From: a virus | IMG/VR virus record: IMGVR_UViG_3300034066_002191 | DNA length: 64,000 bases | Strand: one strand, 5' to 3' | Shown: positions 1 to 64,000 of the stretch, in pieces | Layout of the letters: every line of letters starts with the position of its first letter | Position numbering within the stretch: the stretch's first letter is position 1 | The notes under the pieces: generated by a model | The model's input: the letters and a program-made list of their open reading frames with translations, nothing else | What the model was told of the DNA's origin: nothing | The model's database searches: none | Made by a program: the position numbers and the translations under genes

Positions 1-3000
1 CACCTTGAACACCTTGAGGTCCTGTTGGTCCTGTGGCACCTTGAACACCTTGAGGTCCAGTTGGTCCTGTGGCACCTTGAGCACCCTGGCGACCTTGAGC
101 ACCTTGAACGCCCTGAGGTCCAGTTGGTCCCGTAGCACCTTGAACACCTTGAGGTCCGGTGGGTCCCGTAGCACCTTGAACACCTTGAGGTCCTGTTGGT
201 CCTGTGGCACCTTGAACACCTTGAGGTCCTGTTGGTCCTGTGGCACCTTGAACACCTTGAGGTCCAGTTGGTCCTGTGGCACCTTGAGCACCCTGGCGAC
301 CTTGAGCACCTTGAACACCTTGAGGTCCGGTGGGTCCCGTAGCACCTTGAACACCTTGAGGTCCTGTTGGTCCTGTTGGTCCTGTGGCACCTGTGGATCC
401 TCCTGCACCTTGGACTCCTTGAGAACCTTGGACACCTTGGGCACCTTGAACTCCTTGTGCTCCTTGGACTCCTTGAGCACCTTGGACACCCTGAGCACCT
501 TGAACACCTTGTGCACCTTGATTGCCAGTTCTTGAAAAACTTACTGTAATTGCAGTATTATTTGTGGGTAATGTACCTGATAAGTGGGAAACTGGAATCT
601 TATAATATCCCGCTGCTACTGTAACAGCACCAGTAACACTCCAAATATTCACCACAGTACTTCCTGGTGCTGCCCCTTGAATTGTTAAGTAACCTTCTTG
701 ACCTGGGTTAGTTGAATCATCCCAAGTATCGTACCAAGTCGTTTGAACATTAGAGTTTGCATCATTATTGTCAATATAAATGAATGTTACTGACCCTATT
801 GTTGCATTATTGTACTGAAGAATACCATTACCGGGATCAGCATCTGTTGTTGTTGTACTAAAAGTATAACGAACTCCTCCAGTATTTCCTGTAGCACCCT
901 GGACTCCTTGTGCTCCCTGGACACCTTGAGCACCCTGGAATCCTTGTGCTCCCTGAACTCCTTGTGCTCCTTGAACACCTTGAGCACCTTGAGCACCTTG
1001 AACACCTTGTGCACCTTGAGCTCCAACGGCACCCTGGACTCCTTGGACTCCTTGTGCTCCTTGAACACCTTGAACTCCTTGAGCACCCTGAGCACCTTGG
1101 ACTCCTTGAGCACCTTGAACACCTTGAATACCTTGAGCACCCTGTGCTCCAACGGCACCTTGGACTCCTTGTGCTCCCTGGACACCTTGTGCTCCCTGGA
1201 CTCCTTGTGCTCCCTGGACACCTTGTGCTCCCTGGACACCTTGTGCTCCTTGAATACCTTGAGCACCCTGAGCACCCAAATCTCCAGTTCTTAAGAACTG
1301 TATAGTCAATGGAGTTGTATCAGATGGTAATGAACCCGATACGTGTGCTACTGAAATCTTATAATATCCTGCTGCAACAGTAACTGCTCCAGTAACTCTA
1401 AAGATATTATTTACAGTGCTATTTCCTATAGCACCTTGAATTACTAAAAATCCTCTCGTTGCTGTTGTAGTTGAATCGTCCCAAGTGTCATACCAAGTAG
1501 TTTGTGCATTTGAATTGGAATCATTATTATCAATAAAAATTTGGTTAACTGAACCTATAGTAGCGTTGTTATATCTTATAGTTCCATTACCCGGATCAGC
1601 ATCAGTAATTGTTGTGCTAAAGATGTATGGAGTGCCGCCACGATTTCCTGTTGCTCCCTGGACACCTTGAGCACCTTGAATACCTTGTGCTCCCTGGACA
1701 CCTTGAGCACCCTGAACTCCTTGAGCGCCTTGGACACCTTGAGCACCTTGGACTCCTTGTGCTCCTTGAACTCCTTGTGCTCCCTGGACACCTTGAGCCC
1801 CTTGAACTCCTTGAGCACCCTGAACACCTTGTGCTCCCTGGACACCTTGAGCACCCTGAACTCCTTGAGCACCTTGAACTCCCTGGAATCCTTGAGCCCC
1901 TTGAACTCCTTGAGCACCTTGTGCTCCCTGAACACCCTGGAATCCTTGAGCACCTTGGACCCCTTGAGCACCTTGTGCTCCTTGACGACCTTGGGCACCT
2001 TGAATACCTTGAAGAGCAACCTGTTGAATATTTGCCCAAGAAACCCCAGCACCAGTAGAAATAAGAACCGAAGAAGCAGTACCTACTTGTCCATAAAAAT
2101 CTCTTAGAGAAGAATCAAGTTCTACTAATCCAACAAATGTAGAAACTCCAGAAACACTTAATTGTGGAGTGCTTACTGTAGAATCGGTAACTTGCATTCC
2201 TCCAGCAGCAAGTCTTACTCCCAATGGAATTTGTGTAGAACCAATACCAACACCATAATTAAATATCCAAGCATCAGTATTGAGTCCAGTAAAACTACCG
2301 GACCTGAACCACATCAATTGCTTATAAGTATCTGGTGTTACTTCTCCTGCAGTAGATAATCTAATTAATGGACTACCTACAGTAGAAGCAATTGCAATAC
2401 CACCAGTATTTGCTGTTATGTCTGTAGAAGTATCATTACCAAGAGCGTCAGTAACAATACCAACTACAAGATCCTTATCCTTGATTCTGAGTTCATTAGA
2501 TACAATATATGATGATGTACCACCAATTGTAATGTTACCACCAACATAAAGATTAGAACCATCAAAAGTTAAATTGGCAGATCCAGTTGGATTATTAGAA
2601 CCATCTTTATAGACAACTTGATTTGCAGATCCTGCTACTGGTCCTGTTGCACCTTGAGCACCTTGAGCACCCTGGATACCTTGGAATCCTTGAGCACCTT
2701 GGACCCCCTGAGCACCTTGGGCACCTTGAATACCTTGAGCACCTTGAGCACCTTGAATACCTTGAGAACCCTGGATACCTTGAGCACCCTGGATACCTTG
2801 AGAACCCTGAACTCCTTGAGCACCTTGAGCACCTTGAGCACCTTGAATACCTTGAGAACCCTGGATACCTTGAGCACCCTGGATACCTTGAGAACCCTGA
2901 ACTCCTTGAGCACCTTGAGCACCTTGAGTACCTTGAACTCCCTGGAATCCTTGAGCACCTTGAGCACCCTGGATACCTTGGAATCCTTGAGCACCTTGAG

Positions 3001-3538
3001 CACCCTGGATACCTTGGAATCCTTGAGCACCTTGTGCTCCAACAGCACCTTGAACTCCCTGAAATCCTTGAGCACCCTGGATACCTTGGAATCCTTGAGC
3101 ACCTTGAGCACCTTGAACTCCCTGGAATCCTTGAGCACCTTGAGCACCTTGAGCACCTTGAGTACCTTGTGCTCCAACAGCACCTTGTGCTCCTTGGAAT
3201 CCTTGAGCACCTTGTGCTCCTTGGAATCCTTGAGCACCTTGAGTACCTTGAACTCCCTGGATACCTTGGAATCCTTGAGCACCTTGAGCACCTTGTGCTC
3301 CAACAGCACCTTGAACTCCCTGGAATCCTTGAGCACCTTGTGCTCCTTGAGGTCCTTGAGGTCCTTGATTACCAATAGAAATAACTGTTGTTCCTACTCC
3401 TACTCCACCAGTATCTTGGCGAATAAAGACTTTACCATCATAATGGTTAATAGCTATTTCTCCAAGACCTAATTGTTCATTGGTTGGTACTTTTCCTTGA
3501 ACAGTAGATCTTTTAACTCTTATGATAGGATCAGACAT
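1..3538 (-). CDS. Collagen-like (G-X-Q) tail fibre protein, 3' end beyond window start
   Basis: Not in the ORF track because there is no stop in the window. ATG at 3538 gives [41 protein letters not shown]. The frame matches G-A/V-Q triplets at position 1; four collagen blocks are separated by globular domains. ATAAATA late motif upstream. Confidence 0.9.
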
Positions 3539-3565
3539 TTATCCACATAATGGTAGGAACCGTAG

Positions 3566-3585
3566 AAATCCTTATATAAGGATTT
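3566..3585. repeat. Perfect 20-bp palindrome AAATCCTTATATAAGGATTT in the fibre gene leader
   Basis: Reads the same on both strands; lies between the late motif (3590-3596) and ATG 3538. Confidence 0.75.
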
Positions 3586-3589
3586 TATA

Positions 3590-3596
3590 TATTTAT
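3590..3596 (-). promoter_or_regulatory. T4-type late promoter motif ATAAATA
   Basis: tatttat on the + strand, upstream of the fibre gene. The same motif recurs at 5146-5152, 13489-13496, 14991-14997, 23358-23364, 39051-39057, 47402-47408, 51399-51405, 55930-55936 and 60502-60508. Confidence 0.65.
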
Positions 3597-3784
3597 GAAA
3601 AATCTTCCTCTTGTTTTGATACTCTTTTAGGTTTTGATGATAATTTCACTATTTCTGCTTTTAATATGGAAACAGTGTTTGTAAGTTGTTCTACTTGAGT
3701 TTCTAATACAATATTAGTATTATACAATTCAAATGCTTTTTGTTGGTATTTTGCCAGTACTGCCCTTAAATCTTCTTCGGTCAT
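3593..3784 (-). CDS. Small coiled-coil hypothetical protein
   Basis: 63-aa ORF with heptad-like pattern, in operon orientation. Confidence 0.75.
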   Translation of the reverse strand: MTEEDLRAVLAKYQQKAFELYNTNIVLETQVEQLTNTVSILKAEIVKLSSKPKRVSKQEEDFS

Positions 3785-3833
3785 AAAAATACCCCCAGTT
3801 TCCTGAGGATATTTAGAATTTATTTAATTAATC

Positions 3834-5120
3834 TCAAAAAATTCCCGCATCCACCGTGATATTTTCTAGATATCTTGTTGATCCAGTGCAAGAAATAACT
3901 TGAGAAGTTCCTGCACAGTCAGTTACCCAAAGAGCACTGACTTCAATCGGCGCAAATGTAGAAACTGTAATTTGTGGATTGTCATTTCCCGATCCACCTC
4001 CATCACTAATTACAGAACCAAACTTAAATCTTGCATCTCCGTGCTCCCAAACAACTGCAGACTGTTTTGCACTGTCAGTAAAATAATTAAAGAGAACACC
4101 AAGATCCCAAGTAGTTGCAGAAGATGGGGCAGCACCATCAACCATTCCAAGTTGAATAGTACGATCTTCTACTGTTAATGATGTCGTATTAACTTGGGTT
4201 GTGTTTCCATTTACATAAAGATTTCCTTGAACTGTCAAATCATCAGCAATTGTAACATCATTTGCGGCAATCGTAATTGCAGTAGCACCAGTGTTTGATG
4301 ATTGAATTGTACCAGTTCTAATTGTTGGGGCACTTAAAGAAGTTCCAACAACAACATCATTTGGAAGACCAATCGTAACAGTTTGTCCAGAAACAGATGT
4401 TTCTACTTCACTTACAGTTCCGCTAATCGTTAATGCCTGGGATGTACTAACTGTGCTTGGACCACCGGTATCTGCATTAATACCAAGAGTTAAATCGACA
4501 TTTCCAATTTGAGTTCCAACATAATCAATAACAGCAGATGAAGTTGGAACAGAAGATGTTGAGGTTCCAGATCCAACTGCAGATGAGAATTGGGTGATAC
4601 CAACACCAGTTCCAACGGTCGTAACACCGGAAACATTAAGATTATTATCCAGATTAATTGTAATAGTATTATCAGTTACAGCAGTATTGATATTTGTACC
4701 ACCAACAAATGTGATGGTTGCACCAGTGCTGACATTATCTGGAGTTCCCGTATCTGCGGCGATGTTAATGTTACTAACAACTTGTTCCCAGGAAAGAACA
4801 CCAGATGCATTCGTTTTCAAAAAATACCCATCATTAATCGTTCCTGGAAGTGTATAAGTTACAATTCCAGCAAGAGTATCTGGTGACTTAACAGCAACAT
4901 AATTGCTTCCGTTTTTATCAACTAATTTTAATTTTAGCGCGTCGGTTCCATTTTCTCTTCCCCAATAACGATGAGAACCGAAGAACTTATTATTATTTGT
5001 TGTACTGTCAATACCAACATATAATTCAAAAGTATCTGTTGTAAGTGCTGGTTCACCTGCCTGTAAACCGGGCAGATTAGCGAAGGCACCTCTTTTAAAC
5101 TGAATTACTGGTGATGCCAT
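3834..5120 (-). CDS. Virion structural/tail fibre-associated protein
   Basis: N-terminal IQFKRG..LPGLQAGEPALTTDT motif typical of fibre N-termini; T/G/S-rich beta repeats. Confidence 0.75.
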   Translation of the reverse strand: MASPVIQFKRGAFANLPGLQAGEPALTTDTFELYVGIDSTTNNNKFFGSHRYWGRENGTDALKLKLVDKNGSNYVAVKSPDTLAGIVTYTLPGTINDGYFLKTNASGVLSWEQVVSNINIAADTGTPDNVSTGATITFVGGTNINTAVTDNTITINLDNNLNVSGVTTVGTGVGITQFSSAVGSGTSTSSVPTSSAVIDYVGTQIGNVDLTLGINADTGGPSTVSTSQALTISGTVSEVETSVSGQTVTIGLPNDVVVGTSLSAPTIRTGTIQSSNTGATAITIAANDVTIADDLTVQGNLYVNGNTTQVNTTSLTVEDRTIQLGMVDGAAPSSATTWDLGVLFNYFTDSAKQSAVVWEHGDARFKFGSVISDGGGSGNDNPQITVSTFAPIEVSALWVTDCAGTSQVISCTGSTRYLENITVDAGIF

Positions 5121-5157
5121 TCCTAATTCTATGCTTTTTAGTAATTATTTATCGAAA

Positions 5158-5481
5158 CTAAAAAGTACCTGCATCAAGATTAATTTTATTTTCAAGATCA
5201 ACTTCCAACTGATCAACAAATGCTGTTGGTATACCAGGAGAAGACGCTTCGGTAACTGCTTTTAGTAATATATCATCTGGATTTACTGGTGTATATTTTT
5301 GAGTAGATGCATCATACATAATGATATAATTATCACTCAGATTAGTAGTATCATAATCTTCTAAGTCTCCAAATTTAGCAGGCACTTGCACTCCTCCAGA
5401 TTGGGCAGTAATTTTAAATTGATTGTTATTATTTAATTTTACTGAAAATGTATTGTTGGTCTTTGTTACTTTTATGCTCAT
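5158..5481 (-). CDS. Hypothetical structural protein
   Basis: 107-aa ORF overlapping the upstream gene by 4 nt; ends LDAGTF, like the neighbour's VDAGIF. Confidence 0.7.
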   Translation of the reverse strand: MSIKVTKTNNTFSVKLNNNNQFKITAQSGGVQVPAKFGDLEDYDTTNLSDNYIIMYDASTQKYTPVNPDDILLKAVTEASSPGIPTAFVDQLEVDLENKINLDAGTF

Positions 5482-5813
5482 ATAGAAATAGTCTCCGAAA
5501 CGATTATCGAACCTTCAAAGACCTTAATAATTTTCCCACTTGTATTATGAGTAATAATGACATCGTAATAATTTCTACCTGCGGATAAAAGAGAAGTAGT
5601 TGCAGCATCCATCGAAATTTTAATTTCCCCTGTTGCTATCGTTATAGAAGTAGAAAACGATCTTGGGGATGTTGATGTTGAGTGTTTTCTTATTTTTGCA
5701 GCAGCTGCATAATTAGTAAGAGAAAAAATACTACTATCAGAATTAGTGACATTAAATACTGCCTCAAAATCAGTACCCTTTTCAATTGTGAGGTTTACTG
5801 TCGGAACTGACAT
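5478..5813 (-). CDS. Ig-like/BppU-type tail adaptor protein
   Basis: NLTIEKGTDF...GRNYYDVII...KVFEGSIIV pattern. Confidence 0.6.
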   Translation of the reverse strand: MSVPTVNLTIEKGTDFEAVFNVTNSDSSIFSLTNYAAAAKIRKHSTSTSPRSFSTSITIATGEIKISMDAATTSLLSAGRNYYDVIITHNTSGKIIKVFEGSIIVSETISI

Positions 5814-5828
5814 TTGATTCTTTTATTT

Positions 5829-8800
5829 TTATTTATTGTCAATTTTATAATTAAGTTCTTTTATCGCCTCGATAAGAACACCAATAATGCCGCTGTAATT
5901 TACGGTTTTATTTTCGTCTCCATCAACAAGTTCTGGGAGAATTTCTTCGAGCTCTTGTGCAATTACGCCGATAGATGGCTTTCCACTTGCTCTCCAATTA
6001 AACTTAACACCACGAAGTTTTTCAATAGTATTAAGTGCATTATTAATGGTCTCAATATTTTCTTTGAGTCTTATATCAGAACCAGAGTTGACATCTCCAG
6101 TAACAGTTAGTGTCCCTGTTGATGGGTTGAAACTAAATGCTGTTGCTGCAGTTCTTACAGATGGAGTTTGATTGGAACCAGCAGCAGCAACAAATACTGG
6201 ATAGAATGTTGCATTTGTTGTTACAGCAGTCGCATTGATTGCTGTCGAAGGTCCAGTAGCACCTTGTGGTCCTTGCAAACCTTGGGCACCTTGGGCACCT
6301 TGGGCACCTTGTGGTCCTTGTAGTCCCTGAGCACCTTGGGCACCTTGGCGACCTTGAGCTCCTTGTGGTCCAGGAACTGTACTTTCCGCACCTTGAGCAC
6401 CTTGGCGACCTTGAGCTCCCTGGACACCCTGAGCTCCTTGTGGTCCTGGTACTGAGCTGGCAGCACCAGTAGTACCCTGAACGCCTTGGTGGCCTTGGAA
6501 TCCCTGAAGTCCTTGTGGTCCCGTTATTCCTTGTGCGCCTTGTACGCCTTGTACGCCAAGACCTTGTGATCCTTGGACTCCCTGTGGGCCGGTAAAACCT
6601 TGAGCACCTTGACGACCTTGAGCACCTTGAGCTCCTTGTGGTCCTGGCACCGAACTTCCAGCTCCAGTGATACCTTGAGCGCCTTGAGCTCCTTGTGGTC
6701 CAGGAACTGTACTTGGTGCACCTTCAGCACCTTGACGACCTTGAGCACCTTGAGCACCTTGTGGTCCTGGAACTGTGCTTGCTGCACCAGTAGAACCTTG
6801 AGCACCTTGAGCTCCTTGTGGTCCTGGAACTGTACTTGGTGCACCTTGAGCACCTTGACGACCTTGAGCTCCCTGGACACCCTGAGCTCCTTGTGGTCCT
6901 GGTACTGAGCTGGCAGCACCACTAGCACCTTGAGCACCTTGAGCACCTTGAGCTCCTTGTGGTCCTGGAACTGTACTTGGTGCACCTTCAGCACCTTGAC
7001 GACCTTGTGCGCCTTGAGCACCTTGTGGTCCTGGAACTGTGCTTGCTGCACCAGTAGAACCTTGAGCACCTTGAGCTCCTTGTGGTCCGGTTAATCCGGT
7101 TCCACCTGCTGTTCCAGTAGCACCTTGAGCACCTTGGCGACCTTGTGCACCTTGAACGCCTTGTGGTCCTGGGGTTGTACTTGCAGCTCCAGTGGCACCT
7201 TGGGCACCTTGTGGGCCTTGTATACCTTGTGCACCCTGTGGGCCAGCGGATCCAGTTTCGCCTGATGTTCCAGTAGCGCCTTGAGCACCTTGGCGACCTT
7301 GTGTACCTTGAGCGCCTTGAGGTCCTGGAACTGTGCTTGCTGCGCCCTGGACACCTTGAGCACCTTGAGCGCCTTGTGCTCCGGTTAATCCGGTTCCACC
7401 TGCTGTTCCAGTTGCGCCCTGAACGCCTTGTGCGCCCTGTCTTCCTTGTGAACCTTGTATTCCTTGATGGCCCTGTGATCCCTGAGCTCCAGCAATTCCC
7501 TGAGCACCTTGTGGTCCTTGTGCTCCGGTTGATCCGGTTCCACCTGTTGTTCCAGTGGCACCCTGTATTCCTTGAGCTCCCTGCCTTCCTTGAGCCCCCT
7601 GGACTCCCTGAACTCCCTGTTCTCCTTGTTGTCCAATAATTCCTTGAGTTCCTTGTTCTCCTTGGGCTCCTTGTGCTCCTTCGGCACCTTGTATACCTTG
7701 AGAGCCTTGTCTTCCCTGAGACCCCTGAACTCCTTGTATACCTTGAGCGCCTTGTGGCCCTGGTAAGGTACTCGCTGCTCCAATTGCTCCTTGTGCACCT
7801 TGTGGTCCTGGCACTGTACTTGCCGCACCTTGGGCACCTTGGCGACCTTGAGCACCTTGTGGTCCTGGTACCGTACTTGCCGCACCCTGAGCACCCTGAG
7901 CACCTTGACTGCCTTGTGCACCTTGAGCTCCCACAATTCCTTGAGCTCCTTGTCGGCCTTGAGCTCCTTGTCGGCCTTGAAGTCCTTGTGGGCCTACTAT
8001 TGTACCAACATTATTCCAAGTAGATCCATCATATACCCACAAATCTCCACTTGCATCGTCAATAACTGAATTCCCAGAAACTGCTCCAGGGAAAGCATTA
8101 TTTAAAGTTGTTTGTGGATTATTAGGTGGATTAACATTTACATCTGCTACCGAACCAATAATTGTTACTGATGTTCCAGCACTACCTTGAATACCTTGAG
8201 CGCCTTGAACTCCTTGGAATCCCTGAGAGCCTTGGACGCCCTGCATCCCTTGGGCTCCCTGAACGCCCTGAGCGCCAGTAGACCCCTGTGCACCTTGAAC
8301 TCCTTGGATGCCCTGAGCTCCCTGGACACCTTGCGCTCCCTGAGCTCCCTGCGCTCCCTGAGCTCCCTGCGCTCCCTGTGTTCCTTGTACTCCTTGTACT
8401 CCTTGGAATCCTTGTTCTCCTTGGAATCCTTGTTCTCCTTGGAATCCCTGAGAACCTTGACGACCTTGGGCTCCCTGGACACCTTGGGCGCCTTGTACTC
8501 CTTGAAGTCCTTGTGGACCTAAATTTCCAACTTCTCCAGGAGCACCCTGTCTTCCCTGAGCCCCTTGGACACCTTGTGATCCTTGGATTCCCTGAGATCC
8601 CTGAACTCCTTGGAGTCCCTGTGCTCCTTGTGGACCAGGAACTGTACTTTCTATCCCCTGAAATCCTTGAGCGCCTTGAGCACCTTGTCTTCCCTGAGAC
8701 CCTTGTATCCCCTGAAAGCCTTGGGCACCTATTAAATCGTCAACTGATCCCCATTCTACGCTAGTTCCAGTAGTTCTTATATACTGACCTGGGCCACCAA

Positions 8801-9518
8801 AGGAAGATTCAATACTTATTGCTCTGACATCAAGAATATCAGTAGTTAATGTGTCATCTACTATTACCGTATCAAATGTAGAAGAAGATGAAGTTAAATC
8901 TGAAGTAATTATTGCGCCATTAGATCTTAAATTTGCTACTGTGGCAAATCCAGAAATATTTACATCGCCATTAACATCTAAAGCTGCTCTTGGTGATTCG
9001 GATCGTATTCCCACTCTATTATTTGTGGGATTGTATGTGAATTGATTGGAGCCAGCTAAAAATCCATTAGAACCTTTATACTGAATATTACCAATATTGC
9101 CAGCTGCTCCAACATCAGTTACTGTTATTCGAACATCTACTGAACTAGAGCCCGCTCCAACCCAAGAAGCTGGGCTTGTTATGGTCACACCAGATCCAAC
9201 AAAATTTATATCATTGATTTGGTTAACTGAACCAACAACAACTCCTTCATCACGAACTGTAATTGCACCTGGAGTTAGTACCCCACCAGAAATAATATTG
9301 GTCTGTTTTGCCCAATATCGATTTCCAGATCCATCAGAAGCAACAAAGTATAAATTACTAAAATTTCCAGTATATGGCTTTGCAGTAACAGAAGATGGAC
9401 CAATTAAAGGATCTCCTAGGTCCGGTTCTGCCTGTTCCAAACCTAGAAATTCGTATCGATCACTCGTGATTCCTGATTGTGGAGTTTTTTTAACTCTTCC
9501 TGAGATTATTTTAGCCAT
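5829..9518 (-). CDS. Collagen-like tail fibre with C-terminal peptidase S74 intramolecular chaperone
   Basis: Long G-X-Q repeats; C-terminus [12 protein letters not shown]...[15 protein letters not shown]...[17 protein letters not shown]. Confidence 0.9.
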
Positions 9519-9525
9519 TTACTTA

Positions 9526-9873
9526 TTATTTTGCTGTTTCGAGGACACTTAATACAATGTTCAATTCATTATTTCCAGTCGCCTGTACTTTAATGATGTC
9601 ATTAGTCTCTAGTGCTAATCTACCATCAGGAACTAAACTTACACTATCATTTGGGGGAACATACGCACCATTTGTGAACTTATAATCTATTGGAGTTTCA
9701 CCTGGACGAGAATGTATTGCAGTAACCTGAGATGTGGTATCTGCCGTCAAATTGGTGACCTGAGCTAAAATAATAATAGAAGAAACACCAGCTGGACAGG
9801 TATAGATACCAACACTACTTGTTGATATATTTTTTCGAATTGTTTTAAAACTGTTAAGTGCTACTGCTGCCAT
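9526..9873 (-). CDS. Hypothetical structural protein
   Basis: 115-aa beta-rich ORF within the operon. Confidence 0.75.
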   Translation of the reverse strand: MAAVALNSFKTIRKNISTSSVGIYTCPAGVSSIIILAQVTNLTADTTSQVTAIHSRPGETPIDYKFTNGAYVPPNDSVSLVPDGRLALETNDIIKVQATGNNELNIVLSVLETAK

Positions 9874-9875
9874 TT

Positions 9876-12800
9876 TTATTTACCTAATGCAATGATGAGT
9901 GGAGTTACTGTACTTATAATATTTTGTTCTGCCGCTCTACCAGAAATCGTTCCTGTCAATTGATTTACAGTGAAATCGTCGCCAATTCTAAAGTTTCCTG
10001 CCTGATCTGTACTAGTATAAACAACTTGACCACCATTTAATTTGATAACTTCATTTTCTTGAATTGTCACTCCACCAAGAGCAGGTTTTGCGGTATTAAT
10101 GTTGTTTCCTGAACCAACCCATTCAAATGAATGGGATGATGCAATTTGAAGACTCAAACGATTTAAATAAACAGTAGTTCCAATACTTACTGTATTATTT
10201 AGATTTGTATTAAGAGTAACTGTAGATATTCCTGCACTAGGTAAAGTTGCTGATTCTACTGTATAATAAATTGGATTCAAATTCAGCTGCGCAGTTGCGG
10301 TTACGCCTACGCCAGTTGGACCACCAATTACAATTGACGGAGAATCGATCAGTCTATATTGAGAACCAGTACTAATAATATCGATAGAAGTCACAGAACC
10401 ATTGGAAATATTTGCAGTTGCTTCTGCACGAATTCCATTGGGTCCATTTGGAAAGTCGATAATTACCGATGGCACTTGTGTATATCCAGAACCACCATTA
10501 GTAATTGAAATACTTTGTACTGTATAATATAGCTCACCAAAATGTAATGTTTGGCCGTCATAAGGTCTCAAATTTCCAATGCCAGAAACTTCAATGATCG
10601 ATTGACTATCTTGTGCATCGGTGTTTGCAATGCCAGTATAACGATAAATTGACTTGGTATTATTGTCTCCGACGCCATCACTTACTAAGCCTTTTGTACC
10701 AAATGAAGAGTTGGAGTTTGTGATATCGCACTGACCACCAGAACTAGTAAAGATTGCAATATCATCGCAAATGGTGAAGATGGAAACCAATTGTGAGTAA
10801 GCACCATTAGTAATTGAAACTCCAATACCACCTTGATTGTATTGAGTATATGAATCAACACTCATGGTTCCAGTTACACCGATATCATTCTGATCGCCTG
10901 GCTCCGCATCAAATCCATCGACTTTCATTCCAATACTACCAGGAACAAAATTCGTACAGTTTCTAATGTAGGGACCTTGAGTAATTGGGCCAACACCTGG
11001 AGAATATGGTGGAAATACCACGCCACCACTCACATAAGTATGTGGAATTGTAGAAACCCCAGTGTTGACGACAAAAGTAGTTCCGGTTCCTATCACCTGA
11101 ATGACTTTGAAATCATATCCAAGATTTCCTGTTGGATATAAGGTAGTTGTTCCGGCACCACTAGTACAGGAAAATTTGAGATCGTGGAGTCTTACAAATT
11201 GACCAACTTTTACGATAGCACCAGGAGCAGTTATAGTCGTGATGCCAGTTGTATTGCTATAAGAAGCATTCGTGACATTAATTGCGCGATTCACTACAAA
11301 TCCACCACCAACATAATTATGAGAGATAGTGGAGACTCCAGTATTGATTACAAAAGAACCATTATTATTGACTGATATAACATCAAATTGATAACCATAA
11401 GCACCAGATGGATATTTTTGGGTTCCAATCGAACCTCCAGAAGTGCAATTGAAAACGAGATCTCTTACTTCTACAATATCTCCCGATTTAACAGATAATG
11501 TTGGTGCAAGTATTGTAGTTTCACCAGATATGTGATCATATATTGCGCTCGTAATGCCAATTACGGAACTAATTCCAACGCCAGAGTTTCCTGGGAAAGT
11601 AGTATTGATTCCGGCACCAAGAACGGATAGTCCTTGATTTAGTATTGTGGTTACGACACCAACACAAGAATAGATCGCAGAAACAACATTTGCACAAGAC
11701 CCAATATTTTCATTGGAACCAGTTGCAATGTCTGGTTGCATTGCAAGATCTTTGACTTGACTATATGTTGATTGGTAATTTCCAGTCCAAGAAACATTAT
11801 TGATACAAGAACGAGCAATGCCTGCAGAATATCTCAGGGCTTCAATTGTTGCTTCTTTTACGCTATATCCATTTATATCTGTTCCGGTGATATGAAGAAG
11901 TGAACCAGAATCATTAAAATAAGATTTGCCAGCACCAACACACTTGAGATTTCCACCTCTTGTGATATCATGGATAACAGATTTCATTACATCTTTAATG
12001 TCATCGCTACAGTCAGTTGGGTTTCCCGTAGGAACTACGAATGCCGGACTCTTATAATCTGTACTTGTCAAGTATCCTACTGTTTCTGAAGCAATGAAAT
12101 CTAGATTATAACGAATCATTCTTGCGGCATCAAAAAATCTATCAGTTGCGACTCCGGCAAGAGGTTGGAATGTAACAATAGAAGCTCCATTTGTCATTTC
12201 TGGTCCAATGAAGCTCAAATCTGTAATATGACAACTATTATTTACATAAAATAAGTCTCTGTCAGTGTACTTTGGAGTTACTACGCAATTTCGAAGTTCT
12301 GTACCCTCCACGGCAACTCTTTTGGACAAGTATATTGGATTTTCTTCTACATAAACACCAGGAAATACTTTTATGGTATCTCCTGGGAAAGCGATAGCTG
12401 CTGCTGCTTTAATTGTTCTCTTAGAATCACTTTCTGTAAGTCCACTGTTCGAATCATTTCCATTTTGAGTGACAAAAATAGTTTTTCCAATTGGGAAATA
12501 TGAGTCTACAGTTACAACACCTTTTCCTGGTAATTCTGTGGAGGATAATCTAACTCCTATACCAGCAGTAATTTGTGTGACGATTCCAGATAAAGCTTGA
12601 CCACTACCAAAATATGTAAGTGCATCTACTGTATTTGCAATGACAGTTTGTGCTACCGATACATTTGTTGCCGAAACAAATCCTACTGTGGCTATCCCAG
12701 AAACAGTTAATTGTGTTACTGATCCGATGCCACCAATTACATTTATTGATGTTGATGCGATTCCATTGAAAGTAGTTGCTGTGACAACACCAGTAAAAAT

Positions 12801-13454
12801 TGCATCACCATCTACATCCAAAGTAACTTTTGGATTTGATGTGTTTATACCAAAATTACCAGAAGATGGGTTAAAAGATAATTTATTTGTGTTGATATTT
12901 ACAACTGTGGTTCCAGCACCAGATGCAAATACTGGGTAATTAACAGAAGAAGTCGATGACGCAGAAACAATGGATCTTACAAGTGGTTTCCACACAGGAG
13001 AACTTCCTGGTCCACCAGAAACTAAAATGTCATCTTTATTTCCGGAATACTTGGATCTAGTGACAGTTAAATTTACTGATCCGGATCCAGAAGTTCTAGT
13101 ATGTGACGGATCAATTTGTATATTATTGATCCCTATTGAAACTACCTTTGTTCCAGTTTCTATTATGCCACCGACACCATCATCAATTAAATCATATACT
13201 CTAAAATTGCTTGTATTAATTCCAGTTATAAATTGAGGAGATGTGGCACTCGCAATTCCAGAAACAGAGCCAACAGTACTTACTTCTGGTGGAGTGAGTA
13301 ATTGTCCAGTAAATGATACATCCCCTATGACTTCTAGGGCATATTCTAGGGATGTTGTTCCTATGCCAACTTTTTGTGCGTCCGCATCAGCATAGATTAA
13401 ATTTTCGCTTACCTCAAGGCCATTTTTAACAACGAAATTTTTATCTACTCCCAT
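9876..13454 (-). CDS. Large tail fibre/spike protein, probable beta-helix (pectin-lyase-like)
   Basis: IFVTQNGNDSNSG..KRTIKAA...PGVYVEENPI motif; internal duplicated domain. Confidence 0.75.
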   Translation of the reverse strand: MGVDKNFVVKNGLEVSENLIYADADAQKVGIGTTSLEYALEVIGDVSFTGQLLTPPEVSTVGSVSGIASATSPQFITGINTSNFRVYDLIDDGVGGIIETGTKVVSIGINNIQIDPSHTRTSGSGSVNLTVTRSKYSGNKDDILVSGGPGSSPVWKPLVRSIVSASSTSSVNYPVFASGAGTTVVNINTNKLSFNPSSGNFGINTSNPKVTLDVDGDAIFTGVVTATTFNGIASTSINVIGGIGSVTQLTVSGIATVGFVSATNVSVAQTVIANTVDALTYFGSGQALSGIVTQITAGIGVRLSSTELPGKGVVTVDSYFPIGKTIFVTQNGNDSNSGLTESDSKRTIKAAAAIAFPGDTIKVFPGVYVEENPIYLSKRVAVEGTELRNCVVTPKYTDRDLFYVNNSCHITDLSFIGPEMTNGASIVTFQPLAGVATDRFFDAARMIRYNLDFIASETVGYLTSTDYKSPAFVVPTGNPTDCSDDIKDVMKSVIHDITRGGNLKCVGAGKSYFNDSGSLLHITGTDINGYSVKEATIEALRYSAGIARSCINNVSWTGNYQSTYSQVKDLAMQPDIATGSNENIGSCANVVSAIYSCVGVVTTILNQGLSVLGAGINTTFPGNSGVGISSVIGITSAIYDHISGETTILAPTLSVKSGDIVEVRDLVFNCTSGGSIGTQKYPSGAYGYQFDVISVNNNGSFVINTGVSTISHNYVGGGFVVNRAINVTNASYSNTTGITTITAPGAIVKVGQFVRLHDLKFSCTSGAGTTTLYPTGNLGYDFKVIQVIGTGTTFVVNTGVSTIPHTYVSGGVVFPPYSPGVGPITQGPYIRNCTNFVPGSIGMKVDGFDAEPGDQNDIGVTGTMSVDSYTQYNQGGIGVSITNGAYSQLVSIFTICDDIAIFTSSGGQCDITNSNSSFGTKGLVSDGVGDNNTKSIYRYTGIANTDAQDSQSIIEVSGIGNLRPYDGQTLHFGELYYTVQSISITNGGSGYTQVPSVIIDFPNGPNGIRAEATANISNGSVTSIDIISTGSQYRLIDSPSIVIGGPTGVGVTATAQLNLNPIYYTVESATLPSAGISTVTLNTNLNNTVSIGTTVYLNRLSLQIASSHSFEWVGSGNNINTAKPALGGVTIQENEVIKLNGGQVVYTSTDQAGNFRIGDDFTVNQLTGTISGRAAEQNIISTVTPLIIALGK

Positions 13455-13488
13455 TGTTTCTCCTAAGGTTCACTATCCCCTTTCTTTT

Positions 13489-13496
13489 TATTTATA
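13489..13496 (-). promoter_or_regulatory. Late promoter TATAAATA
   Basis: Exact T4 late consensus 35 nt upstream of ATG 13454. Confidence 0.7.
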
Positions 13497-13510
13497 CTTA
13501 TGGAATGTTC

Positions 13511-14479
13511 TTATGGTGCTCCGGTAGATGTGTCTATGTATGAAGATGTTCCTGGATATGCATATACTGAAGATAAAGCGTTTCCAGAAATTGAACTACC
13601 TTCAATACTTATGGAAGAACAAGAAAATGCATAGGCACCATACCCACCAGTATTTCTGATGTGTGCTCCTGTTCCAAGTCGTATTATGCCATTATTGAAT
13701 GCAAGAATGCCATGCTCATTAATATTGGTGATTACATCTCTGTCTGAGTCGGTATTTGCGCTATAAGATGAGAAAGATCCACCAGTTGATGCTTGTATTC
13801 CTCTATTACAATTAGAAACAATAACGGAATAAGCACTAATCATTGAACTATCTGCAAGAATTCCAGTACTATTTGCACTTGGTCCATTGAATCCATGAAA
13901 TGCACAATACTCAAGTCTACCGCTTCCAGCAAATCCTCTACTGTCTACAGTGCCAGTTGCTAATTGATTTCCTGGAGATCCATTCCAAGTACCAAAAAAC
14001 GCAATATTAGAAAATCCCCCTACACCATAAGTGCCACCATGTTGGGACTTATAATAGATTCCATTATTAGAAAAATGGAATCTTGTTGTCCAATGAGTTG
14101 ATATAGATGTATAATTTTGTGATTTTGTTTGTGATGCTAGTGTAGTTGAAAGTGGTCTCGATCCACTTCTACTTGCACCAACTATTTTAATTTGTCCTCC
14201 TTGTGGAGGTTCAAAAGTAATCGATTGATTGACATCAGCTGTTCCTCTAAAATAATAATCACCTGCAGGAATATTCAACTGAACCAGAACATTTGGATCA
14301 TAAGTACGATTGATGATATCACCGTATGCTCTTTTAACTAGGTCACCATTTCCCTCATAGTCTGTTGGTGATATCGTACCATAATCTGTTAAGTTTATCG
14401 TCAATGTCCTAACAAAAGTATCATCTGCGATTCTTTCGCGGCGAATATTATTTCTAAAGGAGGATGAATATTGAGGCAT
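13511..14479 (-). CDS. Right-handed beta-helix tail spike-like protein
   Basis: 322 aa with G/N/S-rich repeating strands in the C-terminal half. Confidence 0.6.
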   Translation of the reverse strand: MPQYSSSFRNNIRRERIADDTFVRTLTINLTDYGTISPTDYEGNGDLVKRAYGDIINRTYDPNVLVQLNIPAGDYYFRGTADVNQSITFEPPQGGQIKIVGASRSGSRPLSTTLASQTKSQNYTSISTHWTTRFHFSNNGIYYKSQHGGTYGVGGFSNIAFFGTWNGSPGNQLATGTVDSRGFAGSGRLEYCAFHGFNGPSANSTGILADSSMISAYSVIVSNCNRGIQASTGGSFSSYSANTDSDRDVITNINEHGILAFNNGIIRLGTGAHIRNTGGYGAYAFSCSSISIEGSSISGNALSSVYAYPGTSSYIDTSTGAP

Positions 14480-14491
14480 TTTTTTCCTTAA

Positions 14492-14974
14492 TTAGTTTAC
14501 AATACGCCAATCATAAGTAGAACCACACCACATTAATGTTAGTGCTTGAGCATCGACATCCATAATCAAAGTATCTCCAGCAGAACCACCTTGAATTCTG
14601 TCCACATTATTTGGATCAATTGTTATATTTTTCTTATATGCATTACCAGTATTAGTTTCTCCAGTACCCACATCAACAATACGAATCCAGTCACCAACTT
14701 CGATAGAAGATCCAATGGGAAGAACAACAGTCCTTTCCGCAGAAGTATTCAATAATAACACTTTATTCATATCACTTGCAGTAAGAGTGATGTTTGTTGT
14801 GATTACTATATCATCATAAACAGTAAATCTATGTTTTCCTGTTATTATACCATCGCAAAAAATAGATGTAACTCCAACTATTCCAGTTCCAGTGAGATTT
14901 ATATTATCTCCAGAAGGAATTTCTTTTAATTTATTATCTGATATATCAAATATTAATGGATACCTATCAGCCAT
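14492..14974 (-). CDS. Tail fibre/baseplate-associated protein
   Basis: VLP...GDWIRIVD...NITIDPN...DWRI pattern seen in T4-like fibre domains. Confidence 0.6.
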   Translation of the reverse strand: MADRYPLIFDISDNKLKEIPSGDNINLTGTGIVGVTSIFCDGIITGKHRFTVYDDIVITTNITLTASDMNKVLLLNTSAERTVVLPIGSSIEVGDWIRIVDVGTGETNTGNAYKKNITIDPNNVDRIQGGSAGDTLIMDVDAQALTLMWCGSTYDWRIVN

Positions 14975-14993
14975 TTTTAGAATTTTCTTTTAT

Positions 14994-17024
14994 TTATGGT
15001 ACATATTGATCCATAATCGGAGTTACGGAGGTATTTGGATTGAATCTTGATGTATATTTTGCTAGTCCTCTATATAATCTCAAATCTTGTACATAAAAAT
15101 CACCAGAAATTAATCTCTGGAAATTTGGAATCATGTAATTATATCTTGTAGAAGTTAAATTCATACTTCTCGAACCGCTAGCAACATTGACTCCATCGAC
15201 CCAAATAAAGAAAGAACTTCCACTCCTAGTCAAAGCAACATGATGCCAGGTATTTACGGTAAAAACTTGATATGATGTTTCACATATTGTTCGTACTATA
15301 CCATTTTGATCTGGATATCCTAATAAAATGCCACGCTTAAATCCAAAAGTATTTGCCCAATTATCTCCTTTAAGGAACAATTGAAAAAAGTAATCATTTG
15401 CATTTCTACTATCAATATATGATGGATAAAATATTGACATTCCCACTTCTCCACCAAAACCAAATTCGCTGGCCCTTATCCACATTTCGATAGTAAAATC
15501 ACTTAGCCCCAAAGCCTGAGTGGAATCGGTATTAATGGACAAATAATTTACTTCAAATTGTTTTGTCGTAGTTCCTTTTGCTAATTTATAAGAACTTAGA
15601 TAGTATTTACTTTGTTCGCTCAATATTGATGGGTTACTTCTTCCTGTGACCGACGAAATTGATGCCGTCGATCTCAACCCTAAAGATAATGAACTACTTG
15701 TTCTGACCTCAGGACTAGCATCTCTGAATTGATTAATTCTTTCTAGTGGGAAAGCGTAAATCAAATATGAAGCATTTGGGTCGGAATTTGCTACGATTGA
15801 TCTATTTGCGACAAACCAAGTGGTTGAAGTATTTCCTAATCTTATTACAGTATTATCGGACTCCAACCAATTATTTGATGTGATAAGTTGTAGTTGTAAT
15901 CTATCTCCATTTCTTATTTTTGCCGAAGTAATAAATCCACTACCATTTACAGATAGTGTCCCACGACCAGAAATGACATTTACATCAAAGTCGATTCCAT
16001 TCGAAAGTCCAGTAATAATTATTGTCTCACTAAAGACTTGGGATTTTAATGGGGCATTTAGAACACTGTTGAAAAATAAATTTGATGGCGTACCATCCAA
16101 TGTTCTTACCGACCATGAAGTAGATGCAGAGCCTATGGTTCCGTTAGTCCCATCCACCGAAATTCTAAATGTTACAGATTTTTCTCCATTATCAAATCCA
16201 GAAGAATTGACTTTCAGTCGCAATATGTCTGAATTGTTTACTATTGCCGAAGTAGAAAAATCATTGTAGTTTGTACTAAATGTCCCTTCACTTGAAAGTA
16301 TCTCTGCTCTATAGTTAAATGATGGATTCAATCCTGAAACAACATAAGTACCACTAATAATTTCAGTCGAATATTGTGCATTAGTGACATTATTAAATGA
16401 TAAATTTATTGGAGACTCTGCCTGTTTTGTCGTTACTTTCCAAGTATACTGCTCCTTTCCTATTGTTATGGTGGTATTGTAAGATCTACCATAAAATTCT
16501 GTACCAACTCCAGTTCCTTGGAATGCTCTGTCGTCTATTTGTGTACTACCATTTAGTGGAAGATTGTAAGTGCCACTTCTTAAATCAAACGATATATTTC
16601 CAGTCAAGGGAATGGAATATTCCACGGGAGTTCTACTAACTATAGTTAAACTGGTCTCGACAATTTTCGGCGGAATCCCAAAAATTCTAAGACCGATTAT
16701 ATCATTTGGCCTAACATAAGATGACTGTGTGTCATATATTGGAAGCGGAAAATCCGCATCAAATGTAGTAGAAGTCTGATCAAATGTTATCTTAGTGCTA
16801 TTAAATACTTTTTTGAAGTTAGTATTTTGAATATAGTACTCTCCATCCCCACTAATTGAAATTGGGACCTTATAATTGATATCTCTAATTGATATCAATG
16901 GAGTTTCGTATATGCCGCCTGGATTTACATTAACTAAATCATTTAATGATATTGTTGGATTATTATCATAAGTACCTCTAAAAGAGTACTCTGACGCATT
17001 ACCAATTGCTCCTAATAATGGCAT
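14994..17024 (-). CDS. Structural protein with C-terminal LamG/concanavalin A-like domain
   Basis: DFTIEMWI...NTWHHVALTRSG...QDLRLYRGLAKYT. Confidence 0.8.
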   Translation of the reverse strand: MPLLGAIGNASEYSFRGTYDNNPTISLNDLVNVNPGGIYETPLISIRDINYKVPISISGDGEYYIQNTNFKKVFNSTKITFDQTSTTFDADFPLPIYDTQSSYVRPNDIIGLRIFGIPPKIVETSLTIVSRTPVEYSIPLTGNISFDLRSGTYNLPLNGSTQIDDRAFQGTGVGTEFYGRSYNTTITIGKEQYTWKVTTKQAESPINLSFNNVTNAQYSTEIISGTYVVSGLNPSFNYRAEILSSEGTFSTNYNDFSTSAIVNNSDILRLKVNSSGFDNGEKSVTFRISVDGTNGTIGSASTSWSVRTLDGTPSNLFFNSVLNAPLKSQVFSETIIITGLSNGIDFDVNVISGRGTLSVNGSGFITSAKIRNGDRLQLQLITSNNWLESDNTVIRLGNTSTTWFVANRSIVANSDPNASYLIYAFPLERINQFRDASPEVRTSSSLSLGLRSTASISSVTGRSNPSILSEQSKYYLSSYKLAKGTTTKQFEVNYLSINTDSTQALGLSDFTIEMWIRASEFGFGGEVGMSIFYPSYIDSRNANDYFFQLFLKGDNWANTFGFKRGILLGYPDQNGIVRTICETSYQVFTVNTWHHVALTRSGSSFFIWVDGVNVASGSRSMNLTSTRYNYMIPNFQRLISGDFYVQDLRLYRGLAKYTSRFNPNTSVTPIMDQYVP

Positions 17025-17029
17025 TTTAG

Positions 17030-20000
17030 TTACTGCTGTGTGTACTGTGACAACGAACGCAATACTGTAAATCTATCAGTAGTTGTCCCGGAATTAGATT
17101 TTTTAATAATCACATATGTATACATGTCAATGCCATTTGGATTTCCTTCTGTAATTGGCAAATCTCCATATTCAAATGCATTAATAACAGTATTATCAAT
17201 TAAGACGGAGGAATTATAGAATGCAGTCCCTCCTTGTGTAGTCATAACGGCAACAGTTAAGGTCTCTCCAACTTTCATGAATTCATTTAATGATTGCAAA
17301 TTACTAGATCTAAAGTTAATTGCCCAATTTCCAACCGCAGATATGGTGTAATAGTATACATTATTGTCATTCAAATTGATATTGAGAGGAGATGCTACAG
17401 TTACGGTACTACCTAGAACTGTAGAAGTATCTACTGTAATTCTCTCAATAATTTCACCCACATTGAGAATTCCATTAATATTTGTAGATCCAATAACTTC
17501 TAATTTGTGAGTTGAACTTGCTTGTGTAGTTCCTATACCAACATTACTGGAAGTGTGAATTCCAGTTGGACTGGTTCTCCATATTGGATCTAGTCCACTT
17601 AATCCAGAACCATCACCATAATATGTTCCGTAATGAGTACCAGACCATATTCCAGTATAATGTCCATTTGAGTTCTCAATGGGTCCAAATCTTCTCCATT
17701 GATTTTGATTAGTGAATACCCATCCAACATTTTCTCCATTATTTGGAATAGTGTTAAAATCGATATCTCCAGTGTTTCCTATGACGACTGGAACAGTATT
17801 TCCTATACTAATCTTTCTAGAGACTTCAGATGACCCTTGAATAAAAATAGAGTTAGCTTCAATACCCTTTTCAGATGTGGATGTAATTTTATTGTTAAAA
17901 ATCACAGGACCATCGAATTTGGAAATTACTTCTTTATTTGGTCCACCCTCTACTTGAATGGATCTAGTAACATTAATTTCAATGGGATTGGAGATATCAA
18001 ATCTATCTACAGTATCTTCTCCAGTTACAGTAGGTATTGGCGCATCATAAACTTCTTCTTGTCCAGTAGCAGAACTAACCTTTTTATTTCCAATATAAAA
18101 ATCTCCATCATTATTCATTCCAGTAAATACATTAATTCCACCATCAGTTTTGAAAGATTGTGATAGCAATTCTTCTCGTGGACTAATTTGTCGGTCTTGT
18201 GATTCTGGCAATGCAGTGGAGTAATTACCTGGACCAAATCCAACATATTCGAAAGTATGTCCAGAAGCACGCAAAATAGAATGTCTTCTTAATTCTATGG
18301 GAACTGGAGAAATTTTTCTAACTACTGAACTAACACTATGAGTTTCAATGGGACTACCCAACACACCACGAATTACAGAAACTATATTTGAAGTTATTGT
18401 TTGTTTAATTTTTAAAATTTCATTATCAATTATTATGAAATCTCCAATTTTTAAGCCAGTTGTAGTCGCATTAGTGATAGATATGGTTGAACTGGAAATA
18501 GAAACTCCGGAAGATAATGTAGCAGAAATCCCAGAATAAGTTGGAATTATTCTGGAAGTATTTTTCTCTTCTTCTTTTGATATGGATCCAGAATTTGAAG
18601 AGTATGTGTGGGTATATGCATAGAATGTACCTTTATCGAGTTGAGTTGTTGTGGTAAATCCTAAATTGACATTAAATGAAAATACACTATTGATTTTATT
18701 TACTATGAAATCATCATTATATCTCTGATTTGTTGGATCAAATAATCTAACTTTGGAATTGATTCTCAGTCCATGAGCAGTGGTGGTAGTTAATATGCCA
18801 GACCTAGAATTTGTTTGGTGAGTAAGCGAAGAAACTAATAATGCCTTGGGACCCAGTTGAGAAATTATAGAGTTAGTATTGACTTCAGTAGAAATTCCCG
18901 CAGTTGGTACCTGAGTGATAGTGGAAGCCGATGCTACCTGTATTGCTCTACTACTAGAAATCCCAGTAATTCTATAAAGATTATTATACTGCGTATAATT
19001 GTCTTCTTTAATTCCATCTATTGTTACGATGTCATTTGTGGAATTGACAATTGCATTTACTCTCACTACCCCAACTACATGAGAATTTGTGGTAGCAACG
19101 CCAACAACAGATAGAGTATTTCCAACTCCATACGCACTACCTGGATTTATTATTTTTATGTTGGTAATTTGGCCGGTCACATTTACCCGGATGAGTGCAG
19201 TAGCATTTTCTCCTACAGTAGATCCGGCAAACCCAACAAGGCGAGCATTGTATAAATCTGCTCCAGTACCATTTCCATAACCAAAACCAGAAGAAACTAT
19301 TGTTAATCCAGAAATTCCATCTAATCCATGATCTATATTAGTATAGAATGTGTGTGCAGTTCCAGTAGAAGACGATCTTATGTCAGTAACGCCAAATCCT
19401 ATTTTGTGGTCGCTAACAAATTTTTCAAAAGTTTCTTTTGTGATACTGTTTTGTGGATTGTCTATTACTACTTGTCCAACTGGTTCTGGTAATGCATATG
19501 ACACAGAAGATTTTGGATCTGAATCTAAATTGTCTCTATTTTCTTGGGGATATAAATTTTGAATTGGCTGAGAGAATTTCAAGTCAGAGAATTCACTTAC
19601 TGTAGGCGAATTCGAGCTATTGACCAATATGATGTGATATATTCCATCTTGCTTATCTTTAATATATTCTTGTATCTGCTCACTTCTGTAAATGTAATAT
19701 GTTTCTTTGTATTTTTTACGAGAAAAATGTGGAAGATTTCCATCGCGCAAAGAAACAACATTCAAAAATGTTCCAGGATTTGGTGTTTTATTATAGGTAA
19801 ATTGTAAAGAATTTGGAATTGATATTACTGTATATGTTCCGTTATAACCAGAGTTACCCAACCCAGTTAGATTAGAAGAACTTATAATTTGATTTATTTC
19901 TACTTGGGATCCAATAGATAAGTTATGTGGAAGTTCAGTGGTAATTGTCGCAGTTTCTCCGGAGTAGGAGGCATTAGATATAATTCTGGGATTTTTAATG

Positions 20001-22471
20001 CTATCCGAATTAGAAATTGTACTGGAATCAATGTTAAATTGAGCAGAAAGTTCTGATAAAGACGGTAAATTATTTGAGGTTGATTCTTGGACGACATAAC
20101 CATCTAATGGAGGTCTTCCTTTTATGGTTGAGTCTTTCGGTATCACATATCTAAATTTGAATATCCTGTCATTTAATCCCCTGGTATCAACTATTCTTTT
20201 AATGTATGTTCTTGCTGTTACACTTATTCCAGCGGACAAAAGTTTAGTATAAATCTGATTTGCGCTTGTTACTTGAATATACCATTGGTTGTTAGTAGAA
20301 TCCCACTGAACAGGATGTCCAACTTCTCCAGAATTTTTATCCGAAACTCTACTAATTACCTTTAGATTTCCCGTTTCTAAACTATAAAGATCAATATCAG
20401 ATGAAGAATTTGCTCCATTAAGTGCATCATTATATGTTTTAGCTAATTTGATTTGATTTGCGCCAAGAACACTAAGAGTAGTGTTTGTAATTACATAATA
20501 TATTTTATTATGTTCAATTCCATTTGGCAATGATCCATTCGAACTAATAATTCTTATTGATTCGCCATTAATAAAATCGTGATTTCCTGTTAATGTGATA
20601 GTGTTAGAATTAATTTCATTATTGATTCCGTTTGCTTTCTTTTTTACTTTATAAACTTTCTCATAGTCAGTCTGCAAAGAAATTCCTTGCATCACTATAG
20701 GTGCACTATATTCTTGTCCAGATATCAATACATTCAAAGTATCACTTGGTTTGGCACCAATTCGATATCCATCAATGATATTTGAAGGTCTATTTGATTG
20801 ATTCGTTTGATTATAAAGATAAAGTCTATTAGAACTCGCAACTGATAGTGTTTTTGTTGCATCTATGGCATCAAATTCTATGTATGGGAAATTTGATGTC
20901 TGTTCTGTTGGAATTTTTTGTGGTGGAATAACATGAGTAATATATCCAACATCATCTCTTGTGAATGAATTTGCATTATATCCTTTTGATACTAATGATT
21001 TTGCGCCAAAGTTGGAATTCGAATTCGTAATTGACTGGTCTCCGCCAGACTCTGCCACAAATTGTTCAGCATAGCCAATGGCAAAAATAGATACTGCCTG
21101 AATGATTGCACCATTACTAGCCTTGACATGATAATTGAGATATCCTTGTTTATAGCGAGCAAGTGAATCTGAATACAGATTTACCGTAGATGATGTTGTT
21201 CTATCTTCGTATAGACCAGTTGTTGGGTTATATTTTACGAATGCATTATTATCTTTTTGTAGTGAGATTCCAGTAAATTGCGCAACAACAATACTTTTAA
21301 ATCCATCTGCCTTTGATCCATCTGCATGTAATCCAGACATACCATATACAGAGCGCAATGATATGTTAAAGACATAAGGAGAAGCAGAAGTTACTGTATC
21401 TGCCACTACTGATAGTGTTCCACCGGAGCCTCCATTTGCAATAATTGGAGTCTCCGAAACATTATATTCAATTTTATTTGCTGCCAGTACACTACTTACT
21501 ACATATTGTCCATTGTATCCAGCAACTGATACGCCATCAATTCTGATTGGAGTATCGACCTGAACATCTTCAAAATCATTATCTAATGTTACTGTAATTT
21601 TTGAATTACTAGCGGTAATGCTAGTAATTCCGATTTGACTTCCTTTTGAACCTACAATTCGATACTCATCAATTTTTGGCTGGATGTCTATGGTCGCTGG
21701 ATAAGTAGGCTCAATTTTTCTTCCACTAGAATCGCCATATGCGATACTAATTTTTTCATAATACATTTCCAGATCAGTTCTTTCGAATGTACCCACTCCA
21801 TCCAAAGCTACATTATTAATACCGTCAGCATATTCGAACGCTGTAAGCTTATGGTGAGAAAAATTTGGGACAAGTTTCAAGTTGGTATAATTTGTAAAGC
21901 ACTGTCCGTTTGGATCGGCATCAAATACTGAAAATTGCCACAAATAACAAGCGCCAGTCAATCTAAAAATTGCAGAATGATCAATTGTATCATCAGTTGG
22001 ATCTGGTACATATTTTGGTCTTATTTTTGTCTTTCGTAGGTCCATCCCAACAATTGATGTACCTCTGGGAACGATCACTCCACCATGAACCGAATTCAAT
22101 TTGTATAGATCATTATTGTCAGTGGTGACATCAAAATTTGTTCTTAACGAAAATTGATCAAAATTAGATGTTGTAGTTCCATTCCTAAAAAGAAAACTAG
22201 AACCATTTGGTATAAGACCTGGCCTATTATCAATTAAATGATCCCCTGGATATAAAACAATGGAAGTATTGCCAAATTTGTCATTATTTTGACCAGGAAG
22301 ATAAGAATATCTTGCTGCCTCTACCAATGCGCGTTGCAGAGTTCTAAACGGTCTTGCTGGCGAAGTTCCAGTATTTTCAATTGAGTCTGTTGCATCCAAT
22401 GCGTTAGGGTCAACATATATAATAGTTCCCTTTATTGCACGCAAGAAATTTTCTAATCTTGAAAGACCCAT
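17030..22471 (-). CDS. Very large virion structural (tail fibre/baseplate) protein
   Basis: 1813 aa; MGLSRLENFL start typical of cyanomyovirus structural proteins; shares S(S/G)HxFExVG and ITNSNS motifs with 9876..13454. Confidence 0.8.
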   Translation of the reverse strand: MGLSRLENFLRAIKGTIIYVDPNALDATDSIENTGTSPARPFRTLQRALVEAARYSYLPGQNNDKFGNTSIVLYPGDHLIDNRPGLIPNGSSFLFRNGTTTSNFDQFSLRTNFDVTTDNNDLYKLNSVHGGVIVPRGTSIVGMDLRKTKIRPKYVPDPTDDTIDHSAIFRLTGACYLWQFSVFDADPNGQCFTNYTNLKLVPNFSHHKLTAFEYADGINNVALDGVGTFERTDLEMYYEKISIAYGDSSGRKIEPTYPATIDIQPKIDEYRIVGSKGSQIGITSITASNSKITVTLDNDFEDVQVDTPIRIDGVSVAGYNGQYVVSSVLAANKIEYNVSETPIIANGGSGGTLSVVADTVTSASPYVFNISLRSVYGMSGLHADGSKADGFKSIVVAQFTGISLQKDNNAFVKYNPTTGLYEDRTTSSTVNLYSDSLARYKQGYLNYHVKASNGAIIQAVSIFAIGYAEQFVAESGGDQSITNSNSNFGAKSLVSKGYNANSFTRDDVGYITHVIPPQKIPTEQTSNFPYIEFDAIDATKTLSVASSNRLYLYNQTNQSNRPSNIIDGYRIGAKPSDTLNVLISGQEYSAPIVMQGISLQTDYEKVYKVKKKANGINNEINSNTITLTGNHDFINGESIRIISSNGSLPNGIEHNKIYYVITNTTLSVLGANQIKLAKTYNDALNGANSSSDIDLYSLETGNLKVISRVSDKNSGEVGHPVQWDSTNNQWYIQVTSANQIYTKLLSAGISVTARTYIKRIVDTRGLNDRIFKFRYVIPKDSTIKGRPPLDGYVVQESTSNNLPSLSELSAQFNIDSSTISNSDSIKNPRIISNASYSGETATITTELPHNLSIGSQVEINQIISSSNLTGLGNSGYNGTYTVISIPNSLQFTYNKTPNPGTFLNVVSLRDGNLPHFSRKKYKETYYIYRSEQIQEYIKDKQDGIYHIILVNSSNSPTVSEFSDLKFSQPIQNLYPQENRDNLDSDPKSSVSYALPEPVGQVVIDNPQNSITKETFEKFVSDHKIGFGVTDIRSSSTGTAHTFYTNIDHGLDGISGLTIVSSGFGYGNGTGADLYNARLVGFAGSTVGENATALIRVNVTGQITNIKIINPGSAYGVGNTLSVVGVATTNSHVVGVVRVNAIVNSTNDIVTIDGIKEDNYTQYNNLYRITGISSSRAIQVASASTITQVPTAGISTEVNTNSIISQLGPKALLVSSLTHQTNSRSGILTTTTAHGLRINSKVRLFDPTNQRYNDDFIVNKINSVFSFNVNLGFTTTTQLDKGTFYAYTHTYSSNSGSISKEEEKNTSRIIPTYSGISATLSSGVSISSSTISITNATTTGLKIGDFIIIDNEILKIKQTITSNIVSVIRGVLGSPIETHSVSSVVRKISPVPIELRRHSILRASGHTFEYVGFGPGNYSTALPESQDRQISPREELLSQSFKTDGGINVFTGMNNDGDFYIGNKKVSSATGQEEVYDAPIPTVTGEDTVDRFDISNPIEINVTRSIQVEGGPNKEVISKFDGPVIFNNKITSTSEKGIEANSIFIQGSSEVSRKISIGNTVPVVIGNTGDIDFNTIPNNGENVGWVFTNQNQWRRFGPIENSNGHYTGIWSGTHYGTYYGDGSGLSGLDPIWRTSPTGIHTSSNVGIGTTQASSTHKLEVIGSTNINGILNVGEIIERITVDTSTVLGSTVTVASPLNINLNDNNVYYYTISAVGNWAINFRSSNLQSLNEFMKVGETLTVAVMTTQGGTAFYNSSVLIDNTVINAFEYGDLPITEGNPNGIDMYTYVIIKKSNSGTTTDRFTVLRSLSQYTQQ

Positions 22472-22651
22472 TTTATTATCTTTATAAATTCCTTATGACT
22501 TATTTAGCTACAAGAAAACCCCTAACTAGAGGGGCGAAATAAAGAAATTATAATAAACAATAGAAATAAAAAAGCAGAAATTTCTAATGAGTTAATCATA
22601 AGAAATATAATCGTGATATACTTTATGTATCTTATGATTGAGTATTAGTAC

Positions 22652-22822
22652 TTAGTTTTGTTTGCATTCCATCATATATTCTACAGTATTTGCAACATCA
22701 TTCATTGCGTCACGAAGATGTGGTTGTTGTCCAGATTCCTGTTTACAAATTGGCCTAGTGTTGTCTGTGAGGGTCCACCGCCATTGTTTCATTTCTGGAC
22801 AGAACCACAAATTAATCCTCAT
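22652..22822 (-). CDS. Hypothetical protein (MRINLWFCPEMKQWRWTL...)
   Basis: Start reassigned to ATG 22822; the track's longer version overlaps a separate upstream ORF. Confidence 0.65.
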   Translation of the reverse strand: MRINLWFCPEMKQWRWTLTDNTRPICKQESGQQPHLRDAMNDVANTVEYMMECKQN

Positions 22823-22970
22823 GTTTGAAGTGCTCCAATTCGATCCAGTTGAGTAGAGTTTGGAAAGCATTGATGGATGCTTGTGTGCAATCATCATCTT
22901 TAAGTTTTTGAACATAATATTCAAGTGCTTCAATGACCATTTGGCGGTCTGTTTGTGAAATAAGTGACAT
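22812..22970 (-). CDS. Small hypothetical protein (52 aa)
   Basis: Hand-translated MSLISQTDRQMVIEALEYYVQKLK...KHED*; below the ORF-track cutoff. Confidence 0.65.
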   Translation of the reverse strand: MSLISQTDRQMVIEALEYYVQKLKDDDCTQASINAFQTLLNWIELEHFKHED

Positions 22971-22991
22971 TTTAGAGTTTTAAAGAACTCA

Positions 22992-23063
22992 AGCCGAATA
23001 TCGGGATCAAACCGATGACATCCATATTACAAGTATGGCGCTCTATCACTGAGCTAATTCGGC
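22992..23063 (-). tRNA. tRNA-Thr(UGU), no encoded CCA
   Basis: Acceptor GCCGAAT/ATTCGGC; D arm GCTC/GAGC; anticodon arm CCATA-CTTGTAA-TATGG; T arm ATCGG-TTTGATC-CCGAT. Confidence 0.92.
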
Positions 23064-23064
23064 A

Positions 23065-23334
23065 TTAATCAATAGGCAACATTTCTGGATTTTCTAATTC
23101 TAGTTCGAACATAAGAGGATGGCATTCTTCTAGAATTAAATATTGAGATGATTTATATAAATCATCGGAATTAAATCTTCTTTCGTTATCTGCTAATTTT
23201 ATTAATTCTAAATCAGTTGTGCACTCGTCCGGCAATTCATCAAAAGTAAAGGCGACCGAATTTATGAAATACATTAAAACGATTCGAGATCCAGTATCAT
23301 ACCAAACATATCTGGCGTCTATTCTGTATTCCAT
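23065..23334 (-). CDS. Hypothetical protein
   Basis: 89-aa acidic ORF; stop codon 1 nt before the tRNA. Confidence 0.75.
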   Translation of the reverse strand: MEYRIDARYVWYDTGSRIVLMYFINSVAFTFDELPDECTTDLELIKLADNERRFNSDDLYKSSQYLILEECHPLMFELELENPEMLPID

Positions 23335-23363
23335 AGAATAGTTCCTTTACTTTTGTTTATTTA

Positions 23364-23567
23364 TTAGTTGTATGTTGGCGGATTGTACTTCAAGAATTCA
23401 AAAAAAGTCAATTTCATTTCTTTTGTGTTCATTCCACAGTGTTTTGCTGCTTCTGGTAAGTTTATTTTTGAATAAAATAGACCTTCATTTGCTTCTTTTA
23501 CATTTTCAGGTGTTGTTTTTGTGGGTTGTTCTTTGAGTGTCTTATAATTGATTCGATAGTAATTCAT
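23364..23567 (-). CDS. Hypothetical protein, possible helix-turn-helix
   Basis: INLPEAAKHCGMNTKEMK resembles an HTH. Confidence 0.65.
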   Translation of the reverse strand: MNYYRINYKTLKEQPTKTTPENVKEANEGLFYSKINLPEAAKHCGMNTKEMKLTFFEFLKYNPPTYN

Positions 23568-23746
23568 AGAGGGTTTGCGTAAAAAAGAGTTTCTTCGTCA
23601 ACTGTGGCACGAACAAAATCTAAAACATTCATGAACTCATCAACAGTTTCGCATGTTACTTGCTTTTCTTCTCCCTCATTAGAATATAGGTACACAGTCC
23701 TTTTCAGTGGATCTACTACACACTTGGCCAGATATTCTTCTTGCAT
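23564..23746 (-). CDS. Hypothetical protein
   Basis: 60-aa ORF directly downstream of a sigma70-type promoter. Confidence 0.7.
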   Translation of the reverse strand: MQEEYLAKCVVDPLKRTVYLYSNEGEEKQVTCETVDEFMNVLDFVRATVDEETLFYANPL

Positions 23747-23771
23747 TTGATGGGATTTTTATTACGGAACC

Positions 23772-23800
23772 ATCATAGCATGACGACGACCATGCGTCAA
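23772..23800 (-). promoter_or_regulatory. sigma70-like early promoter
   Basis: TTGACG-N17-TATGAT with extended TG. Confidence 0.7.
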
Positions 23801-23804
23801 GCAT

Positions 23805-25043
23805 TTAACGAAGTAGCCATTCTTCCACGGAATCACTAATGTCCCTCATCTTAATCCATCTCGAATCTTTAATTTGATTTTTTTGGATTCTTAATTTTCC
23901 TACCAATCCAACAATGCCCCATTCTTTTCTTTTTCCTCTAGGAATATATTCGACTGATTCGTTCCATTCTGGATTTAATACTTTTCTTGTCAACTGAGTG
24001 TGCTTATTGTCATGAATCAAAATTGTGGCATTAGGTGGAACTTGTATATCAGGGGGTATTTGGTCAGATGGATATTCAAGTTCAATGGTGTCTCCATTTT
24101 CATTTACATAAGACCATTTTGTTATAGTATATGTTTCTAATATATAATTCCCATATTCATCTTTTAAATATTTGTCGGTCCAATGGTCCCAAGCATCGTC
24201 GCCAATAACTACTGGTCTTGCTGATATTGCTCCGATAACAGAATCTCCCTCTTCTGCTATTTTAATTTTATTACCAACAAGAGAAACTGTCATGCCTCTA
24301 CGATCTTCATTATTTGGATTTCCATCTTCCCACTCAAAATATTCTGCATAGTCGGCTCCAGTATAATATCCAATATCAGCAAATACTCTACCATCTCCGG
24401 TGACTCTAAATTCATTGTCAGCAAAACCGGCTACATTTGATGCACATACAATAAAATTATATGCATCAGTTGCTGATCTGTGGCTCTGAATATTATTTAC
24501 TACTGTACTAAAAGTAGTAGATGTGTTTCTCATGAGAACCTGACCATCTACGAGACTTGACTGGTTATTCAGTACTCTCAATCCGGCTTCGGCACCAATA
24601 CTATTAATCTCAAATTTTCCTGTAGTTCTTTCGAATGTAAATCTAGTTGTTGTATTATCTCTAATGTATAAATTTCCAACATTAAGATCCATATAGTTAT
24701 GAGTCCCATTATGAAAAAGTTCAAAATCGGCAGCAGAGCCAAGACTCAAAATTCGGTTGTCTGCTAAATTAATTTGATCTGGACTACCAGTAGAAAAATT
24801 TAATCTGTTATTAATATTATCATAGGTTACAGTTATTCCAGTTTGTATGCCAGAACTTATTGCGGAACTAATTGTATTTTGTGCAACATCTTGTATTATT
24901 TCTTCAACATCTAGATTAGCCCCATCACCGAGAGCATCATAAATTTCCTCAAAATTCGCATTAATTTTTAATGCTCCATTATATAAACTGTCACCAGTTC
25001 CATCGTTTGGGGCAGTTCCTAATGATATGCCTTGGTATGCCAT
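23805..25043 (-). CDS. Tail fibre with gp9/gp10-like N-terminus and peptidase G2 autocleavage domain
   Basis: NDGTGDSLYNGALKINANFEEIY at the N-terminus; GADYAEYFEWEDGNPNNEDRRG...YIPRGKRKEWGIVGLVGKL at the C-terminus. Confidence 0.8.
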   Translation of the reverse strand: MAYQGISLGTAPNDGTGDSLYNGALKINANFEEIYDALGDGANLDVEEIIQDVAQNTISSAISSGIQTGITVTYDNINNRLNFSTGSPDQINLADNRILSLGSAADFELFHNGTHNYMDLNVGNLYIRDNTTTRFTFERTTGKFEINSIGAEAGLRVLNNQSSLVDGQVLMRNTSTTFSTVVNNIQSHRSATDAYNFIVCASNVAGFADNEFRVTGDGRVFADIGYYTGADYAEYFEWEDGNPNNEDRRGMTVSLVGNKIKIAEEGDSVIGAISARPVVIGDDAWDHWTDKYLKDEYGNYILETYTITKWSYVNENGDTIELEYPSDQIPPDIQVPPNATILIHDNKHTQLTRKVLNPEWNESVEYIPRGKRKEWGIVGLVGKLRIQKNQIKDSRWIKMRDISDSVEEWLLR

Positions 25044-25056
25044 TTCTCAGTTCTTT

Positions 25057-25326
25057 TTAAATATTTAGTTCAGCTGATACATAATAATAACATTCAATCG
25101 GAATCCCACCATTTGATTGAATTGTGATCTCTTGAGTGTCTGCTCTTTTGATGATTAAATTTTGATGTGCACCAATTGGAGTCAATATTACGGTAATTGT
25201 TTTAGGATCGATTGAGTCCTTCCAATTCTCCGGAAGATTTATTACAGTAGAATGTACAACCTTTCCTCGAACAGAAACAGTGGTATCTGTAGTCTGGTAA
25301 CTAGTATTTTTCATAATTATACACAA
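25057..25326 (-). CDS. Small protein homologous to the C-terminal domain of 26723..27640
   Basis: RGK...LPENWKDSIDPKTITVILTP aligns with RGK...LPDYWKGLVDPESITVQLTP. Confidence 0.7.
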   Translation of the reverse strand: MCIIMKNTSYQTTDTTVSVRGKVVHSTVINLPENWKDSIDPKTITVILTPIGAHQNLIIKRADTQEITIQSNGGIPIECYYYVSAELNI

Positions 25327-26723
25327 TTTGATGAGGTTTCGCCATCAATAACTGATGATTTCTGATTTATATATGTATCGAGTGCCTCCAATTTATCCAA
25401 TTCATCATTCTGATTACCAATAGATTGTCTCATTCCCCATATTCTTAAGGCATATTCATTTCTTTCGTCTCTTATTCCATTTGCGACATCTTCTACATTT
25501 GCAACACATGAACCGTTTAGTGCATTTTCTTTTTCTGTTTGGTTATTTGTAGCTGATGATATTAAATTATTGATTGACGATGAACAAGATGGGGCCAATC
25601 CATAATATGATGGCAATGATGCAGTTGCAATTCCAGTTAAAGTGGTTCCTTTAGTAGCTGGACTTCCTCCAATAACAGGGCGATATGTAAATCCAGTTCT
25701 AAAATAAATTTTACCTGCTCCAACATTGGGTTCTTTGACTTTTTCTCCTTGCCTTTCTATTCCTTCTAACTCAGGTTTCCAGTCTTGTGCTGATGATGGA
25801 TACCCAGAATTGTCTAATTCTACTTTATATCCAGTACCAGCAGTTGATGAATTCAATATTCCTATAGTTTCTGGTGAATATGGATTTTTAGTGAATTTGA
25901 CTTTATATTTGAATCTAGGTTTTTGTGCCTCAAAGTCTTCTGGGGATATCACGACAGTATAATTGACATAAGACCCATCTGCTTCTGGTAAAGAAGAAAC
26001 TCCTATGGTAGCATCCTTTAGTATGATTGATGCAGTATAAAAAACATCAGTAGAAATTCCGGTAATATCTGCTAATGATGTCGATATTCCAGTAACTACA
26101 GTTGTTCCAAATCCAACGATTGTATTTGTGGGCGATGGGAATACTCCTGCTTTGGAGCAAGTAATGACATTACCGGTTTCAAAGCCAACGGTCAATTCTT
26201 CTGCTGTTTGTGATATGATATTGAGTATCGTAGATCCTAACCCAATTTGACCAATGAATGTCCCTAGAGTAGTATCTCCAATATCTTTTAAGTAAGGGTG
26301 GTCATAATATTTCAGTCCATATAAATTTTGAGTCGTTAAACCAACCTTTGTTGTTGATTCCAATGTTGTCGCTACTCCAGTGACTGGTTCGACATAAATG
26401 ACAGAATATCCATATCCAACAGGATTTAATTGGTCTACAATTAAATCTAACCCATCTTCATCCGAGCCAGTGACCCTCCAAAATAAATCACTATAGCAAC
26501 CAGAATCGATTCTATTTTGATATGCCGTCTGGGTTTCGTATATTGCCTGATTAACTTTATCGATTGATGAAAGTATATCGAGATCTAGTGCTTTAACTGC
26601 TACATCATAGGGTTCTTTTTCTGCATCTACTACTAGAAGTTCTTGTCTATAATTACGAATATTTTCTTCTTTTTGATCTCTTTTTTTCCTAATGTCATCT
26701 TTTATTGTTTTTGAGACTGCCAT
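25317..26723 (-). CDS. Hypothetical structural protein with terminal coiled coils
   Basis: 468-aa ORF in the baseplate cluster. Confidence 0.7.
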   Translation of the reverse strand: MAVSKTIKDDIRKKRDQKEENIRNYRQELLVVDAEKEPYDVAVKALDLDILSSIDKVNQAIYETQTAYQNRIDSGCYSDLFWRVTGSDEDGLDLIVDQLNPVGYGYSVIYVEPVTGVATTLESTTKVGLTTQNLYGLKYYDHPYLKDIGDTTLGTFIGQIGLGSTILNIISQTAEELTVGFETGNVITCSKAGVFPSPTNTIVGFGTTVVTGISTSLADITGISTDVFYTASIILKDATIGVSSLPEADGSYVNYTVVISPEDFEAQKPRFKYKVKFTKNPYSPETIGILNSSTAGTGYKVELDNSGYPSSAQDWKPELEGIERQGEKVKEPNVGAGKIYFRTGFTYRPVIGGSPATKGTTLTGIATASLPSYYGLAPSCSSSINNLISSATNNQTEKENALNGSCVANVEDVANGIRDERNEYALRIWGMRQSIGNQNDELDKLEALDTYINQKSSVIDGETSSNCV

Positions 26724-27640
26724 TATTTTCCTCCTTTCATTTCAGTTCCAACATATTCTACTTCCAAATCTGGAACATCCTTCCTTTTTCCAAAAATAGT
26801 ATAACTACAATTTATTGGTCCTCCTGAATTATTTGTAACAATAACTCTAGATCCCCACTGAATTTCTTTGACATAAAGTTCTTGATAAACTCCATGAGGA
26901 GTCAATTGAACCGTAATGGATTCTGGATCTACCAATCCTTTCCAATAATCTGGAAGAATGATAATGTTGACATTTATCAATTTTCCACGATAGTATACTC
27001 CAATTTCTGGACCTTCCAAACATGCATGAGAGAGTCTATGATTTGGCTTTGTTGGGTGTGGAATATCAAATTCTTTCCATCCCTGAACATTAATGGTTCC
27101 AACCAGAGAAACATTTGAGCAAGTGAGTCTACCAACTACATCCAAACTACCATTGATGACAGTTGCACCATTAATTGTTTTTGCTCCAGATCTTGCTTCT
27201 GCTCCAGTTTGTGCTTTTGCACCTGTAATTGTTTCGGCACCAACTAAATTTTTTATTCCAGTCCAATAAGATAATGGAGAAATGACTGTGATTGTGCTCG
27301 CATTTAGTACATTGATTATCAGTGAGTTTACAGATATTCCAACTGGACCTATCTCATCACCTAAAATCACATCTCTAGGAGTGGGGGGATCTGGAGTGCT
27401 TCTCACATAAAGCATTGGCAATGCTTTTAATTTGAGATCAGAGCTGCGTCCGATCATCACATTCCCCAATGGAGCAGGATATACCGTTGGATTTCCAAAC
27501 AATGATGCGCCACTTACATGTAAAAATCCACTTAGTGGATTAAATGTAATCGGAATGGGAATTGGTGGACCAATGCCAGTAGGATTTGCAGATATAGCTA
27601 CCTGATCACTGACATTAATGGCATCATATTCTGCTGACAT
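26723..27640 (-). CDS. Baseplate spike-associated protein
   Basis: FDIPHPTKPNHRLSHACLEGPE motif; GA-x-x-x-x beta repeats. Confidence 0.6.
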   Translation of the reverse strand: MSAEYDAINVSDQVAISANPTGIGPPIPIPITFNPLSGFLHVSGASLFGNPTVYPAPLGNVMIGRSSDLKLKALPMLYVRSTPDPPTPRDVILGDEIGPVGISVNSLIINVLNASTITVISPLSYWTGIKNLVGAETITGAKAQTGAEARSGAKTINGATVINGSLDVVGRLTCSNVSLVGTINVQGWKEFDIPHPTKPNHRLSHACLEGPEIGVYYRGKLINVNIIILPDYWKGLVDPESITVQLTPHGVYQELYVKEIQWGSRVIVTNNSGGPINCSYTIFGKRKDVPDLEVEYVGTEMKGGK

Positions 27641-27643
27641 AAA

Positions 27644-28249
27644 TTATAAGAATGTTGATAATATTTTCTCTAAGGTTTGTTTTACTTCTGATGGGCCAGT
27701 ATTTCCAGTAAAAGAAGGTGGAATTTTTACTGAATCTGAAGTTCCATTCTTTATAAATGATGCAGTCAAATATAAATTGTTACTAACTGTAATATGACCA
27801 ACACCAGAACTCACAAATTTTATTGCTGCTGTTGCTTTAGCATTGATTTGTTTTCCATCAATATTAACATTATTATTTGCTGAGATATTTATATTTCCTT
27901 TTAATGAACCACCACCAGTTGCAATTATATCAACGGTTTCACCAAAAATTCTAACTCTACCACTAGGTGCGCCAATAATGATGTCGCCATCAACTGCATG
28001 TAAAACAAATGCAACATCATTAACTGGATAATCTCCACACTTTATTTGATATACTCCAGGACAACGATTTTTTGTTCCACCAGCAAGCTTTCCAGTGGAA
28101 TCCATTTGCATGTAATGTGCAATTGGAAATGGAAATCCATTACGAATGCTGACTCCAGATAAGGTGTTATCTAAATCAATATTGCCAAATCTAATTTCGC
28201 CATCTTTATTTCCTATTCTCCTTGTATGTACATTAGTTCCTTGTGCCAT
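27644..28249 (-). CDS. gp5 C-terminal-like beta-helix protein
   Basis: Beta-repeat pattern (GNINISANNNVNIDG); directly downstream of the gp5-like gene. Confidence 0.5.
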   Translation of the reverse strand: MAQGTNVHTRRIGNKDGEIRFGNIDLDNTLSGVSIRNGFPFPIAHYMQMDSTGKLAGGTKNRCPGVYQIKCGDYPVNDVAFVLHAVDGDIIIGAPSGRVRIFGETVDIIATGGGSLKGNINISANNNVNIDGKQINAKATAAIKFVSSGVGHITVSNNLYLTASFIKNGTSDSVKIPPSFTGNTGPSEVKQTLEKILSTFL

Positions 28250-30951
28250 TAATTTTTACCAACGCAATCTACTACACTTATAATTTGTTGTCCGGAATAT
28301 CTATTAGGATCTTCTTCTATTAAATCTCCAATTCTATTTACACAAAGTTTTGCGACTATTTGGACATTAAAACCAGTTTTAGATTCTACCGTAATTTGCG
28401 GAAACTCCGTGAATCCTATTCCACCACTAATAATATCTACTCTTATAAGTGCACCATTTGAATCAAATTTTGGAGACAATTGTGCGCCATTGTCGGGAGT
28501 TATCTTAATTTTGTCTTCTGAAGTGTACCCAATCCCAGGATTCAATATTTCAACTTCACAAATGTAAAGCATAACTGGATAATTTCCAGTTTGAGTGGTC
28601 GGAGATAATCCTCGAATAATATTTTGATAATTTTCTGGTGGCTGTGGGGCAATATATTCAGTATCTTCTTTTGGTCTAAATTCGTCGCCACCAGGAGGAG
28701 TAACATAATCACATTGTCTCAACTGAATTGTTGATCCTGGAGAATATGGCAATTCATATTTCCCATCACTTCTACGAACAATTGTATCTTCTGGATTTGC
28801 CCAAGTTCTCCCTTCTCCTCCAAGACTACCATCAGGTGCTGGCAAATAATTATATCCAGATTCGACAACTAAAACGGAAACTACTCCTAGATCCTCTGGG
28901 TCTATTGCAATTGGGGATTTTCTAGTAGAAATAAATGGCTGAATTGGTGGACAGCCAACTACATCTGTAGTTCCATCTGGTACACTTCCAGATTCTCCAT
29001 TATCTGGATTATTAGGATCATTTGGGTCTCCATATTTACTTGGATCATCAAAATCATCTAAGTCTAATGGAACATTAATAATATCTCCTGGTTCTATTGT
29101 GGGAGTTTGTTGTATTCCATTTACTCTTACAATCAAAGATTTTTCACTGTATTGTCCATATTTTCCTATTGCTTTTACTGTATATGTTGTATTTTGAGTT
29201 GGGCTGACATTCACTGTTCCAGATAATTCGGAAGAGCCAAAATTTGTTTGCACTCTTTTGGCTCTTTTAGTTTTCCATTTTAATTCTACTGTAGTTGAAT
29301 TAATTGTCCTGCCAGTAAATTCTAGTTCTGGTGGAATGATTCCAACTTTAGTTTTGACTACTGCTCCCTTCCCTTTTCCACAGTCATCTACAATAGATGC
29401 AAATGGAGTACTTGAATATCCAGAACCAAAACTAGTAATATCAATTCCTAACAATTCTCCAGCAGAACTTATGATGGTATTTCCTGCGGCTCCGGACCCA
29501 CCACCACCAAAGAAAGATATTCTAGGAGGACCACAAAAAAGTGGAGCACCACTACAAGATAAATCACTCAAAACATCATTAAAGTTCAAATCAAAGTCAT
29601 CAATATCTACTCCCAACAAAGAACCAGTGTCTGGATCATAAACAGTTTTTGCTATATTTCCTACTTGCTGTGCGAAACTTTCTGCTTTTTTTACGATGCT
29701 GTTTAGATCTAGATTGAATCCTTCTGTGTTGTCTCCTGCAGCTGAAAGTAAATTCCATTTATTTACTTCAGGACATTTGTCATTTGGTTCGCAATTAAAC
29801 AAAGAAAGTAGATCAATAATAAAATCCAAAACTTGTGTCACAAGTCCCGTAATCTGCCCAATGATGGATGCAACTGCACCAAGAACTGAAGTGATTAATC
29901 CTAATATTTTTCCAATTAAAGAAGTTAATAAATTTTCGATTGCACACAAAGGAACGGTAATAAATCTATCAACCATGTCAAGTAAAAGATTAACAAGAGC
30001 ATCTGTTATCTTATCAAGTATTTTATTGAACAAACAATATATTGCCTGAACTAATATATTCTGTCCTTCTCTAATTGGAAATCTTGCATTTAAAGGTAGT
30101 GCATTTGAAGTTGCAACTGATGCAGCATTTATTTTTTTAAGTATTTCTTCCTGTAACCATTTAATTTTTCTGGATATCCAACCAGATATTATTTCAGCAT
30201 ACTTGTTTACTTTTCCTTGTATTTCATTTATAAAGTCAAGTCGATTAGCAGCAAATTGATTAACTTGTCTTTTGATTCTTTCTACATCTTTAATTAAATT
30301 CGATAAAGCAGTTTTTACTGCATTTGCATCATCATTTCTTTTTGGACATGGTAAGTCCAAATCACTTTCAAATGGCTGTAGATTTAAATCAAAATGACTG
30401 TATGTTATGTCCCAAGCATTTGGTAATATTTGTGCCTTATCATAATGAAATGTTGGGAGAACTGCATTTTTTGAGTTCTCCCAAAAAGAATCTAATCCAA
30501 AAGAAGGATTTGGATTAGGTCCAGTATAAGAAACATTTTCGTATATATTTCTATAATTCAGTCCAATTACAACTGGCTTTCCAATATAACCATTTTTAAA
30601 TCTTACTCTTACGGCATCTCCAGGCTTAATTTGTGGGGTATCTCCTGTTGCAAGTGCACCACTACCAGATGTCAATGGGACATCTATATCAGCCCAAGGA
30701 AGTTTTTGGTCTGGTAATTGCGTTTTATCTGGGGTATGGACTTGATTTATTCTGACTTTTACTTTTGGTTTTGCTGTTGCTTTTGGGTTGCCATCCTTAT
30801 CTTCATCTTGTAATTTTTCTTGTAGTGTTTTTCTTTTCCCTGCATCAGTTTCTGATATCCAACTACAAGCAACTACTATACCATCATAAGTTCCAGTATA
30901 CTTATACTCATCCAATTCACCGGAACTTTTATATCCCCTTACATCCATCAT
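28249..30951 (-). CDS. gp5-like baseplate hub protein (OB-fold N-terminus, no lysozyme domain seen)
   Basis: KVKVRI..VHT...LPWA...GDAVRVRF..G..KPVVIG OB-fold signature; gene context. Confidence 0.7.
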   Translation of the reverse strand: MMDVRGYKSSGELDEYKYTGTYDGIVVACSWISETDAGKRKTLQEKLQDEDKDGNPKATAKPKVKVRINQVHTPDKTQLPDQKLPWADIDVPLTSGSGALATGDTPQIKPGDAVRVRFKNGYIGKPVVIGLNYRNIYENVSYTGPNPNPSFGLDSFWENSKNAVLPTFHYDKAQILPNAWDITYSHFDLNLQPFESDLDLPCPKRNDDANAVKTALSNLIKDVERIKRQVNQFAANRLDFINEIQGKVNKYAEIISGWISRKIKWLQEEILKKINAASVATSNALPLNARFPIREGQNILVQAIYCLFNKILDKITDALVNLLLDMVDRFITVPLCAIENLLTSLIGKILGLITSVLGAVASIIGQITGLVTQVLDFIIDLLSLFNCEPNDKCPEVNKWNLLSAAGDNTEGFNLDLNSIVKKAESFAQQVGNIAKTVYDPDTGSLLGVDIDDFDLNFNDVLSDLSCSGAPLFCGPPRISFFGGGGSGAAGNTIISSAGELLGIDITSFGSGYSSTPFASIVDDCGKGKGAVVKTKVGIIPPELEFTGRTINSTTVELKWKTKRAKRVQTNFGSSELSGTVNVSPTQNTTYTVKAIGKYGQYSEKSLIVRVNGIQQTPTIEPGDIINVPLDLDDFDDPSKYGDPNDPNNPDNGESGSVPDGTTDVVGCPPIQPFISTRKSPIAIDPEDLGVVSVLVVESGYNYLPAPDGSLGGEGRTWANPEDTIVRRSDGKYELPYSPGSTIQLRQCDYVTPPGGDEFRPKEDTEYIAPQPPENYQNIIRGLSPTTQTGNYPVMLYICEVEILNPGIGYTSEDKIKITPDNGAQLSPKFDSNGALIRVDIISGGIGFTEFPQITVESKTGFNVQIVAKLCVNRIGDLIEEDPNRYSGQQIISVVDCVGKN

Positions 30952-31160
30952 TCCTCATACACCCTACATTCTAAGGCATCTGGATTTTCATCGCAAAATA
31001 ATTGAAAAGAGTTTGGAGTATACTCTGTATTTGGATGTCTTTCGATATATGCCAGTAATCTTTCTAATTCATTTTCCAAGTGCCTTCTTCTTTGCTTGGA
31101 ACATTCCGAGTCTAGTTCTTTTTCTATTTGTAAAACTGTTTCGTAGATTGGTGTTTGCAT
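30948..31160 (-). CDS. cp12: CP12 Calvin-cycle inhibitor
   Basis: RRRHLENEL and C-terminal FQLFCDENPDALECRVYEE CP12 signature. Confidence 0.9.
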   Translation of the reverse strand: MQTPIYETVLQIEKELDSECSKQRRRHLENELERLLAYIERHPNTEYTPNSFQLFCDENPDALECRVYEE

Positions 31161-32455
31161 TAGGTTATTCTCCTGCCATAGGAATCTCGAACTAAGTTCA
31201 ATCTAGTATATGAAGGTCCATTAGTTGAGATATAATGGCATAGGTCTACTATCATATATAGGCCAGATTTTTTTGGACTTATGATTTGAGTTTTCTTGGA
31301 CGATATTTCTGGAAAATGACATTCAATCATGTCTCCCGCATGTAAAGTCAAATCTGCAAATATTGTAATTGAAGCCTCTATCGCAAACAATTGTTGATAT
31401 CTCATTTTAGATTGATTTATAATTTCTGTCACGATTAGATTTTCTTCATTAGAGCGACTTAGCTGTTCTTCATAATTTTTTCCTGGCGATGTATGCCCTT
31501 TATCAGCATAACTAAAATTTATTGAGGATGTTCCTTGTAATTCCGAATCAAAATTTGGTAATGTCTTTCCAGCTTTTTTGATTCCTTTTTCTTGATCTTC
31601 TTTTGTTAAATTGTTTGGTCTGACTTTATCCAAAACTGGATCATAAACATATAATTGAGAACCATACGATCCTCTTCGAATTAAATTCAAGGCATCCACT
31701 GAACTACTAAATTCTGGTGCTGCTAATATTTTTCCATAATCACCAGATGGAACTCCAGTAGTATTAGTGTATATGAATTTCTTTTTTGGTGACTGACCTA
31801 ACAAAATATCAATTGATTTAAATTTAAATCCTTCCGAAGTTTCATAGAAAAAATACCCAGCTGTTTTTCCTTTTGCTGATGGTAAATTTGGAACCGCTTT
31901 TGGTGCTAACCAAATTATAGCATCTCGTACAGTCCAATCAATAGAACCATTAAATCTTAAACTATTAATAGTTGGATCAATATCTACTGGCTTCTTTGTT
32001 TTCAATACTGACTTTAAAATTGTGTTTACAGAATCTGATATTCTTCCTTCATACGCACCAACAACATAATAATCAGTAATAAATTTTTTTAAAAACTCTG
32101 TTGTGCACAAATTAAAAGATAAAATTTCTTTTTTTGTATCAAACAATACTGGATTTCCTCTGAAAATTCTCAGTGCAGTAGCATCAGTATTAAAATTTAA
32201 CTTATTACCATTCTCATCTGAAAATGACAAATAGACCTTTTCTGTTCCTTGTATGTCAGTATCATCCAATTCAGTAGCAGAAGTATTGCTATTGTTATTT
32301 CTGTATCCAGTGTCAACGAATTCTATCTTCGAGGATATTGAAGTTTCTAAAATGCTTTCATAATATGTAAATTTGGTCAATCCTGTATCAAAATAAGTTT
32401 GGGTTCCATTCTTTATGGATTCTATGACAAATTGAGTAGGATTTATTTTCTGCAT
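31160..32455 (-). CDS. gp27-like baseplate hub protein
   Basis: YYESIL, GYFFYETSEGFKFKSID and SGLYMIVDLCH motifs; position between gp5 and the tape-measure-like genes. Confidence 0.6.
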   Translation of the reverse strand: MQKINPTQFVIESIKNGTQTYFDTGLTKFTYYESILETSISSKIEFVDTGYRNNNSNTSATELDDTDIQGTEKVYLSFSDENGNKLNFNTDATALRIFRGNPVLFDTKKEILSFNLCTTEFLKKFITDYYVVGAYEGRISDSVNTILKSVLKTKKPVDIDPTINSLRFNGSIDWTVRDAIIWLAPKAVPNLPSAKGKTAGYFFYETSEGFKFKSIDILLGQSPKKKFIYTNTTGVPSGDYGKILAAPEFSSSVDALNLIRRGSYGSQLYVYDPVLDKVRPNNLTKEDQEKGIKKAGKTLPNFDSELQGTSSINFSYADKGHTSPGKNYEEQLSRSNEENLIVTEIINQSKMRYQQLFAIEASITIFADLTLHAGDMIECHFPEISSKKTQIISPKKSGLYMIVDLCHYISTNGPSYTRLNLVRDSYGRRIT

Positions 32456-32478
32456 TGGTTTTTAATCTTATGTATTAT

Positions 32479-35400
32479 TTACGCTGTTGGAGTCATGGCA
32501 AGTATTAATGTATTTGTTATTACATCTGGATTTGATGCTGCACTATCTTTTGCTATGTCTGGTCTAGATAATGGCATTGGAGCAAACTGTGCCTTTGCGA
32601 TTGATTGAGACTGTGTTGGGGGCTTAATATTTGATTGCGTTCTAAATATGTCCCACCAAGGTTTTTCTTCTTTTGAGTTTAGCTTCGGTTTATTTTTATT
32701 CTTTTCTTCTAATAATTTTTGATTGAATTCTGCATTTGTTATTTTATTCCCTACTAAATTTGTCCAACTACCGTCAGCACTTTGTGTCCATGGCATTCCT
32801 CCAATTGTAGCAGTTCTTCGCTTTGGTGGTTGATTTGGTGATGGAGTCTGTGGTGGTGGTTGATTTGGAAGCGGCGTATTTTTTCCTTTTGTATCGTAGG
32901 CACCTCTAGTGAATCCCACATGCAAATGATCATAATGATTCCCATCATATTGTCCACGAGTAACTGATGGCTGCCCAGCAAACCAATATCCATAATGATC
33001 ATATATTAGAGCTTTAATTCCATATGAATTTCTGTTATTATATAAATGAACAAACAAACTAGTAAGTCTTGCAATTTCTCCTTTATTTTGTGGTGGTTGT
33101 CCTCTATGATCTGTAACATCAAATGCATTTGTAGCATGATCGGCACTGGCATGACCACCAACACGAGAATTACCTTTTGGATTAAAACCTCCAGGATTCG
33201 GTTCAAATTTTGGCCAGGCATTATTAGTAAAATATTTATTTTCTCCAACGGTAAATCCTTGTTGTAGAATCCATTTTCCTACTTGTATTAAATTCCCACC
33301 AGCAGCAGCAACAGTTCCAGTGACTATGCCCCTGTTTATTTCGGCTGGTCTCAATTGACCAGCTTTAAATTTTCCAATAGTTGCTCCCCTAGGCTCAAAT
33401 CCAAATGCATGTCCCGCTCTTCTTACTTCAGTTTCGTCAGCCAAATGATCATTTTTATCTTCAAATGATATAGATCTAAAATTATCTCTTGGTCCAACAA
33501 AATCTCTGGCGGATCTTTGTCTTGTTGTATCTAATAATGCTGCCGCAGCTGCTTCTAATTGGGCTTGATTTCTTCCTTGACTTTGTACATACTCAATTGC
33601 ACTTTGTTTATTTGTTATTTTTGACCATGCTGCGACTCCTCCCTTTTCTCTAACAGGTTGGAATTGTGTCGGATTTAAAATTGTATTTCTAATACTTCCT
33701 CCAGTTTTCCAAGGATCTCCCGGCATCGCAACTCTATTATAAATTGCTTGGGCAACATCTGCGTATCCTTGTGGACTTATTCCTTCAAATAATGCTGCGG
33801 TTGCGAGCAACCAAAAATCTGGACTATCACTACTAACTATTATGTCTCCAGCTTCTCCGAGACTTGGTGATATTCTTCCTTCAGGCTCTTCTCCTTTTAA
33901 ACCCATCTCTCTTCTAAGACTCTGGAATATTTCATTTGTTCTAGAGTTCAAGGCATTCTGGAAGGAGCGAGATATTGCCGCACCTAGTTGTTCTCCGATT
34001 GATGGCCCAGTTCTCAAAGTTCTTGATGCTGGTATAACTCCACCTTCTGCTGCAGCGACAATCGATCTCTGAATTTGATTAACTTCTTTTGATGATTGTG
34101 CAGCTATTGCATTATCGATTAATGTGGCAAAGTTATTTTTAATTTCTAGTCCAAGTAAAGGATCTGGTTTTTGTCCTAAAGGTAAATTTGATGTCGCAAC
34201 CATGATTCCACCAAAAAGTGGATCACGATTTTTATTCATGATTTCTGAAATATTTTTTAATGCCCTTAATGGGTTTTTCTTTCCTGGTTTTTTTGGCGAT
34301 GCAAATACTTTTTTAATTTGCTTCAATCCACCAACATTTTGTCCTGGCTGTGGAGCTTGTCTTCTTGATCTTTGTAATCTCTTTGTTCTTCTAGGTGTTG
34401 TCCTAGAAATAGTTCTACGAATTGGTCTTCCGCCTCTTGTTATCGCACCGCCAGCTGCTTTTTTCTGTACCTTTTCTCCCTGACCTTGCATTGATGTCGT
34501 GGCATCAAATAACGATCTACCAACAATGTCACCAAGTAAACCACCCCAAATAGGTCCACCAAAAGGAATCAATGCAGGAAAACTACCTAATGCTGCACCA
34601 ACTGCTGCACCAACTGCACCAGCAGCAGCTCGATCTGGTCTCTCTTTGAATATCAAGGTACTAATTAAAAAGTCAGCGATCGGACCAATTATAGGAACCT
34701 TTCCTAATATCTTTGCTCCTCCTTTTCCTAATAGTTTTAATGATGCACGCTGCTGTACATTACCTAAACCTCGTGCTCCTATATTGCCTGCCGTTCTCCC
34801 TTTCCCAGCAAGTCCACCAGTGGGAATTGTCCTCTGAGAAAATCTTTGCCTGACAGCACCTAAAGCTTGAGCTGGAGTTGATCCACGATTAATTTTATCT
34901 TGATATAATCGTGCCGCATCAAAGCCATACTTTTTGGTAATTGCCTCTTGTGCACGAGTTTGATTAAAATATTGTGACAATCTAGTGGGAGATTGTCCTC
35001 GTGGACCTACCCCAGGTCTAGGACTAATTCTTGTTGGTAATTTTTTTCCGCCACCGCCAATAGTGCCGGAACCAGCAATTGCAAGTCCAACAATAATAGC
35101 AGTATTTAAAAATTTGTTTAATGTGGAAGATAATTCATCAAACTGTTTTTCAAATTTTTCTCCGCCAACTTGCTTTGCGAGTGCTCTTACTTTGTCATAT
35201 TGTTCATATCCAAGATCAATTGCATCAACAAAATTTTTAAATACAGAACCAACAAAGTTTTCAGTAAATTTTATAAATGGATCTATGAACTTTAATGTAC
35301 TTAGTATTTTAGGGAGAAACTTTACCAACTTAGTAAAGGCAAATCCCATAAAAGTATAAAGAATGAAGTTACGGATTGCATCCAAAAATCCAGTTTTAGG

Positions 35401-35685
35401 CAATGCCCCTTGTAAATATTTTAATGGATTAATAAGTTTTGGTGTTTCTGCTTGTTTTTCTTGTTGTTGCCTCGTTCGTGTGATTCCTTGTCTTCTTTGT
35501 TGTTCCGTTTGTTGTCTCTGTAAAGAAGCATTAGATTTAACTAAAGTTTCAATTTTCCTTAAACTTTCATATATCGATTTTAATACACCAAGTGCAGTAT
35601 TTCCAGAAGAAACAGGAGAGTTCAGTGTTACTCTTCTTGTTCTCGGTATTAATGGAGTAGTAGGTGTTGCAGTTGGTGTTGCCAT
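32479..35685 (-). CDS. Tape-measure-like virion protein with SleB-like hydrolase and C-terminal Zn-peptidase-like domain
   Basis: LFEG..QGYADVAQAIYNRV...ILNPTQFQP; DHATNAFDV...NHYDHLHVGF; glycine-zipper hydrophobic segment. Confidence 0.65.
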   Translation of the reverse strand: MATPTATPTTPLIPRTRRVTLNSPVSSGNTALGVLKSIYESLRKIETLVKSNASLQRQQTEQQRRQGITRTRQQQEKQAETPKLINPLKYLQGALPKTGFLDAIRNFILYTFMGFAFTKLVKFLPKILSTLKFIDPFIKFTENFVGSVFKNFVDAIDLGYEQYDKVRALAKQVGGEKFEKQFDELSSTLNKFLNTAIIVGLAIAGSGTIGGGGKKLPTRISPRPGVGPRGQSPTRLSQYFNQTRAQEAITKKYGFDAARLYQDKINRGSTPAQALGAVRQRFSQRTIPTGGLAGKGRTAGNIGARGLGNVQQRASLKLLGKGGAKILGKVPIIGPIADFLISTLIFKERPDRAAAGAVGAAVGAALGSFPALIPFGGPIWGGLLGDIVGRSLFDATTSMQGQGEKVQKKAAGGAITRGGRPIRRTISRTTPRRTKRLQRSRRQAPQPGQNVGGLKQIKKVFASPKKPGKKNPLRALKNISEIMNKNRDPLFGGIMVATSNLPLGQKPDPLLGLEIKNNFATLIDNAIAAQSSKEVNQIQRSIVAAAEGGVIPASRTLRTGPSIGEQLGAAISRSFQNALNSRTNEIFQSLRREMGLKGEEPEGRISPSLGEAGDIIVSSDSPDFWLLATAALFEGISPQGYADVAQAIYNRVAMPGDPWKTGGSIRNTILNPTQFQPVREKGGVAAWSKITNKQSAIEYVQSQGRNQAQLEAAAAALLDTTRQRSARDFVGPRDNFRSISFEDKNDHLADETEVRRAGHAFGFEPRGATIGKFKAGQLRPAEINRGIVTGTVAAAGGNLIQVGKWILQQGFTVGENKYFTNNAWPKFEPNPGGFNPKGNSRVGGHASADHATNAFDVTDHRGQPPQNKGEIARLTSLFVHLYNNRNSYGIKALIYDHYGYWFAGQPSVTRGQYDGNHYDHLHVGFTRGAYDTKGKNTPLPNQPPPQTPSPNQPPKRRTATIGGMPWTQSADGSWTNLVGNKITNAEFNQKLLEEKNKNKPKLNSKEEKPWWDIFRTQSNIKPPTQSQSIAKAQFAPMPLSRPDIAKDSAASNPDVITNTLILAMTPTA

Positions 35686-35686
35686 A

Positions 35687-38116
35687 TTATGCTAACCCAT
35701 ATGCTCTAAGATTATCTTCACGATCTCCTAATGGAGATTTAGTGGAGAAAGTTGGAACCTGCGTTCCTCCGGTTGAAGTGGGAGGTGTAGATCTTGCAGC
35801 CGCAACTGGAATTTCTGTAAATGTAACTGTTCCTTGTCTTGCAACTCTTGGTCCTGGTTGTTTGATATCTGGAGAAGTAGGAACAAACATTGCATCAGAT
35901 TTTTTGATTCCAGTAAACTGCAATAAACTATCTATAGATCTCTCAAAAAAACTTTTTGGTTTTTGTTTTGGTTTTGGTGGAGCTGGTGGCGCTTGAAATT
36001 GGACTGGAATTGGAGCAGGTTTATTTCCATAGTTTCCTTGATTTACAAAGAAATTTGCTTGTGGATTTCTTAATACATCTCCCTCTTCAGGCTTCATATA
36101 TTTTTGTTGACTTACTCCATAAAATGCAGTTCTTGTCCCAATAAATCTCTGTGCCTGTTGCTGTAATTTGACATTCTTCAGTGCTTTTTCTGTATCTGAT
36201 ATTTCCTTGAGAGCCGACTGCATATTCCAACCATATTTTTTCCCTTTTGTGGAATTCATAACAGCAATGGCAGCTGATTTTCTATCATTAATATTTGACC
36301 AATCTTTCATGTTGTCAAAAATTGGTTGGTATTGCTTCGGTGCAAGAATAATATCTTTGATTGAATTTTTAGATTGATTGAAATTTGCCCCATATTTGTT
36401 GGATGCCTGAAGTCGATTATAAATTGACTGAGCCACATCAGCTCTTCCTTGTGGGGTCGTATCTTCTAATGCTGAAATTGCAAGGAGCGAGTTATAATCT
36501 GCTGCACTCAATTTTGGTCCTACTACTCCACCATCTTTTGCTAATTGAATGTTGTTTACAAATTTTGGTTTTCTTCCGGACACAAATTGATACAAATTCA
36601 ATCCTGTTTGGCTTTCTACTTTCTTTGCGTCTTCAGGAGTCAATACAATTTCTCCTGGTCTTGCTGCAACTAATTGTGTATCAGGTCCAGCACCAGTAAT
36701 ATTCAATCCAGAATCACGAGTAATTTGCTGACTTCCATCAGTTGCTATCTGTTCTATTCCCATAGAACTTGATTGATTTTTAGGTATCATTCCACCACTT
36801 CTAAATGCATAAGATGATGGAAGTGGTTGAGGTTTTGTTCTTTGATTTTCTTGTTTCTTTGGTTCTTCTGGCTTTAACTTTCTTGTCTGATCTGGCCCTT
36901 CTTTTTGTTTCAATAGTTGATATCCACCATACGCTGCAGCAACTGCAGCACCAGTATATAAAGAACGAACTCCAAATGTTTTCAATAGTTTTAATATACC
37001 AGGTATTCCAATTGCACGAATATATTTGGTAAGATTGATTGCTAGACCGACTGTAGATCTTATAAACTTACCAAATCTTGTCCCAAATAATATAAAAGTC
37101 CCGAGTATTGCTGGCCACCAATCTTTAAAGAATCGTTTTAAGGATTCAATTTTTTCTTTATTCTTTGGATCCGAAATCCATTTCACTAGTTCAGTGAAAG
37201 CCTTTCCTAGTAGAGTATAAAATATAAAATCAAAAATACGATCCAATATACCTTTTACTGGAGATATAACCTTTTCAAATGCGGCATAAGTTTTTTTTGC
37301 AGAAGATTCTAGAGCACTTTCTGCTTCTTGTCTCTTTTTTTGTTCTTCTGTAATTCTTGTGGTTCTTTGTGTTCTTATTGTAGTTGCTCTTTGGGAAGAA
37401 AGAGAAGCTAATATATTGTCTACTGATTTTTGTATCTTTAATAGTATTTGTATGACTGGGGCATCTCCTCCACCTGAGAGGGCACTAGAAGCTCCTGTAG
37501 GACCTATTGGAGGCTGATTTCCACCACCAGTAACGGCACGAGATCTTTGTGTTATTGCTCTGCCAATGTTTACATTACGAGTTCTGAATCTAGGCTGAGA
37601 TGGTTGAACAAACCTTCTTGCTGATCTTGGGGTTGGCTGTCTTCTTTGTGGTTGTCTTCCTGCTCTTTGTATTTCTCCTAAAAGTTCTTCGATTTTGTCC
37701 TTAGTTTCCTCATCTTCATCGTCCTGGTTATCTTGTTTTTGTTGGGCAGGAGGAGTTGGTGTAGTTCTTCTAGGAGGAGTTGGTTTTTTATTTGGTGCTT
37801 TTGGTGGTCTTTTTGATGCTGTTGGTTTTTTATTTTTCTTCTGTTCTTTTTGATATGCTTCTACTTGTTTTAATACTTTATCATGGACTTTACCAAAGTC
37901 CCCTTCCAAAGAATCTTCTTCAAATTCGTCATATTCATTTTCTGATATGGGAAACTCATCTCCTGGATTTGTTTCCACATACCATTTTACAACATAATAA
38001 TATAGTTCAGGATCTGCAGTCTCATTGATTCCTAAGTTTTTGGCAAAAATTATGGCATAGTTTTTTGACCTATTTCTAGGAAATTTAATAGTATCAATAG
38101 ACCATTTCTTTGCCAT
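35687..38116 (-). CDS. Paralogous tape-measure-like protein with SleB-like hydrolase domain
   Basis: ALED..QGRADVAQSIYNRL...ILAPKQYQP; shares the FIxYT..G.AFT.LVK segment with its neighbour. Confidence 0.65.
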   Translation of the reverse strand: MAKKWSIDTIKFPRNRSKNYAIIFAKNLGINETADPELYYYVVKWYVETNPGDEFPISENEYDEFEEDSLEGDFGKVHDKVLKQVEAYQKEQKKNKKPTASKRPPKAPNKKPTPPRRTTPTPPAQQKQDNQDDEDEETKDKIEELLGEIQRAGRQPQRRQPTPRSARRFVQPSQPRFRTRNVNIGRAITQRSRAVTGGGNQPPIGPTGASSALSGGGDAPVIQILLKIQKSVDNILASLSSQRATTIRTQRTTRITEEQKKRQEAESALESSAKKTYAAFEKVISPVKGILDRIFDFIFYTLLGKAFTELVKWISDPKNKEKIESLKRFFKDWWPAILGTFILFGTRFGKFIRSTVGLAINLTKYIRAIGIPGILKLLKTFGVRSLYTGAAVAAAYGGYQLLKQKEGPDQTRKLKPEEPKKQENQRTKPQPLPSSYAFRSGGMIPKNQSSSMGIEQIATDGSQQITRDSGLNITGAGPDTQLVAARPGEIVLTPEDAKKVESQTGLNLYQFVSGRKPKFVNNIQLAKDGGVVGPKLSAADYNSLLAISALEDTTPQGRADVAQSIYNRLQASNKYGANFNQSKNSIKDIILAPKQYQPIFDNMKDWSNINDRKSAAIAVMNSTKGKKYGWNMQSALKEISDTEKALKNVKLQQQAQRFIGTRTAFYGVSQQKYMKPEEGDVLRNPQANFFVNQGNYGNKPAPIPVQFQAPPAPPKPKQKPKSFFERSIDSLLQFTGIKKSDAMFVPTSPDIKQPGPRVARQGTVTFTEIPVAAARSTPPTSTGGTQVPTFSTKSPLGDREDNLRAYGLA

Positions 38117-38121
38117 TTACT

Positions 38122-38298
38122 TTATAGGGATGCCTTTTTTAATTTTGCCTCTTCTTCCTCTAAATGTTGATTTAATAATGCCACATAGATGTCCCTTTCC
38201 CATGGCATTAAATTTTCAATCTCAGTCAAAGAATATTTATGATACTGCATCATCGAGAAATTTAACTTGAAATAGTTTTCAAGGTCCATATGGGACAT
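38122..38298 (-). CDS. gp51-like baseplate hub assembly catalyst
   Basis: Hand-translated 58 aa: MSHMDLENYFKLNFSMMQYHKYSLTEIENLMPWERDIYVALLNQHLEEEEAKLKKASL*; missed by the ORF track. Confidence 0.85.
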   Translation of the reverse strand: MSHMDLENYFKLNFSMMQYHKYSLTEIENLMPWERDIYVALLNQHLEEEEAKLKKASL

Positions 38299-38300
38299 TC

Positions 38301-39020
38301 CTATGAGAAAAAACTTGATAACCCTTCAAGAACAACTTCAGATTCGACTTTTGTATTTGGATTTTTTACTTTTACCGTATGGGATAATTTCGGCATAGTC
38401 TCAAAGAATTTTTCGATTTCTTTGAATTGTGTAGAATTCATCTGATCCAAAAATTCTGTAATTTCTTTTCTAGTCACATCAGAAGATGTCCAGACTTCTT
38501 CTTCCGTATAAATTTTATCGACGCAATCAGCAATCATTTCAAATGACTGTTCTGTTGCATTTTGATCAGAAAAATCAAAGTTGTTTTTGATGAACTGCTC
38601 CAGAGATGGATACTTCATTTCCATCATAATTGAATCATCAACTTTAATTTTGTTTGTATGGTCTTTATTTTTTTGGACTTGGATATCATCAATATTAATT
38701 TTTACTGGAACTGTAGTTTCTCCATCATCAGGACAAATGATGGAAAGCTCTACTTCTTCGCCAACTGATTTAGCACGAATATTCAAGAACAAATATTCGA
38801 TATCAAAAGTAGGAAGGGATTCTACTTTAATACCTTTTGTCTCGATGCAATTTTTAATTACAGTTTTGATTGCTGTAGTAATTTGTTTTGTATCTTCTGA
38901 TTCCAATGCAAGTAAAAGAAGTTTTTCTTCTTTTACGAGAAATGGTCTATATTTAATTGTTTGTCCGGTTGATGGCAAATCCAGATCAAAAACTGGTGCA
39001 ACAATCTTAGGTAAAGGCAT
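38301..39020 (-). CDS. gp26 baseplate hub assembly protein
   Basis: MPLPKI...LPSTG..IKYRPFLVKEEK...FDIEYLFLNIRAKSVGE. Confidence 0.92.
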   Translation of the reverse strand: MPLPKIVAPVFDLDLPSTGQTIKYRPFLVKEEKLLLLALESEDTKQITTAIKTVIKNCIETKGIKVESLPTFDIEYLFLNIRAKSVGEEVELSIICPDDGETTVPVKINIDDIQVQKNKDHTNKIKVDDSIMMEMKYPSLEQFIKNNFDFSDQNATEQSFEMIADCVDKIYTEEEVWTSSDVTRKEITEFLDQMNSTQFKEIEKFFETMPKLSHTVKVKNPNTKVESEVVLEGLSSFFS

Positions 39021-39057
39021 ATTATATGAATAATATTAAATTCGTTTGATTATTTAT

Positions 39058-39849
39058 TTACCTTCGGTTTAACCCATTGAAGAATTCTTGGTCAGTACCA
39101 AAGGCTGGGCCAAATTTTGGTGTTTGTTGTGTTGGATTTGGCGCGACAATTTGATCAATTTTACTAGAACTAACAATATAACGAGTATAAGCAAACGATA
39201 CAGTACACTTCAATACCTGCGATGCCTCATAAGAAACCGGCATGGACATAATAGACATGGGATATGCATCAATAAAAACATAACTTAAATTTTTACTTCT
39301 ATTAATAGAATTTGGTTGTCCCTGTAACCCACCATAATCTCTTTCGAATTTCGTAAGACTTATGTTTGTTCTATATTGTGATCTGTCACCACCATCATTT
39401 CCATCTGGATAATTAATTCTATAAGAATATCTTTTACTTTCTAATCCTAAATTGTCGATATCTACATACTGTTCATCAACAATATATTGCATCCAAAACT
39501 CAAAAAATTTAATTACCTCATAATTGCTATCAACATAAAAAGTAAAATCGGCACGATCATCATACACTCTCCTATACGGAATCTTTTCTGTAACTCCAGT
39601 ATAATCCGTTACATCATGAGTATACAAAGTTGACCCAGGAAGAGTAGCATCACAACACGACAAATTAATTAACTCTTGATCAAAAGTAGCATCCGGACTT
39701 TGACTGAATGCTGTTCTTTTATCTGAGTACCATTTTGACAGACTTGGTGGAATATTTACTTGAAATTGGAAATGTGAAGTCAAAGCTGGGCGTAAAAGCT
39801 TTGACTTTATATCGTCTAGTTTATATGGCCTTGGTCCTACGATTGCCAT
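39058..39849 (-). CDS. Tail-tube-like protein (gp54/gp19 family)
   Basis: CCDATLPG...FTFYVD...FFEFWM...AYPMSI...VLKCTVSFAY. Confidence 0.7.
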   Translation of the reverse strand: MAIVGPRPYKLDDIKSKLLRPALTSHFQFQVNIPPSLSKWYSDKRTAFSQSPDATFDQELINLSCCDATLPGSTLYTHDVTDYTGVTEKIPYRRVYDDRADFTFYVDSNYEVIKFFEFWMQYIVDEQYVDIDNLGLESKRYSYRINYPDGNDGGDRSQYRTNISLTKFERDYGGLQGQPNSINRSKNLSYVFIDAYPMSIMSMPVSYEASQVLKCTVSFAYTRYIVSSSKIDQIVAPNPTQQTPKFGPAFGTDQEFFNGLNRR

Positions 39850-39884
39850 CTAAATATTTTTAACCTTTATATATTATTTAGAAG

Positions 39885-40331
39885 TTGGCAAAGAATTATA
39901 TACAAGGATTCTATTCACCATCAAATCCAGAAAAGTATGCTGGAGATCCCAGAAACATAGTATATCGATCGTCTTATGAACTAAGAGCATTCAAATGGTG
40001 TGACTTATCTGAGAGCATTATTTCTTGGGGATCCGAAGAAGGTTGGATCCCATATAGAAATCCAGCCACAGGAAAAACACATCGATATTTTCCGGATCTT
40101 TTTATTAAAATTAAAGAGTCAAATGGAGAGATCAAAAAGTATCTAATAGAAATAAAACCCAAACGACAAACAATTCAACCAAACCCAACTCCAAAAAAGA
40201 AAACTAAAACCTGGCTGAATGAGATGAAAACATATCAAGTCAATCAGGCAAAATGGGAAGCAGCAGAAAGATTCTGTCAAGAAAATGGAATTATATTCAA
40301 GATAATTACAGAAAAAGAACTTGGAATCTAA
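39885..40331 (+). CDS. gp4 head completion nuclease (TnsA-like)
   Basis: NPEKYAGDP..IVYRSSYE...WGSEE...HRYFPD...IEIKP...NQAKW; TTG start. Confidence 0.92.
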   Translation: MAKNYIQGFYSPSNPEKYAGDPRNIVYRSSYELRAFKWCDLSESIISWGSEEGWIPYRNPATGKTHRYFPDLFIKIKESNGEIKKYLIEIKPKRQTIQPNPTPKKKTKTWLNEMKTYQVNQAKWEAAERFCQENGIIFKIITEKELGI

Positions 40332-40334
40332 GAA

Positions 40335-40943
40335 ATGTTCAGACCACTAAACAATCAAGCTCGTAGACTTTGGGCCATATTTGGAACAGTCAGAAAATGG
40401 TTTTCGGAATTAACTAAATCCACTGAAAGAAAACTTCAAAGACAAGAAGAAGAATTAAATTTCGAAGAAGGAAAGCTCAGAAAGGAAGGAGCAAGAGTTT
40501 ATGTTTACGGTGAACTAGATAAAAAAAGAAAACAATTAGAACAACAAAAAGAAGAGTTCTACAGCTTCAAAAATTTAATCGACAATCTTCCAAAAAATAG
40601 ATCTCCTAATTTTTACTTTGATGCTTTAGTTGATATTCTTGCGAGAATGGGAAGAACAGAAGAATCGGTAGAGATTGGGAAAATTTATACATTTAAGTAT
40701 ATTGCGATCACTGAGGGGAAGTGGTACGATGTCCATCCAGTAAGTTTAATAGTCAAAAAAGGGAAAGGATACTATCAAGGAGTTAATTATCATTGGGAAA
40801 GAAGACCAGAATATATTGAAAGTCCTATCAGAACTTATAATTATGCCAGAATCCAGTCAATGTTTTATAGAATTAAACCACAAGAATTGGAGTATGTTCT
40901 GAGAGTTCCTTCTTTTTATCCTGTCTTTATTTCAAGGCGATAA
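40335..40943 (+). CDS. gp2-like DNA end protector
   Basis: GKIYTFKY...WYDVHP...GVNYHW; adjacent to gp4. Confidence 0.55.
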   Translation: MFRPLNNQARRLWAIFGTVRKWFSELTKSTERKLQRQEEELNFEEGKLRKEGARVYVYGELDKKRKQLEQQKEEFYSFKNLIDNLPKNRSPNFYFDALVDILARMGRTEESVEIGKIYTFKYIAITEGKWYDVHPVSLIVKKGKGYYQGVNYHWERRPEYIESPIRTYNYARIQSMFYRIKPQELEYVLRVPSFYPVFISRR

Positions 40944-41023
40944 ATAAATATAAAACTAATATAAATGTCTCATACTCTACGAAAAATTGAGATAACATTG
41001 TCCCTTATGTGGAGGGATTTCTG

Positions 41024-42400
41024 ATGGCAACTCCGGCAAACAATGTCACTATTTGGTCCCCTAAAACTGGAAGCATTTTAAATGGACCGATTAAAATTTC
41101 TACTCCACCATCAAATACCAAAAAAGACAATATACAAAAAGATTGGTCCAAATTAAATACAAATAGTGCAAATAGTGCAGTAAGAAATTTAGAGTATAGA
41201 ATAAATGACAAAAATGCAGTAGAATTTAGATATCCTACAACTTCTGACCCAAATGGACCCAAAACAACAGCAAATAGCATACAAGAAATAGCAGATGATA
41301 GATTGTATGTCGCAAATTATGGGTATACAGGAACAACCACAACTTTAATAAAAGACGCACTACAAAGACAATTAACCGCCGAAGCAGAATCAATCGAATG
41401 GTTTCCTCCGCCTCCTCCCGCACCTATTCCTTCTGGCGGAGGAGGTGCGGGAGGAGACGATGACGAGCAACAAACAAATCTTTCAGAGGCAATAGAAAAT
41501 CTAGGAAGAATAAATGATGTAGAAGCAAAAGAATTTGGGGAATTGAGATACCCAATAGGATCAGCTACAAATGGACAAGACTATATTCAATTTACTGTAT
41601 TTGAATATTTGCCACAAGAACGATCAGAAAGCAATTTAACATATAATGAAAAAAATACATTTAGTGGAAAAGAAAAGGGATTGGGAAGAATATTTCTACC
41701 AATACAACCAACTATTATGGATACAAATACAGTAAGTTGGGGAGAAGATAAGTTTGGAATTTTAGAAATGATAGGTGCCAATCTTTCTTTGGGAGCAATG
41801 ACTGGAGATAGTGCAGATGAACTAGCCACAAAATTTACAGAAACAGTCACTACCTCTGGAAATAAAATAGATCCAAAAATAGTCAGTGCAGTCCAAACAT
41901 ATCTGGCTAAAATGGCAGTAAGTTCAAACAACAACTTACTTTCTAGATTGACTGGAGCAGTAACAAATCCAAATTTAACTCTATTATTCAATTCACCTGA
42001 ACTAAGAAATTTTAATTTTAATTTTAAATTGACTCCAAGAACACAAAGTGAAGGAACAATAGTAAGAAAAATAATAAGAGTTTTTAAACAATATATGGCA
42101 GTACAAAGAAGTGCTGGCAACTTATTTTTAGAAGCTCCATGTATATTCAAGATAAGGTATATCAGGGGAGTCGATAGATTCAATAAAGAAAGAGATTTAG
42201 ATCACCCGGCATTAAATAGAATTAAAACTTGTGCACTCAGAAGCTTTAGTGCAAATTATACTCCCGCTGGCTCTTATGCGACATATAATGATCCAGCAGG
42301 AACAATGAGTTCTTATGATTTAACAATGTCATTTACTGAATTAGATCCTGTATATTGGGATGATTATAATGGAATACCAGTCGATCAAATAGGTTACTAA
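41024..42400 (+). CDS. gp48 baseplate tail-tube cap
   Basis: LRYP...DYIQF...NPNLTLLFNSPELRNFNFNFKLTPR...LTMSFTELDP; ATG 41024 preferred over GTG 41009; ATAAATA at 40940-40946. Confidence 0.85.
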   Translation: MATPANNVTIWSPKTGSILNGPIKISTPPSNTKKDNIQKDWSKLNTNSANSAVRNLEYRINDKNAVEFRYPTTSDPNGPKTTANSIQEIADDRLYVANYGYTGTTTTLIKDALQRQLTAEAESIEWFPPPPPAPIPSGGGGAGGDDDEQQTNLSEAIENLGRINDVEAKEFGELRYPIGSATNGQDYIQFTVFEYLPQERSESNLTYNEKNTFSGKEKGLGRIFLPIQPTIMDTNTVSWGEDKFGILEMIGANLSLGAMTGDSADELATKFTETVTTSGNKIDPKIVSAVQTYLAKMAVSSNNNLLSRLTGAVTNPNLTLLFNSPELRNFNFNFKLTPRTQSEGTIVRKIIRVFKQYMAVQRSAGNLFLEAPCIFKIRYIRGVDRFNKERDLDHPALNRIKTCALRSFSANYTPAGSYATYNDPAGTMSSYDLTMSFTELDPVYWDDYNGIPVDQIGY

Positions 42401-42401
42401 A

Positions 42402-43397
42402 ATGGCATCATACTTTCGCGGAATACCAGATTTCGATTATGTAAGTCGTTTACTAGACGCAAAAATATCAGATTATATTCCAGTAAAAAACCTTTTTAAG
42501 CGTGGAAAACTTCGTGAGGATATTTTTGGAAATCTTCAATACTTCACGAAGTACAAAATCATTGGTGACGAGAGACCAGATAATGTTGCATATAAACTGT
42601 ATGGCGATGAAACTTTAGACTGGGTTATATTACTTTCAAATAATATTTTAAACATTCAAACAGAATGGCCATTAGCACAGTCCACATTTGATAAAATTCT
42701 TTTAGAAAGGTATGAATCTTATGATAATCTTTACAATGGCATACATCATTATGAAACTAAAGAATTGAGAACATCGTCTGGCGCAATTCTGTTAAGAGAA
42801 GGATTGATACTTGACGACTCCTGGAGCAATAATGGAAACTTTATAACAGGGGTCGAAATTAAGATTAACTATATTTTCCATTACTTTGATGAAGATTTGA
42901 CTTATGTTGTTCTAAATGAACCTATAGTAAATTTGAGGTCAGGAGATAAAATAGAAATTTATAATGTAAAAGATACTAGCTTCAATGGAGAATATGAAGT
43001 CATAGAGCTATTAGAAAATATAGGAGGTGAAGTTCGTTCTTTTAGATGTAGAAATTCTACTGCCAAGAGTCAAGATCAGCCAGAATTATCTGGAAATGAA
43101 AAGGTAGGGTATATCCCATATAAAGAAGTTCCCCAAGGAAGTTTATATTATTATCAGTATTATGACTCCAACATAAAAACGACAGTAAATATCCCAGTAT
43201 CACAGATATTAAGTCCAGTCACTAATTATGATTATGAAATCAAAATAGAAGAAGATAAAAGAAATATATTTGTACTAAAACAAAATTATCTGAATGTGAT
43301 ACTGAATGATATAGAAGTGAATTATCCTTATAAAGAAGGTGGACAACAATACATCAATGAAAGATTAAAGCGTGGTGAAAATATAAGATTAATGTAA
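42402..43397 (+). CDS. gp53 baseplate wedge protein
   Basis: YF..IPDFDY...GDERPDNVAYKLYGD..LDWVILLSNNI...IHHYET...VTNYDYE. Confidence 0.9.
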   Translation: MASYFRGIPDFDYVSRLLDAKISDYIPVKNLFKRGKLREDIFGNLQYFTKYKIIGDERPDNVAYKLYGDETLDWVILLSNNILNIQTEWPLAQSTFDKILLERYESYDNLYNGIHHYETKELRTSSGAILLREGLILDDSWSNNGNFITGVEIKINYIFHYFDEDLTYVVLNEPIVNLRSGDKIEIYNVKDTSFNGEYEVIELLENIGGEVRSFRCRNSTAKSQDQPELSGNEKVGYIPYKEVPQGSLYYYQYYDSNIKTTVNIPVSQILSPVTNYDYEIKIEEDKRNIFVLKQNYLNVILNDIEVNYPYKEGGQQYINERLKRGENIRLM

Positions 43398-43398
43398 T

Positions 43399-43420
43399 AA
43401 AAAAGGAGCCATTAGGCTCC
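43399..43420 (-). terminator. Intrinsic terminator between convergent gp53 and gp32
   Basis: GGAGCC-N4-GGCTCC hairpin followed by T6 on the minus strand. Confidence 0.75.
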
Positions 43421-43426
43421 CTTAGT

Positions 43427-44347
43427 TCATTCTGCTAGTTTGCTAAAGTATGATAGTGCATCATCTTCATCTTCGTCTTCTGTGATAGGAGACGACTTAC
43501 TGCGAGAGTAAGATTCTTCTAGTTCTTTCATGATATCGGTTTCTGCCGACTGTACCAAAGATTCTAGTTCATCTTCTTGCTCACGAATAGACTTTGATGA
43601 AGCTGAATTAGTTCCTAGTACATAATCAAGACGCTTCTGTAGCTCTTCTGGGGCTTTGAACTTTTCCCTAGAAATAAGTTCTTGGAGAGAGTGCTCATTC
43701 TTCCAAAGTTCTTCTAGCCTTTCATCGTCTCCACTGAGAAGCGGTGATGGAGATTCAAATACGCTATCATCATAATTTGGATATCCGGCCACTTGCTTTA
43801 CGCGAAGACGGAAGTTAGCACCAGCCCAAAGATCAAAAGGATCGATTGCTGGATCATCTTCGAATTCTGGCTTCATTGAAGCTTTGATTTTATCAAATAC
43901 TTTTGCGCCAAAACGGAAGATTTTGACTTGGCCTTCAAGTGAAGGATCTGCTGGATTGTTTACGATGTAAACATTGGCATAATAACTAAGTTTACGCTTT
44001 CGTGCTCGTGCTACTTCCTTGTCAGAATCTAGACCAGAGTTCCAGAGTTCTCCATTAGAACGACATACACAGCATTCTTCGCCAAGAGTGGTTGGACAGT
44101 TGTCGATGAACCAGCGTCCATTGACTTGGAAACCATGGTTATATAGTTTTACGAACGGAAGGTCTTCATTTGGAGGAGCAGGAAGAAAACGAATTACTGC
44201 GCGACCATTACCTGCCTTATCTGTTTCTAGTTTGAAAAGGTTGGGATTATCTCCAGTATTGTTGGATCCCATTTTTTCTGCTTCTTTGAGAAGCTTTTCG
44301 GTCAGGCTACCAAGTGAAGATTGCTTCTTAAGATCTTTAAAATTCAT
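43427..44347 (-). CDS. gp32 single-stranded DNA-binding protein
   Basis: DKAGNGRAVIRFLP...HGFQ...NCPTT...DPFDLW.GANF; acidic tail. Start set at MNFKDLKK because the promoter lies inside the track's longer ORF. Confidence 0.95.
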   Translation of the reverse strand: MNFKDLKKQSSLGSLTEKLLKEAEKMGSNNTGDNPNLFKLETDKAGNGRAVIRFLPAPPNEDLPFVKLYNHGFQVNGRWFIDNCPTTLGEECCVCRSNGELWNSGLDSDKEVARARKRKLSYYANVYIVNNPADPSLEGQVKIFRFGAKVFDKIKASMKPEFEDDPAIDPFDLWAGANFRLRVKQVAGYPNYDDSVFESPSPLLSGDDERLEELWKNEHSLQELISREKFKAPEELQKRLDYVLGTNSASSKSIREQEDELESLVQSAETDIMKELEESYSRSKSSPITEDEDEDDALSYFSKLAE

Positions 44348-44404
44348 GTTGCGGTTGATACGATGGATACTGGGCGACTTTGGGGTTCCCAAGCCCATGG
44401 TCAT

Positions 44405-44433
44405 ATTATAGCACAGGGTCACTCGTCCTGCAA
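44405..44433 (-). promoter_or_regulatory. sigma70-like promoter for gp32
   Basis: TTGCAG-N17-TATAAT with extended TG. Confidence 0.75.
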
Positions 44434-44751
44434 GTGGTTTTTGGCGTCCTCTATCAAATCAATCATGTTCTTAAATACATCATTGATTTTCATCTCCGAA
44501 GAAAATCCTAAAAACTTCATTGATTCATCCAATCTATTTTTCATTTCGATTGCATTTGAATCGTCCGATAAACTCAATCTAGTATATAATATTCTTTGCT
44601 TTTCAAGCAAATCTTCCAACATTTTTATGTGATTCATTTTTTCTTCTTTGCTCATTTCCTGAAATGAAAGAATACTAGAAGATATCCTTTCTTGTAAAAA
44701 TCCGATTTCCTTTAATTCGGTTCTTACTATATCTGAACTAAAAAATGTCAC
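44419..44751 (-). CDS. DUF1825-like cyanophage protein
   Basis: FFSSDIV..EL...LLEKQRILYTRLSLSDD..A..MK. Confidence 0.75.
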   Translation of the reverse strand: MTFFSSDIVRTELKEIGFLQERISSSILSFQEMSKEEKMNHIKMLEDLLEKQRILYTRLSLSDDSNAIEMKNRLDESMKFLGFSSEMKINDVFKNMIDLIEDAKNHLQDE

Positions 44752-45347
44752 AGCAATACTTTTCTTAAAATGTTCTTGTATTTATCCAAATCAATGGAAA
44801 GAAAAGGCGAATAATTTTTGATTTTTTTAGAAATCAATTCCCAAACCGGATCAAGAAGACCGTCATCAAATTTTTTCCTGTAATTTAACATTTGATCTAG
44901 CACTACCATTGTTTCTAACGATAAATTTCCAGACAAATATGCCTTTAAAATTTTTGGATGCTTGTTATTCTTAATTTCTAGATATTCAAAAAGATGGCCT
45001 TCTTGAAATGTATTCTTCAAGTCGTTTTCAAATACATATGTCAAAGATTGCCTTTTTTTCTTCCATTCAGTATAAGTATCGTTTCCATTTTTAATGATAT
45101 CGCCAATCCAAAGAGATGTGGGATCAGTGGAAGAAACAAAGTTAGAAACAAAAAAATCTACTATTTCTTCGTCTTTTTTCTGTCGTGATAATTTCTCAAA
45201 GAATAACCGATCTTTTCTTTTATTAAATGACTCTATAGATGCCTTTATTTTTCCACAGTATTTAAAATAATCATAAGTATCACTAGTAAAATGATGTTTT
45301 AGGGCAAGATACTGTTTGTAAGTTTCGTGAGGAGTCACTTTGGTCAT
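44748..45347 (-). CDS. gp59 helicase loader
   Basis: YLALKHHFT..YDYFKYCGK...FNKRKDR.FFEKL. Confidence 0.92.
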   Translation of the reverse strand: MTKVTPHETYKQYLALKHHFTSDTYDYFKYCGKIKASIESFNKRKDRLFFEKLSRQKKDEEIVDFFVSNFVSSTDPTSLWIGDIIKNGNDTYTEWKKKRQSLTYVFENDLKNTFQEGHLFEYLEIKNNKHPKILKAYLSGNLSLETMVVLDQMLNYRKKFDDGLLDPVWELISKKIKNYSPFLSIDLDKYKNILRKVLL

Positions 45348-45607
45348 AAAGGAAGTTTAGCTTTAGATGTTTTCTTAAGAAAATTCAATTCGATCGCATC
45401 ACATTTGAGTTTTTCTTTTAGTGGCTTAGAAATTAGCTTTGAAATAGATTCGACATCAATACTGTTAGCTTCACAATATTGGACAATTGCAGTGATATAA
45501 TTATACTCAGGATTTTCTTTTACTAAAGATTCTATTTCTTGGGCAAATTTATCTTGACACAGAAACTTTTTTTGGAACTCTTTTTTCAACTCATCTGATT
45601 GATTCAT
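45344..45607 (-). CDS. gp33 late transcription coactivator
   Basis: YITAIVQYCE.N.ID.ES..KLISKPLKEKLK.DA..LNFLK. Confidence 0.9.
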   Translation of the reverse strand: MNQSDELKKEFQKKFLCQDKFAQEIESLVKENPEYNYITAIVQYCEANSIDVESISKLISKPLKEKLKCDAIELNFLKKTSKAKLPL

Positions 45608-46319
45608 ATTCTTTTAATTTATCGTAGGTGAATTTTTTTACATATTTTACAAGAAGTTTAATATATTTTTCGATGTCAGTTTCAATGTAAGTAACGACTT
45701 CTCCATTTTCACATGACATGATAATTACAAGTTGTTCTACTTCTTTTCCTGTTAACTCTTTAAGCATAAAACAATATGCTGCGGCCTGAACAAAGTAGTT
45801 TTCAATCCACTCTCTAGGTTTTGGTTTTTCAGATGATTTATAATCGATAATACTCAGTTTGCCATCATAATCGGCAATAGTATCTACAGTTCCTGCAATT
45901 TTAAAATAGTCACTATAAAGTGAACGCTCAATTGCAATGATATTGTCAATTTTGTCTAATTCAGATTTTGCGATATCGAAAAGAAACTTCGGTAAAGGAT
46001 CGGCGGAGGGCAAATCTTCATTTAAAATGTAGCTCTCAATTAAAGAGTGCATCGCAGTACCACGAGTTGTTGCTGCTTTTGTAATCTGATTTGCTTTTTC
46101 TTCTCCTACTCTTTTCCGCCAACTGACAAATTTTTCTTTATTATAATGTGATGTTACAGAAGTAACGGAAACAAATTTTTTTAATTCGTTTTCGCTTGGA
46201 ATCTTATAATAACGAATTCCGTCAATTGTTTCCCTTTCTAGTGCTGGAAGATTAATGTCAATATGATTAAACTTTTTTCGATTGATCGAATTCCACTTAT
46301 CAATTAAAGGATTACTCAT
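45591..46319 (-). CDS. PD-(D/E)XK exonuclease
   Basis: SVTSV...WRKRVG...RGTAMH...AGTVD...IIDYKSS...YFVQAAAY. Confidence 0.85.
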   Translation of the reverse strand: MSNPLIDKWNSINRKKFNHIDINLPALERETIDGIRYYKIPSENELKKFVSVTSVTSHYNKEKFVSWRKRVGEEKANQITKAATTRGTAMHSLIESYILNEDLPSADPLPKFLFDIAKSELDKIDNIIAIERSLYSDYFKIAGTVDTIADYDGKLSIIDYKSSEKPKPREWIENYFVQAAAYCFMLKELTGKEVEQLVIIMSCENGEVVTYIETDIEKYIKLLVKYVKKFTYDKLKEYESIR

Positions 46320-46342
46320 TCATTTTTAGAAAACTTTCATCC

Positions 46343-46371
46343 ATTATAGCAGGTTCTTATGGCGTTGTCAA
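46343..46371 (-). promoter_or_regulatory. Consensus sigma70 promoter
   Basis: TTGACA-N17-TATAAT with extended TG. Confidence 0.85.
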
Positions 46372-47129
46372 AGACCAAGTGAGTGTTTAGCTATCAAGTA
46401 TTCTTTCACTAAACCGGACCTAACAACATCATCTATACCAAATTCAACTGTCTCAAAAGATGGCATGATACTTAAAACTCTCATGAAATCATGTATTCCA
46501 TTCTTTTCATTCTGGCGAATCAAATCACTTTGAGACGCATCACCACTAAACATAATTTTACAATTTTCTCCGACCCTAGTGATAATAGAATCGTGTTCGT
46601 GTCCGTTCATGTTTTGGAATTCATCTACTATGATAATACAATTATCAAAAGTAGTGCCTCTTAGAAAACTAGACGACCAAAACTTTATTGTTTCTTGTGC
46701 TTTAAGATTTCCATATAACATCTCAAAATCATCATCAGAAGGAAGTTGGAACATGTATTTTACCATGTTCTTATATGGAATTTCAAATAAGGCACTTTTA
46801 TCTTCGTGTCCTCCAGGAAGAAATCCAATTTCACGAGTTTGAACTAAAGAACGAATAATATAAATTTTTTCATAAGCACTTTTTTCATTTAACACTTCTT
46901 GGAGTGCTTTATATAAAAGAACAAATGTTTTTCCAGTTCCAGCAGCTCCATATGCAACTAAATGTTTTCCTTCATCATAAAAATCAAATAATCTTTTCTG
47001 ATTTTCTGTCAAAGGTTCAATATCTAAAAGAAGTTCGGAATTAATTGGTTTTCTTCTTTTCATTTGCTTGGATGTCATACCAACTCCAATGGGCTGATAG
47101 TCATTTGTAGTCTTTTTCCTTCTTGCCAT
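46368..47129 (-). CDS. phoH: PhoH-family ATPase
   Basis: GAAGTGKT Walker A; REIGFLPG; FLRGTT; DEFQN; GDASQSDL. Confidence 0.95.
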   Translation of the reverse strand: MARRKKTTNDYQPIGVGMTSKQMKRRKPINSELLLDIEPLTENQKRLFDFYDEGKHLVAYGAAGTGKTFVLLYKALQEVLNEKSAYEKIYIIRSLVQTREIGFLPGGHEDKSALFEIPYKNMVKYMFQLPSDDDFEMLYGNLKAQETIKFWSSSFLRGTTFDNCIIIVDEFQNMNGHEHDSIITRVGENCKIMFSGDASQSDLIRQNEKNGIHDFMRVLSIMPSFETVEFGIDDVVRSGLVKEYLIAKHSLGL

Positions 47130-47132
47130 ATA

Positions 47133-47378
47133 TCAGATTTGCATTTGTGATTTACTTCCGCCAGCTTTATTGGCTTTTTTTAGGATTTCTCCCCACCCTG
47201 GATTTTTATTTACAAGGCGATCTTTCCATTCACCAATTTCTCCTGGACTTGCACATCCTTCTGACCAATCTCTTTGCCAATCTGGATTGTCTTTGTACCA
47301 TTGAGTGATGTCATGGACACTCATTTCAACAACTTTTTTCTCGCCCGTTTCTTTATTAACAATCGGATATATTGCCAT
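47133..47378 (-). CDS. Conserved hypothetical protein
   Basis: 81 aa, between thyX and phoH; ATAAATA upstream. Confidence 0.75.
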   Translation of the reverse strand: MAIYPIVNKETGEKKVVEMSVHDITQWYKDNPDWQRDWSEGCASPGEIGEWKDRLVNKNPGWGEILKKANKAGGSKSQMQI

Positions 47379-47407
47379 GAATTATAAATTTCAAGATATA
47401 TTATTTA

Positions 47408-48160
47408 TTATGGACTCAACCGAGCACGATGTAGACGCTTCTCCTCATAATATTTCCAAACATTTGGTGTCCATTCCTGAAGATGGGGAACAAACTGTTC
47501 ACATAGTGCCTGGATTTCTAGTTGAGCGTCCATCTTTGCACGCAGGTCCATAATATGAAGAACAGAGCGTAGGTTAAAAGAAACCACAAAGTTCTGACGA
47601 ATTGCTTGTGCAAGATAATCCCTAATGTGTTCTTCGCACATTCCCTTTTCGTATTTTGTTGCATAACGCTTACAACCTTCTAGAATCCAGTTGAGTTCGT
47701 CTTGATAGTCTTCTTGTGTCCAATCGTACTTTTTGCCATAACGATTGGTATAGAAACCAGGAGGACGAACAAAGAAAACATCTTCTGGTTTGAGTTCACC
47801 GCTTGCTACCTTCAGAACCCGCTTTCCAGTATATCGTTGAGATTGAACATCAAATGTCACACCTACCCTGTGAGTCCTGGCCTGCATGGCAACATTGTGA
47901 ACATAGCCAGACACTGAGAAAGTAATTGCAGGGTGCTCTAGAGGTCCCCAGTGACCTTTCTCGTTACTTAAAAGACGATCTACAACCCATTCCCCACACT
48001 CCTGAGATGTAGGAGTTTTTTGAGAGTGAATTGGCGTTTCAGAATAGTCAGATTTACCAGCTTGATAAACGACTTTTTCTGGTTCAGCGTAACATTGGAG
48101 AACTACTACTTCTAAATTCTTATCAAGTTCAAGTAGATCTTTTGCTTTAATAGGCTTCAT
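47408..48160 (-). CDS. thyX: Flavin-dependent thymidylate synthase
   Basis: GHWGPLEH, RTHRVGVTFDVQSQRY, FNLRS...R...AQLEI. Confidence 0.93.
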   Translation of the reverse strand: MKPIKAKDLLELDKNLEVVVLQCYAEPEKVVYQAGKSDYSETPIHSQKTPTSQECGEWVVDRLLSNEKGHWGPLEHPAITFSVSGYVHNVAMQARTHRVGVTFDVQSQRYTGKRVLKVASGELKPEDVFFVRPPGFYTNRYGKKYDWTQEDYQDELNWILEGCKRYATKYEKGMCEEHIRDYLAQAIRQNFVVSFNLRSVLHIMDLRAKMDAQLEIQALCEQFVPHLQEWTPNVWKYYEEKRLHRARLSP

Positions 48161-48345
48161 ACATCATTCTCCCATGTGTCTTTTTCGATCTTACGAAGTT
48201 TTTTTAATTCCTTCATCATTTCTTTAATTTCTTGATATGCAGTTTCTGGAGAAATTTTGTCACTGATCTCCAAACCAACAACATATTGGACTTTATCTCC
48301 AAACCTTGCAAGTGCTCTTTCAAATGCAGTTAATTCTTCGTACAT
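48157..48345 (-). CDS. Hypothetical protein
   Basis: 62 aa, translationally coupled to thyX. Confidence 0.75.
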   Translation of the reverse strand: MYEELTAFERALARFGDKVQYVVGLEISDKISPETAYQEIKEMMKELKKLRKIEKDTWENDV

Positions 48346-48542
48346 TATCGCTCCTCATAATAATCTGGTTCATAAGTATCTATAAGATCTTCTTTTTGTT
48401 CTACTGAAAAAAGCTCTTCCAATTTTATAGTATACTTATTTTCTTCTTCTTTTTCTTCTTTAATTTCTTTAATTTCGAGCTTAAGAGACTCAATCAAAAG
48501 CTCCATGTTCTTGATGATTAGATTTATTTTTTCTGGATTCAT
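48345..48542 (-). CDS. Hypothetical acidic protein
   Basis: Start moved to MNPEK (48542) because the -10 box lies in the track's extension. Confidence 0.7.
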   Translation of the reverse strand: MNPEKINLIIKNMELLIESLKLEIKEIKEEKEEENKYTIKLEELFSVEQKEDLIDTYEPDYYEER

Positions 48543-48563
48543 GAACTCGTTTCGTGCCCATCT

Positions 48564-48598
48564 ATTATACACAAAAAAAGGAGGACTGTCAATCCCCC
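48564..48598 (-). promoter_or_regulatory. Consensus sigma70 promoter overlapping a terminator hairpin
   Basis: TTGACA(48592-48587)-N17-TATAAT(48569-48564); the same bases form GGGGGA-loop-TCCTCC followed by T7. Confidence 0.8.
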
Positions 48599-48604
48599 AG
48601 AGTC

Positions 48605-48706
48605 TTATGTAATTTGTGGCCGTTTTGCCATATTCAATTGTGCGGCTAATAGAAGTTTTTCTTTTTTTGCTTTTTTCTTAAGATAACGAACAAAATAAGT
48701 ATTCAT
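48605..48706 (-). CDS. Small basic peptide (33 aa)
   Basis: MNTYFVRYLKKKAKKEKLLLAAQLNMAKRPQIT*; starts 1 nt after the DUF4278 stop, with AAGGAG upstream. Confidence 0.55.
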   Translation of the reverse strand: MNTYFVRYLKKKAKKEKLLLAAQLNMAKRPQIT

Positions 48707-48707
48707 T

Positions 48708-48842
48708 TCACTTAAACTCCTTTATGAATTTAACGCCACGATATGCTTCATCGTATTGTTGAGGTTGTTGCTGTTTTTGCTGTTGTGCTTGACGACGCAC
48801 TTCGGTGTCATACTCGACGCCTCTATAAACAACCTTAGACAT
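48708..48842 (-). CDS. DUF4278-like small protein (44 aa)
   Basis: MSKVVYRGVEYD...QQQKQQQPQQ...YRGVKF: two YRGV motifs; AAGGAG Shine-Dalgarno. Confidence 0.8.
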   Translation of the reverse strand: MSKVVYRGVEYDTEVRRQAQQQKQQQPQQYDEAYRGVKFIKEFK

Positions 48843-48872
48843 TAGCTTAGCTCCTTTACTGTGTGTAAATTT

Positions 48873-48922
48873 GCGTTGCTTCTCCTTAAAGGATACTTCC
48901 GCTGGGCATTCCAGTCAACGAT
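48873..48922 (-). ncRNA. Glutamine-I riboswitch (glnA motif)
   Basis: ATCGTTGA-CTGG/CCAG-CGGAAGTA-TCCT/AGGA-GAAGCAACGC: P1 CGTTG/CAACG, three-way junction, E-loop AGUA/GAA; upstream of DUF4278. Confidence 0.88.
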
Positions 48923-48928
48923 AGAAGT

Positions 48929-48975
48929 AATATACTCCTAATTTTTATGTATGTCAAGAGTGTATTTATTGATAC
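48929..48975 (-). promoter_or_regulatory. sigma70 promoter with adjacent NtcA-like box
   Basis: TTGACA(48957-48952)-N17-TATATT(48934-48929); GTA-N8-TAC at 48962-48975. Confidence 0.65.
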
Positions 48976-49023
48976 CATTTTGTATCGGGAATATACAAAA
49001 TAATGTTAAGATTTACAAACAAT

Positions 49024-49350
49024 TTATCTTTTAACAAACTCTAGTTTATATCTCTCTGGATTTAATTGTTCTACTATTACATCACAACCTATTTTCGGAT
49101 TGCAGTCTCCACATGTAAAAATATCTACGGCAGCATCTCCCCTTTCTGGCCATGTATGAATGGAGATATGACTTTCGGAAAGTAAACATAAAATAGTAAC
49201 TCCTTGTGGATCAAACTGCTTAAAAATAGTCTGACATACTGTCGCACCACTTATTATAGCAGCATTTTCCAACAAATCAACAAGAAAATGCACATCATTT
49301 AGATGTGCATAAGTACAACCATAGAGATTTAACAAATAGTGCTTTCCCAT
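49024..49350 (-). CDS. speD: S-adenosylmethionine decarboxylase proenzyme
   Basis: GKHYLLNLYGC...F.PQGVT...LSESHISIHTWPE...AVDIFTCG. Confidence 0.93.
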   Translation of the reverse strand: MGKHYLLNLYGCTYAHLNDVHFLVDLLENAAIISGATVCQTIFKQFDPQGVTILCLLSESHISIHTWPERGDAAVDIFTCGDCNPKIGCDVIVEQLNPERYKLEFVKR

Positions 49351-49538
49351 CAGTCTACTGGATCTTCCTCATATTCTTTTATAAGGTCCGAAACTAAACT
49401 TTCCGTACCATCCATCGTTTTAATTTGGAATAAAGGAGATTTCATATACTTTTTTATTTTCTTGTATTTCTTAATTAAATTTTTTACCTCATCTCTATAG
49501 ATGATTATATTTTCTTTATTGTCAAATCCTGTGCTCAT
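49350..49538 (-). CDS. Hypothetical protein
   Basis: 62 aa, coupled overlaps at both ends. Confidence 0.7.
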   Translation of the reverse strand: MSTGFDNKENIIIYRDEVKNLIKKYKKIKKYMKSPLFQIKTMDGTESLVSDLIKEYEEDPVD

Positions 49539-49843
49539 TTCTTTTTCTTAATATCTTTATTTTTATCGCCCCAAAGTCTAGGGTTAGTTCTACCATATCC
49601 AAAATCTATTTTTTTGACCGATCCTGGACCAAACTTATCATAGTATAAATCAAAAATATCTACTTTTTTTCTTCCTCTACACACATCCACATATGAATTA
49701 CTTTCTACTTCATAGTAGATTAGATATGCGTCATTAGGAACAGAAGTGTCCTTTATTTGATCTATAGTAGCATGTTCATAAATTAATTCACATCCATAAA
49801 CAGAATTTATTTTTTCCTTTTCTTCTTTTGTCCATTCTGTCAT
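49535..49843 (-). CDS. Hypothetical protein
   Basis: Probable start MTEWT; IFDLYYDKFG...GYGRTNPRLWG. Confidence 0.7.
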   Translation of the reverse strand: MTEWTKEEKEKINSVYGCELIYEHATIDQIKDTSVPNDAYLIYYEVESNSYVDVCRGRKKVDIFDLYYDKFGPGSVKKIDFGYGRTNPRLWGDKNKDIKKKK

Positions 49844-49866
49844 TTTCTTTTCTTTCAAAACAGTTT

Positions 49867-50436
49867 TCAAGACCTTCCACCCCATTGAATATCAGGATAT
49901 GCATCCATAACAACTTGATGGTTCATTTTATATTTAGATGTCAGCTGTTTGTCTTTTGTAAGAATTAAAATTTCAGCTTCAAGTGGATGTAATCCCTCAA
50001 GTAGATTGATAAACATAGTTTCTCTACGAATTTTTGATATAGAGTCGTTTCCACCTTTGATAAAATTATAAAAAATACTAGCTTCCTTCCTCAAAGATGT
50101 CCTTTGAGTTGCCATATGAGAATCCAATTTACTTGGATTACTCAATTGTTTTTCGATGCTGCCAGATAAAGTGTCGTTACCAGAAGTTTGTTCTTGGGAA
50201 CTAGAATATGGAACAGGACCCTCTGGTAAAATAGAAATTACACTTTCATCAAAATTCCAAATTAAAATGGAAACAAGAGCATCATTACGATACTCTTGAA
50301 GTATTTCTATTTTCTTTTGATTTGTTCTTTGTTTAGAAACCAGTTCAAGAATCTCATGCTGAAAGGGGTTCGGCTGTAATTGTACAGTTTCAGTCGTTGT
50401 CTTCGTCGCTGTCTTCTTCGTCTTCGTGATAGTCAT
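49867..50436 (-). CDS. Conserved T4-like hypothetical protein
   Basis: LPEGPVPY...F.KGGN...RRETMFINLLEGLHPLEAEIL; start set at MTITK. Confidence 0.75.
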   Translation of the reverse strand: MTITKTKKTATKTTTETVQLQPNPFQHEILELVSKQRTNQKKIEILQEYRNDALVSILIWNFDESVISILPEGPVPYSSSQEQTSGNDTLSGSIEKQLSNPSKLDSHMATQRTSLRKEASIFYNFIKGGNDSISKIRRETMFINLLEGLHPLEAEILILTKDKQLTSKYKMNHQVVMDAYPDIQWGGRS

Positions 50437-50629
50437 TAAAATCTCCTTCAAAGCGTAAAGCAAGTATTTCGTCTGGAATCAAATTTCCATTTTTGTCAAA
50501 AAATTCTGGGTGCATATATGGCAATTTATTATCTGAAATATGTTGGCTCACCACCCAAACTATAAGTCCACCAACAAGGAAGAACAAAATTGTAACAAGG
50601 ATGCTTAATGTTATAGCTACTGCGACCAT
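50390..50629 (-). CDS. Small membrane protein with acidic tail
   Basis: N-terminal TM helix; HPEFFDKNGNLIPDEI. Confidence 0.7.
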   Translation of the reverse strand: MVAVAITLSILVTILFFLVGGLIVWVVSQHISDNKLPYMHPEFFDKNGNLIPDEILALRFEGDFNDYHEDEEDSDEDND

Positions 50630-50640
50630 TGTTCTTTCTC

Positions 50641-50829
50641 CTAAGAATTTCTTTTCTTTATGTGTAATTCTACGCGAAAATGAAATTCTTGTTTAAAAAG
50701 AGAAACCATTTTCGCATAAACAAAACTGAAAAAACTAGGTTCCTCCTTTTTTATCTTATAGTTTCGGAGCATCAGCTCCATACCTCTATTTATTCGTAAC
50801 CTTCTTCCTTCTTCCCGGTCTTTTGTCAT
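50641..50829 (-). CDS. Hypothetical protein
   Basis: 62-aa ORF overlapping the upstream gene; start uncertain. Confidence 0.55.
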   Translation of the reverse strand: MTKDREEGRRLRINRGMELMLRNYKIKKEEPSFFSFVYAKMVSLFKQEFHFRVELHIKKRNS

Positions 50830-51139
50830 ACAAGTATTTTTCAGTATCAGTCAAAATAGAATCAAGATAGTTACGAATTTTTCGAGCAAATGGTTTAGAC
50901 AAATAACCATATGCTTCCCTTAGTTGTTTATGCATTTCATCTTGCCCACCCTCAAGATATACATCTAATTCCTCAACTAAGAATTTTAAATTAATGGCGG
51001 TGGAGCTTTCCAAAAACTGTTTAGCCTCAACACGCTTTGCCTCTTTTCCCTTTAAGTACTGATAAAAATCCATAACAAATTTTTGCTCAAAAAAAGCATA
51101 GTCTATGGCTTTTTCTACATCAAAACAATACTCTTGCAT
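50786..51139 (-). CDS. Hypothetical protein
   Basis: YLEGG...QLREAYG.L.KP.ARKI. Confidence 0.75.
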   Translation of the reverse strand: MQEYCFDVEKAIDYAFFEQKFVMDFYQYLKGKEAKRVEAKQFLESSTAINLKFLVEELDVYLEGGQDEMHKQLREAYGYLSKPFARKIRNYLDSILTDTEKYLYDKRPGRRKKVTNK

Positions 51140-51376
51140 TTATACAATTCCGTTTTCCTTTAAGTATTTTACAGTATCCGTGCAGCCACCCAGATGGTGG
51201 TCATTCATAATGACTTGAGGAAATGTAGACCCAGTACCAAACTCGGCATAAAATTCATCTCTAGAAAAATGTTCTCCCAAGTTATAAACCACATGATCTA
51301 AATTTGAAAGCTTGAGAACTTGTTTAATCTTGTCACAATATGGACAACCATTTTTGGAATAAACAGTAAATTTCAT
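51140..51376 (-). CDS. Glutaredoxin
   Basis: CPYC active site, TFPQV, LGGCTD. Confidence 0.92.
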   Translation of the reverse strand: MKFTVYSKNGCPYCDKIKQVLKLSNLDHVVYNLGEHFSRDEFYAEFGTGSTFPQVIMNDHHLGGCTDTVKYLKENGIV

Positions 51377-51404
51377 GTTTGTGTGTATTTTTAAAAAATA
51401 TTTA

Positions 51405-51638
51405 TCAATAGTTTGTTGGCTCCTCTCGATTTGTCAAATCGCCCTTTCCTCCTAGAGTTTTGACAAAAAGTTCGGTGAACCTTTCCATTTTAACTGGGTG
51501 AACCGATGCTGGATGTTGGTTAATTGCATTTCTGAGAGTGTTCAGTTCGTTCCATTCTTCCTGGGAAAGCATGATTTCCTTCGTATCATCCATTGCATTA
51601 TAGCACACAGCCATATTATGTATGAGGTTCTTAACCAT
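51405..51638 (-). CDS. Hypothetical protein
   Basis: ORF in operon orientation; the true start may be downstream (a TGCTATAAT lies in the 5' part). Confidence 0.6.
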   Translation of the reverse strand: MVKNLIHNMAVCYNAMDDTKEIMLSQEEWNELNTLRNAINQHPASVHPVKMERFTELFVKTLGGKGDLTNREEPTNY

Positions 51639-51641
51639 ATC

Positions 51642-51863
51642 TTAAGATTTCAAATCTTCAAATTGAATTCTGAAGATTTGCCCATCACAATCTTTGTAAT
51701 AAAGTTGATTGGTCGGTTTGTCCCAACCAATGTCCTCTGGTTTAATATGATCCAAAAATTCTTCCAGTGTGTATTTTTCTGTTTCTCTACGAAAAAACCA
51801 GACATCAAACGGTTTGTTGTCTGGATTCATTACTATTTTTCCATCAAAATTTTTTGGAATCAA
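51642..51863 (-). CDS. Hypothetical protein
   Basis: 73 aa, 4-nt overlap with the upstream gene. Confidence 0.65.
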   Translation of the reverse strand: MIPKNFDGKIVMNPDNKPFDVWFFRRETEKYTLEEFLDHIKPEDIGWDKPTNQLYYKDCDGQIFRIQFEDLKS

Positions 51864-52099
51864 AATAGACCTCCAAAGAAAGACGAACCTCCACCACCTT
51901 CTTTTTTCATTCTGTCTGTAATTTCTTCTATTTTATCGGAGAATTCTTCCATTTTTACAATACGATCAATTCCAATCAAAAGTTCGGAAATGCTATGGCT
52001 AATAGTAGATTTTTCTGATCGTGCTGCATTTGCCAGAGCGGCACGAAGATAACTCTGTGCTTCTTCTAGATTTTCTTTCACATTCTTTGATAATGCCAC
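51860..52099 (-). CDS. Hypothetical protein
   Basis: 79 aa, GTG start; LRAALA.AARSE. Confidence 0.7.
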   Translation of the reverse strand: MALSKNVKENLEEAQSYLRAALANAARSEKSTISHSISELLIGIDRIVKMEEFSDKIEEITDRMKKEGGGGSSFFGGLF

Positions 52100-52166
52100 A
52101 AAATTCTCCTTAACTACATTAATATTTTATCACATCATAAAAATAAGTAAAGTGCGGTTGTCCGCA

Positions 52167-52703
52167 CTAAACCTTTCGAAGTTCAAACGAACCATCACCG
52201 CGATCAATCCATTCCAACTGATCATTTTCTTTCCAACCAACTTTATCTAAGAGGTCATCTGGAAGATTAATGAAACAATCTCCTGTGAGGCCATCGAGCT
52301 CCACCGGAAGAATCCACTTATTCGTGCTTTGTTTGTCTTCCTTAATCCAAAATCCATCTGCAGTCATAGTCCACCCATCAGCAATAATTTCGTCATATGT
52401 TTTTTTATTTTCTTCTGGATAATAATATTCTTCAAAAAAATCATTCCAATCGTTATTAGGTCCGTCATGATACTCTCTTTCTTGAAGTGCAGCCTGGCAA
52501 CCATCTATTTTATCATTATCATTTAATAGAGCAAGGAACTCATATGCCCTACCACAAAGATGTTTATGATAATAATAATTTTCTTCTACTACTTTTTTAA
52601 TTTGTTCGTATATTTCTTCTGGGGGCACATCACTATCAAGTGCATCAAGGAATATGTCCCCAAAATTATTGTAAAAGACTTCGGTGGTAGTTTTCATGAT
52701 CAA
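52167..52703 (-). CDS. Protein with C-terminal AbrB/MazE-like domain
   Basis: DCFINLPDDLLDKVGWKENDQLEWIDRGDGSFELRKV. Confidence 0.65.
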   Translation of the reverse strand: MIMKTTTEVFYNNFGDIFLDALDSDVPPEEIYEQIKKVVEENYYYHKHLCGRAYEFLALLNDNDKIDGCQAALQEREYHDGPNNDWNDFFEEYYYPEENKKTYDEIIADGWTMTADGFWIKEDKQSTNKWILPVELDGLTGDCFINLPDDLLDKVGWKENDQLEWIDRGDGSFELRKV

Positions 52704-52924
52704 GTATCCAATTCAAAATTAATCATTGTAGTGTTTTGTTCTTGTAACAAATCAATTTTATTTTGGAGTTCATAGATAACATTGGAAGTTTCCACTGATT
52801 CTTTCTCTAAAACTTCAATTCTTTTTATGAGATTAACGATCGTATCCATCAAAGAGTACTCTACACCAGTAACTTCATCTGTAATTTTTGCATATATGTT
52901 TCCGTAATCTTTCAGAAAATTCAT
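52700..52924 (-). CDS. Hypothetical coiled-coil protein
   Basis: 74 aa, coupled. Confidence 0.65.
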   Translation of the reverse strand: MNFLKDYGNIYAKITDEVTGVEYSLMDTIVNLIKRIEVLEKESVETSNVIYELQNKIDLLQEQNTTMINFELDT

Positions 52925-53208
52925 GGCTTTTTAATTTGACGAAATGGAATGTTAAGAGTATCTTCGTATTTTAGTGGACAACCTTCAGTTGAACCATACT
53001 TTGATACCCATTTACTCAATAGCATCCTAGCATATTCTGAGCGAATTGAAAATGCTTCTGTTCTGGTTTGGAAGTATTCTCTGGATTTTTTTGGATATGT
53101 TTCTGCCTCTTCGAGCGTAGAATATTCTAACTGCATGAGAGAAAACAAGAAACTATTTTTATTGTTTTCAGTAGGATTTTCTACTAAAAAATCAATCATT
53201 TCCAACAT
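52921..53208 (-). CDS. Hypothetical protein
   Basis: 95 aa, coupled. Confidence 0.65.
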   Translation of the reverse strand: MLEMIDFLVENPTENNKNSFLFSLMQLEYSTLEEAETYPKKSREYFQTRTEAFSIRSEYARMLLSKWVSKYGSTEGCPLKYEDTLNIPFRQIKKP

Positions 53209-53401
53209 AATAAATTTTTTTCTCAGGGTTGTTGAGTTGTTTTTTAATGAATTTGGTCGCAGATTCTAATGAATAAAATTTAATTACCTTTGGGAATAAT
53301 TCCATCTCCATAAAATTAAACCAAAAAAACAGTTTTTTATATTGTGGAAAAAAGCAAATTTCCCCACTTAAATCTGATTTTTCTACTATTCGATATTTCA
53401 T
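53192..53401 (-). CDS. Hypothetical protein
   Basis: 69 aa; MKYRIVE...PQYKKLFFW. Confidence 0.65.
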   Translation of the reverse strand: MKYRIVEKSDLSGEICFFPQYKKLFFWFNFMEMELFPKVIKFYSLESATKFIKKQLNNPEKKIYYVGND

Positions 53402-53607
53402 TGAGGTTGAATGATACCTGGCCTAGTATACTCTACATCATTCCAATGACGAATCACTCCAGCAACAATGAAACAATTTGTAATCAAGTAAGTCAAAAAA
53501 ATTACAGTTCGTATTACTGCGATAATATCCGATTCTCGATCGCATTTTGATGACTTTTCTCCAAGAGACTTTGCCCACCACCTAAAAATAGTTTTTGGTT
53601 TTTTCAT
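53398..53607 (-). CDS. Small membrane protein
   Basis: WAKSLGEK...D.IAVIRT...NCFIVAGVIRHW; one TM segment. Confidence 0.7.
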   Translation of the reverse strand: MKKPKTIFRWWAKSLGEKSSKCDRESDIIAVIRTVIFLTYLITNCFIVAGVIRHWNDVEYTRPGIIQPQ

Positions 53608-53771
53608 TTTTTATTAGAATTTTTACCTAATTCCCAAGCAGTTTTCAACCAATCAATCATAATTTTTTGTTTCCTAAACGGATCTGGACATTGGATATCA
53701 CCAAAAAATCTTTCGGATCTACTAGAAAAACTTTCTATTTCGTAAAACCAATCATCAAAATCATCATACAT
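53604..53771 (-). CDS. Small hypothetical protein (55 aa)
   Basis: Hand-translated MYDDFDDWFYEIESFSSRSERFFGD...WLKTAWELG; fills the gap with coupled overlaps. Confidence 0.65.
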   Translation of the reverse strand: MYDDFDDWFYEIESFSSRSERFFGDIQCPDPFRKQKIMIDWLKTAWELGKNSNKK

Positions 53772-54024
53772 TAGTATTATCTCCTTTTCCTCTTGGTTCT
53801 GTTTTCGATATTCTACAATCTTTTTTATTTAACATATACCTAGAAATATATTTGTCCAAATGCTCTTGGCAAACAAAAAAGCAAGTTTTTTCTTCTTTTA
53901 TATCTTTATGTACAAGTGTCAAAGGAAAGGTTTCATGAAAAGGCAAAGTGTCCAAAACTATTTCTTCTTTTGGTTTTTCTCTTTTACTTTGAGGTTTTAC
54001 TTTAACTGGTTTTTTGTTTTTCAT
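53764..54024 (-). CDS. Hypothetical protein
   Basis: FP..L...KTCFFVCQEHLDKYI.RY. Confidence 0.65.
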   Translation of the reverse strand: MKNKKPVKVKPQSKREKPKEEIVLDTLPFHETFPLTLVHKDIKEEKTCFFVCQEHLDKYISRYMLNKKDCRISKTEPRGKGDNTNV

Positions 54025-54154
54025 TTAAAACAGATTGATAATAACGATTGTAAGCAAGAAAACGATTCATACTAGGAATCACTCCTAATGATTCACAACA
54101 TCTAATATAAGAAACAAATTCAAACCAAGGTGAGGTGGGATCCGTATCATTCAT
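54002..54154 (-). CDS. Small hypothetical protein (50 aa)
   Basis: Hand-translated MNDTDPTSPWFEFVSYIRCCESLGVIPSMNRFLAYNRYY... Confidence 0.6.
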   Translation of the reverse strand: MNDTDPTSPWFEFVSYIRCCESLGVIPSMNRFLAYNRYYQSVLNEKQKTS

Positions 54155-54366
54155 AATTTATAATCTATTTCTCCACCATAAGTAGACATTTCTTCCCAAC
54201 CTTCCTGTAGTCCTTTTAGGTAAAATCGAGTTGCATGAATACAATTTTCTTCGGTGAGACTTGTAATTAATCCTTTTCCTTCTTTGTCATAACTTTTCCA
54301 TGTTCCCCATCGTGCCTTTTCGATGTAAAAGGCACTATCATCAATCCAATTCTTTTGTTGTTCCAT
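54151..54366 (-). CDS. Hypothetical protein
   Basis: 71 aa; CIHATRFYLKG.QEGW. Confidence 0.7.
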   Translation of the reverse strand: MEQQKNWIDDSAFYIEKARWGTWKSYDKEGKGLITSLTEENCIHATRFYLKGLQEGWEEMSTYGGEIDYKL

Positions 54367-54946
54367 AATACATCATGTCCTCACGGTAACGAGTAATAAT
54401 AGCAGAAGCAAATTCGACAAAACTGTCCATATTATTTTGAAGTTGCTCTTGACTTTCATCAAAATTATTTGTAATATTCTCAATCATCTCTTCACTGGGA
54501 AGTTGCGACATAAGAAGAGAAAGCGCAGCAATTAAATACGATGCAATATTGTGTGCTGGACTCACATCTCGCATTGCGAGAATTGCATCAAATGTACTGG
54601 GAATTCCCTGTTCTTCGTCTCCATCTTCATCCGCACCATAAGAAGCAATAGCTCCCATACCACAAACCCAAATCAATTCAAAACACATGAAATTTTGATC
54701 GTCTGGAGAAATCACGATTAATTGGTCTTTAGTTGGAACAATCCCATTTCGCAAAGAATCGAAAATATACTCTGGAATTTCTTCTAATTCAAAATCAGGT
54801 GGAATACATTCTTTGAGATCATGACGATGCATGAGACATTGAATAAAATCATAAGTAAAATCAGTAATTTCTTCTCCTTCCTTTTTAATCTCGTTGATAC
54901 GAGATTGGAGAGATTTTAGGTCAAGTGAATTGGACTCAGTGCTCAT
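54341..54946 (-). CDS. Acidic hypothetical protein
   Basis: 201 aa, D/E-rich. Confidence 0.7.
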   Translation of the reverse strand: MSTESNSLDLKSLQSRINEIKKEGEEITDFTYDFIQCLMHRHDLKECIPPDFELEEIPEYIFDSLRNGIVPTKDQLIVISPDDQNFMCFELIWVCGMGAIASYGADEDGDEEQGIPSTFDAILAMRDVSPAHNIASYLIAALSLLMSQLPSEEMIENITNNFDESQEQLQNNMDSFVEFASAIITRYREDMMYYGTTKELD

Positions 54947-55218
54947 TGGTCTTTATTTTCAGATTCTACATTAACATGGATTGCCCGACCTGTCAACTCC
55001 TTATGGAGCTCCAACGCCAACCTATCATATTTCCACTTCATAAGTAAGTTTGTGATTGGATTTTTTGGATGAAAACGAATCATCCAATATAGTCTTTCAA
55101 TTCTGATTAAGAATAATTTAAAGATAAGATTGATAGCATCAGAAACATTTTTGTCTACTATCATCATATAAACAATTATTCCAAAGAAAACTAAAAGAGT
55201 AGAATAATAAATTTGCAT
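54943..55218 (-). CDS. Membrane-anchored hypothetical protein
   Basis: N-terminal TM segment; HPKNPITN. Confidence 0.7.
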   Translation of the reverse strand: MQIYYSTLLVFFGIIVYMMIVDKNVSDAINLIFKLFLIRIERLYWMIRFHPKNPITNLLMKWKYDRLALELHKELTGRAIHVNVESENKDQ

Positions 55219-55221
55219 TTG

Positions 55222-55410
55222 TTAAAGTTTTGAATTGCCATCTAATGTGTGTCTGATGTTTTGGAGATATTCCAACACAAAATCTTGCCAAACTGTGAGC
55301 TCTTGATCACATTGAAGTTTTTTTGCCCGCATTCGGATTTCACTGTGAGGAGTTTGAATGTCTTCAATAAAAAGATCAATCGCTTCGAGTTGTTTACTTT
55401 GTGTTTTCAT
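55222..55410 (-). CDS. Hypothetical protein
   Basis: 62-aa ORF. Confidence 0.6.
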   Translation of the reverse strand: MKTQSKQLEAIDLFIEDIQTPHSEIRMRAKKLQCDQELTVWQDFVLEYLQNIRHTLDGNSKL

Positions 55411-55573
55411 TTTTTGTTTTGACTATAACTGGACAACTTGGAATAACTTTTTTAATTTCTACTAAAATTTCACTTTTTTGTATTGGTGTGAGTCCAACTA
55501 TTTTTTGTAGTCTGTCAATAATTTGGAGTGCCTGAGAGCAACTTATTATGGTTGCCGATAACAACACAACCAT
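55394..55573 (-). CDS. Small hypothetical protein (59 aa)
   Basis: Hand-translated MVVLLSATIISCSQALQIIDRLQKIVGLTPIQKSEILVEIKKVIPSCPVIVK... Confidence 0.6.
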   Translation of the reverse strand: MVVLLSATIISCSQALQIIDRLQKIVGLTPIQKSEILVEIKKVIPSCPVIVKTKNENTK

Positions 55574-55597
55574 GTTTTTTCCTAATTCTATTTCTAT

Positions 55598-55909
55598 TTA
55601 ATCTCTTCGCATTGAATCATCATCATTTCTGAAGAAATTATAAAGATCATCAACCGACATAGAAGAATCCAAATGGGTGGATGGATCTGGATTACCTATG
55701 TCCATAATCTGCATAAATTCGTCTAGGCTCCCTTCTTTTCCCCTACCCTGTACGGCAATTCTCCTTGCTTTTCTGATAATTTCAGCAGCTGATCGATTCG
55801 CCTTTGACCATTTTTCAGCAAATATCATATCTTCTAGACTGACTTCTTCTCCTCTCTCAATTTTTCTTGCAATATTTTCCAATTTAAGTCTAATTTGAGT
55901 TGAGAGCAT
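55598..55909 (-). CDS. Conserved hypothetical protein
   Basis: MLSTQIRLKLE...V.LEDMI.AEK..KAN...GNPDPS.H. Confidence 0.75.
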   Translation of the reverse strand: MLSTQIRLKLENIARKIERGEEVSLEDMIFAEKWSKANRSAAEIIRKARRIAVQGRGKEGSLDEFMQIMDIGNPDPSTHLDSSMSVDDLYNFFRNDDDSMRRD

Positions 55910-55932
55910 AATATTCTCCGATTAAAAAATAT

Positions 55933-56160
55933 TTATTCGATGGATTTTTTTCTAGTGTGTTTTATTTTAACACGAGAAGATTCGGATTCAACAAATATTG
56001 TGCCAATTCCAGGAGTGGCTCTGTGATTTTCAATGAACTTTTTTGCCTGTAGTTCCGTATTTACGATTTCTAATTGCTGATTATTAAAAATGATCATTAG
56101 CTGCTTTTTCCCATAAGGAATTGCAGCATAATGATCTTGCGTGATAAATCCTTTTTTCAT
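55933..56160 (-). CDS. Hypothetical protein
   Basis: 75 aa, coupled to the HNH gene. Confidence 0.65.
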   Translation of the reverse strand: MKKGFITQDHYAAIPYGKKQLMIIFNNQQLEIVNTELQAKKFIENHRATPGIGTIFVESESSRVKIKHTRKKSIE

Positions 56161-56525
56161 GTTATATTTTTTCGTGGTCTATAAACTTTCAATTCTTGTT
56201 TTACCATTTGAGTTCTCCACTCTTCAATTTGATTAAATCTTTCCTCCGTATAAAATTGTTGCTTTGGATACCATTCATAAAAAGCTGTATGTGCCTTTGA
56301 CCTATTGCAAGATTCACATGCACATATGACATTAGTGATGTGATCGGTACCTCCCTCTGCTTGTGGGATCACATGATCTAATGTTAAATTTTCTTCACTT
56401 CCGCAATAAGCGCATTTATGTTCCCACTTTTCTCGGATTGATTTTCTCCATAATCTTCTTGCTTCTTGTGGAGATGATGTTTCTAAATTGTAAAGGTAAT
56501 CTTCTGATGAATTGTAAAGTTGCAT
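56157..56525 (-). CDS. HNH endonuclease
   Basis: CAYCG...TLDHVIPQAEGG.D...NVICACESCNRSK. Confidence 0.9.
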   Translation of the reverse strand: MQLYNSSEDYLYNLETSSPQEARRLWRKSIREKWEHKCAYCGSEENLTLDHVIPQAEGGTDHITNVICACESCNRSKAHTAFYEWYPKQQFYTEERFNQIEEWRTQMVKQELKVYRPRKNIT

Positions 56526-56608
56526 TCTTTAAATGAGAACTTGTAATATCTAGTAATTCTTTTATCGTAATATAGATGTAGATGAATTCTATATGATAAG
56601 AAATGTCT

Positions 56609-56812
56609 TTATCTCTCTGAAGACTTTGTAGAATGTTTTTTAGCACAAGCACTCCTTGCCCAAGCACGACTTAAACTATTTACATAAGAACAAGATTTTT
56701 GTTTTTCTCCACAATGAGGACAAACAGCATCTGGTGGATCTGAAATGTATCCTTCTGGGGTGTACACTTTCTTTTTTTGATTTTCTGTTTGTTTTCTTTT
56801 TCTGTGATTCAT
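56609..56812 (-). CDS. Small Cys-rich hypothetical protein
   Basis: CPHC...C...C, possible Zn site. Confidence 0.65.
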   Translation of the reverse strand: MNHRKRKQTENQKKKVYTPEGYISDPPDAVCPHCGEKQKSCSYVNSLSRAWARSACAKKHSTKSSER

Positions 56813-57102
56813 ACAATCACTGGTTTTTGTTGTCCTTCTGGGAGTTTTTTCTTATGTGAATTTAATAAGGGAATTTTCCCAGAAGGAAGTCCAATCTGCC
56901 CTGGAAGTTGTTTATCCGTCGTTGAAGTAATATCAATTACTTGATCCATAATAAAGCGATGACGACTATAAGACCTATGATTAGGATCGAATCCAACCAT
57001 CATAATTGCATCATTAACATCGGCACAATGACATATGACCTTACCGTTCCTACGATCTTTCACTATCCAGTATTCGTTCATTGTCTGAAGTATTTTTTTC
57101 AT
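56809..57102 (-). CDS. Hypothetical protein
   Basis: 97 aa, coupled. Confidence 0.65.
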   Translation of the reverse strand: MKKILQTMNEYWIVKDRRNGKVICHCADVNDAIMMVGFDPNHRSYSRHRFIMDQVIDITSTTDKQLPGQIGLPSGKIPLLNSHKKKLPEGQQKPVIV

Positions 57103-57191
57103 TATAGCTCAATTTTGGTGTTGTGTAAAGTCCAGGCCAAGTATCTCTAATAATTTCTGCGAGTTTATAAGATGTTTCTGAAGTAATCATT

Positions 57192-58226
57192 TTATCTAAC
57201 ATGATGTCCCCCAAACATAAATCTCATACCATTCAAGATTTTTGCTCCGAAGGATCCGAGATTGCGTGAGTTAAATCTTTCAAATAAGGCAGTAGTAATA
57301 ACAGGAGCGGGAACCCCCAAATCCACAGCGGTAGAAACAGTCCAACGACCCTCACCGCTATCGGATACGCCGCCAGAGAACTGTTTAAGGCTACCATCCC
57401 TGCGTAGCACATCAGCAGTAAGGTCAAGTAACCAAGACCCAACCACGCTACCACGACGCCATAACTCAGCCACCTCAGCAACATCAATATCATAGCAATA
57501 ACTTTCTGGATCTGCCATTGGAGCGATTTCCGCGTCTCCTTCTCTGATATACTGGGCACCTGCATTAGCGTTCTTGATGATGTTAAATCCTTCTGCGTAT
57601 GCCTGCATAATACCATATTCAATACCATTATGCACCATCTTCACAAAGTGTCCTGCGCCTGGTCCTCCACAGTGTAACCAACCATATTCAGCAGAGGTCA
57701 CATCAGATGTTGGATCCGTTCTATGGCAGGAGTGAATATCTGGGGAGAGTGCGGAGAATATCTTTGAACAAGTGGCGACTGCAGTATCTCCACCTCCAAC
57801 CATAAGACAGTATCCACGATCCAGACCATAAACACCACCACTAGTGCCGCAATCAATATACTGGATGCCCTGCTTTGCAAGTCGTTCTGCTCTTTTCCGA
57901 CTGTCTTTAAAATTGCTATTGCCATGATCAATAATAATATCTCCTTCACCACAATATCGTAATAATTCATTAATTGTCTCCTCTACTGTTTCGGCAGGTA
58001 CAACCATCTGAAAGATTCCTGGTTGCGTTCCACTATTTTTATTTTGCTTAACTACTTTAACAAGATTTTCAATAGAAGTTGCAATACCGTTAACATACCC
58101 ACTTTCGTATGCTTCGTTTGCTTTTTCGTAATTCCTACGATAACCCCAAACTTCTATTCCTGCTTTCATCATACGGCGAGACATACCTTCGCCCATTCGC
58201 CCAAGACCAATCAATCCTACTTTCAT
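57192..58226 (-). CDS. gnd: 6-phosphogluconate dehydrogenase (short decarboxylating type)
   Basis: GLIGLGRMG; IIIDHGNS; DCGTSGG; GAGHFVKMVHNGIEYG; DSGEGRWT; FGGH. Confidence 0.96.
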   Translation of the reverse strand: MKVGLIGLGRMGEGMSRRMMKAGIEVWGYRRNYEKANEAYESGYVNGIATSIENLVKVVKQNKNSGTQPGIFQMVVPAETVEETINELLRYCGEGDIIIDHGNSNFKDSRKRAERLAKQGIQYIDCGTSGGVYGLDRGYCLMVGGGDTAVATCSKIFSALSPDIHSCHRTDPTSDVTSAEYGWLHCGGPGAGHFVKMVHNGIEYGIMQAYAEGFNIIKNANAGAQYIREGDAEIAPMADPESYCYDIDVAEVAELWRRGSVVGSWLLDLTADVLRRDGSLKQFSGGVSDSGEGRWTVSTAVDLGVPAPVITTALFERFNSRNLGSFGAKILNGMRFMFGGHHVR

Positions 58227-58433
58227 TTAATACTCCCAAGACTCGTACTGTTGTCTAAAATAAACATCAACTTTTTTTAAATCATCAAGATGGATGTCAC
58301 AAGTATAATTATGATCATCGCACCATTCTAATGCAAATGCATGTATTTTTTCATCGCTTTTTGCTTTATTGACTCCATATATTCTCGCAAAAGAAGACAT
58401 TACAAAATACCAACACTGGTGCTCTTGTTTCAT
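58227..58433 (-). CDS. Hypothetical protein
   Basis: 68 aa between talC and gnd. Confidence 0.7.
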   Translation of the reverse strand: MKQEHQCWYFVMSSFARIYGVNKAKSDEKIHAFALEWCDDHNYTCDIHLDDLKKVDVYFRQQYESWEY

Positions 58434-59089
58434 TTTTCATCATTAATCACTTTTTCCCAATCTTTTTGGAACAATTCCAATCCTTTATCAGTCATAATAT
58501 TCTTATACATTGCCCAAAATACAATAGGTGGGATTGTAACCACATCTGCACCATTGAGGAAAGATTGTTCTACTTGTCTTACATCACGAAGAGATGCTGC
58601 AAGAATTTGTGTTTGTGAAAATGAATGATCAAATGCCTTACGAATGTTTTTGATAAGTTCAATCCCATCAATTGAATTATCCATCCAACGACCAACAAAA
58701 GGTGAGATATATGTTGCTCCTGCCTTTGATGCAAGAATTGCCTGAGCAACTGAGAATACCAAGGTTACATTAGTTTGAATTCCTTTATTGGAAAGAAACT
58801 TACATGCCTTAAGTCCTTCTACTGTACAAGGAACTTTAATTGTAATAGCAGATGAAATTGAATAGTATTGCTGTGCCTGTGAAAGCATTTCTTCGGCAGT
58901 ATCTGCAACAACTTCAGCAGAAATGCTTTCTAAATTTGAAAATGTGGTGGAAATTTCTCCAATGACTTCTTGAAGTTGTCTACCACTTTTAAGAATTAAA
59001 GTGGGATTTGTAGTAACTCCATCCAATAGTCCAGTCTCATGTGCTGGTTTAATTAATGAAACATCTGCGGTATCTAAAAAGATCTTCAT
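58430..59089 (-). CDS. talC: Transaldolase (TalC/Fsa type)
   Basis: MKIFLDTAD, GVTTNPTL, IKVP, NVTLVFS, YISPFVGR, ILAASLR; start set at 59089. Confidence 0.95.
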   Translation of the reverse strand: MKIFLDTADVSLIKPAHETGLLDGVTTNPTLILKSGRQLQEVIGEISTTFSNLESISAEVVADTAEEMLSQAQQYYSISSAITIKVPCTVEGLKACKFLSNKGIQTNVTLVFSVAQAILASKAGATYISPFVGRWMDNSIDGIELIKNIRKAFDHSFSQTQILAASLRDVRQVEQSFLNGADVVTIPPIVFWAMYKNIMTDKGLELFQKDWEKVINDEK

Positions 59090-59094
59090 ATAAA

Positions 59095-59131
59095 AATAAG
59101 AACTCATCTCTAATTATAATGAGTTCTTATT
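59095..59131. repeat. 13-bp perfect inverted repeat upstream of talC
   Basis: AATAAGAACTCAT-N11-ATGAGTTCTTATT with a minus-strand TATAAT in the loop. Confidence 0.75.
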
Positions 59132-59164
59132 AAAGTGCTAGATTTTGTTACGAATTGAAGATAA

Positions 59165-59875
59165 TCAATATTTTTCTAGTGCGTACATTCCATTTTTCTC
59201 CACAATCGCAGAGCAAGTATCGCACCAATCCCCACAACACATATACAAAAGTTTATTAAAATATCTAATGTTGCCGTGATGAATGTGCCCACAGATTACG
59301 CCATCATATTTCTTATCTCTCTGAATACAGTATGACGCAATATCAGTCTCATAACGATTGATATAGTTTTTGCCCCTTACCGTATTCTTAAGAGCATAAA
59401 CCAAAGAAAATCTAAAAAACTTCTCTAACCAAAAACTTAATGGTGTTATAATCTCATATCCTTTATTGAAAATCAACTGCTTCCAAGAACCAGAAGAATA
59501 TTCGGAATACTTATCCCCATGAACACAAAGAAACTTGTTCCCCTTTGAATCTTCATGAACATATTCATCAACCATTCGGAAGTTCTTATGTTTAAAATCA
59601 CAATACCGACGAATCTGACCTTCGTGATTTCCAAGAATATAAACGACTTCCGTACCTTTCTTGATTAGATTCATAATCTGATGAACACATTCAGTATGTT
59701 CTTTTGTCCAACGAGTATTATATTTTTCCATACAGGCAATATCAATAATATCACCTACCATAACTAACTTTTTTGTTTTTAGATTTTTGATAAAGTTATA
59801 AAATTTTTCTGTGTTACATCTAGGTGTTCCCAAATGAACATCAGAAATAAAAACTGTATCGTAAGTCATAATCAA
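59165..59875 (-). CDS. Calcineurin-like metallophosphoesterase (LpxH-like)
   Basis: SDVHLG, GDIID, GNHE, HGD, GHIH, GDW motifs. Confidence 0.88.
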   Translation of the reverse strand: MIMTYDTVFISDVHLGTPRCNTEKFYNFIKNLKTKKLVMVGDIIDIACMEKYNTRWTKEHTECVHQIMNLIKKGTEVVYILGNHEGQIRRYCDFKHKNFRMVDEYVHEDSKGNKFLCVHGDKYSEYSSGSWKQLIFNKGYEIITPLSFWLEKFFRFSLVYALKNTVRGKNYINRYETDIASYCIQRDKKYDGVICGHIHHGNIRYFNKLLYMCCGDWCDTCSAIVEKNGMYALEKY

Positions 59876-60033
59876 TATCGTGATGGTGTATATTCAAGGT
59901 CTCCAAGAATATCTTCTAGCATTACTCCATATTCTTTAAATCTTTTGTCACCAGCAATAAAACATCTTTGACGCATCCATACCGCATCGGCAAGAAGTTT
60001 TACTTGGTCTTCTGTAAGTGTTATGGTTTTCAT
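59872..60033 (-). CDS. Hypothetical protein
   Basis: Probable start MKTITLTEDQ. Confidence 0.6.
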   Translation of the reverse strand: MKTITLTEDQVKLLADAVWMRQRCFIAGDKRFKEYGVMLEDILGDLEYTPSRY

Positions 60034-60134
60034 AGTTAAAAGGTAACTGTTGTATGTATTAAAAATCTTGTGCAACTGACAATATAAACATAAAGAAACC
60101 GAAGATTATGAAGAATGTGAGAATTAATAGCATT

Positions 60135-60479
60135 TTATCTCTGTAGTCTCATGAAAGGACGAGTATCAGAAAATCCATGCTTAGCATATATTCTTCTCAA
60201 TTTTTCACTATTTGGACTAACTTCTATAGTTGAACCTTTTGGATGCTTAGCAATGAATTCTTTTCCCATTTCTCTTGCTCTTAAAGCATTCCTTCTTCTT
60301 GTTTCTGGATCTTTAGTTTCATCAGAATCAAATGAAACATGATGAGTATTATTATCACCTTTAAAACTATTAAATGTTACTCCACTTTCTGGATCATGCA
60401 TTGACTTATATGAATCATCTCCAGAGTGTTGATATTTTCTAGACTTAGATTCTAAAATAAATTCTCTAAATGTTTTCAT
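60135..60479 (-). CDS. Hypothetical protein with T4 capsid-targeting-like N-terminus
   Basis: MKTFREFILE; late motif at 60502-60508. Confidence 0.65.
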   Translation of the reverse strand: MKTFREFILESKSRKYQHSGDDSYKSMHDPESGVTFNSFKGDNNTHHVSFDSDETKDPETRRRNALRAREMGKEFIAKHPKGSTIEVSPNSEKLRRIYAKHGFSDTRPFMRLQR

Positions 60480-60507
60480 TTATATTAATACTTTTTTTAA
60501 TTATTTA

Positions 60508-60630
60508 TTATCCCCAGTAAATCTGACCAAGAGTGAATAAAACAAACACAAGAACTGTGAATACCATCATACCTACACCTGCCCAGATTACCCAGGGTTC
60601 CATAGGATGATGTTGATTATTATGAGACAT
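60508..60630 (-). CDS. Small single-TM protein (40 aa)
   Basis: MSHNNQHHPMEPWVIWAGVGMMVFTVLVFVLFTLGQIYWG*; start overlaps the endonuclease stop. Confidence 0.6.
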   Translation of the reverse strand: MSHNNQHHPMEPWVIWAGVGMMVFTVLVFVLFTLGQIYWG

Positions 60631-61060
60631 TTTGTTGGTGCTTTTGTAGATATTTAATCATTTCTTCCAAAAGATTTGTATTATCCCCTACCTGCCCCAA
60701 CACCATATTACAATTTCTACAAAGCAATTGACGAACTTTTCCGGTTTTATGGTCGTGGTCTACACAAAGTTTTTTCCACTTACCGTCACCATCAGATTTA
60801 CAAATAGCGCAAACACCACTTTGTTCTTCATACATTTTGGTGTGTTCATCAAGAGTAATACCATAAAGTCTTTTCAGGTCATTATTTTTAGTTCTTTCTG
60901 GATTTTCCTGATGTCTTGATTTCACTCTTACTTTATCGCATTCCTTACAAGATGAATGTCGAACTCCAGTTTTTTTATTACGGACATAAAACTCAGTAGT
61001 AAGTTTTTTTTCACCGCAGGACATACAGGTTCTATACAGGTCAGAGTATAGTTTAGTCAT
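60620..61060 (-). CDS. Free-standing endonuclease VII-type homing endonuclease (F-CphI-like)
   Basis: N-terminal CxxC..CxxC; YGIT...Q..VCAIC...LCVDHDHKTGKVRQLLCRNCN; immediately downstream of psbA. Confidence 0.85.
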   Translation of the reverse strand: MTKLYSDLYRTCMSCGEKKLTTEFYVRNKKTGVRHSSCKECDKVRVKSRHQENPERTKNNDLKRLYGITLDEHTKMYEEQSGVCAICKSDGDGKWKKLCVDHDHKTGKVRQLLCRNCNMVLGQVGDNTNLLEEMIKYLQKHQQNVS

Positions 61061-61085
61061 TTTCGTGTTTTCTTTCGTGCTTAAA

Positions 61086-61093
61086 TATTTATA
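61086..61093 (-). promoter_or_regulatory. Late promoter TATAAATA for the endonuclease
   Basis: Exact consensus, abutting the U-tract of the psbA terminator. Confidence 0.75.
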
Positions 61094-61119
61094 AAAAAAA
61101 AGGAACTCCGAAGAGTTCC
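61093..61119 (-). terminator. psbA intrinsic terminator
   Basis: GGAACTC-TTCG-GAGTTCC (cUUCGg loop) followed by T9. Confidence 0.88.
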
Positions 61120-61130
61120 CCTTTATTATA

Positions 61131-63798
61131 TCACCCGATGGTTGGTGCAGTCAAGGCAACAGGAGTGTTGCTAGCAGCAGCAAGATCAAGTGGGAAGTTG
61201 TGAGCATTCCTTGTGTTTTAACCTTTGTCGCCAAAGGGAGCGGACTATATCATCACTCATAAGAGTGTCGGACGCTAGTGGCGTATTACGGATGAAGCGT
61301 CATCCACCGCCTAGTCTCTGAACCTTCCTTACACGCTTGCAAGGCTTGGCTGCTGATTGTCTACGAGAGAGTTCCAGCAATTCATCCGATTTAACGAGCG
61401 CCATGCGTTCACAAAACGCTCGTGCATTACCTCCATTCCTAGTCCTGCTCTTGTCAATACATCAGCCCAAGTGTTAATCACATGACCTTGATTGTCTTGA
61501 ATGGACTGGTTGAAATTAAATCCGTTCAGGTTAAATGCCATAGTACTAACACCAAGGGCAGTAAACCAAATACCAACTACTGGCCAAGCGGCAAGGAAGA
61601 AGTGTAGTGAACGGGAGTTGTTAAAGGACGCATATTGGAAAATAAGTCGTCCGAAGTAACCGTGAGCCAATTATCCAAAAGTTTCCTTAAGGGTTGGACT
61701 ATATCTTCACCTATTAAAGGTGCTGGGCGCTCTTGCCTGTTATTAAGAAGACTGAACTTCTCAGGTAGTCTCTGAACCTTTCCTAGATGTATCTAGGACT
61801 TGGATGCTGATTGCCATATCCATAAAGGACTTAGGTTCCCAGCAGTTCACCCAGTTTAGCGTGACCCGCTCTGTCAAGCCACGATGTTATAAGTCTCTTC
61901 TTCTTGACCGAACTTGTAACCATAATTCTGTGACTCGTTCTCAGTGGTTTCACGAACCAGTGAAGAAGTAACCAGAGAACCGTGCATAGCACTGAACAGA
62001 GAACCACCGAAGACACCAGCAACACCCATCATATGAAAAGGGTGCATAAGAATGTTGTGCTCTGCTTGGAATACAAGCATGTAGTTGAAAGTTCCGCTGA
62101 TACCTAGAGGCATTGCATCACTAAAACTACCTTGACCAAAAGGATAGACCAGGAACACAGCACTCGCAGCAGCAACAGGTGCGCTGTAAGCAACACAGAT
62201 CCAAGGACGCATACCTAGACGGTAGGAGAGTTCCCATTCACGACCCATATAGGCATAGATGCCGATGAGGAAGTGAAATACAACGAGTTGGAAAGGACCA
62301 CCGTTGTAAAGCCATTCATCAAGACTTGCTGCATCCCAAATGTTGTATAGGTGCAGACCAATTGCATTAGAACTTGGTACTACGGCACCACTGATGCCTT
62401 CCATGAAATCCACTCTTCATCTTCATGAGGTACCCAACCTTCTAAAAATGAGGAGACCATAGACCTAAGTGAATAATGGGGAAATCTTGTACTTTTCGCC
62501 CACGCTTTCGCAGTAGGCTTTGGTTTACCAGAAGAAATCCAAATTTCATAAATTTCATCTGCGACCAACCAAGGTTTTATATTTTTACCCTGTTTCCACT
62601 TAGAAACTTTTTTAGCAACTTCGGGATTTTTCATTGGATTACTATCGCCAGATAGTATTGGGAGATTATTAGAGAGAGAAACTAATTTACTTTTCTCCAC
62701 ATTTCTAGTCCAATGATTATCACCAATCGCACCATTCCATTTTTCTGGATTAGTTTTTCTTGGGTGAGTTTTTCCTTTTAAATGTTCCCAATATTGGGGA
62801 TTTTTATGTCTGGCGTGATTTTCGCCAGTTCCCCAACCTTGAGGTTCATTTGATAGATTTAAACAACCATCATTTCCATAGTGCAAAGAGAGCATTTCTC
62901 TTTCAGTTCCTCTAAGATTGGTATCTTCATTAAATATTTCTAGGAATACCCAATCATCAGGATACTTTTTTAGAGAATTATGGAAGTGGTCGTTTCCCTT
63001 AAACTTTCTATGGAATCTTTCTCTTTTTTGAGAGTCATTGCGGTAGAACCCCAATAATAATCACCGTTAGAAAGTCTTAGTGCTAAGTAAGTTATCATGG
63101 AAGTTAGACTATATCTTCATCCTTTATTAATTATATCATAAAGGAGTTGGGCGCTCAAGCCTGTTATTAAGAGGACTGAACCTCTCAGGTAGTCGTTGAA
63201 CCTTTCCAAAGTGTACTTTGGACTTGGCTGCTGATTGGGGTGGTCTTCCCTTTCCAGCAATTCACCCAATTTACTTTTCACGATTACTCGTGAATGACAC
63301 CATCTAGATGTTGTTGCCGTAAAGTAGAGAACCAGCAACTGGTTCACGAATCCCGTCGCATCATCTAACAAACAACCATATCTTTTGACTTAGGTTGCTT
63401 CTGTTGATTAGTCAACAGTAGATGTGTGGACTATATCTTCACCCTTCATAGAAGGAGCTGGGCACTTAAACCTGTTATTAAGAGGACTGAACCTCTCAGG
63501 TAGTCTCTGAACCTTCCTCAAGTGTACTTGAGGCTTGGCTGCTGATTGCCTTTCGGTTTCCAGCAATTCACCCAGTTTCGTCAATACTCTTACGAGTAAG
63601 GGACACCGATTAGTTAATGTCTACGGGAGGTGCTGCAATAAATGCAACAATAAAACAGATAGTTGCCGCAAGAAGGCAAGGAATCATAAGAACTCCGAAC
63701 CAACCAACATACAGCCTATTATCGGTTGAAGTTACCCAGGAACAGAATTGTTCCCAGAGGTTTTCGCCAGAACGGCGTGAAGCGATTGAAGCAGTCAT
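61131..63798 (-). CDS. psbA: Photosystem II D1 protein, five exons
   Basis: Exons 63798-63617, 63358-63308, 62396-61877, 61667-61416 and 61208-61131 total 1083 nt = 360 aa + stop; the joins restore PVDIDG, GNNIISG, NIVAAHG and MHERNAH. Confidence 0.96.
61209..61415 (-). mobile_element. Group I intron psbA-i4 (207 nt, after Arg334 in standard numbering)
   Basis: P1 CGAGCGU/GCGCUCG with U.G; cores AATTGCTGGAA, AATCAGCAG, GTTCAGAGACTA, ATGATATAGTCC; ends in G. Confidence 0.93.
61668..61876 (-). mobile_element. Group I intron psbA-i3 (209 nt, after Ala250)
   Basis: P1 GUGGCU/GGUCAC; P10 GAGC/GCUC; R GTTCAGAGACTA and S AAGATATAGTCC; ends in G. Confidence 0.93.
62380..63098 (-). pseudogene. Intron-encoded GIY-YIG homing endonuclease split by a -1 frameshift (degenerate or recoded)
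   Basis: ATG 63098 gives [25 protein letters not shown], which stops at 62970. The -1 frame from the A6 run (63029-63024) continues RERFH...FHNSLKKYP...EREML...CLNLS plus NUMOD-like repeats to TAG 62380. Confidence 0.8.
62397..63307 (-). mobile_element. Group I intron psbA-i2 (911 nt, within Ile77) carrying the endonuclease gene after the S element
   Basis: P1 ACAU/GUGU; P10 GAUG/CAUC; P, Q, R (GTTCAACGACTA) and S (AAGATATAGTCT) cores; ends in G. Confidence 0.93.
63130..63158 (-). promoter_or_regulatory. Intron-internal sigma70-like promoter for the GIY-YIG gene
   Basis: TTGAGC-N17-TATAAT with extended TG, 31 nt upstream of ATG 63098. Confidence 0.6.
63359..63616 (-). mobile_element. Group I intron psbA-i1 (258 nt, within Ile60)
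   Basis: P1 GACAU/GUGUC; P AATTGCTGGAA, Q AATCAGCAG, R GTTCAGAGACTA, S AAGATATAGTCC; ends in G. Confidence 0.93.
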
Positions 63799-63821
63799 TT
63801 TTCGTTAAAGGGTAAGTAAAA

Positions 63822-63925
63822 GTCCAGGGGGAACTGGATGGTTACAGTATGTCCCACACCACCCTCCAGTGTGGGTATGAGAGACTTTGTTTAACCTCCC
63901 CATAGGTCTCGGTTAGGAAGAGGAA
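63822..63925 (-). ncRNA. Structured psbA 5' leader, PhotoRC-II-like RNA motif
   Basis: CCTCTTCC/GGGGAGG stem whose loop GAGAC can pair with a downstream GTCTC; CCCACAC/GTGTGGG and TCCAG/CTGGA hairpins; position upstream of a phage psbA. Confidence 0.7.
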
Positions 63926-63964
63926 CAACATTAAGAACTTGTTACATTTCTTAACTTGTTGATG

Positions 63965-63998
63965 TATTTATTATAACACTGTCATGATTCCCTGTCAA
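63965..63998 (-). promoter_or_regulatory. Overlapping early and late psbA promoters
   Basis: TTGACA(63998-63993)-N17-TATAAT(63975-63970) overlapping ATAAATA(63971-63965). Confidence 0.85.
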
Positions 63999-64000
63999 TA

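Follow-up and report, generated by a model that had tools for sequence, protein, structure and literature searches.

A lake cyanophage psbA gene split by four predicted group I introns from widespread, site-bound lineages

Read from its sequence, the psbA gene in the window (the whole 64,000-nucleotide stretch of IMG/VR record IMGVR_UViG_3300034066_002191 analysed here) is an intact gene split by four group I introns in a T4-like cyanophage from a lake, and it is very likely a functional cyanomyophage psbA that has gathered four selfish, self-splicing introns. The anatomy of the gene, the family membership of its introns, their site-specific lineages and the intact coding potential were observed directly. 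When joined, the five exons amount to 1083 nt and encode 360 amino acids followed by a stop codon (Table 1), and both the exon lengths and the in-frame 360-amino-acid D1 proposed in an earlier sequence-only reading of this DNA proved exact to the base. The spliced D1 is 89.7% identical to that of phage S-CAM9 over 358 amino acids in a gapless alignment and keeps the ligands for the Mn cluster, TyrZ, P680, the non-haem iron and the QB site as well as the C-terminal processing site, with D61, E65, Y161, D170, E189, H198, H215, H272, H332, E333, H337, D342 and A344 (standard numbering) all present. Intron removal is required for D1, because in-frame stop codons occur in each of the four introns and the lengths of two introns are not multiples of three. 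The stops thus imply that D1 synthesis takes four splicing steps, as the same reading had claimed in terms of ribozyme steps, and D1 would be encoded only by a transcript spliced four times.

Table 1 Features of the psbA region, listed in the direction of transcription; positions are those of the window.
Feature	Position	Strand	Description
Candidate psbA promoter, sigma-70-like	63970..63998	-	TTGACA-17-TATAAT with TG; 12/12 consensus match
PhotoRC-II RNA motif, psbA 5' leader	63839..63933	-	RF01717, 79.2 bits (cut-off 39), E 4e-13
psbA exon 1	63617..63798	-	182 nt; Met1 to second base of Ile61 codon
Intron 1	63359..63616	-	258 nt; CDS nt 182 = standard D1 nt 179; ORF-less group I
psbA exon 2	63308..63358	-	micro-exon of 51 nt (17 codons), with Asp61 and Glu65
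Intron 2	62397..63307	-	911 nt; CDS nt 233 = standard nt 230; endonuclease gene in L9
GIY-YIG homing endonuclease gene, frameshifted, in intron 2 L9	62380..63098	-	continuous ORF of relatives = 239 aa
psbA exon 3	61877..62396	-	520 nt
Intron 3	61668..61876	-	209 nt; CDS nt 753 = standard nt 750 (Ala250/Ala251 boundary); ORF-less group I
psbA exon 4	61416..61667	-	252 nt
Intron 4	61209..61415	-	207 nt; CDS nt 1005 = standard nt 1002, after Arg334; ORF-less group I
psbA exon 5	61131..61208	-	78 nt, stop codon counted
Intrinsic-terminator-like hairpin	61097..61124	-	12-pair stem, then T9 tail; directly 3' of psbA stop codon
Free-standing F-CphI-type homing endonuclease gene (Endonuclease VII fold)	60620..61060	-	Pfam PF02945, E 2.8e-26

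The elements flanking psbA suggest that promoter, PhotoRC-II leader, five exons with four introns, and terminator probably form one transcription unit. The promoter call is only suggestive, since a promoter consensus scan found promoter-like sites in the region to be no more numerous than in shuffled sequence. The PhotoRC-II motif is also found upstream of psbA in phage S-SRM01 and in IMG/VR loci. Downstream, the F-CphI-type gene begins 70 nt from psbA, a position shared with S-PM2 and S-SRM01, and its product is 89% identical to S-PM2 F-CphI over 142 amino acids.

A covariance search with the Rfam group I model Intron_gpI (RF00028) gave 67.4, 94.7, 90.1 and 78.8 bits for introns 1-4, respectively (cut-off 50; E 6e-16 to 4e-24), each match covering model positions 1-253, with that to the intron 2 core at 63351-63086. 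All four introns have a P1 of 4-8 bp closing in U.G, a P10 of 3-4 bp directly 5' of the P1 guide strand, and a terminal G (63359, 62397, 61668 and 61209), so that the four group I introns with U.G-closed P1 and terminal G described in the sequence-only reading are all confirmed. The helices are GACAU/GUGUC (P1) and CGA/UCG (P10) in intron 1, ACAUC/GGUGU and CAUC/GAUG in intron 2, GUGGCU/GGUCAC and GCUC/GAGC in intron 3, and ACGAGCGU/GCGCUCGU (8 bp) and AUGC/GCAU in intron 4; in intron 2, a long-range P9 pairs CUUCCAUGA (63103-63095) with UCAUGGAAG (62406-62398). Judged by sequence, all four are of the IA subgroup with a P7.1/P7.2 extension and are members of the S-PM2 psbA intron family. Compensatory changes that keep the pair were found in 19 of the 29 predicted core pairs (P3, P4/P5, P6, P8) among 34 psbA introns from 12 sites, introns 1, 3 and 4 of the window included. 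Each intron would act as its own ribozyme, with its guide recognising the end of its own 5' exon through the U.G-closed P1 and P10 engaging the 3' exon, and would be excised by the usual two GTP-initiated transesterifications. In general, the guide sequence tracks the insertion site in phage psbA introns, P1 averaging 5.8 bp with the intron's own exon vs 3.6 bp with exons of other sites across 120 introns. GGUGUC serves as the guide in both intron 1 and intron 2, on either side of the in-frame exon 2, and the P1 of intron 2 is short (4-5 bp). The guide of intron 2 forms an equally good or better pairing with the end of exon 1, so that some skipping of exon 2 through mis-splicing could occur.

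The introns group by insertion site rather than by genome, both in a tree and by identity, those of the window being about 95-99% identical to same-site introns elsewhere. The core of intron 1 is 98-99% identical to the site-182 introns of L154, L211 and L222, the core of intron 2 is 88-96% identical to its orthologues in L013, L180, L112 and L128, intron 3 is 94-95% identical to the same-site introns of S-SRM01 and L166, and intron 4 is 98-99% identical to those of S-SRM01 and L183. The four introns are not recent copies of one another; rather, each represents a widespread lineage bound to one insertion site. Recent duplication of introns within the gene was considered and rejected, as the four are 54-79% identical among themselves vs 95-99% with same-site introns.

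Multiple introns are common in phage psbA genes. Among 46 complete intron-bearing psbA genes in IMG/VR, 24 have at least two introns, four have four and one has approximately nine, these counts being approximate as they were taken from exon gaps plus matches to the 3' core (nhmmer match counts, which overcount introns split by an ORF, were not their basis). At least 15 insertion sites occur in phage psbA, where spurious sites such as 222, 303 and 719, which are anchoring artefacts, were excluded or reassigned in the P1 and tree analyses and are still in the raw site tallies. The sequence-only reading knew of no cyanophage psbA with four introns, and this rarity does not hold: at least four other complete genes have four, and the survey refutes the novelty. 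No paper describing multi-intron phage psbA was found in the literature searched, and the window is best seen as a good illustration of a pattern that has been little described rather than as something new in kind. In prokaryotic genomes, an intron-motif scan found no introns in cyanobacterial psbA. The matches in that scan were introns in gammaproteobacterial tRNA(CAU) genes and two tiny phage fragments, probably mis-binned.

The endonuclease genes point to how these lineages may spread. Endonuclease-bearing and endonuclease-less forms are found at the same site in phage psbA, and homing together with recombination would move the site-specific lineages between phages. Intron 2 seems to carry a GIY-YIG endonuclease of its own, disrupted in the window by a 1-nt frameshift: one A is missing from an A-run within 63032-63021 (A6 where A7 would hold the frame), separating an N-terminal frame (63098-62970) from the main frame (63054-62380), so that the first GIY-YIG motif (YYWGST) is out of frame with the rest. 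The gene ends with a stop codon 18 nt into exon 3. L180 has an intact orthologue, which matches Pfam PF01541 with E 5.6e-4 and 20.6 bits, slightly below the 22.6-bit cut-off, the homologues P0001, P0002 and P0011 have precomputed PF01541 assignments, and PHROG homing-endonuclease families match the C-terminal half. The main ORF by itself gave no Pfam match, and PDB sequence and NCBIfam searches with the intron 2 ORF gave none either; among isolated phages, its only relatives are GIY-YIG genes from phages of Salmonella and Yersinia, at ~25% identity. With its endonuclease frameshifted, intron 2 may no longer be independently mobile, and the frameshift could also be a homopolymer assembly error. 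Intron 4 would be paired with the downstream free-standing F-CphI endonuclease in 'collaborative homing', and intron 1, only 51 nt from intron 2, could travel along when intron 2 homes.

Intron 1 links phage and plastid. L386, a chloroplast-type D1 on a 107-kb NCBI contig, has an intron that follows GACAT, whose guide is ATCGGTGTCCCT and whose match to the intron HMM has E 1.4e-27. Intron 1 aligns with this psbA-179 intron, sharing its site, its guide and an alignable ribozyme core, and on this sequence evidence it is homologous to the green-algal chloroplast psbA-179 intron. A LAGLIDADG ORF is present in L386 and in phage site-182 relatives such as L164, where it lies in L9, and is missing from intron 1, which is an endonuclease-less form of a LAGLIDADG-bearing intron also found in green-algal chloroplast psbA.

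The sequence-only reading raised a possible regulatory gate, and it could be speculated that the introns are kept as an adaptive one, with light- or energy-responsive splicing through four sequential ribozyme steps tuning D1 and skipping of exon 2 adding a further layer. The precedent for such a gate is by analogy with S-PM2 and Chlamydomonas only: for the psbA intron of S-PM2, the spliced:unspliced ratio changes with light, and in Chlamydomonas light stimulates the splicing of all four psbA introns (PMC5931967). The common guide of introns 1 and 2 around an in-frame exon would also fit, as exons flanked by tandem group I introns that resemble each other are documented to be skipped in Twort orf142 and phage SIOphi (PMC10136302, PMC11878797). 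However, close relatives differ freely in how many introns they have (none to approximately nine) and in where these lie, and the best 80 contiguous D1-matching psbA loci, a set that selects contiguous matches and hence is no measure of intron frequency, are all intron-less. Moreover, intron presence or absence follows the endonuclease genes, which is the signature of selfish mobility and not of a conserved regulatory device. We thus consider an adaptive gate quite improbable, and the wider proposal that condition-dependent splicing, including exon 2 skipping, gates or diversifies D1 during infection and that, separately, cyanophages shuttle psbA introns between their own gene pools and green-algal chloroplasts is likewise rather unlikely.

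The frameshifted endonuclease of intron 2, together with its short P1 and the lowest Rfam score in intron 1 (67 bits), might instead indicate that one or more introns are dead for splicing and that psbA is a pseudogene heading to loss. Yet the exons are all intact with neither frameshift nor stop, the product is 90% identical to functional phage D1 proteins with every catalytic residue kept, the four ribozyme cores exceed the Rfam cut-off and match copies on other contigs at 95-99% identity, and a fixed intron normally loses its endonuclease gene with no effect on splicing, making decay a very doubtful reading. A chimera assembled from reads of co-occurring phage alleles with fewer introns each is hardly to be expected either. 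The window does appear to derive from the assembly of an uncultured lake phage, and in nature intron content is strongly polymorphic. However, three psbA introns are present in S-SRM01, which was cultured and sequenced in full, the arrangement of intron 1, 51-nt exon 2 and intron 2 recurs in the independent contigs L379, L381 and L382 (L378, which ends after exon 2, is a probable further case), and four introns are also found in L112, L168, L382 and L383, with Rfam support for L112, L382 and L383.

Gene callers and published genome papers give such loci as psbA fragments and stray endonucleases, and the exon map restores a complete D1 gene. Phage psbA forms a hot spot for one radiating group I intron family, a broad pattern not found described in the literature searched, and green-algal chloroplast psbA has at least one of its intron lineages in common. 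It could thus serve as a natural system for the life cycle of introns and homing endonucleases and for intron transposition to new sites, and would also suit the study of exchange that may run from phage to plastid. Beyond this pattern the window by itself adds little, as public data already contain richer examples.

Several known systems resemble the gene of the window. In Staphylococcus phage Twort, orf142 has three group I introns and shows exon skipping, and polymerase and terminase genes of Bastillevirinae have up to three introns (PMC10136302, PMC11878797). Like these, the window has related self-splicing IA introns in one phage gene, with a short exon between two similar introns; the published maximum found is three introns per phage gene vs four here, the gene is an auxiliary photosynthesis gene rather than a structural or DNA-metabolism gene, and exon skipping is documented for Twort. 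In chloroplasts, psbA has four group I introns in Chlamydomonas reinhardtii, ten in Oedogonium cardiacum (sites 179, 276, 384, 408, 525, 548, 570, 645, 754 and 898), and psbA-179 and psbA-750 in Ulva (PMC2442088, PMC10151680). Green-algal chloroplasts thus likewise collect many IA-type introns with LAGLIDADG, HNH or GIY-YIG genes in one psbA, in a plastid host whereas the present gene lies in a phage genome. Sites 179 and 750 of the window are chloroplast sites by the published numbering (PMC2442088, PMC10151680), a match that assumes the standard D1 N-terminus and was sequence-checked for site 179 only; no chloroplast counterpart was found for sites 230 and 1002. In phage psbA as a whole, introns at sites 179, 276, 548, 645 and 750 have site numbers in common with chloroplast psbA introns.

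Among cyanophages, S-PM2 and S-RSM88 have a psbA intron with a free-standing F-CphI, described as 'collaborative homing' (Millard 2004, Zeng 2009; PMC6083498). In infected cells the S-PM2 intron reportedly splices with high efficiency, and F-CphI reportedly cuts intron-less psbA (PMC5931967, PMC6083498); cleavage that is blocked once the intron is present is known for S-PM2 only (PMC6083498). As in S-PM2, the window has an F-CphI orthologue directly downstream of psbA and an ORF-less intron of ~210 nt at the identical site after Arg334, in agreement with the match near codon 334 pointed out earlier. S-PM2, however, has one psbA intron vs four in the window, and intron 4, its core being only 68% identical to the S-PM2 intron, is by sequence a separate lineage at that site. 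For the other three intron sites, no phage description was found in the literature searched. The closest isolate here is the freshwater Synechococcus phage S-SRM01 (MW015081), with 89.6% identity over 1.3 kb, which has introns 3 and 4 with 94% and 98% core identity, the PhotoRC-II leader and the F-CphI-type gene in common with the window. It differs in having neither intron 1 nor intron 2 and in carrying its own HNH-bearing intron after codon 92 (standard nt 276). The database entry for its psbA consists of two D1 genes marked 'partial' and an endonuclease, with a single intron guessed by the authors (PMC8557907), which bears out the expectation that automated annotation would break such a gene into fragments.

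The psbA gene lies on the minus strand at 61131-63798 of the window, where a tblastn search recovered five collinear D1 pieces, the query being D1 of phage S-CAM9, which is intron-less. With splice boundaries set by the group I rule that the 5' exon ends in U and the intron in G, the coordinates and five exon lengths proposed in the sequence-only reading proved exact. The joined exons amount to 1083 nt and encode 360 aa followed by a stop codon, and the in-frame D1 expected on removal of the inserts was borne out by 89.7% identity to S-CAM9 D1 over 358 aa with zero gaps. The product retains every residue binding the Mn cluster, TyrZ, P680, the non-haem iron, and QB, keeps the C-terminal processing site, and has one additional N-terminal residue relative to standard numbering, in which the intron sites are 179, 230, 750, and 1002. 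Since all four inserts interrupt the exon frame with stop codons, and the lengths of two are not multiples of three, they have to be excised from the RNA.

The claim that the inserts are four group I introns likewise stands, as the Rfam Intron_gpI model matches each over its full length at 67.4-94.7 bits (gathering score 50 bits), and each has a U.G-closed P1 and a terminal G. Each guide sequence pairs with its own 5' exon end, and a short segment immediately 5' of the guide is complementary to the first bases of the 3' exon (P10). The Rfam match in intron 2 stops ahead of an 800-nt ORF-bearing stretch, and the ORF is bracketed by a perfect 9-bp helix between CUUCCAUGA (63103-63095) and UCAUGGAAG (62406-62398), which stops one base short of the terminal G. 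This helix is kept in four relatives with changes to G.U wobble only, and its position around the ORF places the latter in loop L9. Elsewhere, the window carries a glutamine riboswitch aptamer and a tRNA gene.

Features of the window, with Rfam scores, P1 pairings (5' exon/guide), and the closest same-site introns among the matches listed (L-handles, related database loci)
Feature	Position	Strand	Length (nt)	Rfam match (bits)	P1	Closest same-site introns (core identity)
psbA exon 1	63798-63617	minus	182
Intron 1	63616-63359	minus		Intron_gpI (67.4)	GACAU/GUGUC	L154, L211, L222 (98-99%)
psbA exon 2	63358-63308	minus	51
Intron 2	63307-62397	minus		Intron_gpI (94.7)	ACAUC/GGUGU	L013 (96%)
psbA exon 3	62396-61877	minus	520
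Intron 3	61876-61668	minus		Intron_gpI (90.1)	GUGGCU/GGUCAC	L166, S-SRM01 (94-95%)
psbA exon 4	61667-61416	minus	252
Intron 4	61415-61209	minus	207	Intron_gpI (78.8)	ACGAGCGU/GCGCUCGU	L183, S-SRM01 (98-99%)
psbA exon 5	61208-61131	minus	78
Glutamine riboswitch aptamer	48922-48870	minus		RF01739 (45.7)
tRNA-Thr(UGU) gene	23063-22992	minus

The window psbA is a real feature belonging to a common multi-intron pattern. While the sequence-only reading knew of no cyanophage psbA with four introns, this rarity did not hold: among the 46 complete genes in the IMG/VR matches listed, which were selected for introns, 24 carry at least two (one intron in 22 genes, two in 10, three in nine, four in four), and one, L165, has about nine. 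The latter (IMGVR_UViG_3300042987_001812, 6650-11260) shows eight Rfam matches above the cut-off and one ORF-split intron. At two places in this gene, close to sites 559/570 and 1005/1011, the exon between neighbouring introns is a micro-exon just a few bases long. The loci L382 and L383 have four Rfam matches each, and the order intron 1, 51-nt exon, intron 2 is shared by L379, L381, and L382, as it probably is by L378, whose sequence ends after exon 2. All of the best 80 IMG/VR matches to psbA are free of introns. Three introns interrupt psbA in S-SRM01, the nearest isolate: one follows codon 92 and holds an HNH gene in L5, and the others occupy the sites of introns 3 and 4. For its single psbA (MW015081; L001, 4130-6532), the deposited record lists a pair of partial D1 genes plus a 'site-specific DNA endonuclease', the annotation as gene fragments that had been foreseen, and the genome paper treats psbA as two partial genes and proposes one intron (PMC8557907). 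In the searchable literature, phage psbA with one intron is reported for S-PM2, S-RSM88, and S-CBWM1, phage genes overall are described with up to three introns (Twort orf142, Bastillevirinae; PMC10136302, PMC11878797), and a description of the multi-intron phage psbA pattern was not found.

All four window introns can be aligned, both mutually and to the psbA intron of S-PM2. Two pattern scans and one intron 2 junction scan of IMG/VR gave at least about 95 loci with psbA pieces, a sample skewed to intron-bearing genes, and mapping of the inserts onto D1 revealed at least 15 recurrent insertion sites among the matches listed. In window CDS numbering, intron sites are 182, 233, 279, 320, 411, about 500, 551, 559, about 570, 648, 753, 893, 995, 1005, 1011, and 1014. 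Across 120 listed introns, P1 averages 5.8 bp with the intron's own exon versus 3.6 bp with exons of other sites. Aligning 34 ORF-less introns that represent 12 sites yielded consensus P3, P4/P5, P6, and P8, with both sides changed and pairing kept in 19 of 29 consensus pairs. In a ribozyme-core tree, introns cluster by site, not genome. As the window introns are highly identical to same-site introns elsewhere and only 54-79% identical to one another, each must have been acquired from a lineage that circulates and is tied to its own site. The lineages of sites 182 and 233 are sisters with the common guide GGUGUC, and site 753 is their next relative, a kinship that points to old transpositions between sites. 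The P7.1/P7.2 motif of psbA introns is also present in MAGs of the Granulosicoccaceae, Woeseiaceae, and related groups, again within group I introns. One of these, in L322 (3860-4160), interrupts a tRNA(CAU) gene at its anticodon loop, and the motif extends to about 60 more Gammaproteobacteria MAG contigs (L313-L377).

The intron 2 ORF is a member of a protein family, 239 aa in length and so far known only from metagenomes, in which several proteins have a GIY-YIG domain. In the window this gene is in two frames, as a run within 63032-63021 (minus) has six A where seven are needed, putting the first motif, YYWGST, out of frame with the remainder. The shortfall could be a real inactivation (pseudogene), a homopolymer or assembly error, or programmed slippage; a -1 ribosomal slip on CTC AAA AAA G would regain a conserved 13-residue sequence of the endonuclease. 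A promoter-like site within intron 2 (TTGAGC-17-TATAAT with TG; 63130-63158, minus) precedes the endonuclease ATG by 32 nt and would fit separate expression of the ORF, the total of such sites being not above chance. In P0021, a metagenomic gene call of 387 aa, the C-terminal portion of the intron 2 endonuclease runs on into D1 (PF00124), an example of gene callers reading across the intron 2 3' splice site. Intron 1 has no ORF; in its same-site relatives L164 and L193, L9 contains a LAGLIDADG gene of the single-motif type, confirmed by Pfam for L164. Downstream of psbA, an Endonuclease VII-fold protein is 89% identical to F-CphI of S-PM2, an enzyme demonstrated to cleave psbA without introns at the position of intron 4 (PMC6083498).

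Judged from its sequence, the window psbA would best be read as a working gene carrying four selfish ribozymes. All four introns would have to splice before D1 could be made, and homing endonucleases together with recombination would keep them circulating. By analogy with S-PM2 and Chlamydomonas (PMC5931967), splicing may possibly have a regulatory role, yet intron presence or absence varies freely among relatives, which favours selfish mobility. Exon skipping, as seen in Twort (PMC10136302), is conceivable because introns 1 and 2 have a common guide and flank an in-frame exon of 17 codons. Here, the intron 2 guide forms 5 bp with the end of exon 1 (GACAU) versus 4 bp with exon 2's own end, and loss of exon 2 would keep the frame and delete Asp61 and Glu65. 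It is unlikely that psbA is a pseudogene, as its exons are intact and the ribozyme cores conserved, or that the four introns reflect an assembly chimera, given the three-intron isolate S-SRM01 and independent contigs with the same arrangement.

Comparison with S-PM2 shows two distinct lineages at the F-CphI-associated site, with cores 68% identical; at the intron 4 site, the window and S-SRM01 share a type of 207 nt, whereas S-PM2 has one of 212 nt. In chloroplasts, Oedogonium psbA contains ten group I introns (sites 179, 276, 384, 408, 525, 548, 570, 645, 754, and 898), with a LAGLIDADG gene in L9 at site 179 and an HNH gene in L5 at site 276 (PMC2442088), while Ulva psbA contains psbA-179 (LAGLIDADG) and psbA-750 (PMC10151680). 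The first S-SRM01 intron, after His92, corresponds to Oedogonium psbA.2 (site 276) in site, endonuclease type, and loop. At sites other than 179, the phage-chloroplast match is one of published site numbers only. For site 179, the phage LAGLIDADG protein has a homologue on a 107-kb NCBI contig (GCA_006365115.1; L386) encoding a chloroplast-type D1 (N-terminus MTAILERRES...), whose psbA at 2593-4384 contains a group I intron with the LAGLIDADG gene. This intron sits after GACAT, the site of window intron 1, has an identical guide sequence, and aligns to intron 1 across P1-P5 and P7-P9, so the intron 1 lineage is common to phages and plastids.

Follow-up and report, generated by a model that had tools for sequence, protein, structure and literature searches.

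A common guide in two neighbouring group I introns of a cyanophage psbA gene: probable descent from one mobile lineage and plausible loss of the exon between them

Two group I introns that share a guide sequence could in principle splice out the exon that separates them, which raises the question of whether such loss occurs and of how the introns came to have a guide in common. We analyzed this arrangement in the window, a 64,000-nt stretch of viral DNA (IMG/VR record IMGVR_UViG_3300034066_002191), where introns 1 and 2 of psbA, the gene for the photosystem II (PSII) protein D1, flank a very short exon. The original prediction offered two readings, namely that skipping of this exon could yield an alternative, non-oxygen-evolving D1 isoform, or that an intron-1-like ancestor gave rise to intron 2 by transposing. 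If true, the former would be an instance in which self-splicing introns splice a viral photosynthesis gene in alternative ways, and it would touch D61 and E65, two residues with a central role in the release of protons from the water-splitting site. The reading that we find probable is that the introns are paralogous mobile elements, with the site-2 intron derived from the site-1 lineage and with each acquired by separate homing, that full-length D1 is made, and that loss of exon 2 is minor and non-functional.

The psbA gene lies on the minus strand, encodes a cyanophage D1 and is interrupted by four group I introns, all of which exceed the Rfam RF00028 gathering score (50 bits). Removal of the four inserts joins five exons exactly into a 1083-nt ORF encoding a 360-aa D1. 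The gene and its immediate surroundings comprise the following features:

63839-63933, minus strand: PhotoRC-II leader RNA motif upstream of psbA (Rfam RF01717, 79.2 bits), a cyanophage hallmark
63617-63798, minus strand: exon 1, 182 nt, with the end ...GUAGACAU
63359-63616, minus strand: intron 1, 258 nt, beginning with UAACUAAUCGGUGUCCC and ending in ...GAUG; site 1, canonical Ile60 codon split AU/C; Rfam 67.4 bits
63308-63358, minus strand: exon 2, a 51-nt micro-exon encoding D1 residues D61-N76 and parts of I60 and I77
62397-63307, minus strand: intron 2, 911 nt, beginning with CUAGAUGGUGUCAUU and ending in ...GAAGG; site 2, canonical Ile77 codon split AU/C; Rfam 94.7 bits
61877-62396, minus strand: exon 3, 520 nt, beginning with CAUCAGUGGU; its CAUC start is the P10 partner of the intron 2 guide
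61668-61876, minus strand: intron 3, 209 nt, guide GGGUCAC; same family as introns 1 and 2 by Rfam (90.1 bits) and tree
61667-61416, minus strand: exon 4 of psbA
61209-61415, minus strand: intron 4, 207 nt, a more distant group I intron at an MHER/N site; Rfam 78.8 bits
61208-61131, minus strand: exon 5 of psbA, stop codon included
60620-61060, minus strand: free-standing Endonuclease VII-type gene directly downstream of psbA (Pfam PF02945, E = 2.8e-26)

Introns 1 and 2 both match the RF00028 model over its full length, with a U.G pair at each 5′ splice site and a terminal G at 63359 and 62397, respectively. Among 36 distinct members of the family, 20 of the 38 consensus core pairs show double-sided compensatory changes, and almost no pairs are broken. 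The Rfam alignment places a 34-nt insert between P7 and P3′, within which two nested helices covary (alignment columns 196-225), and from this P7.1/P7.2 insert we classify introns 1 and 2 as group I introns of the IA (phage) type.

Both introns follow ACAU, precede C and split an AUC Ile codon, as had been predicted, and both carry GGUGUC as guide (63607-63602 in intron 1, 63301-63296 in intron 2). The sequence statements of the original prediction all hold, although its start coordinate, 63300, cuts the intron 2 guide (63296-63301). The elements involved are these:

63621-63617, minus strand: exon-1 3′ end GACAU, serving as 5′ splice site of intron 1 and matching the intron 2 guide perfectly
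63602-63607, minus strand: intron 1 guide GGUGUC, by direct reading
63296-63304, minus strand: intron 2 guide region GAUGGUGUC, by direct reading, conserved in 12/12 site-2 introns

In intron 1, GUGUC pairs with exon-1 GACAU to form P1, the local hairpin folding at -4.4 kcal/mol, and UCG (63609-63607) forms P10 with CGA of exon 2, a pairing that covaries in contig L034, where AGA faces UCU. Intron 2 pairs GGUGU with its own ACAU/C through four exon base pairs and one intron base pair (local P1 hairpin, -3.8 kcal/mol), and its GAUG (63304-63301) forms a 4-bp P10 with exon-3 CAUC. The last C of the intron 2 guide (63296) has no pair in exon 2; it pairs with the G of exon-1 GACAU. The claim that the exon-1 end suits this guide better than the cognate exon end was borne out, in that GACAU pairs with GUGUC at five of five positions and AACAU at four of five (A opposite C), and the duplex energies agree, at -5.7 kcal/mol for the exon-1 end on the intron 2 guide versus -3.3 kcal/mol for the cognate exon-2 end. 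The ligated exon 1-exon 2 junction, GACAUC, forms 6 bp with the same guide (-7.0 kcal/mol).

The intron 2 guide can thus align exon 1 (P1, 5-6 bp) with exon 3 (P10, CAUC/GAUG, 4 bp), so that in skipping intron 2 would be choosing a 5′ splice site further upstream. Since the exon-1 end fits this guide and the ligated junction fits it better, some loss of exon 2 is to be expected as a side reaction, and we regard such loss during splicing as chemically plausible. Its consequence for the protein is as originally described: exon 2 is exactly 51 nt, its omission keeps the frame and reads ...PPVDI-ISGAVV..., and residues D61-I77 would be deleted, D61 and E65 included, which fall within exon 2 because the phage D1 carries one extra N-terminal residue relative to canonical D1 numbering. 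During normal expression, each intron would form a local P1 hairpin and a P10 of its own, and excision of both would give the full 360-aa D1. We infer psbA splicing itself, normal splicing included, as well as the level of skipping, from the sequence; exon-2 loss would be a minor, non-functional by-product.

This estimate of the level can be disputed, given that an exon is skipped in about 47% of a gene's transcripts in Bacillus phage SIOphi (PMC11878797), and skipping here might therefore not be minor. Exon 2 could be skipped often via GACAU, in say more than 10% of psbA transcripts, as a wasteful or mildly harmful by-product without a role. Such a rate would agree with the energetic advantage of the exon-1 end (5-6 bp and -5.7 to -7.0 kcal/mol, versus the cognate 4+1 bp and -3.3 kcal/mol), with the 4-bp P10 that the intron 2 guide gives with exon 3, and with the precedents of SIOphi and, as cited in the same article, Twort orf142. 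Counter-selection against the cryptic site would also fit the occurrence of GAUAU at site 1 in three of six contigs that have the site-2 intron only, versus 15 of 80 intron-free loci, but this enrichment falls short of significance (Fisher p = 0.10), and a single population may account for two of the three contigs. Frequent skipping is also disfavoured by the cognate P1 hairpin, which closes a loop of just 5 nt locally and forms once the guide is transcribed, whereas the distal pairing has to close a loop of 51-315 nt, and the exon-1 end would then be occupied by the intron 1 guide or by ribosomes stopping at an in-frame UAA inside intron 1 (63612-63610). Intron 2 likewise has an in-frame stop codon near its start (UAG, 63306-63304). 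Moreover, at least five phage contigs retain the pair of introns. We consider frequent skipping unlikely.

We then turned to the origin of the common guide, by following both introns through environmental phage sequences. The site-1 intron, with the same 5′ end as intron 1, is present in at least 12 IMG/VR contigs, measuring 714-778 nt where it holds a 150-171-aa LAGLIDADG ORF and 251-258 nt where it holds none. Intron 1 of the window has no ORF; an alignment of its 3′ tail shows that a LAGLIDADG endonuclease gene has been deleted except for its final codons (DMVVC, stop). The site-2 intron (CUAGAUGGUGUCA..) occurs in 11 IMG/VR contigs, and in nine of these its GIY-YIG ORF is intact at 239 aa. 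In the window, the ribozyme core of intron 2 occupies the first ~205 nt and is followed by its own endonuclease ORF:

62380-63098, minus strand: GIY-YIG homing endonuclease gene, with a -1 frameshift at an A6 run near 63030, running past the 3′ splice site into exon 3

The family was called from the Pfam PF01541 match of the intact homologue in contig L031; a Pfam search with the window's two broken pieces gave no match. With one endonuclease ORF deleted and the other frameshifted here, while relatives have them intact (239 aa in nine other site-2 introns), the introns of the window are decayed representatives of mobile lineages.

The two introns co-occur in four contigs (L030, L031, L033 and L034), and the site-2 intron occurs without the site-1 intron in six, which indicates that the window's pair are separate acquisitions. 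Contigs with the double-intron structure come from IMG samples 3300025872, 3300025732, 3300006875 and 3300044825. Both introns are absent from the psbA of cyanophage S-SRM01 and from the 80 psbA loci most similar to exon 1 of the window. Core copies of 97-100% identity (99% for the intron 1 core in IMG/VR contigs, 97% for the intron 2 core in contig L002) reside in contigs where the exon-1 protein reaches only 74-87% identity, and near-identical cores in such diverged genes indicate horizontal homing. We assign introns 1 and 2 to a single mobile intron family with fixed sites in the psbA of environmental phages.

Membership in one family does not tell whether one site was colonized from the other, and identity of the guides alone is weak evidence of ancestry because the exon sequences largely force the guide. 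All of the more than 100 psbA loci examined have GAYAU at site 1 and AAYAU at site 2. The two sites share only ACAU/C, their flanks being otherwise unrelated, and the spliced coding sequence contains six ACAU sites, three of which are ACAUC. Two U sites drawn at random agree at positions -4 to -2 and +1 with p = 0.005, which becomes about 0.03 once all six pairs that four introns can form are considered. Relatedness of the cores was judged by trees, as pairwise identities from a simple aligner looked gap-inflated, and P1, P2 and the guide were removed from the alignment. In the resulting tree, the 12 site-2 introns form one clade (91/93) nested among site-1 introns, with a support of 87/92 for the joint clade. 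Forced monophyly of the site-1 introns was rejected only marginally (AU p = 0.045), and the site-1 introns nearest to the site-2 clade, those of the window and of L034, are co-resident with a site-2 intron; gene conversion could mimic the nesting. The C of GGUGUC is retained in 12/12 site-2 introns although their own exon has A at -5. In agreement with the proposed transposition of an intron-1-like ancestor, the guide-free tree, the retained C, sites that share ACAU/C only and the different endonuclease families all support this origin, and the common guide is best explained by descent of the site-2 introns from the site-1 lineage.

Pure convergence would dispense with such descent, two members of the family having reached their sites independently and their guides having adapted to RACAU. 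It is helped by the Asp-Ile and Asn-Ile codons, which fix both exon ends, by the invariance of these ends in all 100+ loci, by endonucleases that are unrelated between the lineages and could, for example, have carried introns to the two sites separately, and by the moderate tree support. It does not account for the grouping of site-2 with site-1 introns even after removal of guide, P1 and P2 (87/92), nor for a C that has no pairing role at site 2 and yet is kept throughout. At other psbA sites, members of this family carry clearly different guides, intron 3 with its GGGUCAC being an example. We hold convergence to be improbable.

In the descent model that we favor, a site-1 ribozyme would have integrated at the next ACAU/C, 51 nt downstream, most likely by reverse splicing, and the site-2 ribozyme would descend from it. 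The guide would then be common for two reasons, coding, which forces RACAU at both exon ends (Asp-Ile, Asn-Ile), and descent, and the unpaired C of the intron 2 guide would be a relic of the site-1 origin. The site-2 lineage would later have gained a different homing endonuclease; the families do differ, being LAGLIDADG at site 1 and GIY-YIG at site 2. This transposition would be an old one that did not occur in the window phage, which introns 1 and 2 would have reached through separate homing events.

An alternative D1 isoform lacking exon 2 is speculation, and nothing suggests that such a protein functions. We scanned for the skipped junction with the degenerate pattern AAPPVDI-ISGA, which gave no match in IMG/VR, one in JGI metagenomes and two in GTDB genomes. 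All three matches were rejected, as they represent one unrelated alphaproteobacterial gene of 57-59% GC with no similarity to D1 beyond the motif. With exon 1 as query, longer proteins reached at best 92% identity and the skip junction was in 0/120, hence no spliced product of the window phage was found, in contig and protein collections that could hardly contain a junction formed at the RNA level. A used, possibly regulated alternative splice, in which D1 without D61-I77 would serve the phage as a non-oxygen-evolving reaction-centre protein, would profit from an in-frame skip that removes exactly 17 lumenal-loop residues, from a pairing geometry that permits it and from the reportedly light-responsive splicing of the S-PM2 psbA intron (PMC5931967). 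Nevertheless, the PPVDI-ISG junction is in no psbA at the DNA/contig level (IMG/VR, JGI metagenomes and 185,579 genomes) and in none of the 120 best longer D1 relatives, the arrangement stems from independent insertions of selfish introns that are usually single, site 1 is not always GACAU in phages with the site-2 intron, and from general knowledge of PSII a 17-residue deletion beside transmembrane helix A is more likely to be unstable, all of which makes this use very improbable. That intron 2 regularly uses the exon-1 end, so that D1 without D61-I77 would let PSII move electrons without oxygen as a splice-controlled switch of host photochemistry, we find scarcely credible.

Read as a product of intron mobility, the locus offers a clean example from nature of how a group I ribozyme lineage seemingly hopped 51 nt to a second guide-matching site. 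It adds to the evidence that psbA of uncultured, mostly freshwater cyanophages is an intron hot spot, the psbA of one contig carrying at least six introns, compared with one per gene described in the literature searched.

Ectopic transposition of group I introns by reverse splicing has been established experimentally with the Tetrahymena intron and inferred for rRNA introns. The psbA introns resemble such cases in that only the 4-6 nt complementary to the guide are common to the old and new sites, without extended flank similarity, and the derived lineage appears, with moderate support, to be nested in that of the donor. They differ in that donor and target sites lie 51 nt apart in one protein-coding gene, and the event is inferred from phylogeny only.

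Over its 3′ two-thirds, the gene has its closest sequenced relative in the psbA of cyanophage S-SRM01 (MW015081; PMC8557907; 89.9% identity), which shares introns 3 and 4, its copy of intron 4 being 99% identical. Unlike the window, it has no intron at sites 1 and 2, its exon-1 to exon-3 region being continuous, and it has a different intron after codon ~92. Elsewhere in the window, the segment 30000-42000 gave no megablast match in the phage collection. In S-PM2, a psbA group I intron and the free-standing endonuclease F-CphI engage in collaborative homing (PMC6083498, PMC5931967). The Endonuclease VII-type gene downstream of the window's psbA has the same position as F-CphI (PMC6083498), and the PhotoRC-II leader is common to both phages. 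A single psbA intron has been described in S-PM2 as compared with four here, introns 1 and 2 occupy sites without description in the literature searched, and their relatives carry their own LAGLIDADG or GIY-YIG genes.

With respect to exon loss, the closest parallels are orf142 of the Staphylococcus phage Twort, which has three group I introns and undergoes exon skipping (Landthaler & Shub 1999, as cited in PMC11878797), and the SIOphi gene. These and the psbA described here have in common several related group I introns in one phage gene with a short internal exon between them, and the possibility of joining one intron's 5′ splice site to the following intron's 3′ splice site. In psbA, the upstream exon can pair with the guide of the downstream intron. 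In Twort and SIOphi the skipped junction was seen in RNA, whereas in psbA it is predicted from pairing alone; psbA differs further in being an auxiliary photosynthesis gene, and in that the skip would be in frame.

We located psbA on the minus strand, where it takes up the window's final 3 kb behind a PhotoRC-II leader motif (Rfam RF01717, 79.2 bits). The gene is interrupted by four full-length group I introns, which score 67.4, 94.7, 90.1 and 78.8 bits for introns 1 to 4 against an Rfam gathering score of 50. Exon and intron limits were obtained by direct reading of the sequence and scripted exon joining.

Features of the psbA region (coordinates, strand, feature)
63798-63617, minus: exon 1, 182 nt
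63616-63359, minus: intron 1, 258 nt
63358-63308, minus: exon 2, 51 nt
63307-62397, minus: intron 2, 911 nt
62396-61877, minus: exon 3, 520 nt
61876-61668, minus: intron 3, 209 nt
61667-61416, minus: exon 4, 252 nt
61415-61209, minus: intron 4, 207 nt
61208-61131, minus: exon 5, 78 nt
60620-61060, minus: free-standing Endonuclease VII-type gene directly 3' of psbA (PF02945, E = 2.8e-26)

Joining the five exons yields a 1083-nt frame encoding a normal 360-aa D1. In silico, omission of the 51-nt exon 2 stays in frame, giving ...PPVDI-ISGAVV.... Given that the D1 of the window has one extra N-terminal residue (E189 is at position 190 here) and that residue 78 of solved D1 chains is where exon 3 begins, exon 2 covers the canonical positions D61-N76 together with portions of I60 and I77, and the omitted segment thus contains D61 and E65, as the original prediction had stated. 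Exons 3-5 with introns 3-4 are 90% identical to Synechococcus phage S-SRM01, and the 30000-42000 part of the window has no megablast match among 50,697 phage records. The phage seems to lack a close sequenced relative, and its psbA region is mosaic.

Introns 1 and 2 had been proposed to share their splice-site context and their guide, the segment that pairs with the 5' exon end (P1) and with the downstream exon start (P10). Direct reading agrees on every point: exon 1 ends in GACAU and exon 2 in AACAU and, because exons 2 and 3 both start with C, each intron interrupts an AUC Ile codon after AU (site 1, canonical Ile60; site 2, canonical Ile77). In intron 1 the common guide GGUGUC spans 63607-63602, and in intron 2 it spans 63301-63296. 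The claim that the exon-1 end pairs better with intron 2's guide (5 bp) than exon 2's own end does (4 bp) agrees with the duplex energies, with -5.7 kcal/mol for the exon-1 end in the precursor versus -3.3 kcal/mol, while the ligated exon1-exon2 junction GACAUC, complementary to the guide at 6/6 positions, reaches -7.0 kcal/mol. The probability that two random U positions in this CDS match at four neighbouring bases is 0.005, and about 0.03 for such a match in any pair among the four introns, so that a chance coincidence of the sites is unlikely.

Intron 2's guide is able to hold both exon 1 (P1) and exon 3 (P10, CAUC with GAUG, 4 bp). For the guide of intron 1, P10 is specific to exon 2 (CGA/UCG, covarying to AGA/UCU in the environmental locus L034), and with exon 3 it can form a single pair only. 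Skipping would thus be catalyzed by intron 2 via the upstream 5' splice site and, as the ligated junction pairs even better, intron 1 would not be needed; the cryptic upstream site is predicted to be present in any phage with the site-2 intron. In phages with this intron only, GAU for GAC at the cryptic site hints at weakening, which is not significant (p = 0.10). Precedents for exon skipping in phage genes with such introns are Twort orf142 and SIOphi; in the latter, an exon was missing from about 47% of transcripts of the gene (PMC11878797, which also cites the Twort case). Several features of the window suggest that skipping would be rare here. Intron 2's cognate P1 folds locally into a hairpin with a loop of 5 nt (-3.8 kcal/mol), which can form once the guide is made, whereas the distal pairing spans a loop of 51 to 315 nt and has to compete with intron 1's own guide hairpin (-4.4 kcal/mol). 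In-frame stop codons lie two codons inside intron 1 and right at the start of intron 2, and ribosomes halted there would compete with the distal pairing.

The skip-junction pattern has no psbA match in IMG/VR, JGI metagenomes or GTDB genomes and is absent from all 120 longer D1 relatives; these searches exclude an exon-2-less psbA at the DNA level and say little about RNA. Separately, an environmental cyanophage psbA (L121; JGI 3300044971, Ga0453756_0257687, 400-440) carries an in-frame DNA deletion of about 38 codons, with the junction GACATTGAT^GCTTCT flanked by short GATG repeats, in which the whole exon-2-equivalent segment and more is gone. As this gene retains an intron behind codon ~299, the contig is not a processed copy; this single contig may represent a defective allele or an assembly artefact. 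Skipping, if it occurs, is probably no more than a minor by-product of the chance proximity of two selfish introns; frequent skipping without function appears unlikely, and a D1 isoform put to use without exon 2, possible in chemistry but unsupported in biology, is very improbable.

Both introns recur in other phages. At least 12 contigs have the same intron at site 1, identical in its first 17 nt; it is either 714-778 nt long and equipped with a LAGLIDADG ORF of 150-171 aa or, as in the window, short and without an ORF. The 3' tail of intron 1 (63359-63410, minus strand) shares homology with the terminal part of the LAGLIDADG ORF and retains its last codons (DMVVC, then a stop), so that intron 1 is a deletion derivative of the ORF-bearing form. 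The site-2 intron is found in 11 contigs, 9 of which have an intact 239-aa GIY-YIG ORF; in all copies this frame runs across the 3' splice site and terminates within exon 3. Near 63030, an A6 run breaks it in the window into two frames (62970-63098 and 62380-63054, minus strand). As nine homologous ORFs read MTLKKRERFH uninterrupted across this point, the window copy lacks one base, through either true decay or a homopolymer sequencing error. Four loci (L030, L031, L033 and L034) contain both introns and therefore the same 51-nt micro-exon, six contigs only the site-2 intron and ten only the site-1 intron. Neither is present in the 80 psbA loci that lie closest to exon 1 of the window, or in S-SRM01, which among sequenced phages is the nearest relative for the 3' part of the gene. 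All alleles with the site-1 intron have identical exon flanks, TCCCGTAGACAT ... CGACGGGAT (window 63617-63628 and 63349-63358; L003-L025), and intron-less alleles differ at synonymous positions, e.g. GACAT^TGATGG; this pattern is consistent with co-conversion tracts or with endonuclease-resistant flanks that moved together with the intron.

Introns 1 to 3 have in common a 31-nt P7.1/P7.2 insert block, present in three copies in the window and also in 26 IMG/VR contigs. A profile search of the collected loci yielded 64 family members, which in psbA lie after about codons 61/62, 78, 93, 109, 184, 219, 251, 299 and 335. The psbA of L011 (IMGVR_UViG_3300017963_000395) carries six or more group I introns, located around codons 62, 109, 184, 219 and 251 and near 335, several with endonuclease-sized inserts. 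In five contigs of much higher GC, family introns (up to three) with the identical 31-nt block cut an SU10-type major capsid gene (PF17236) into four pieces (L016 2200-3820, L004, L010, L015 and L027), so the family is not limited to psbA or cyanophages. A comparison of 36 distinct members reveals compensatory changes in 20 of 38 consensus pairs and almost no broken pairs, which marks these introns as ribozymes under selection. Contigs with only 74-87% identity in their exon-1 proteins have intron cores that are 97-100% identical, the signature of homing.

The identity of the two guides is partly forced, because Asp-Ile and Asn-Ile codons set both exon ends to RACAU in every psbA examined. In a maximum-likelihood intron tree, from which P1, guide and P2 had been removed, the 12 site-2 introns nevertheless form one clade (91/93) inside the site-1 introns (joint clade support 87/92), and constraining the site-1 introns together is 10 log-likelihood units worse (AU p = 0.045). 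Moreover, the C of GGUGUC, which opposes an A of the site-2 introns' own exon and would pair with the G of site-1 GACAU, is kept in 12/12 site-2 introns. The two sites are alike in ACAU^C only and the endonucleases of the two lineages are unrelated, so the ribozyme would have moved without a protein recognizing a long DNA site, as integration by reverse splicing predicts. The suggestion that intron 2 arose by transposition of an intron-1-like ancestor thus gains moderate support, as does common descent of the guides beyond the coding constraint. Conversion between neighbouring paralogues could possibly mimic the nesting, as the site-1 introns nearest the site-2 clade, those of the window and L034, each lie beside a site-2 intron. 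The proposed transposition is old: the site-2 branch is long and this lineage occurs on its own in other phages.

As a kind of element, the group I introns of phage genes are known, also from psbA (PMC5931967, PMC8557907); sites 1 and 2 and their twin arrangement have no description in the papers searched. The Endonuclease VII-type gene of the window occupies the same position as F-CphI, of the collaborative homing system in S-PM2 (PMC6083498), and S-SRM01 likewise has a homing endonuclease gene directly downstream of psbA.
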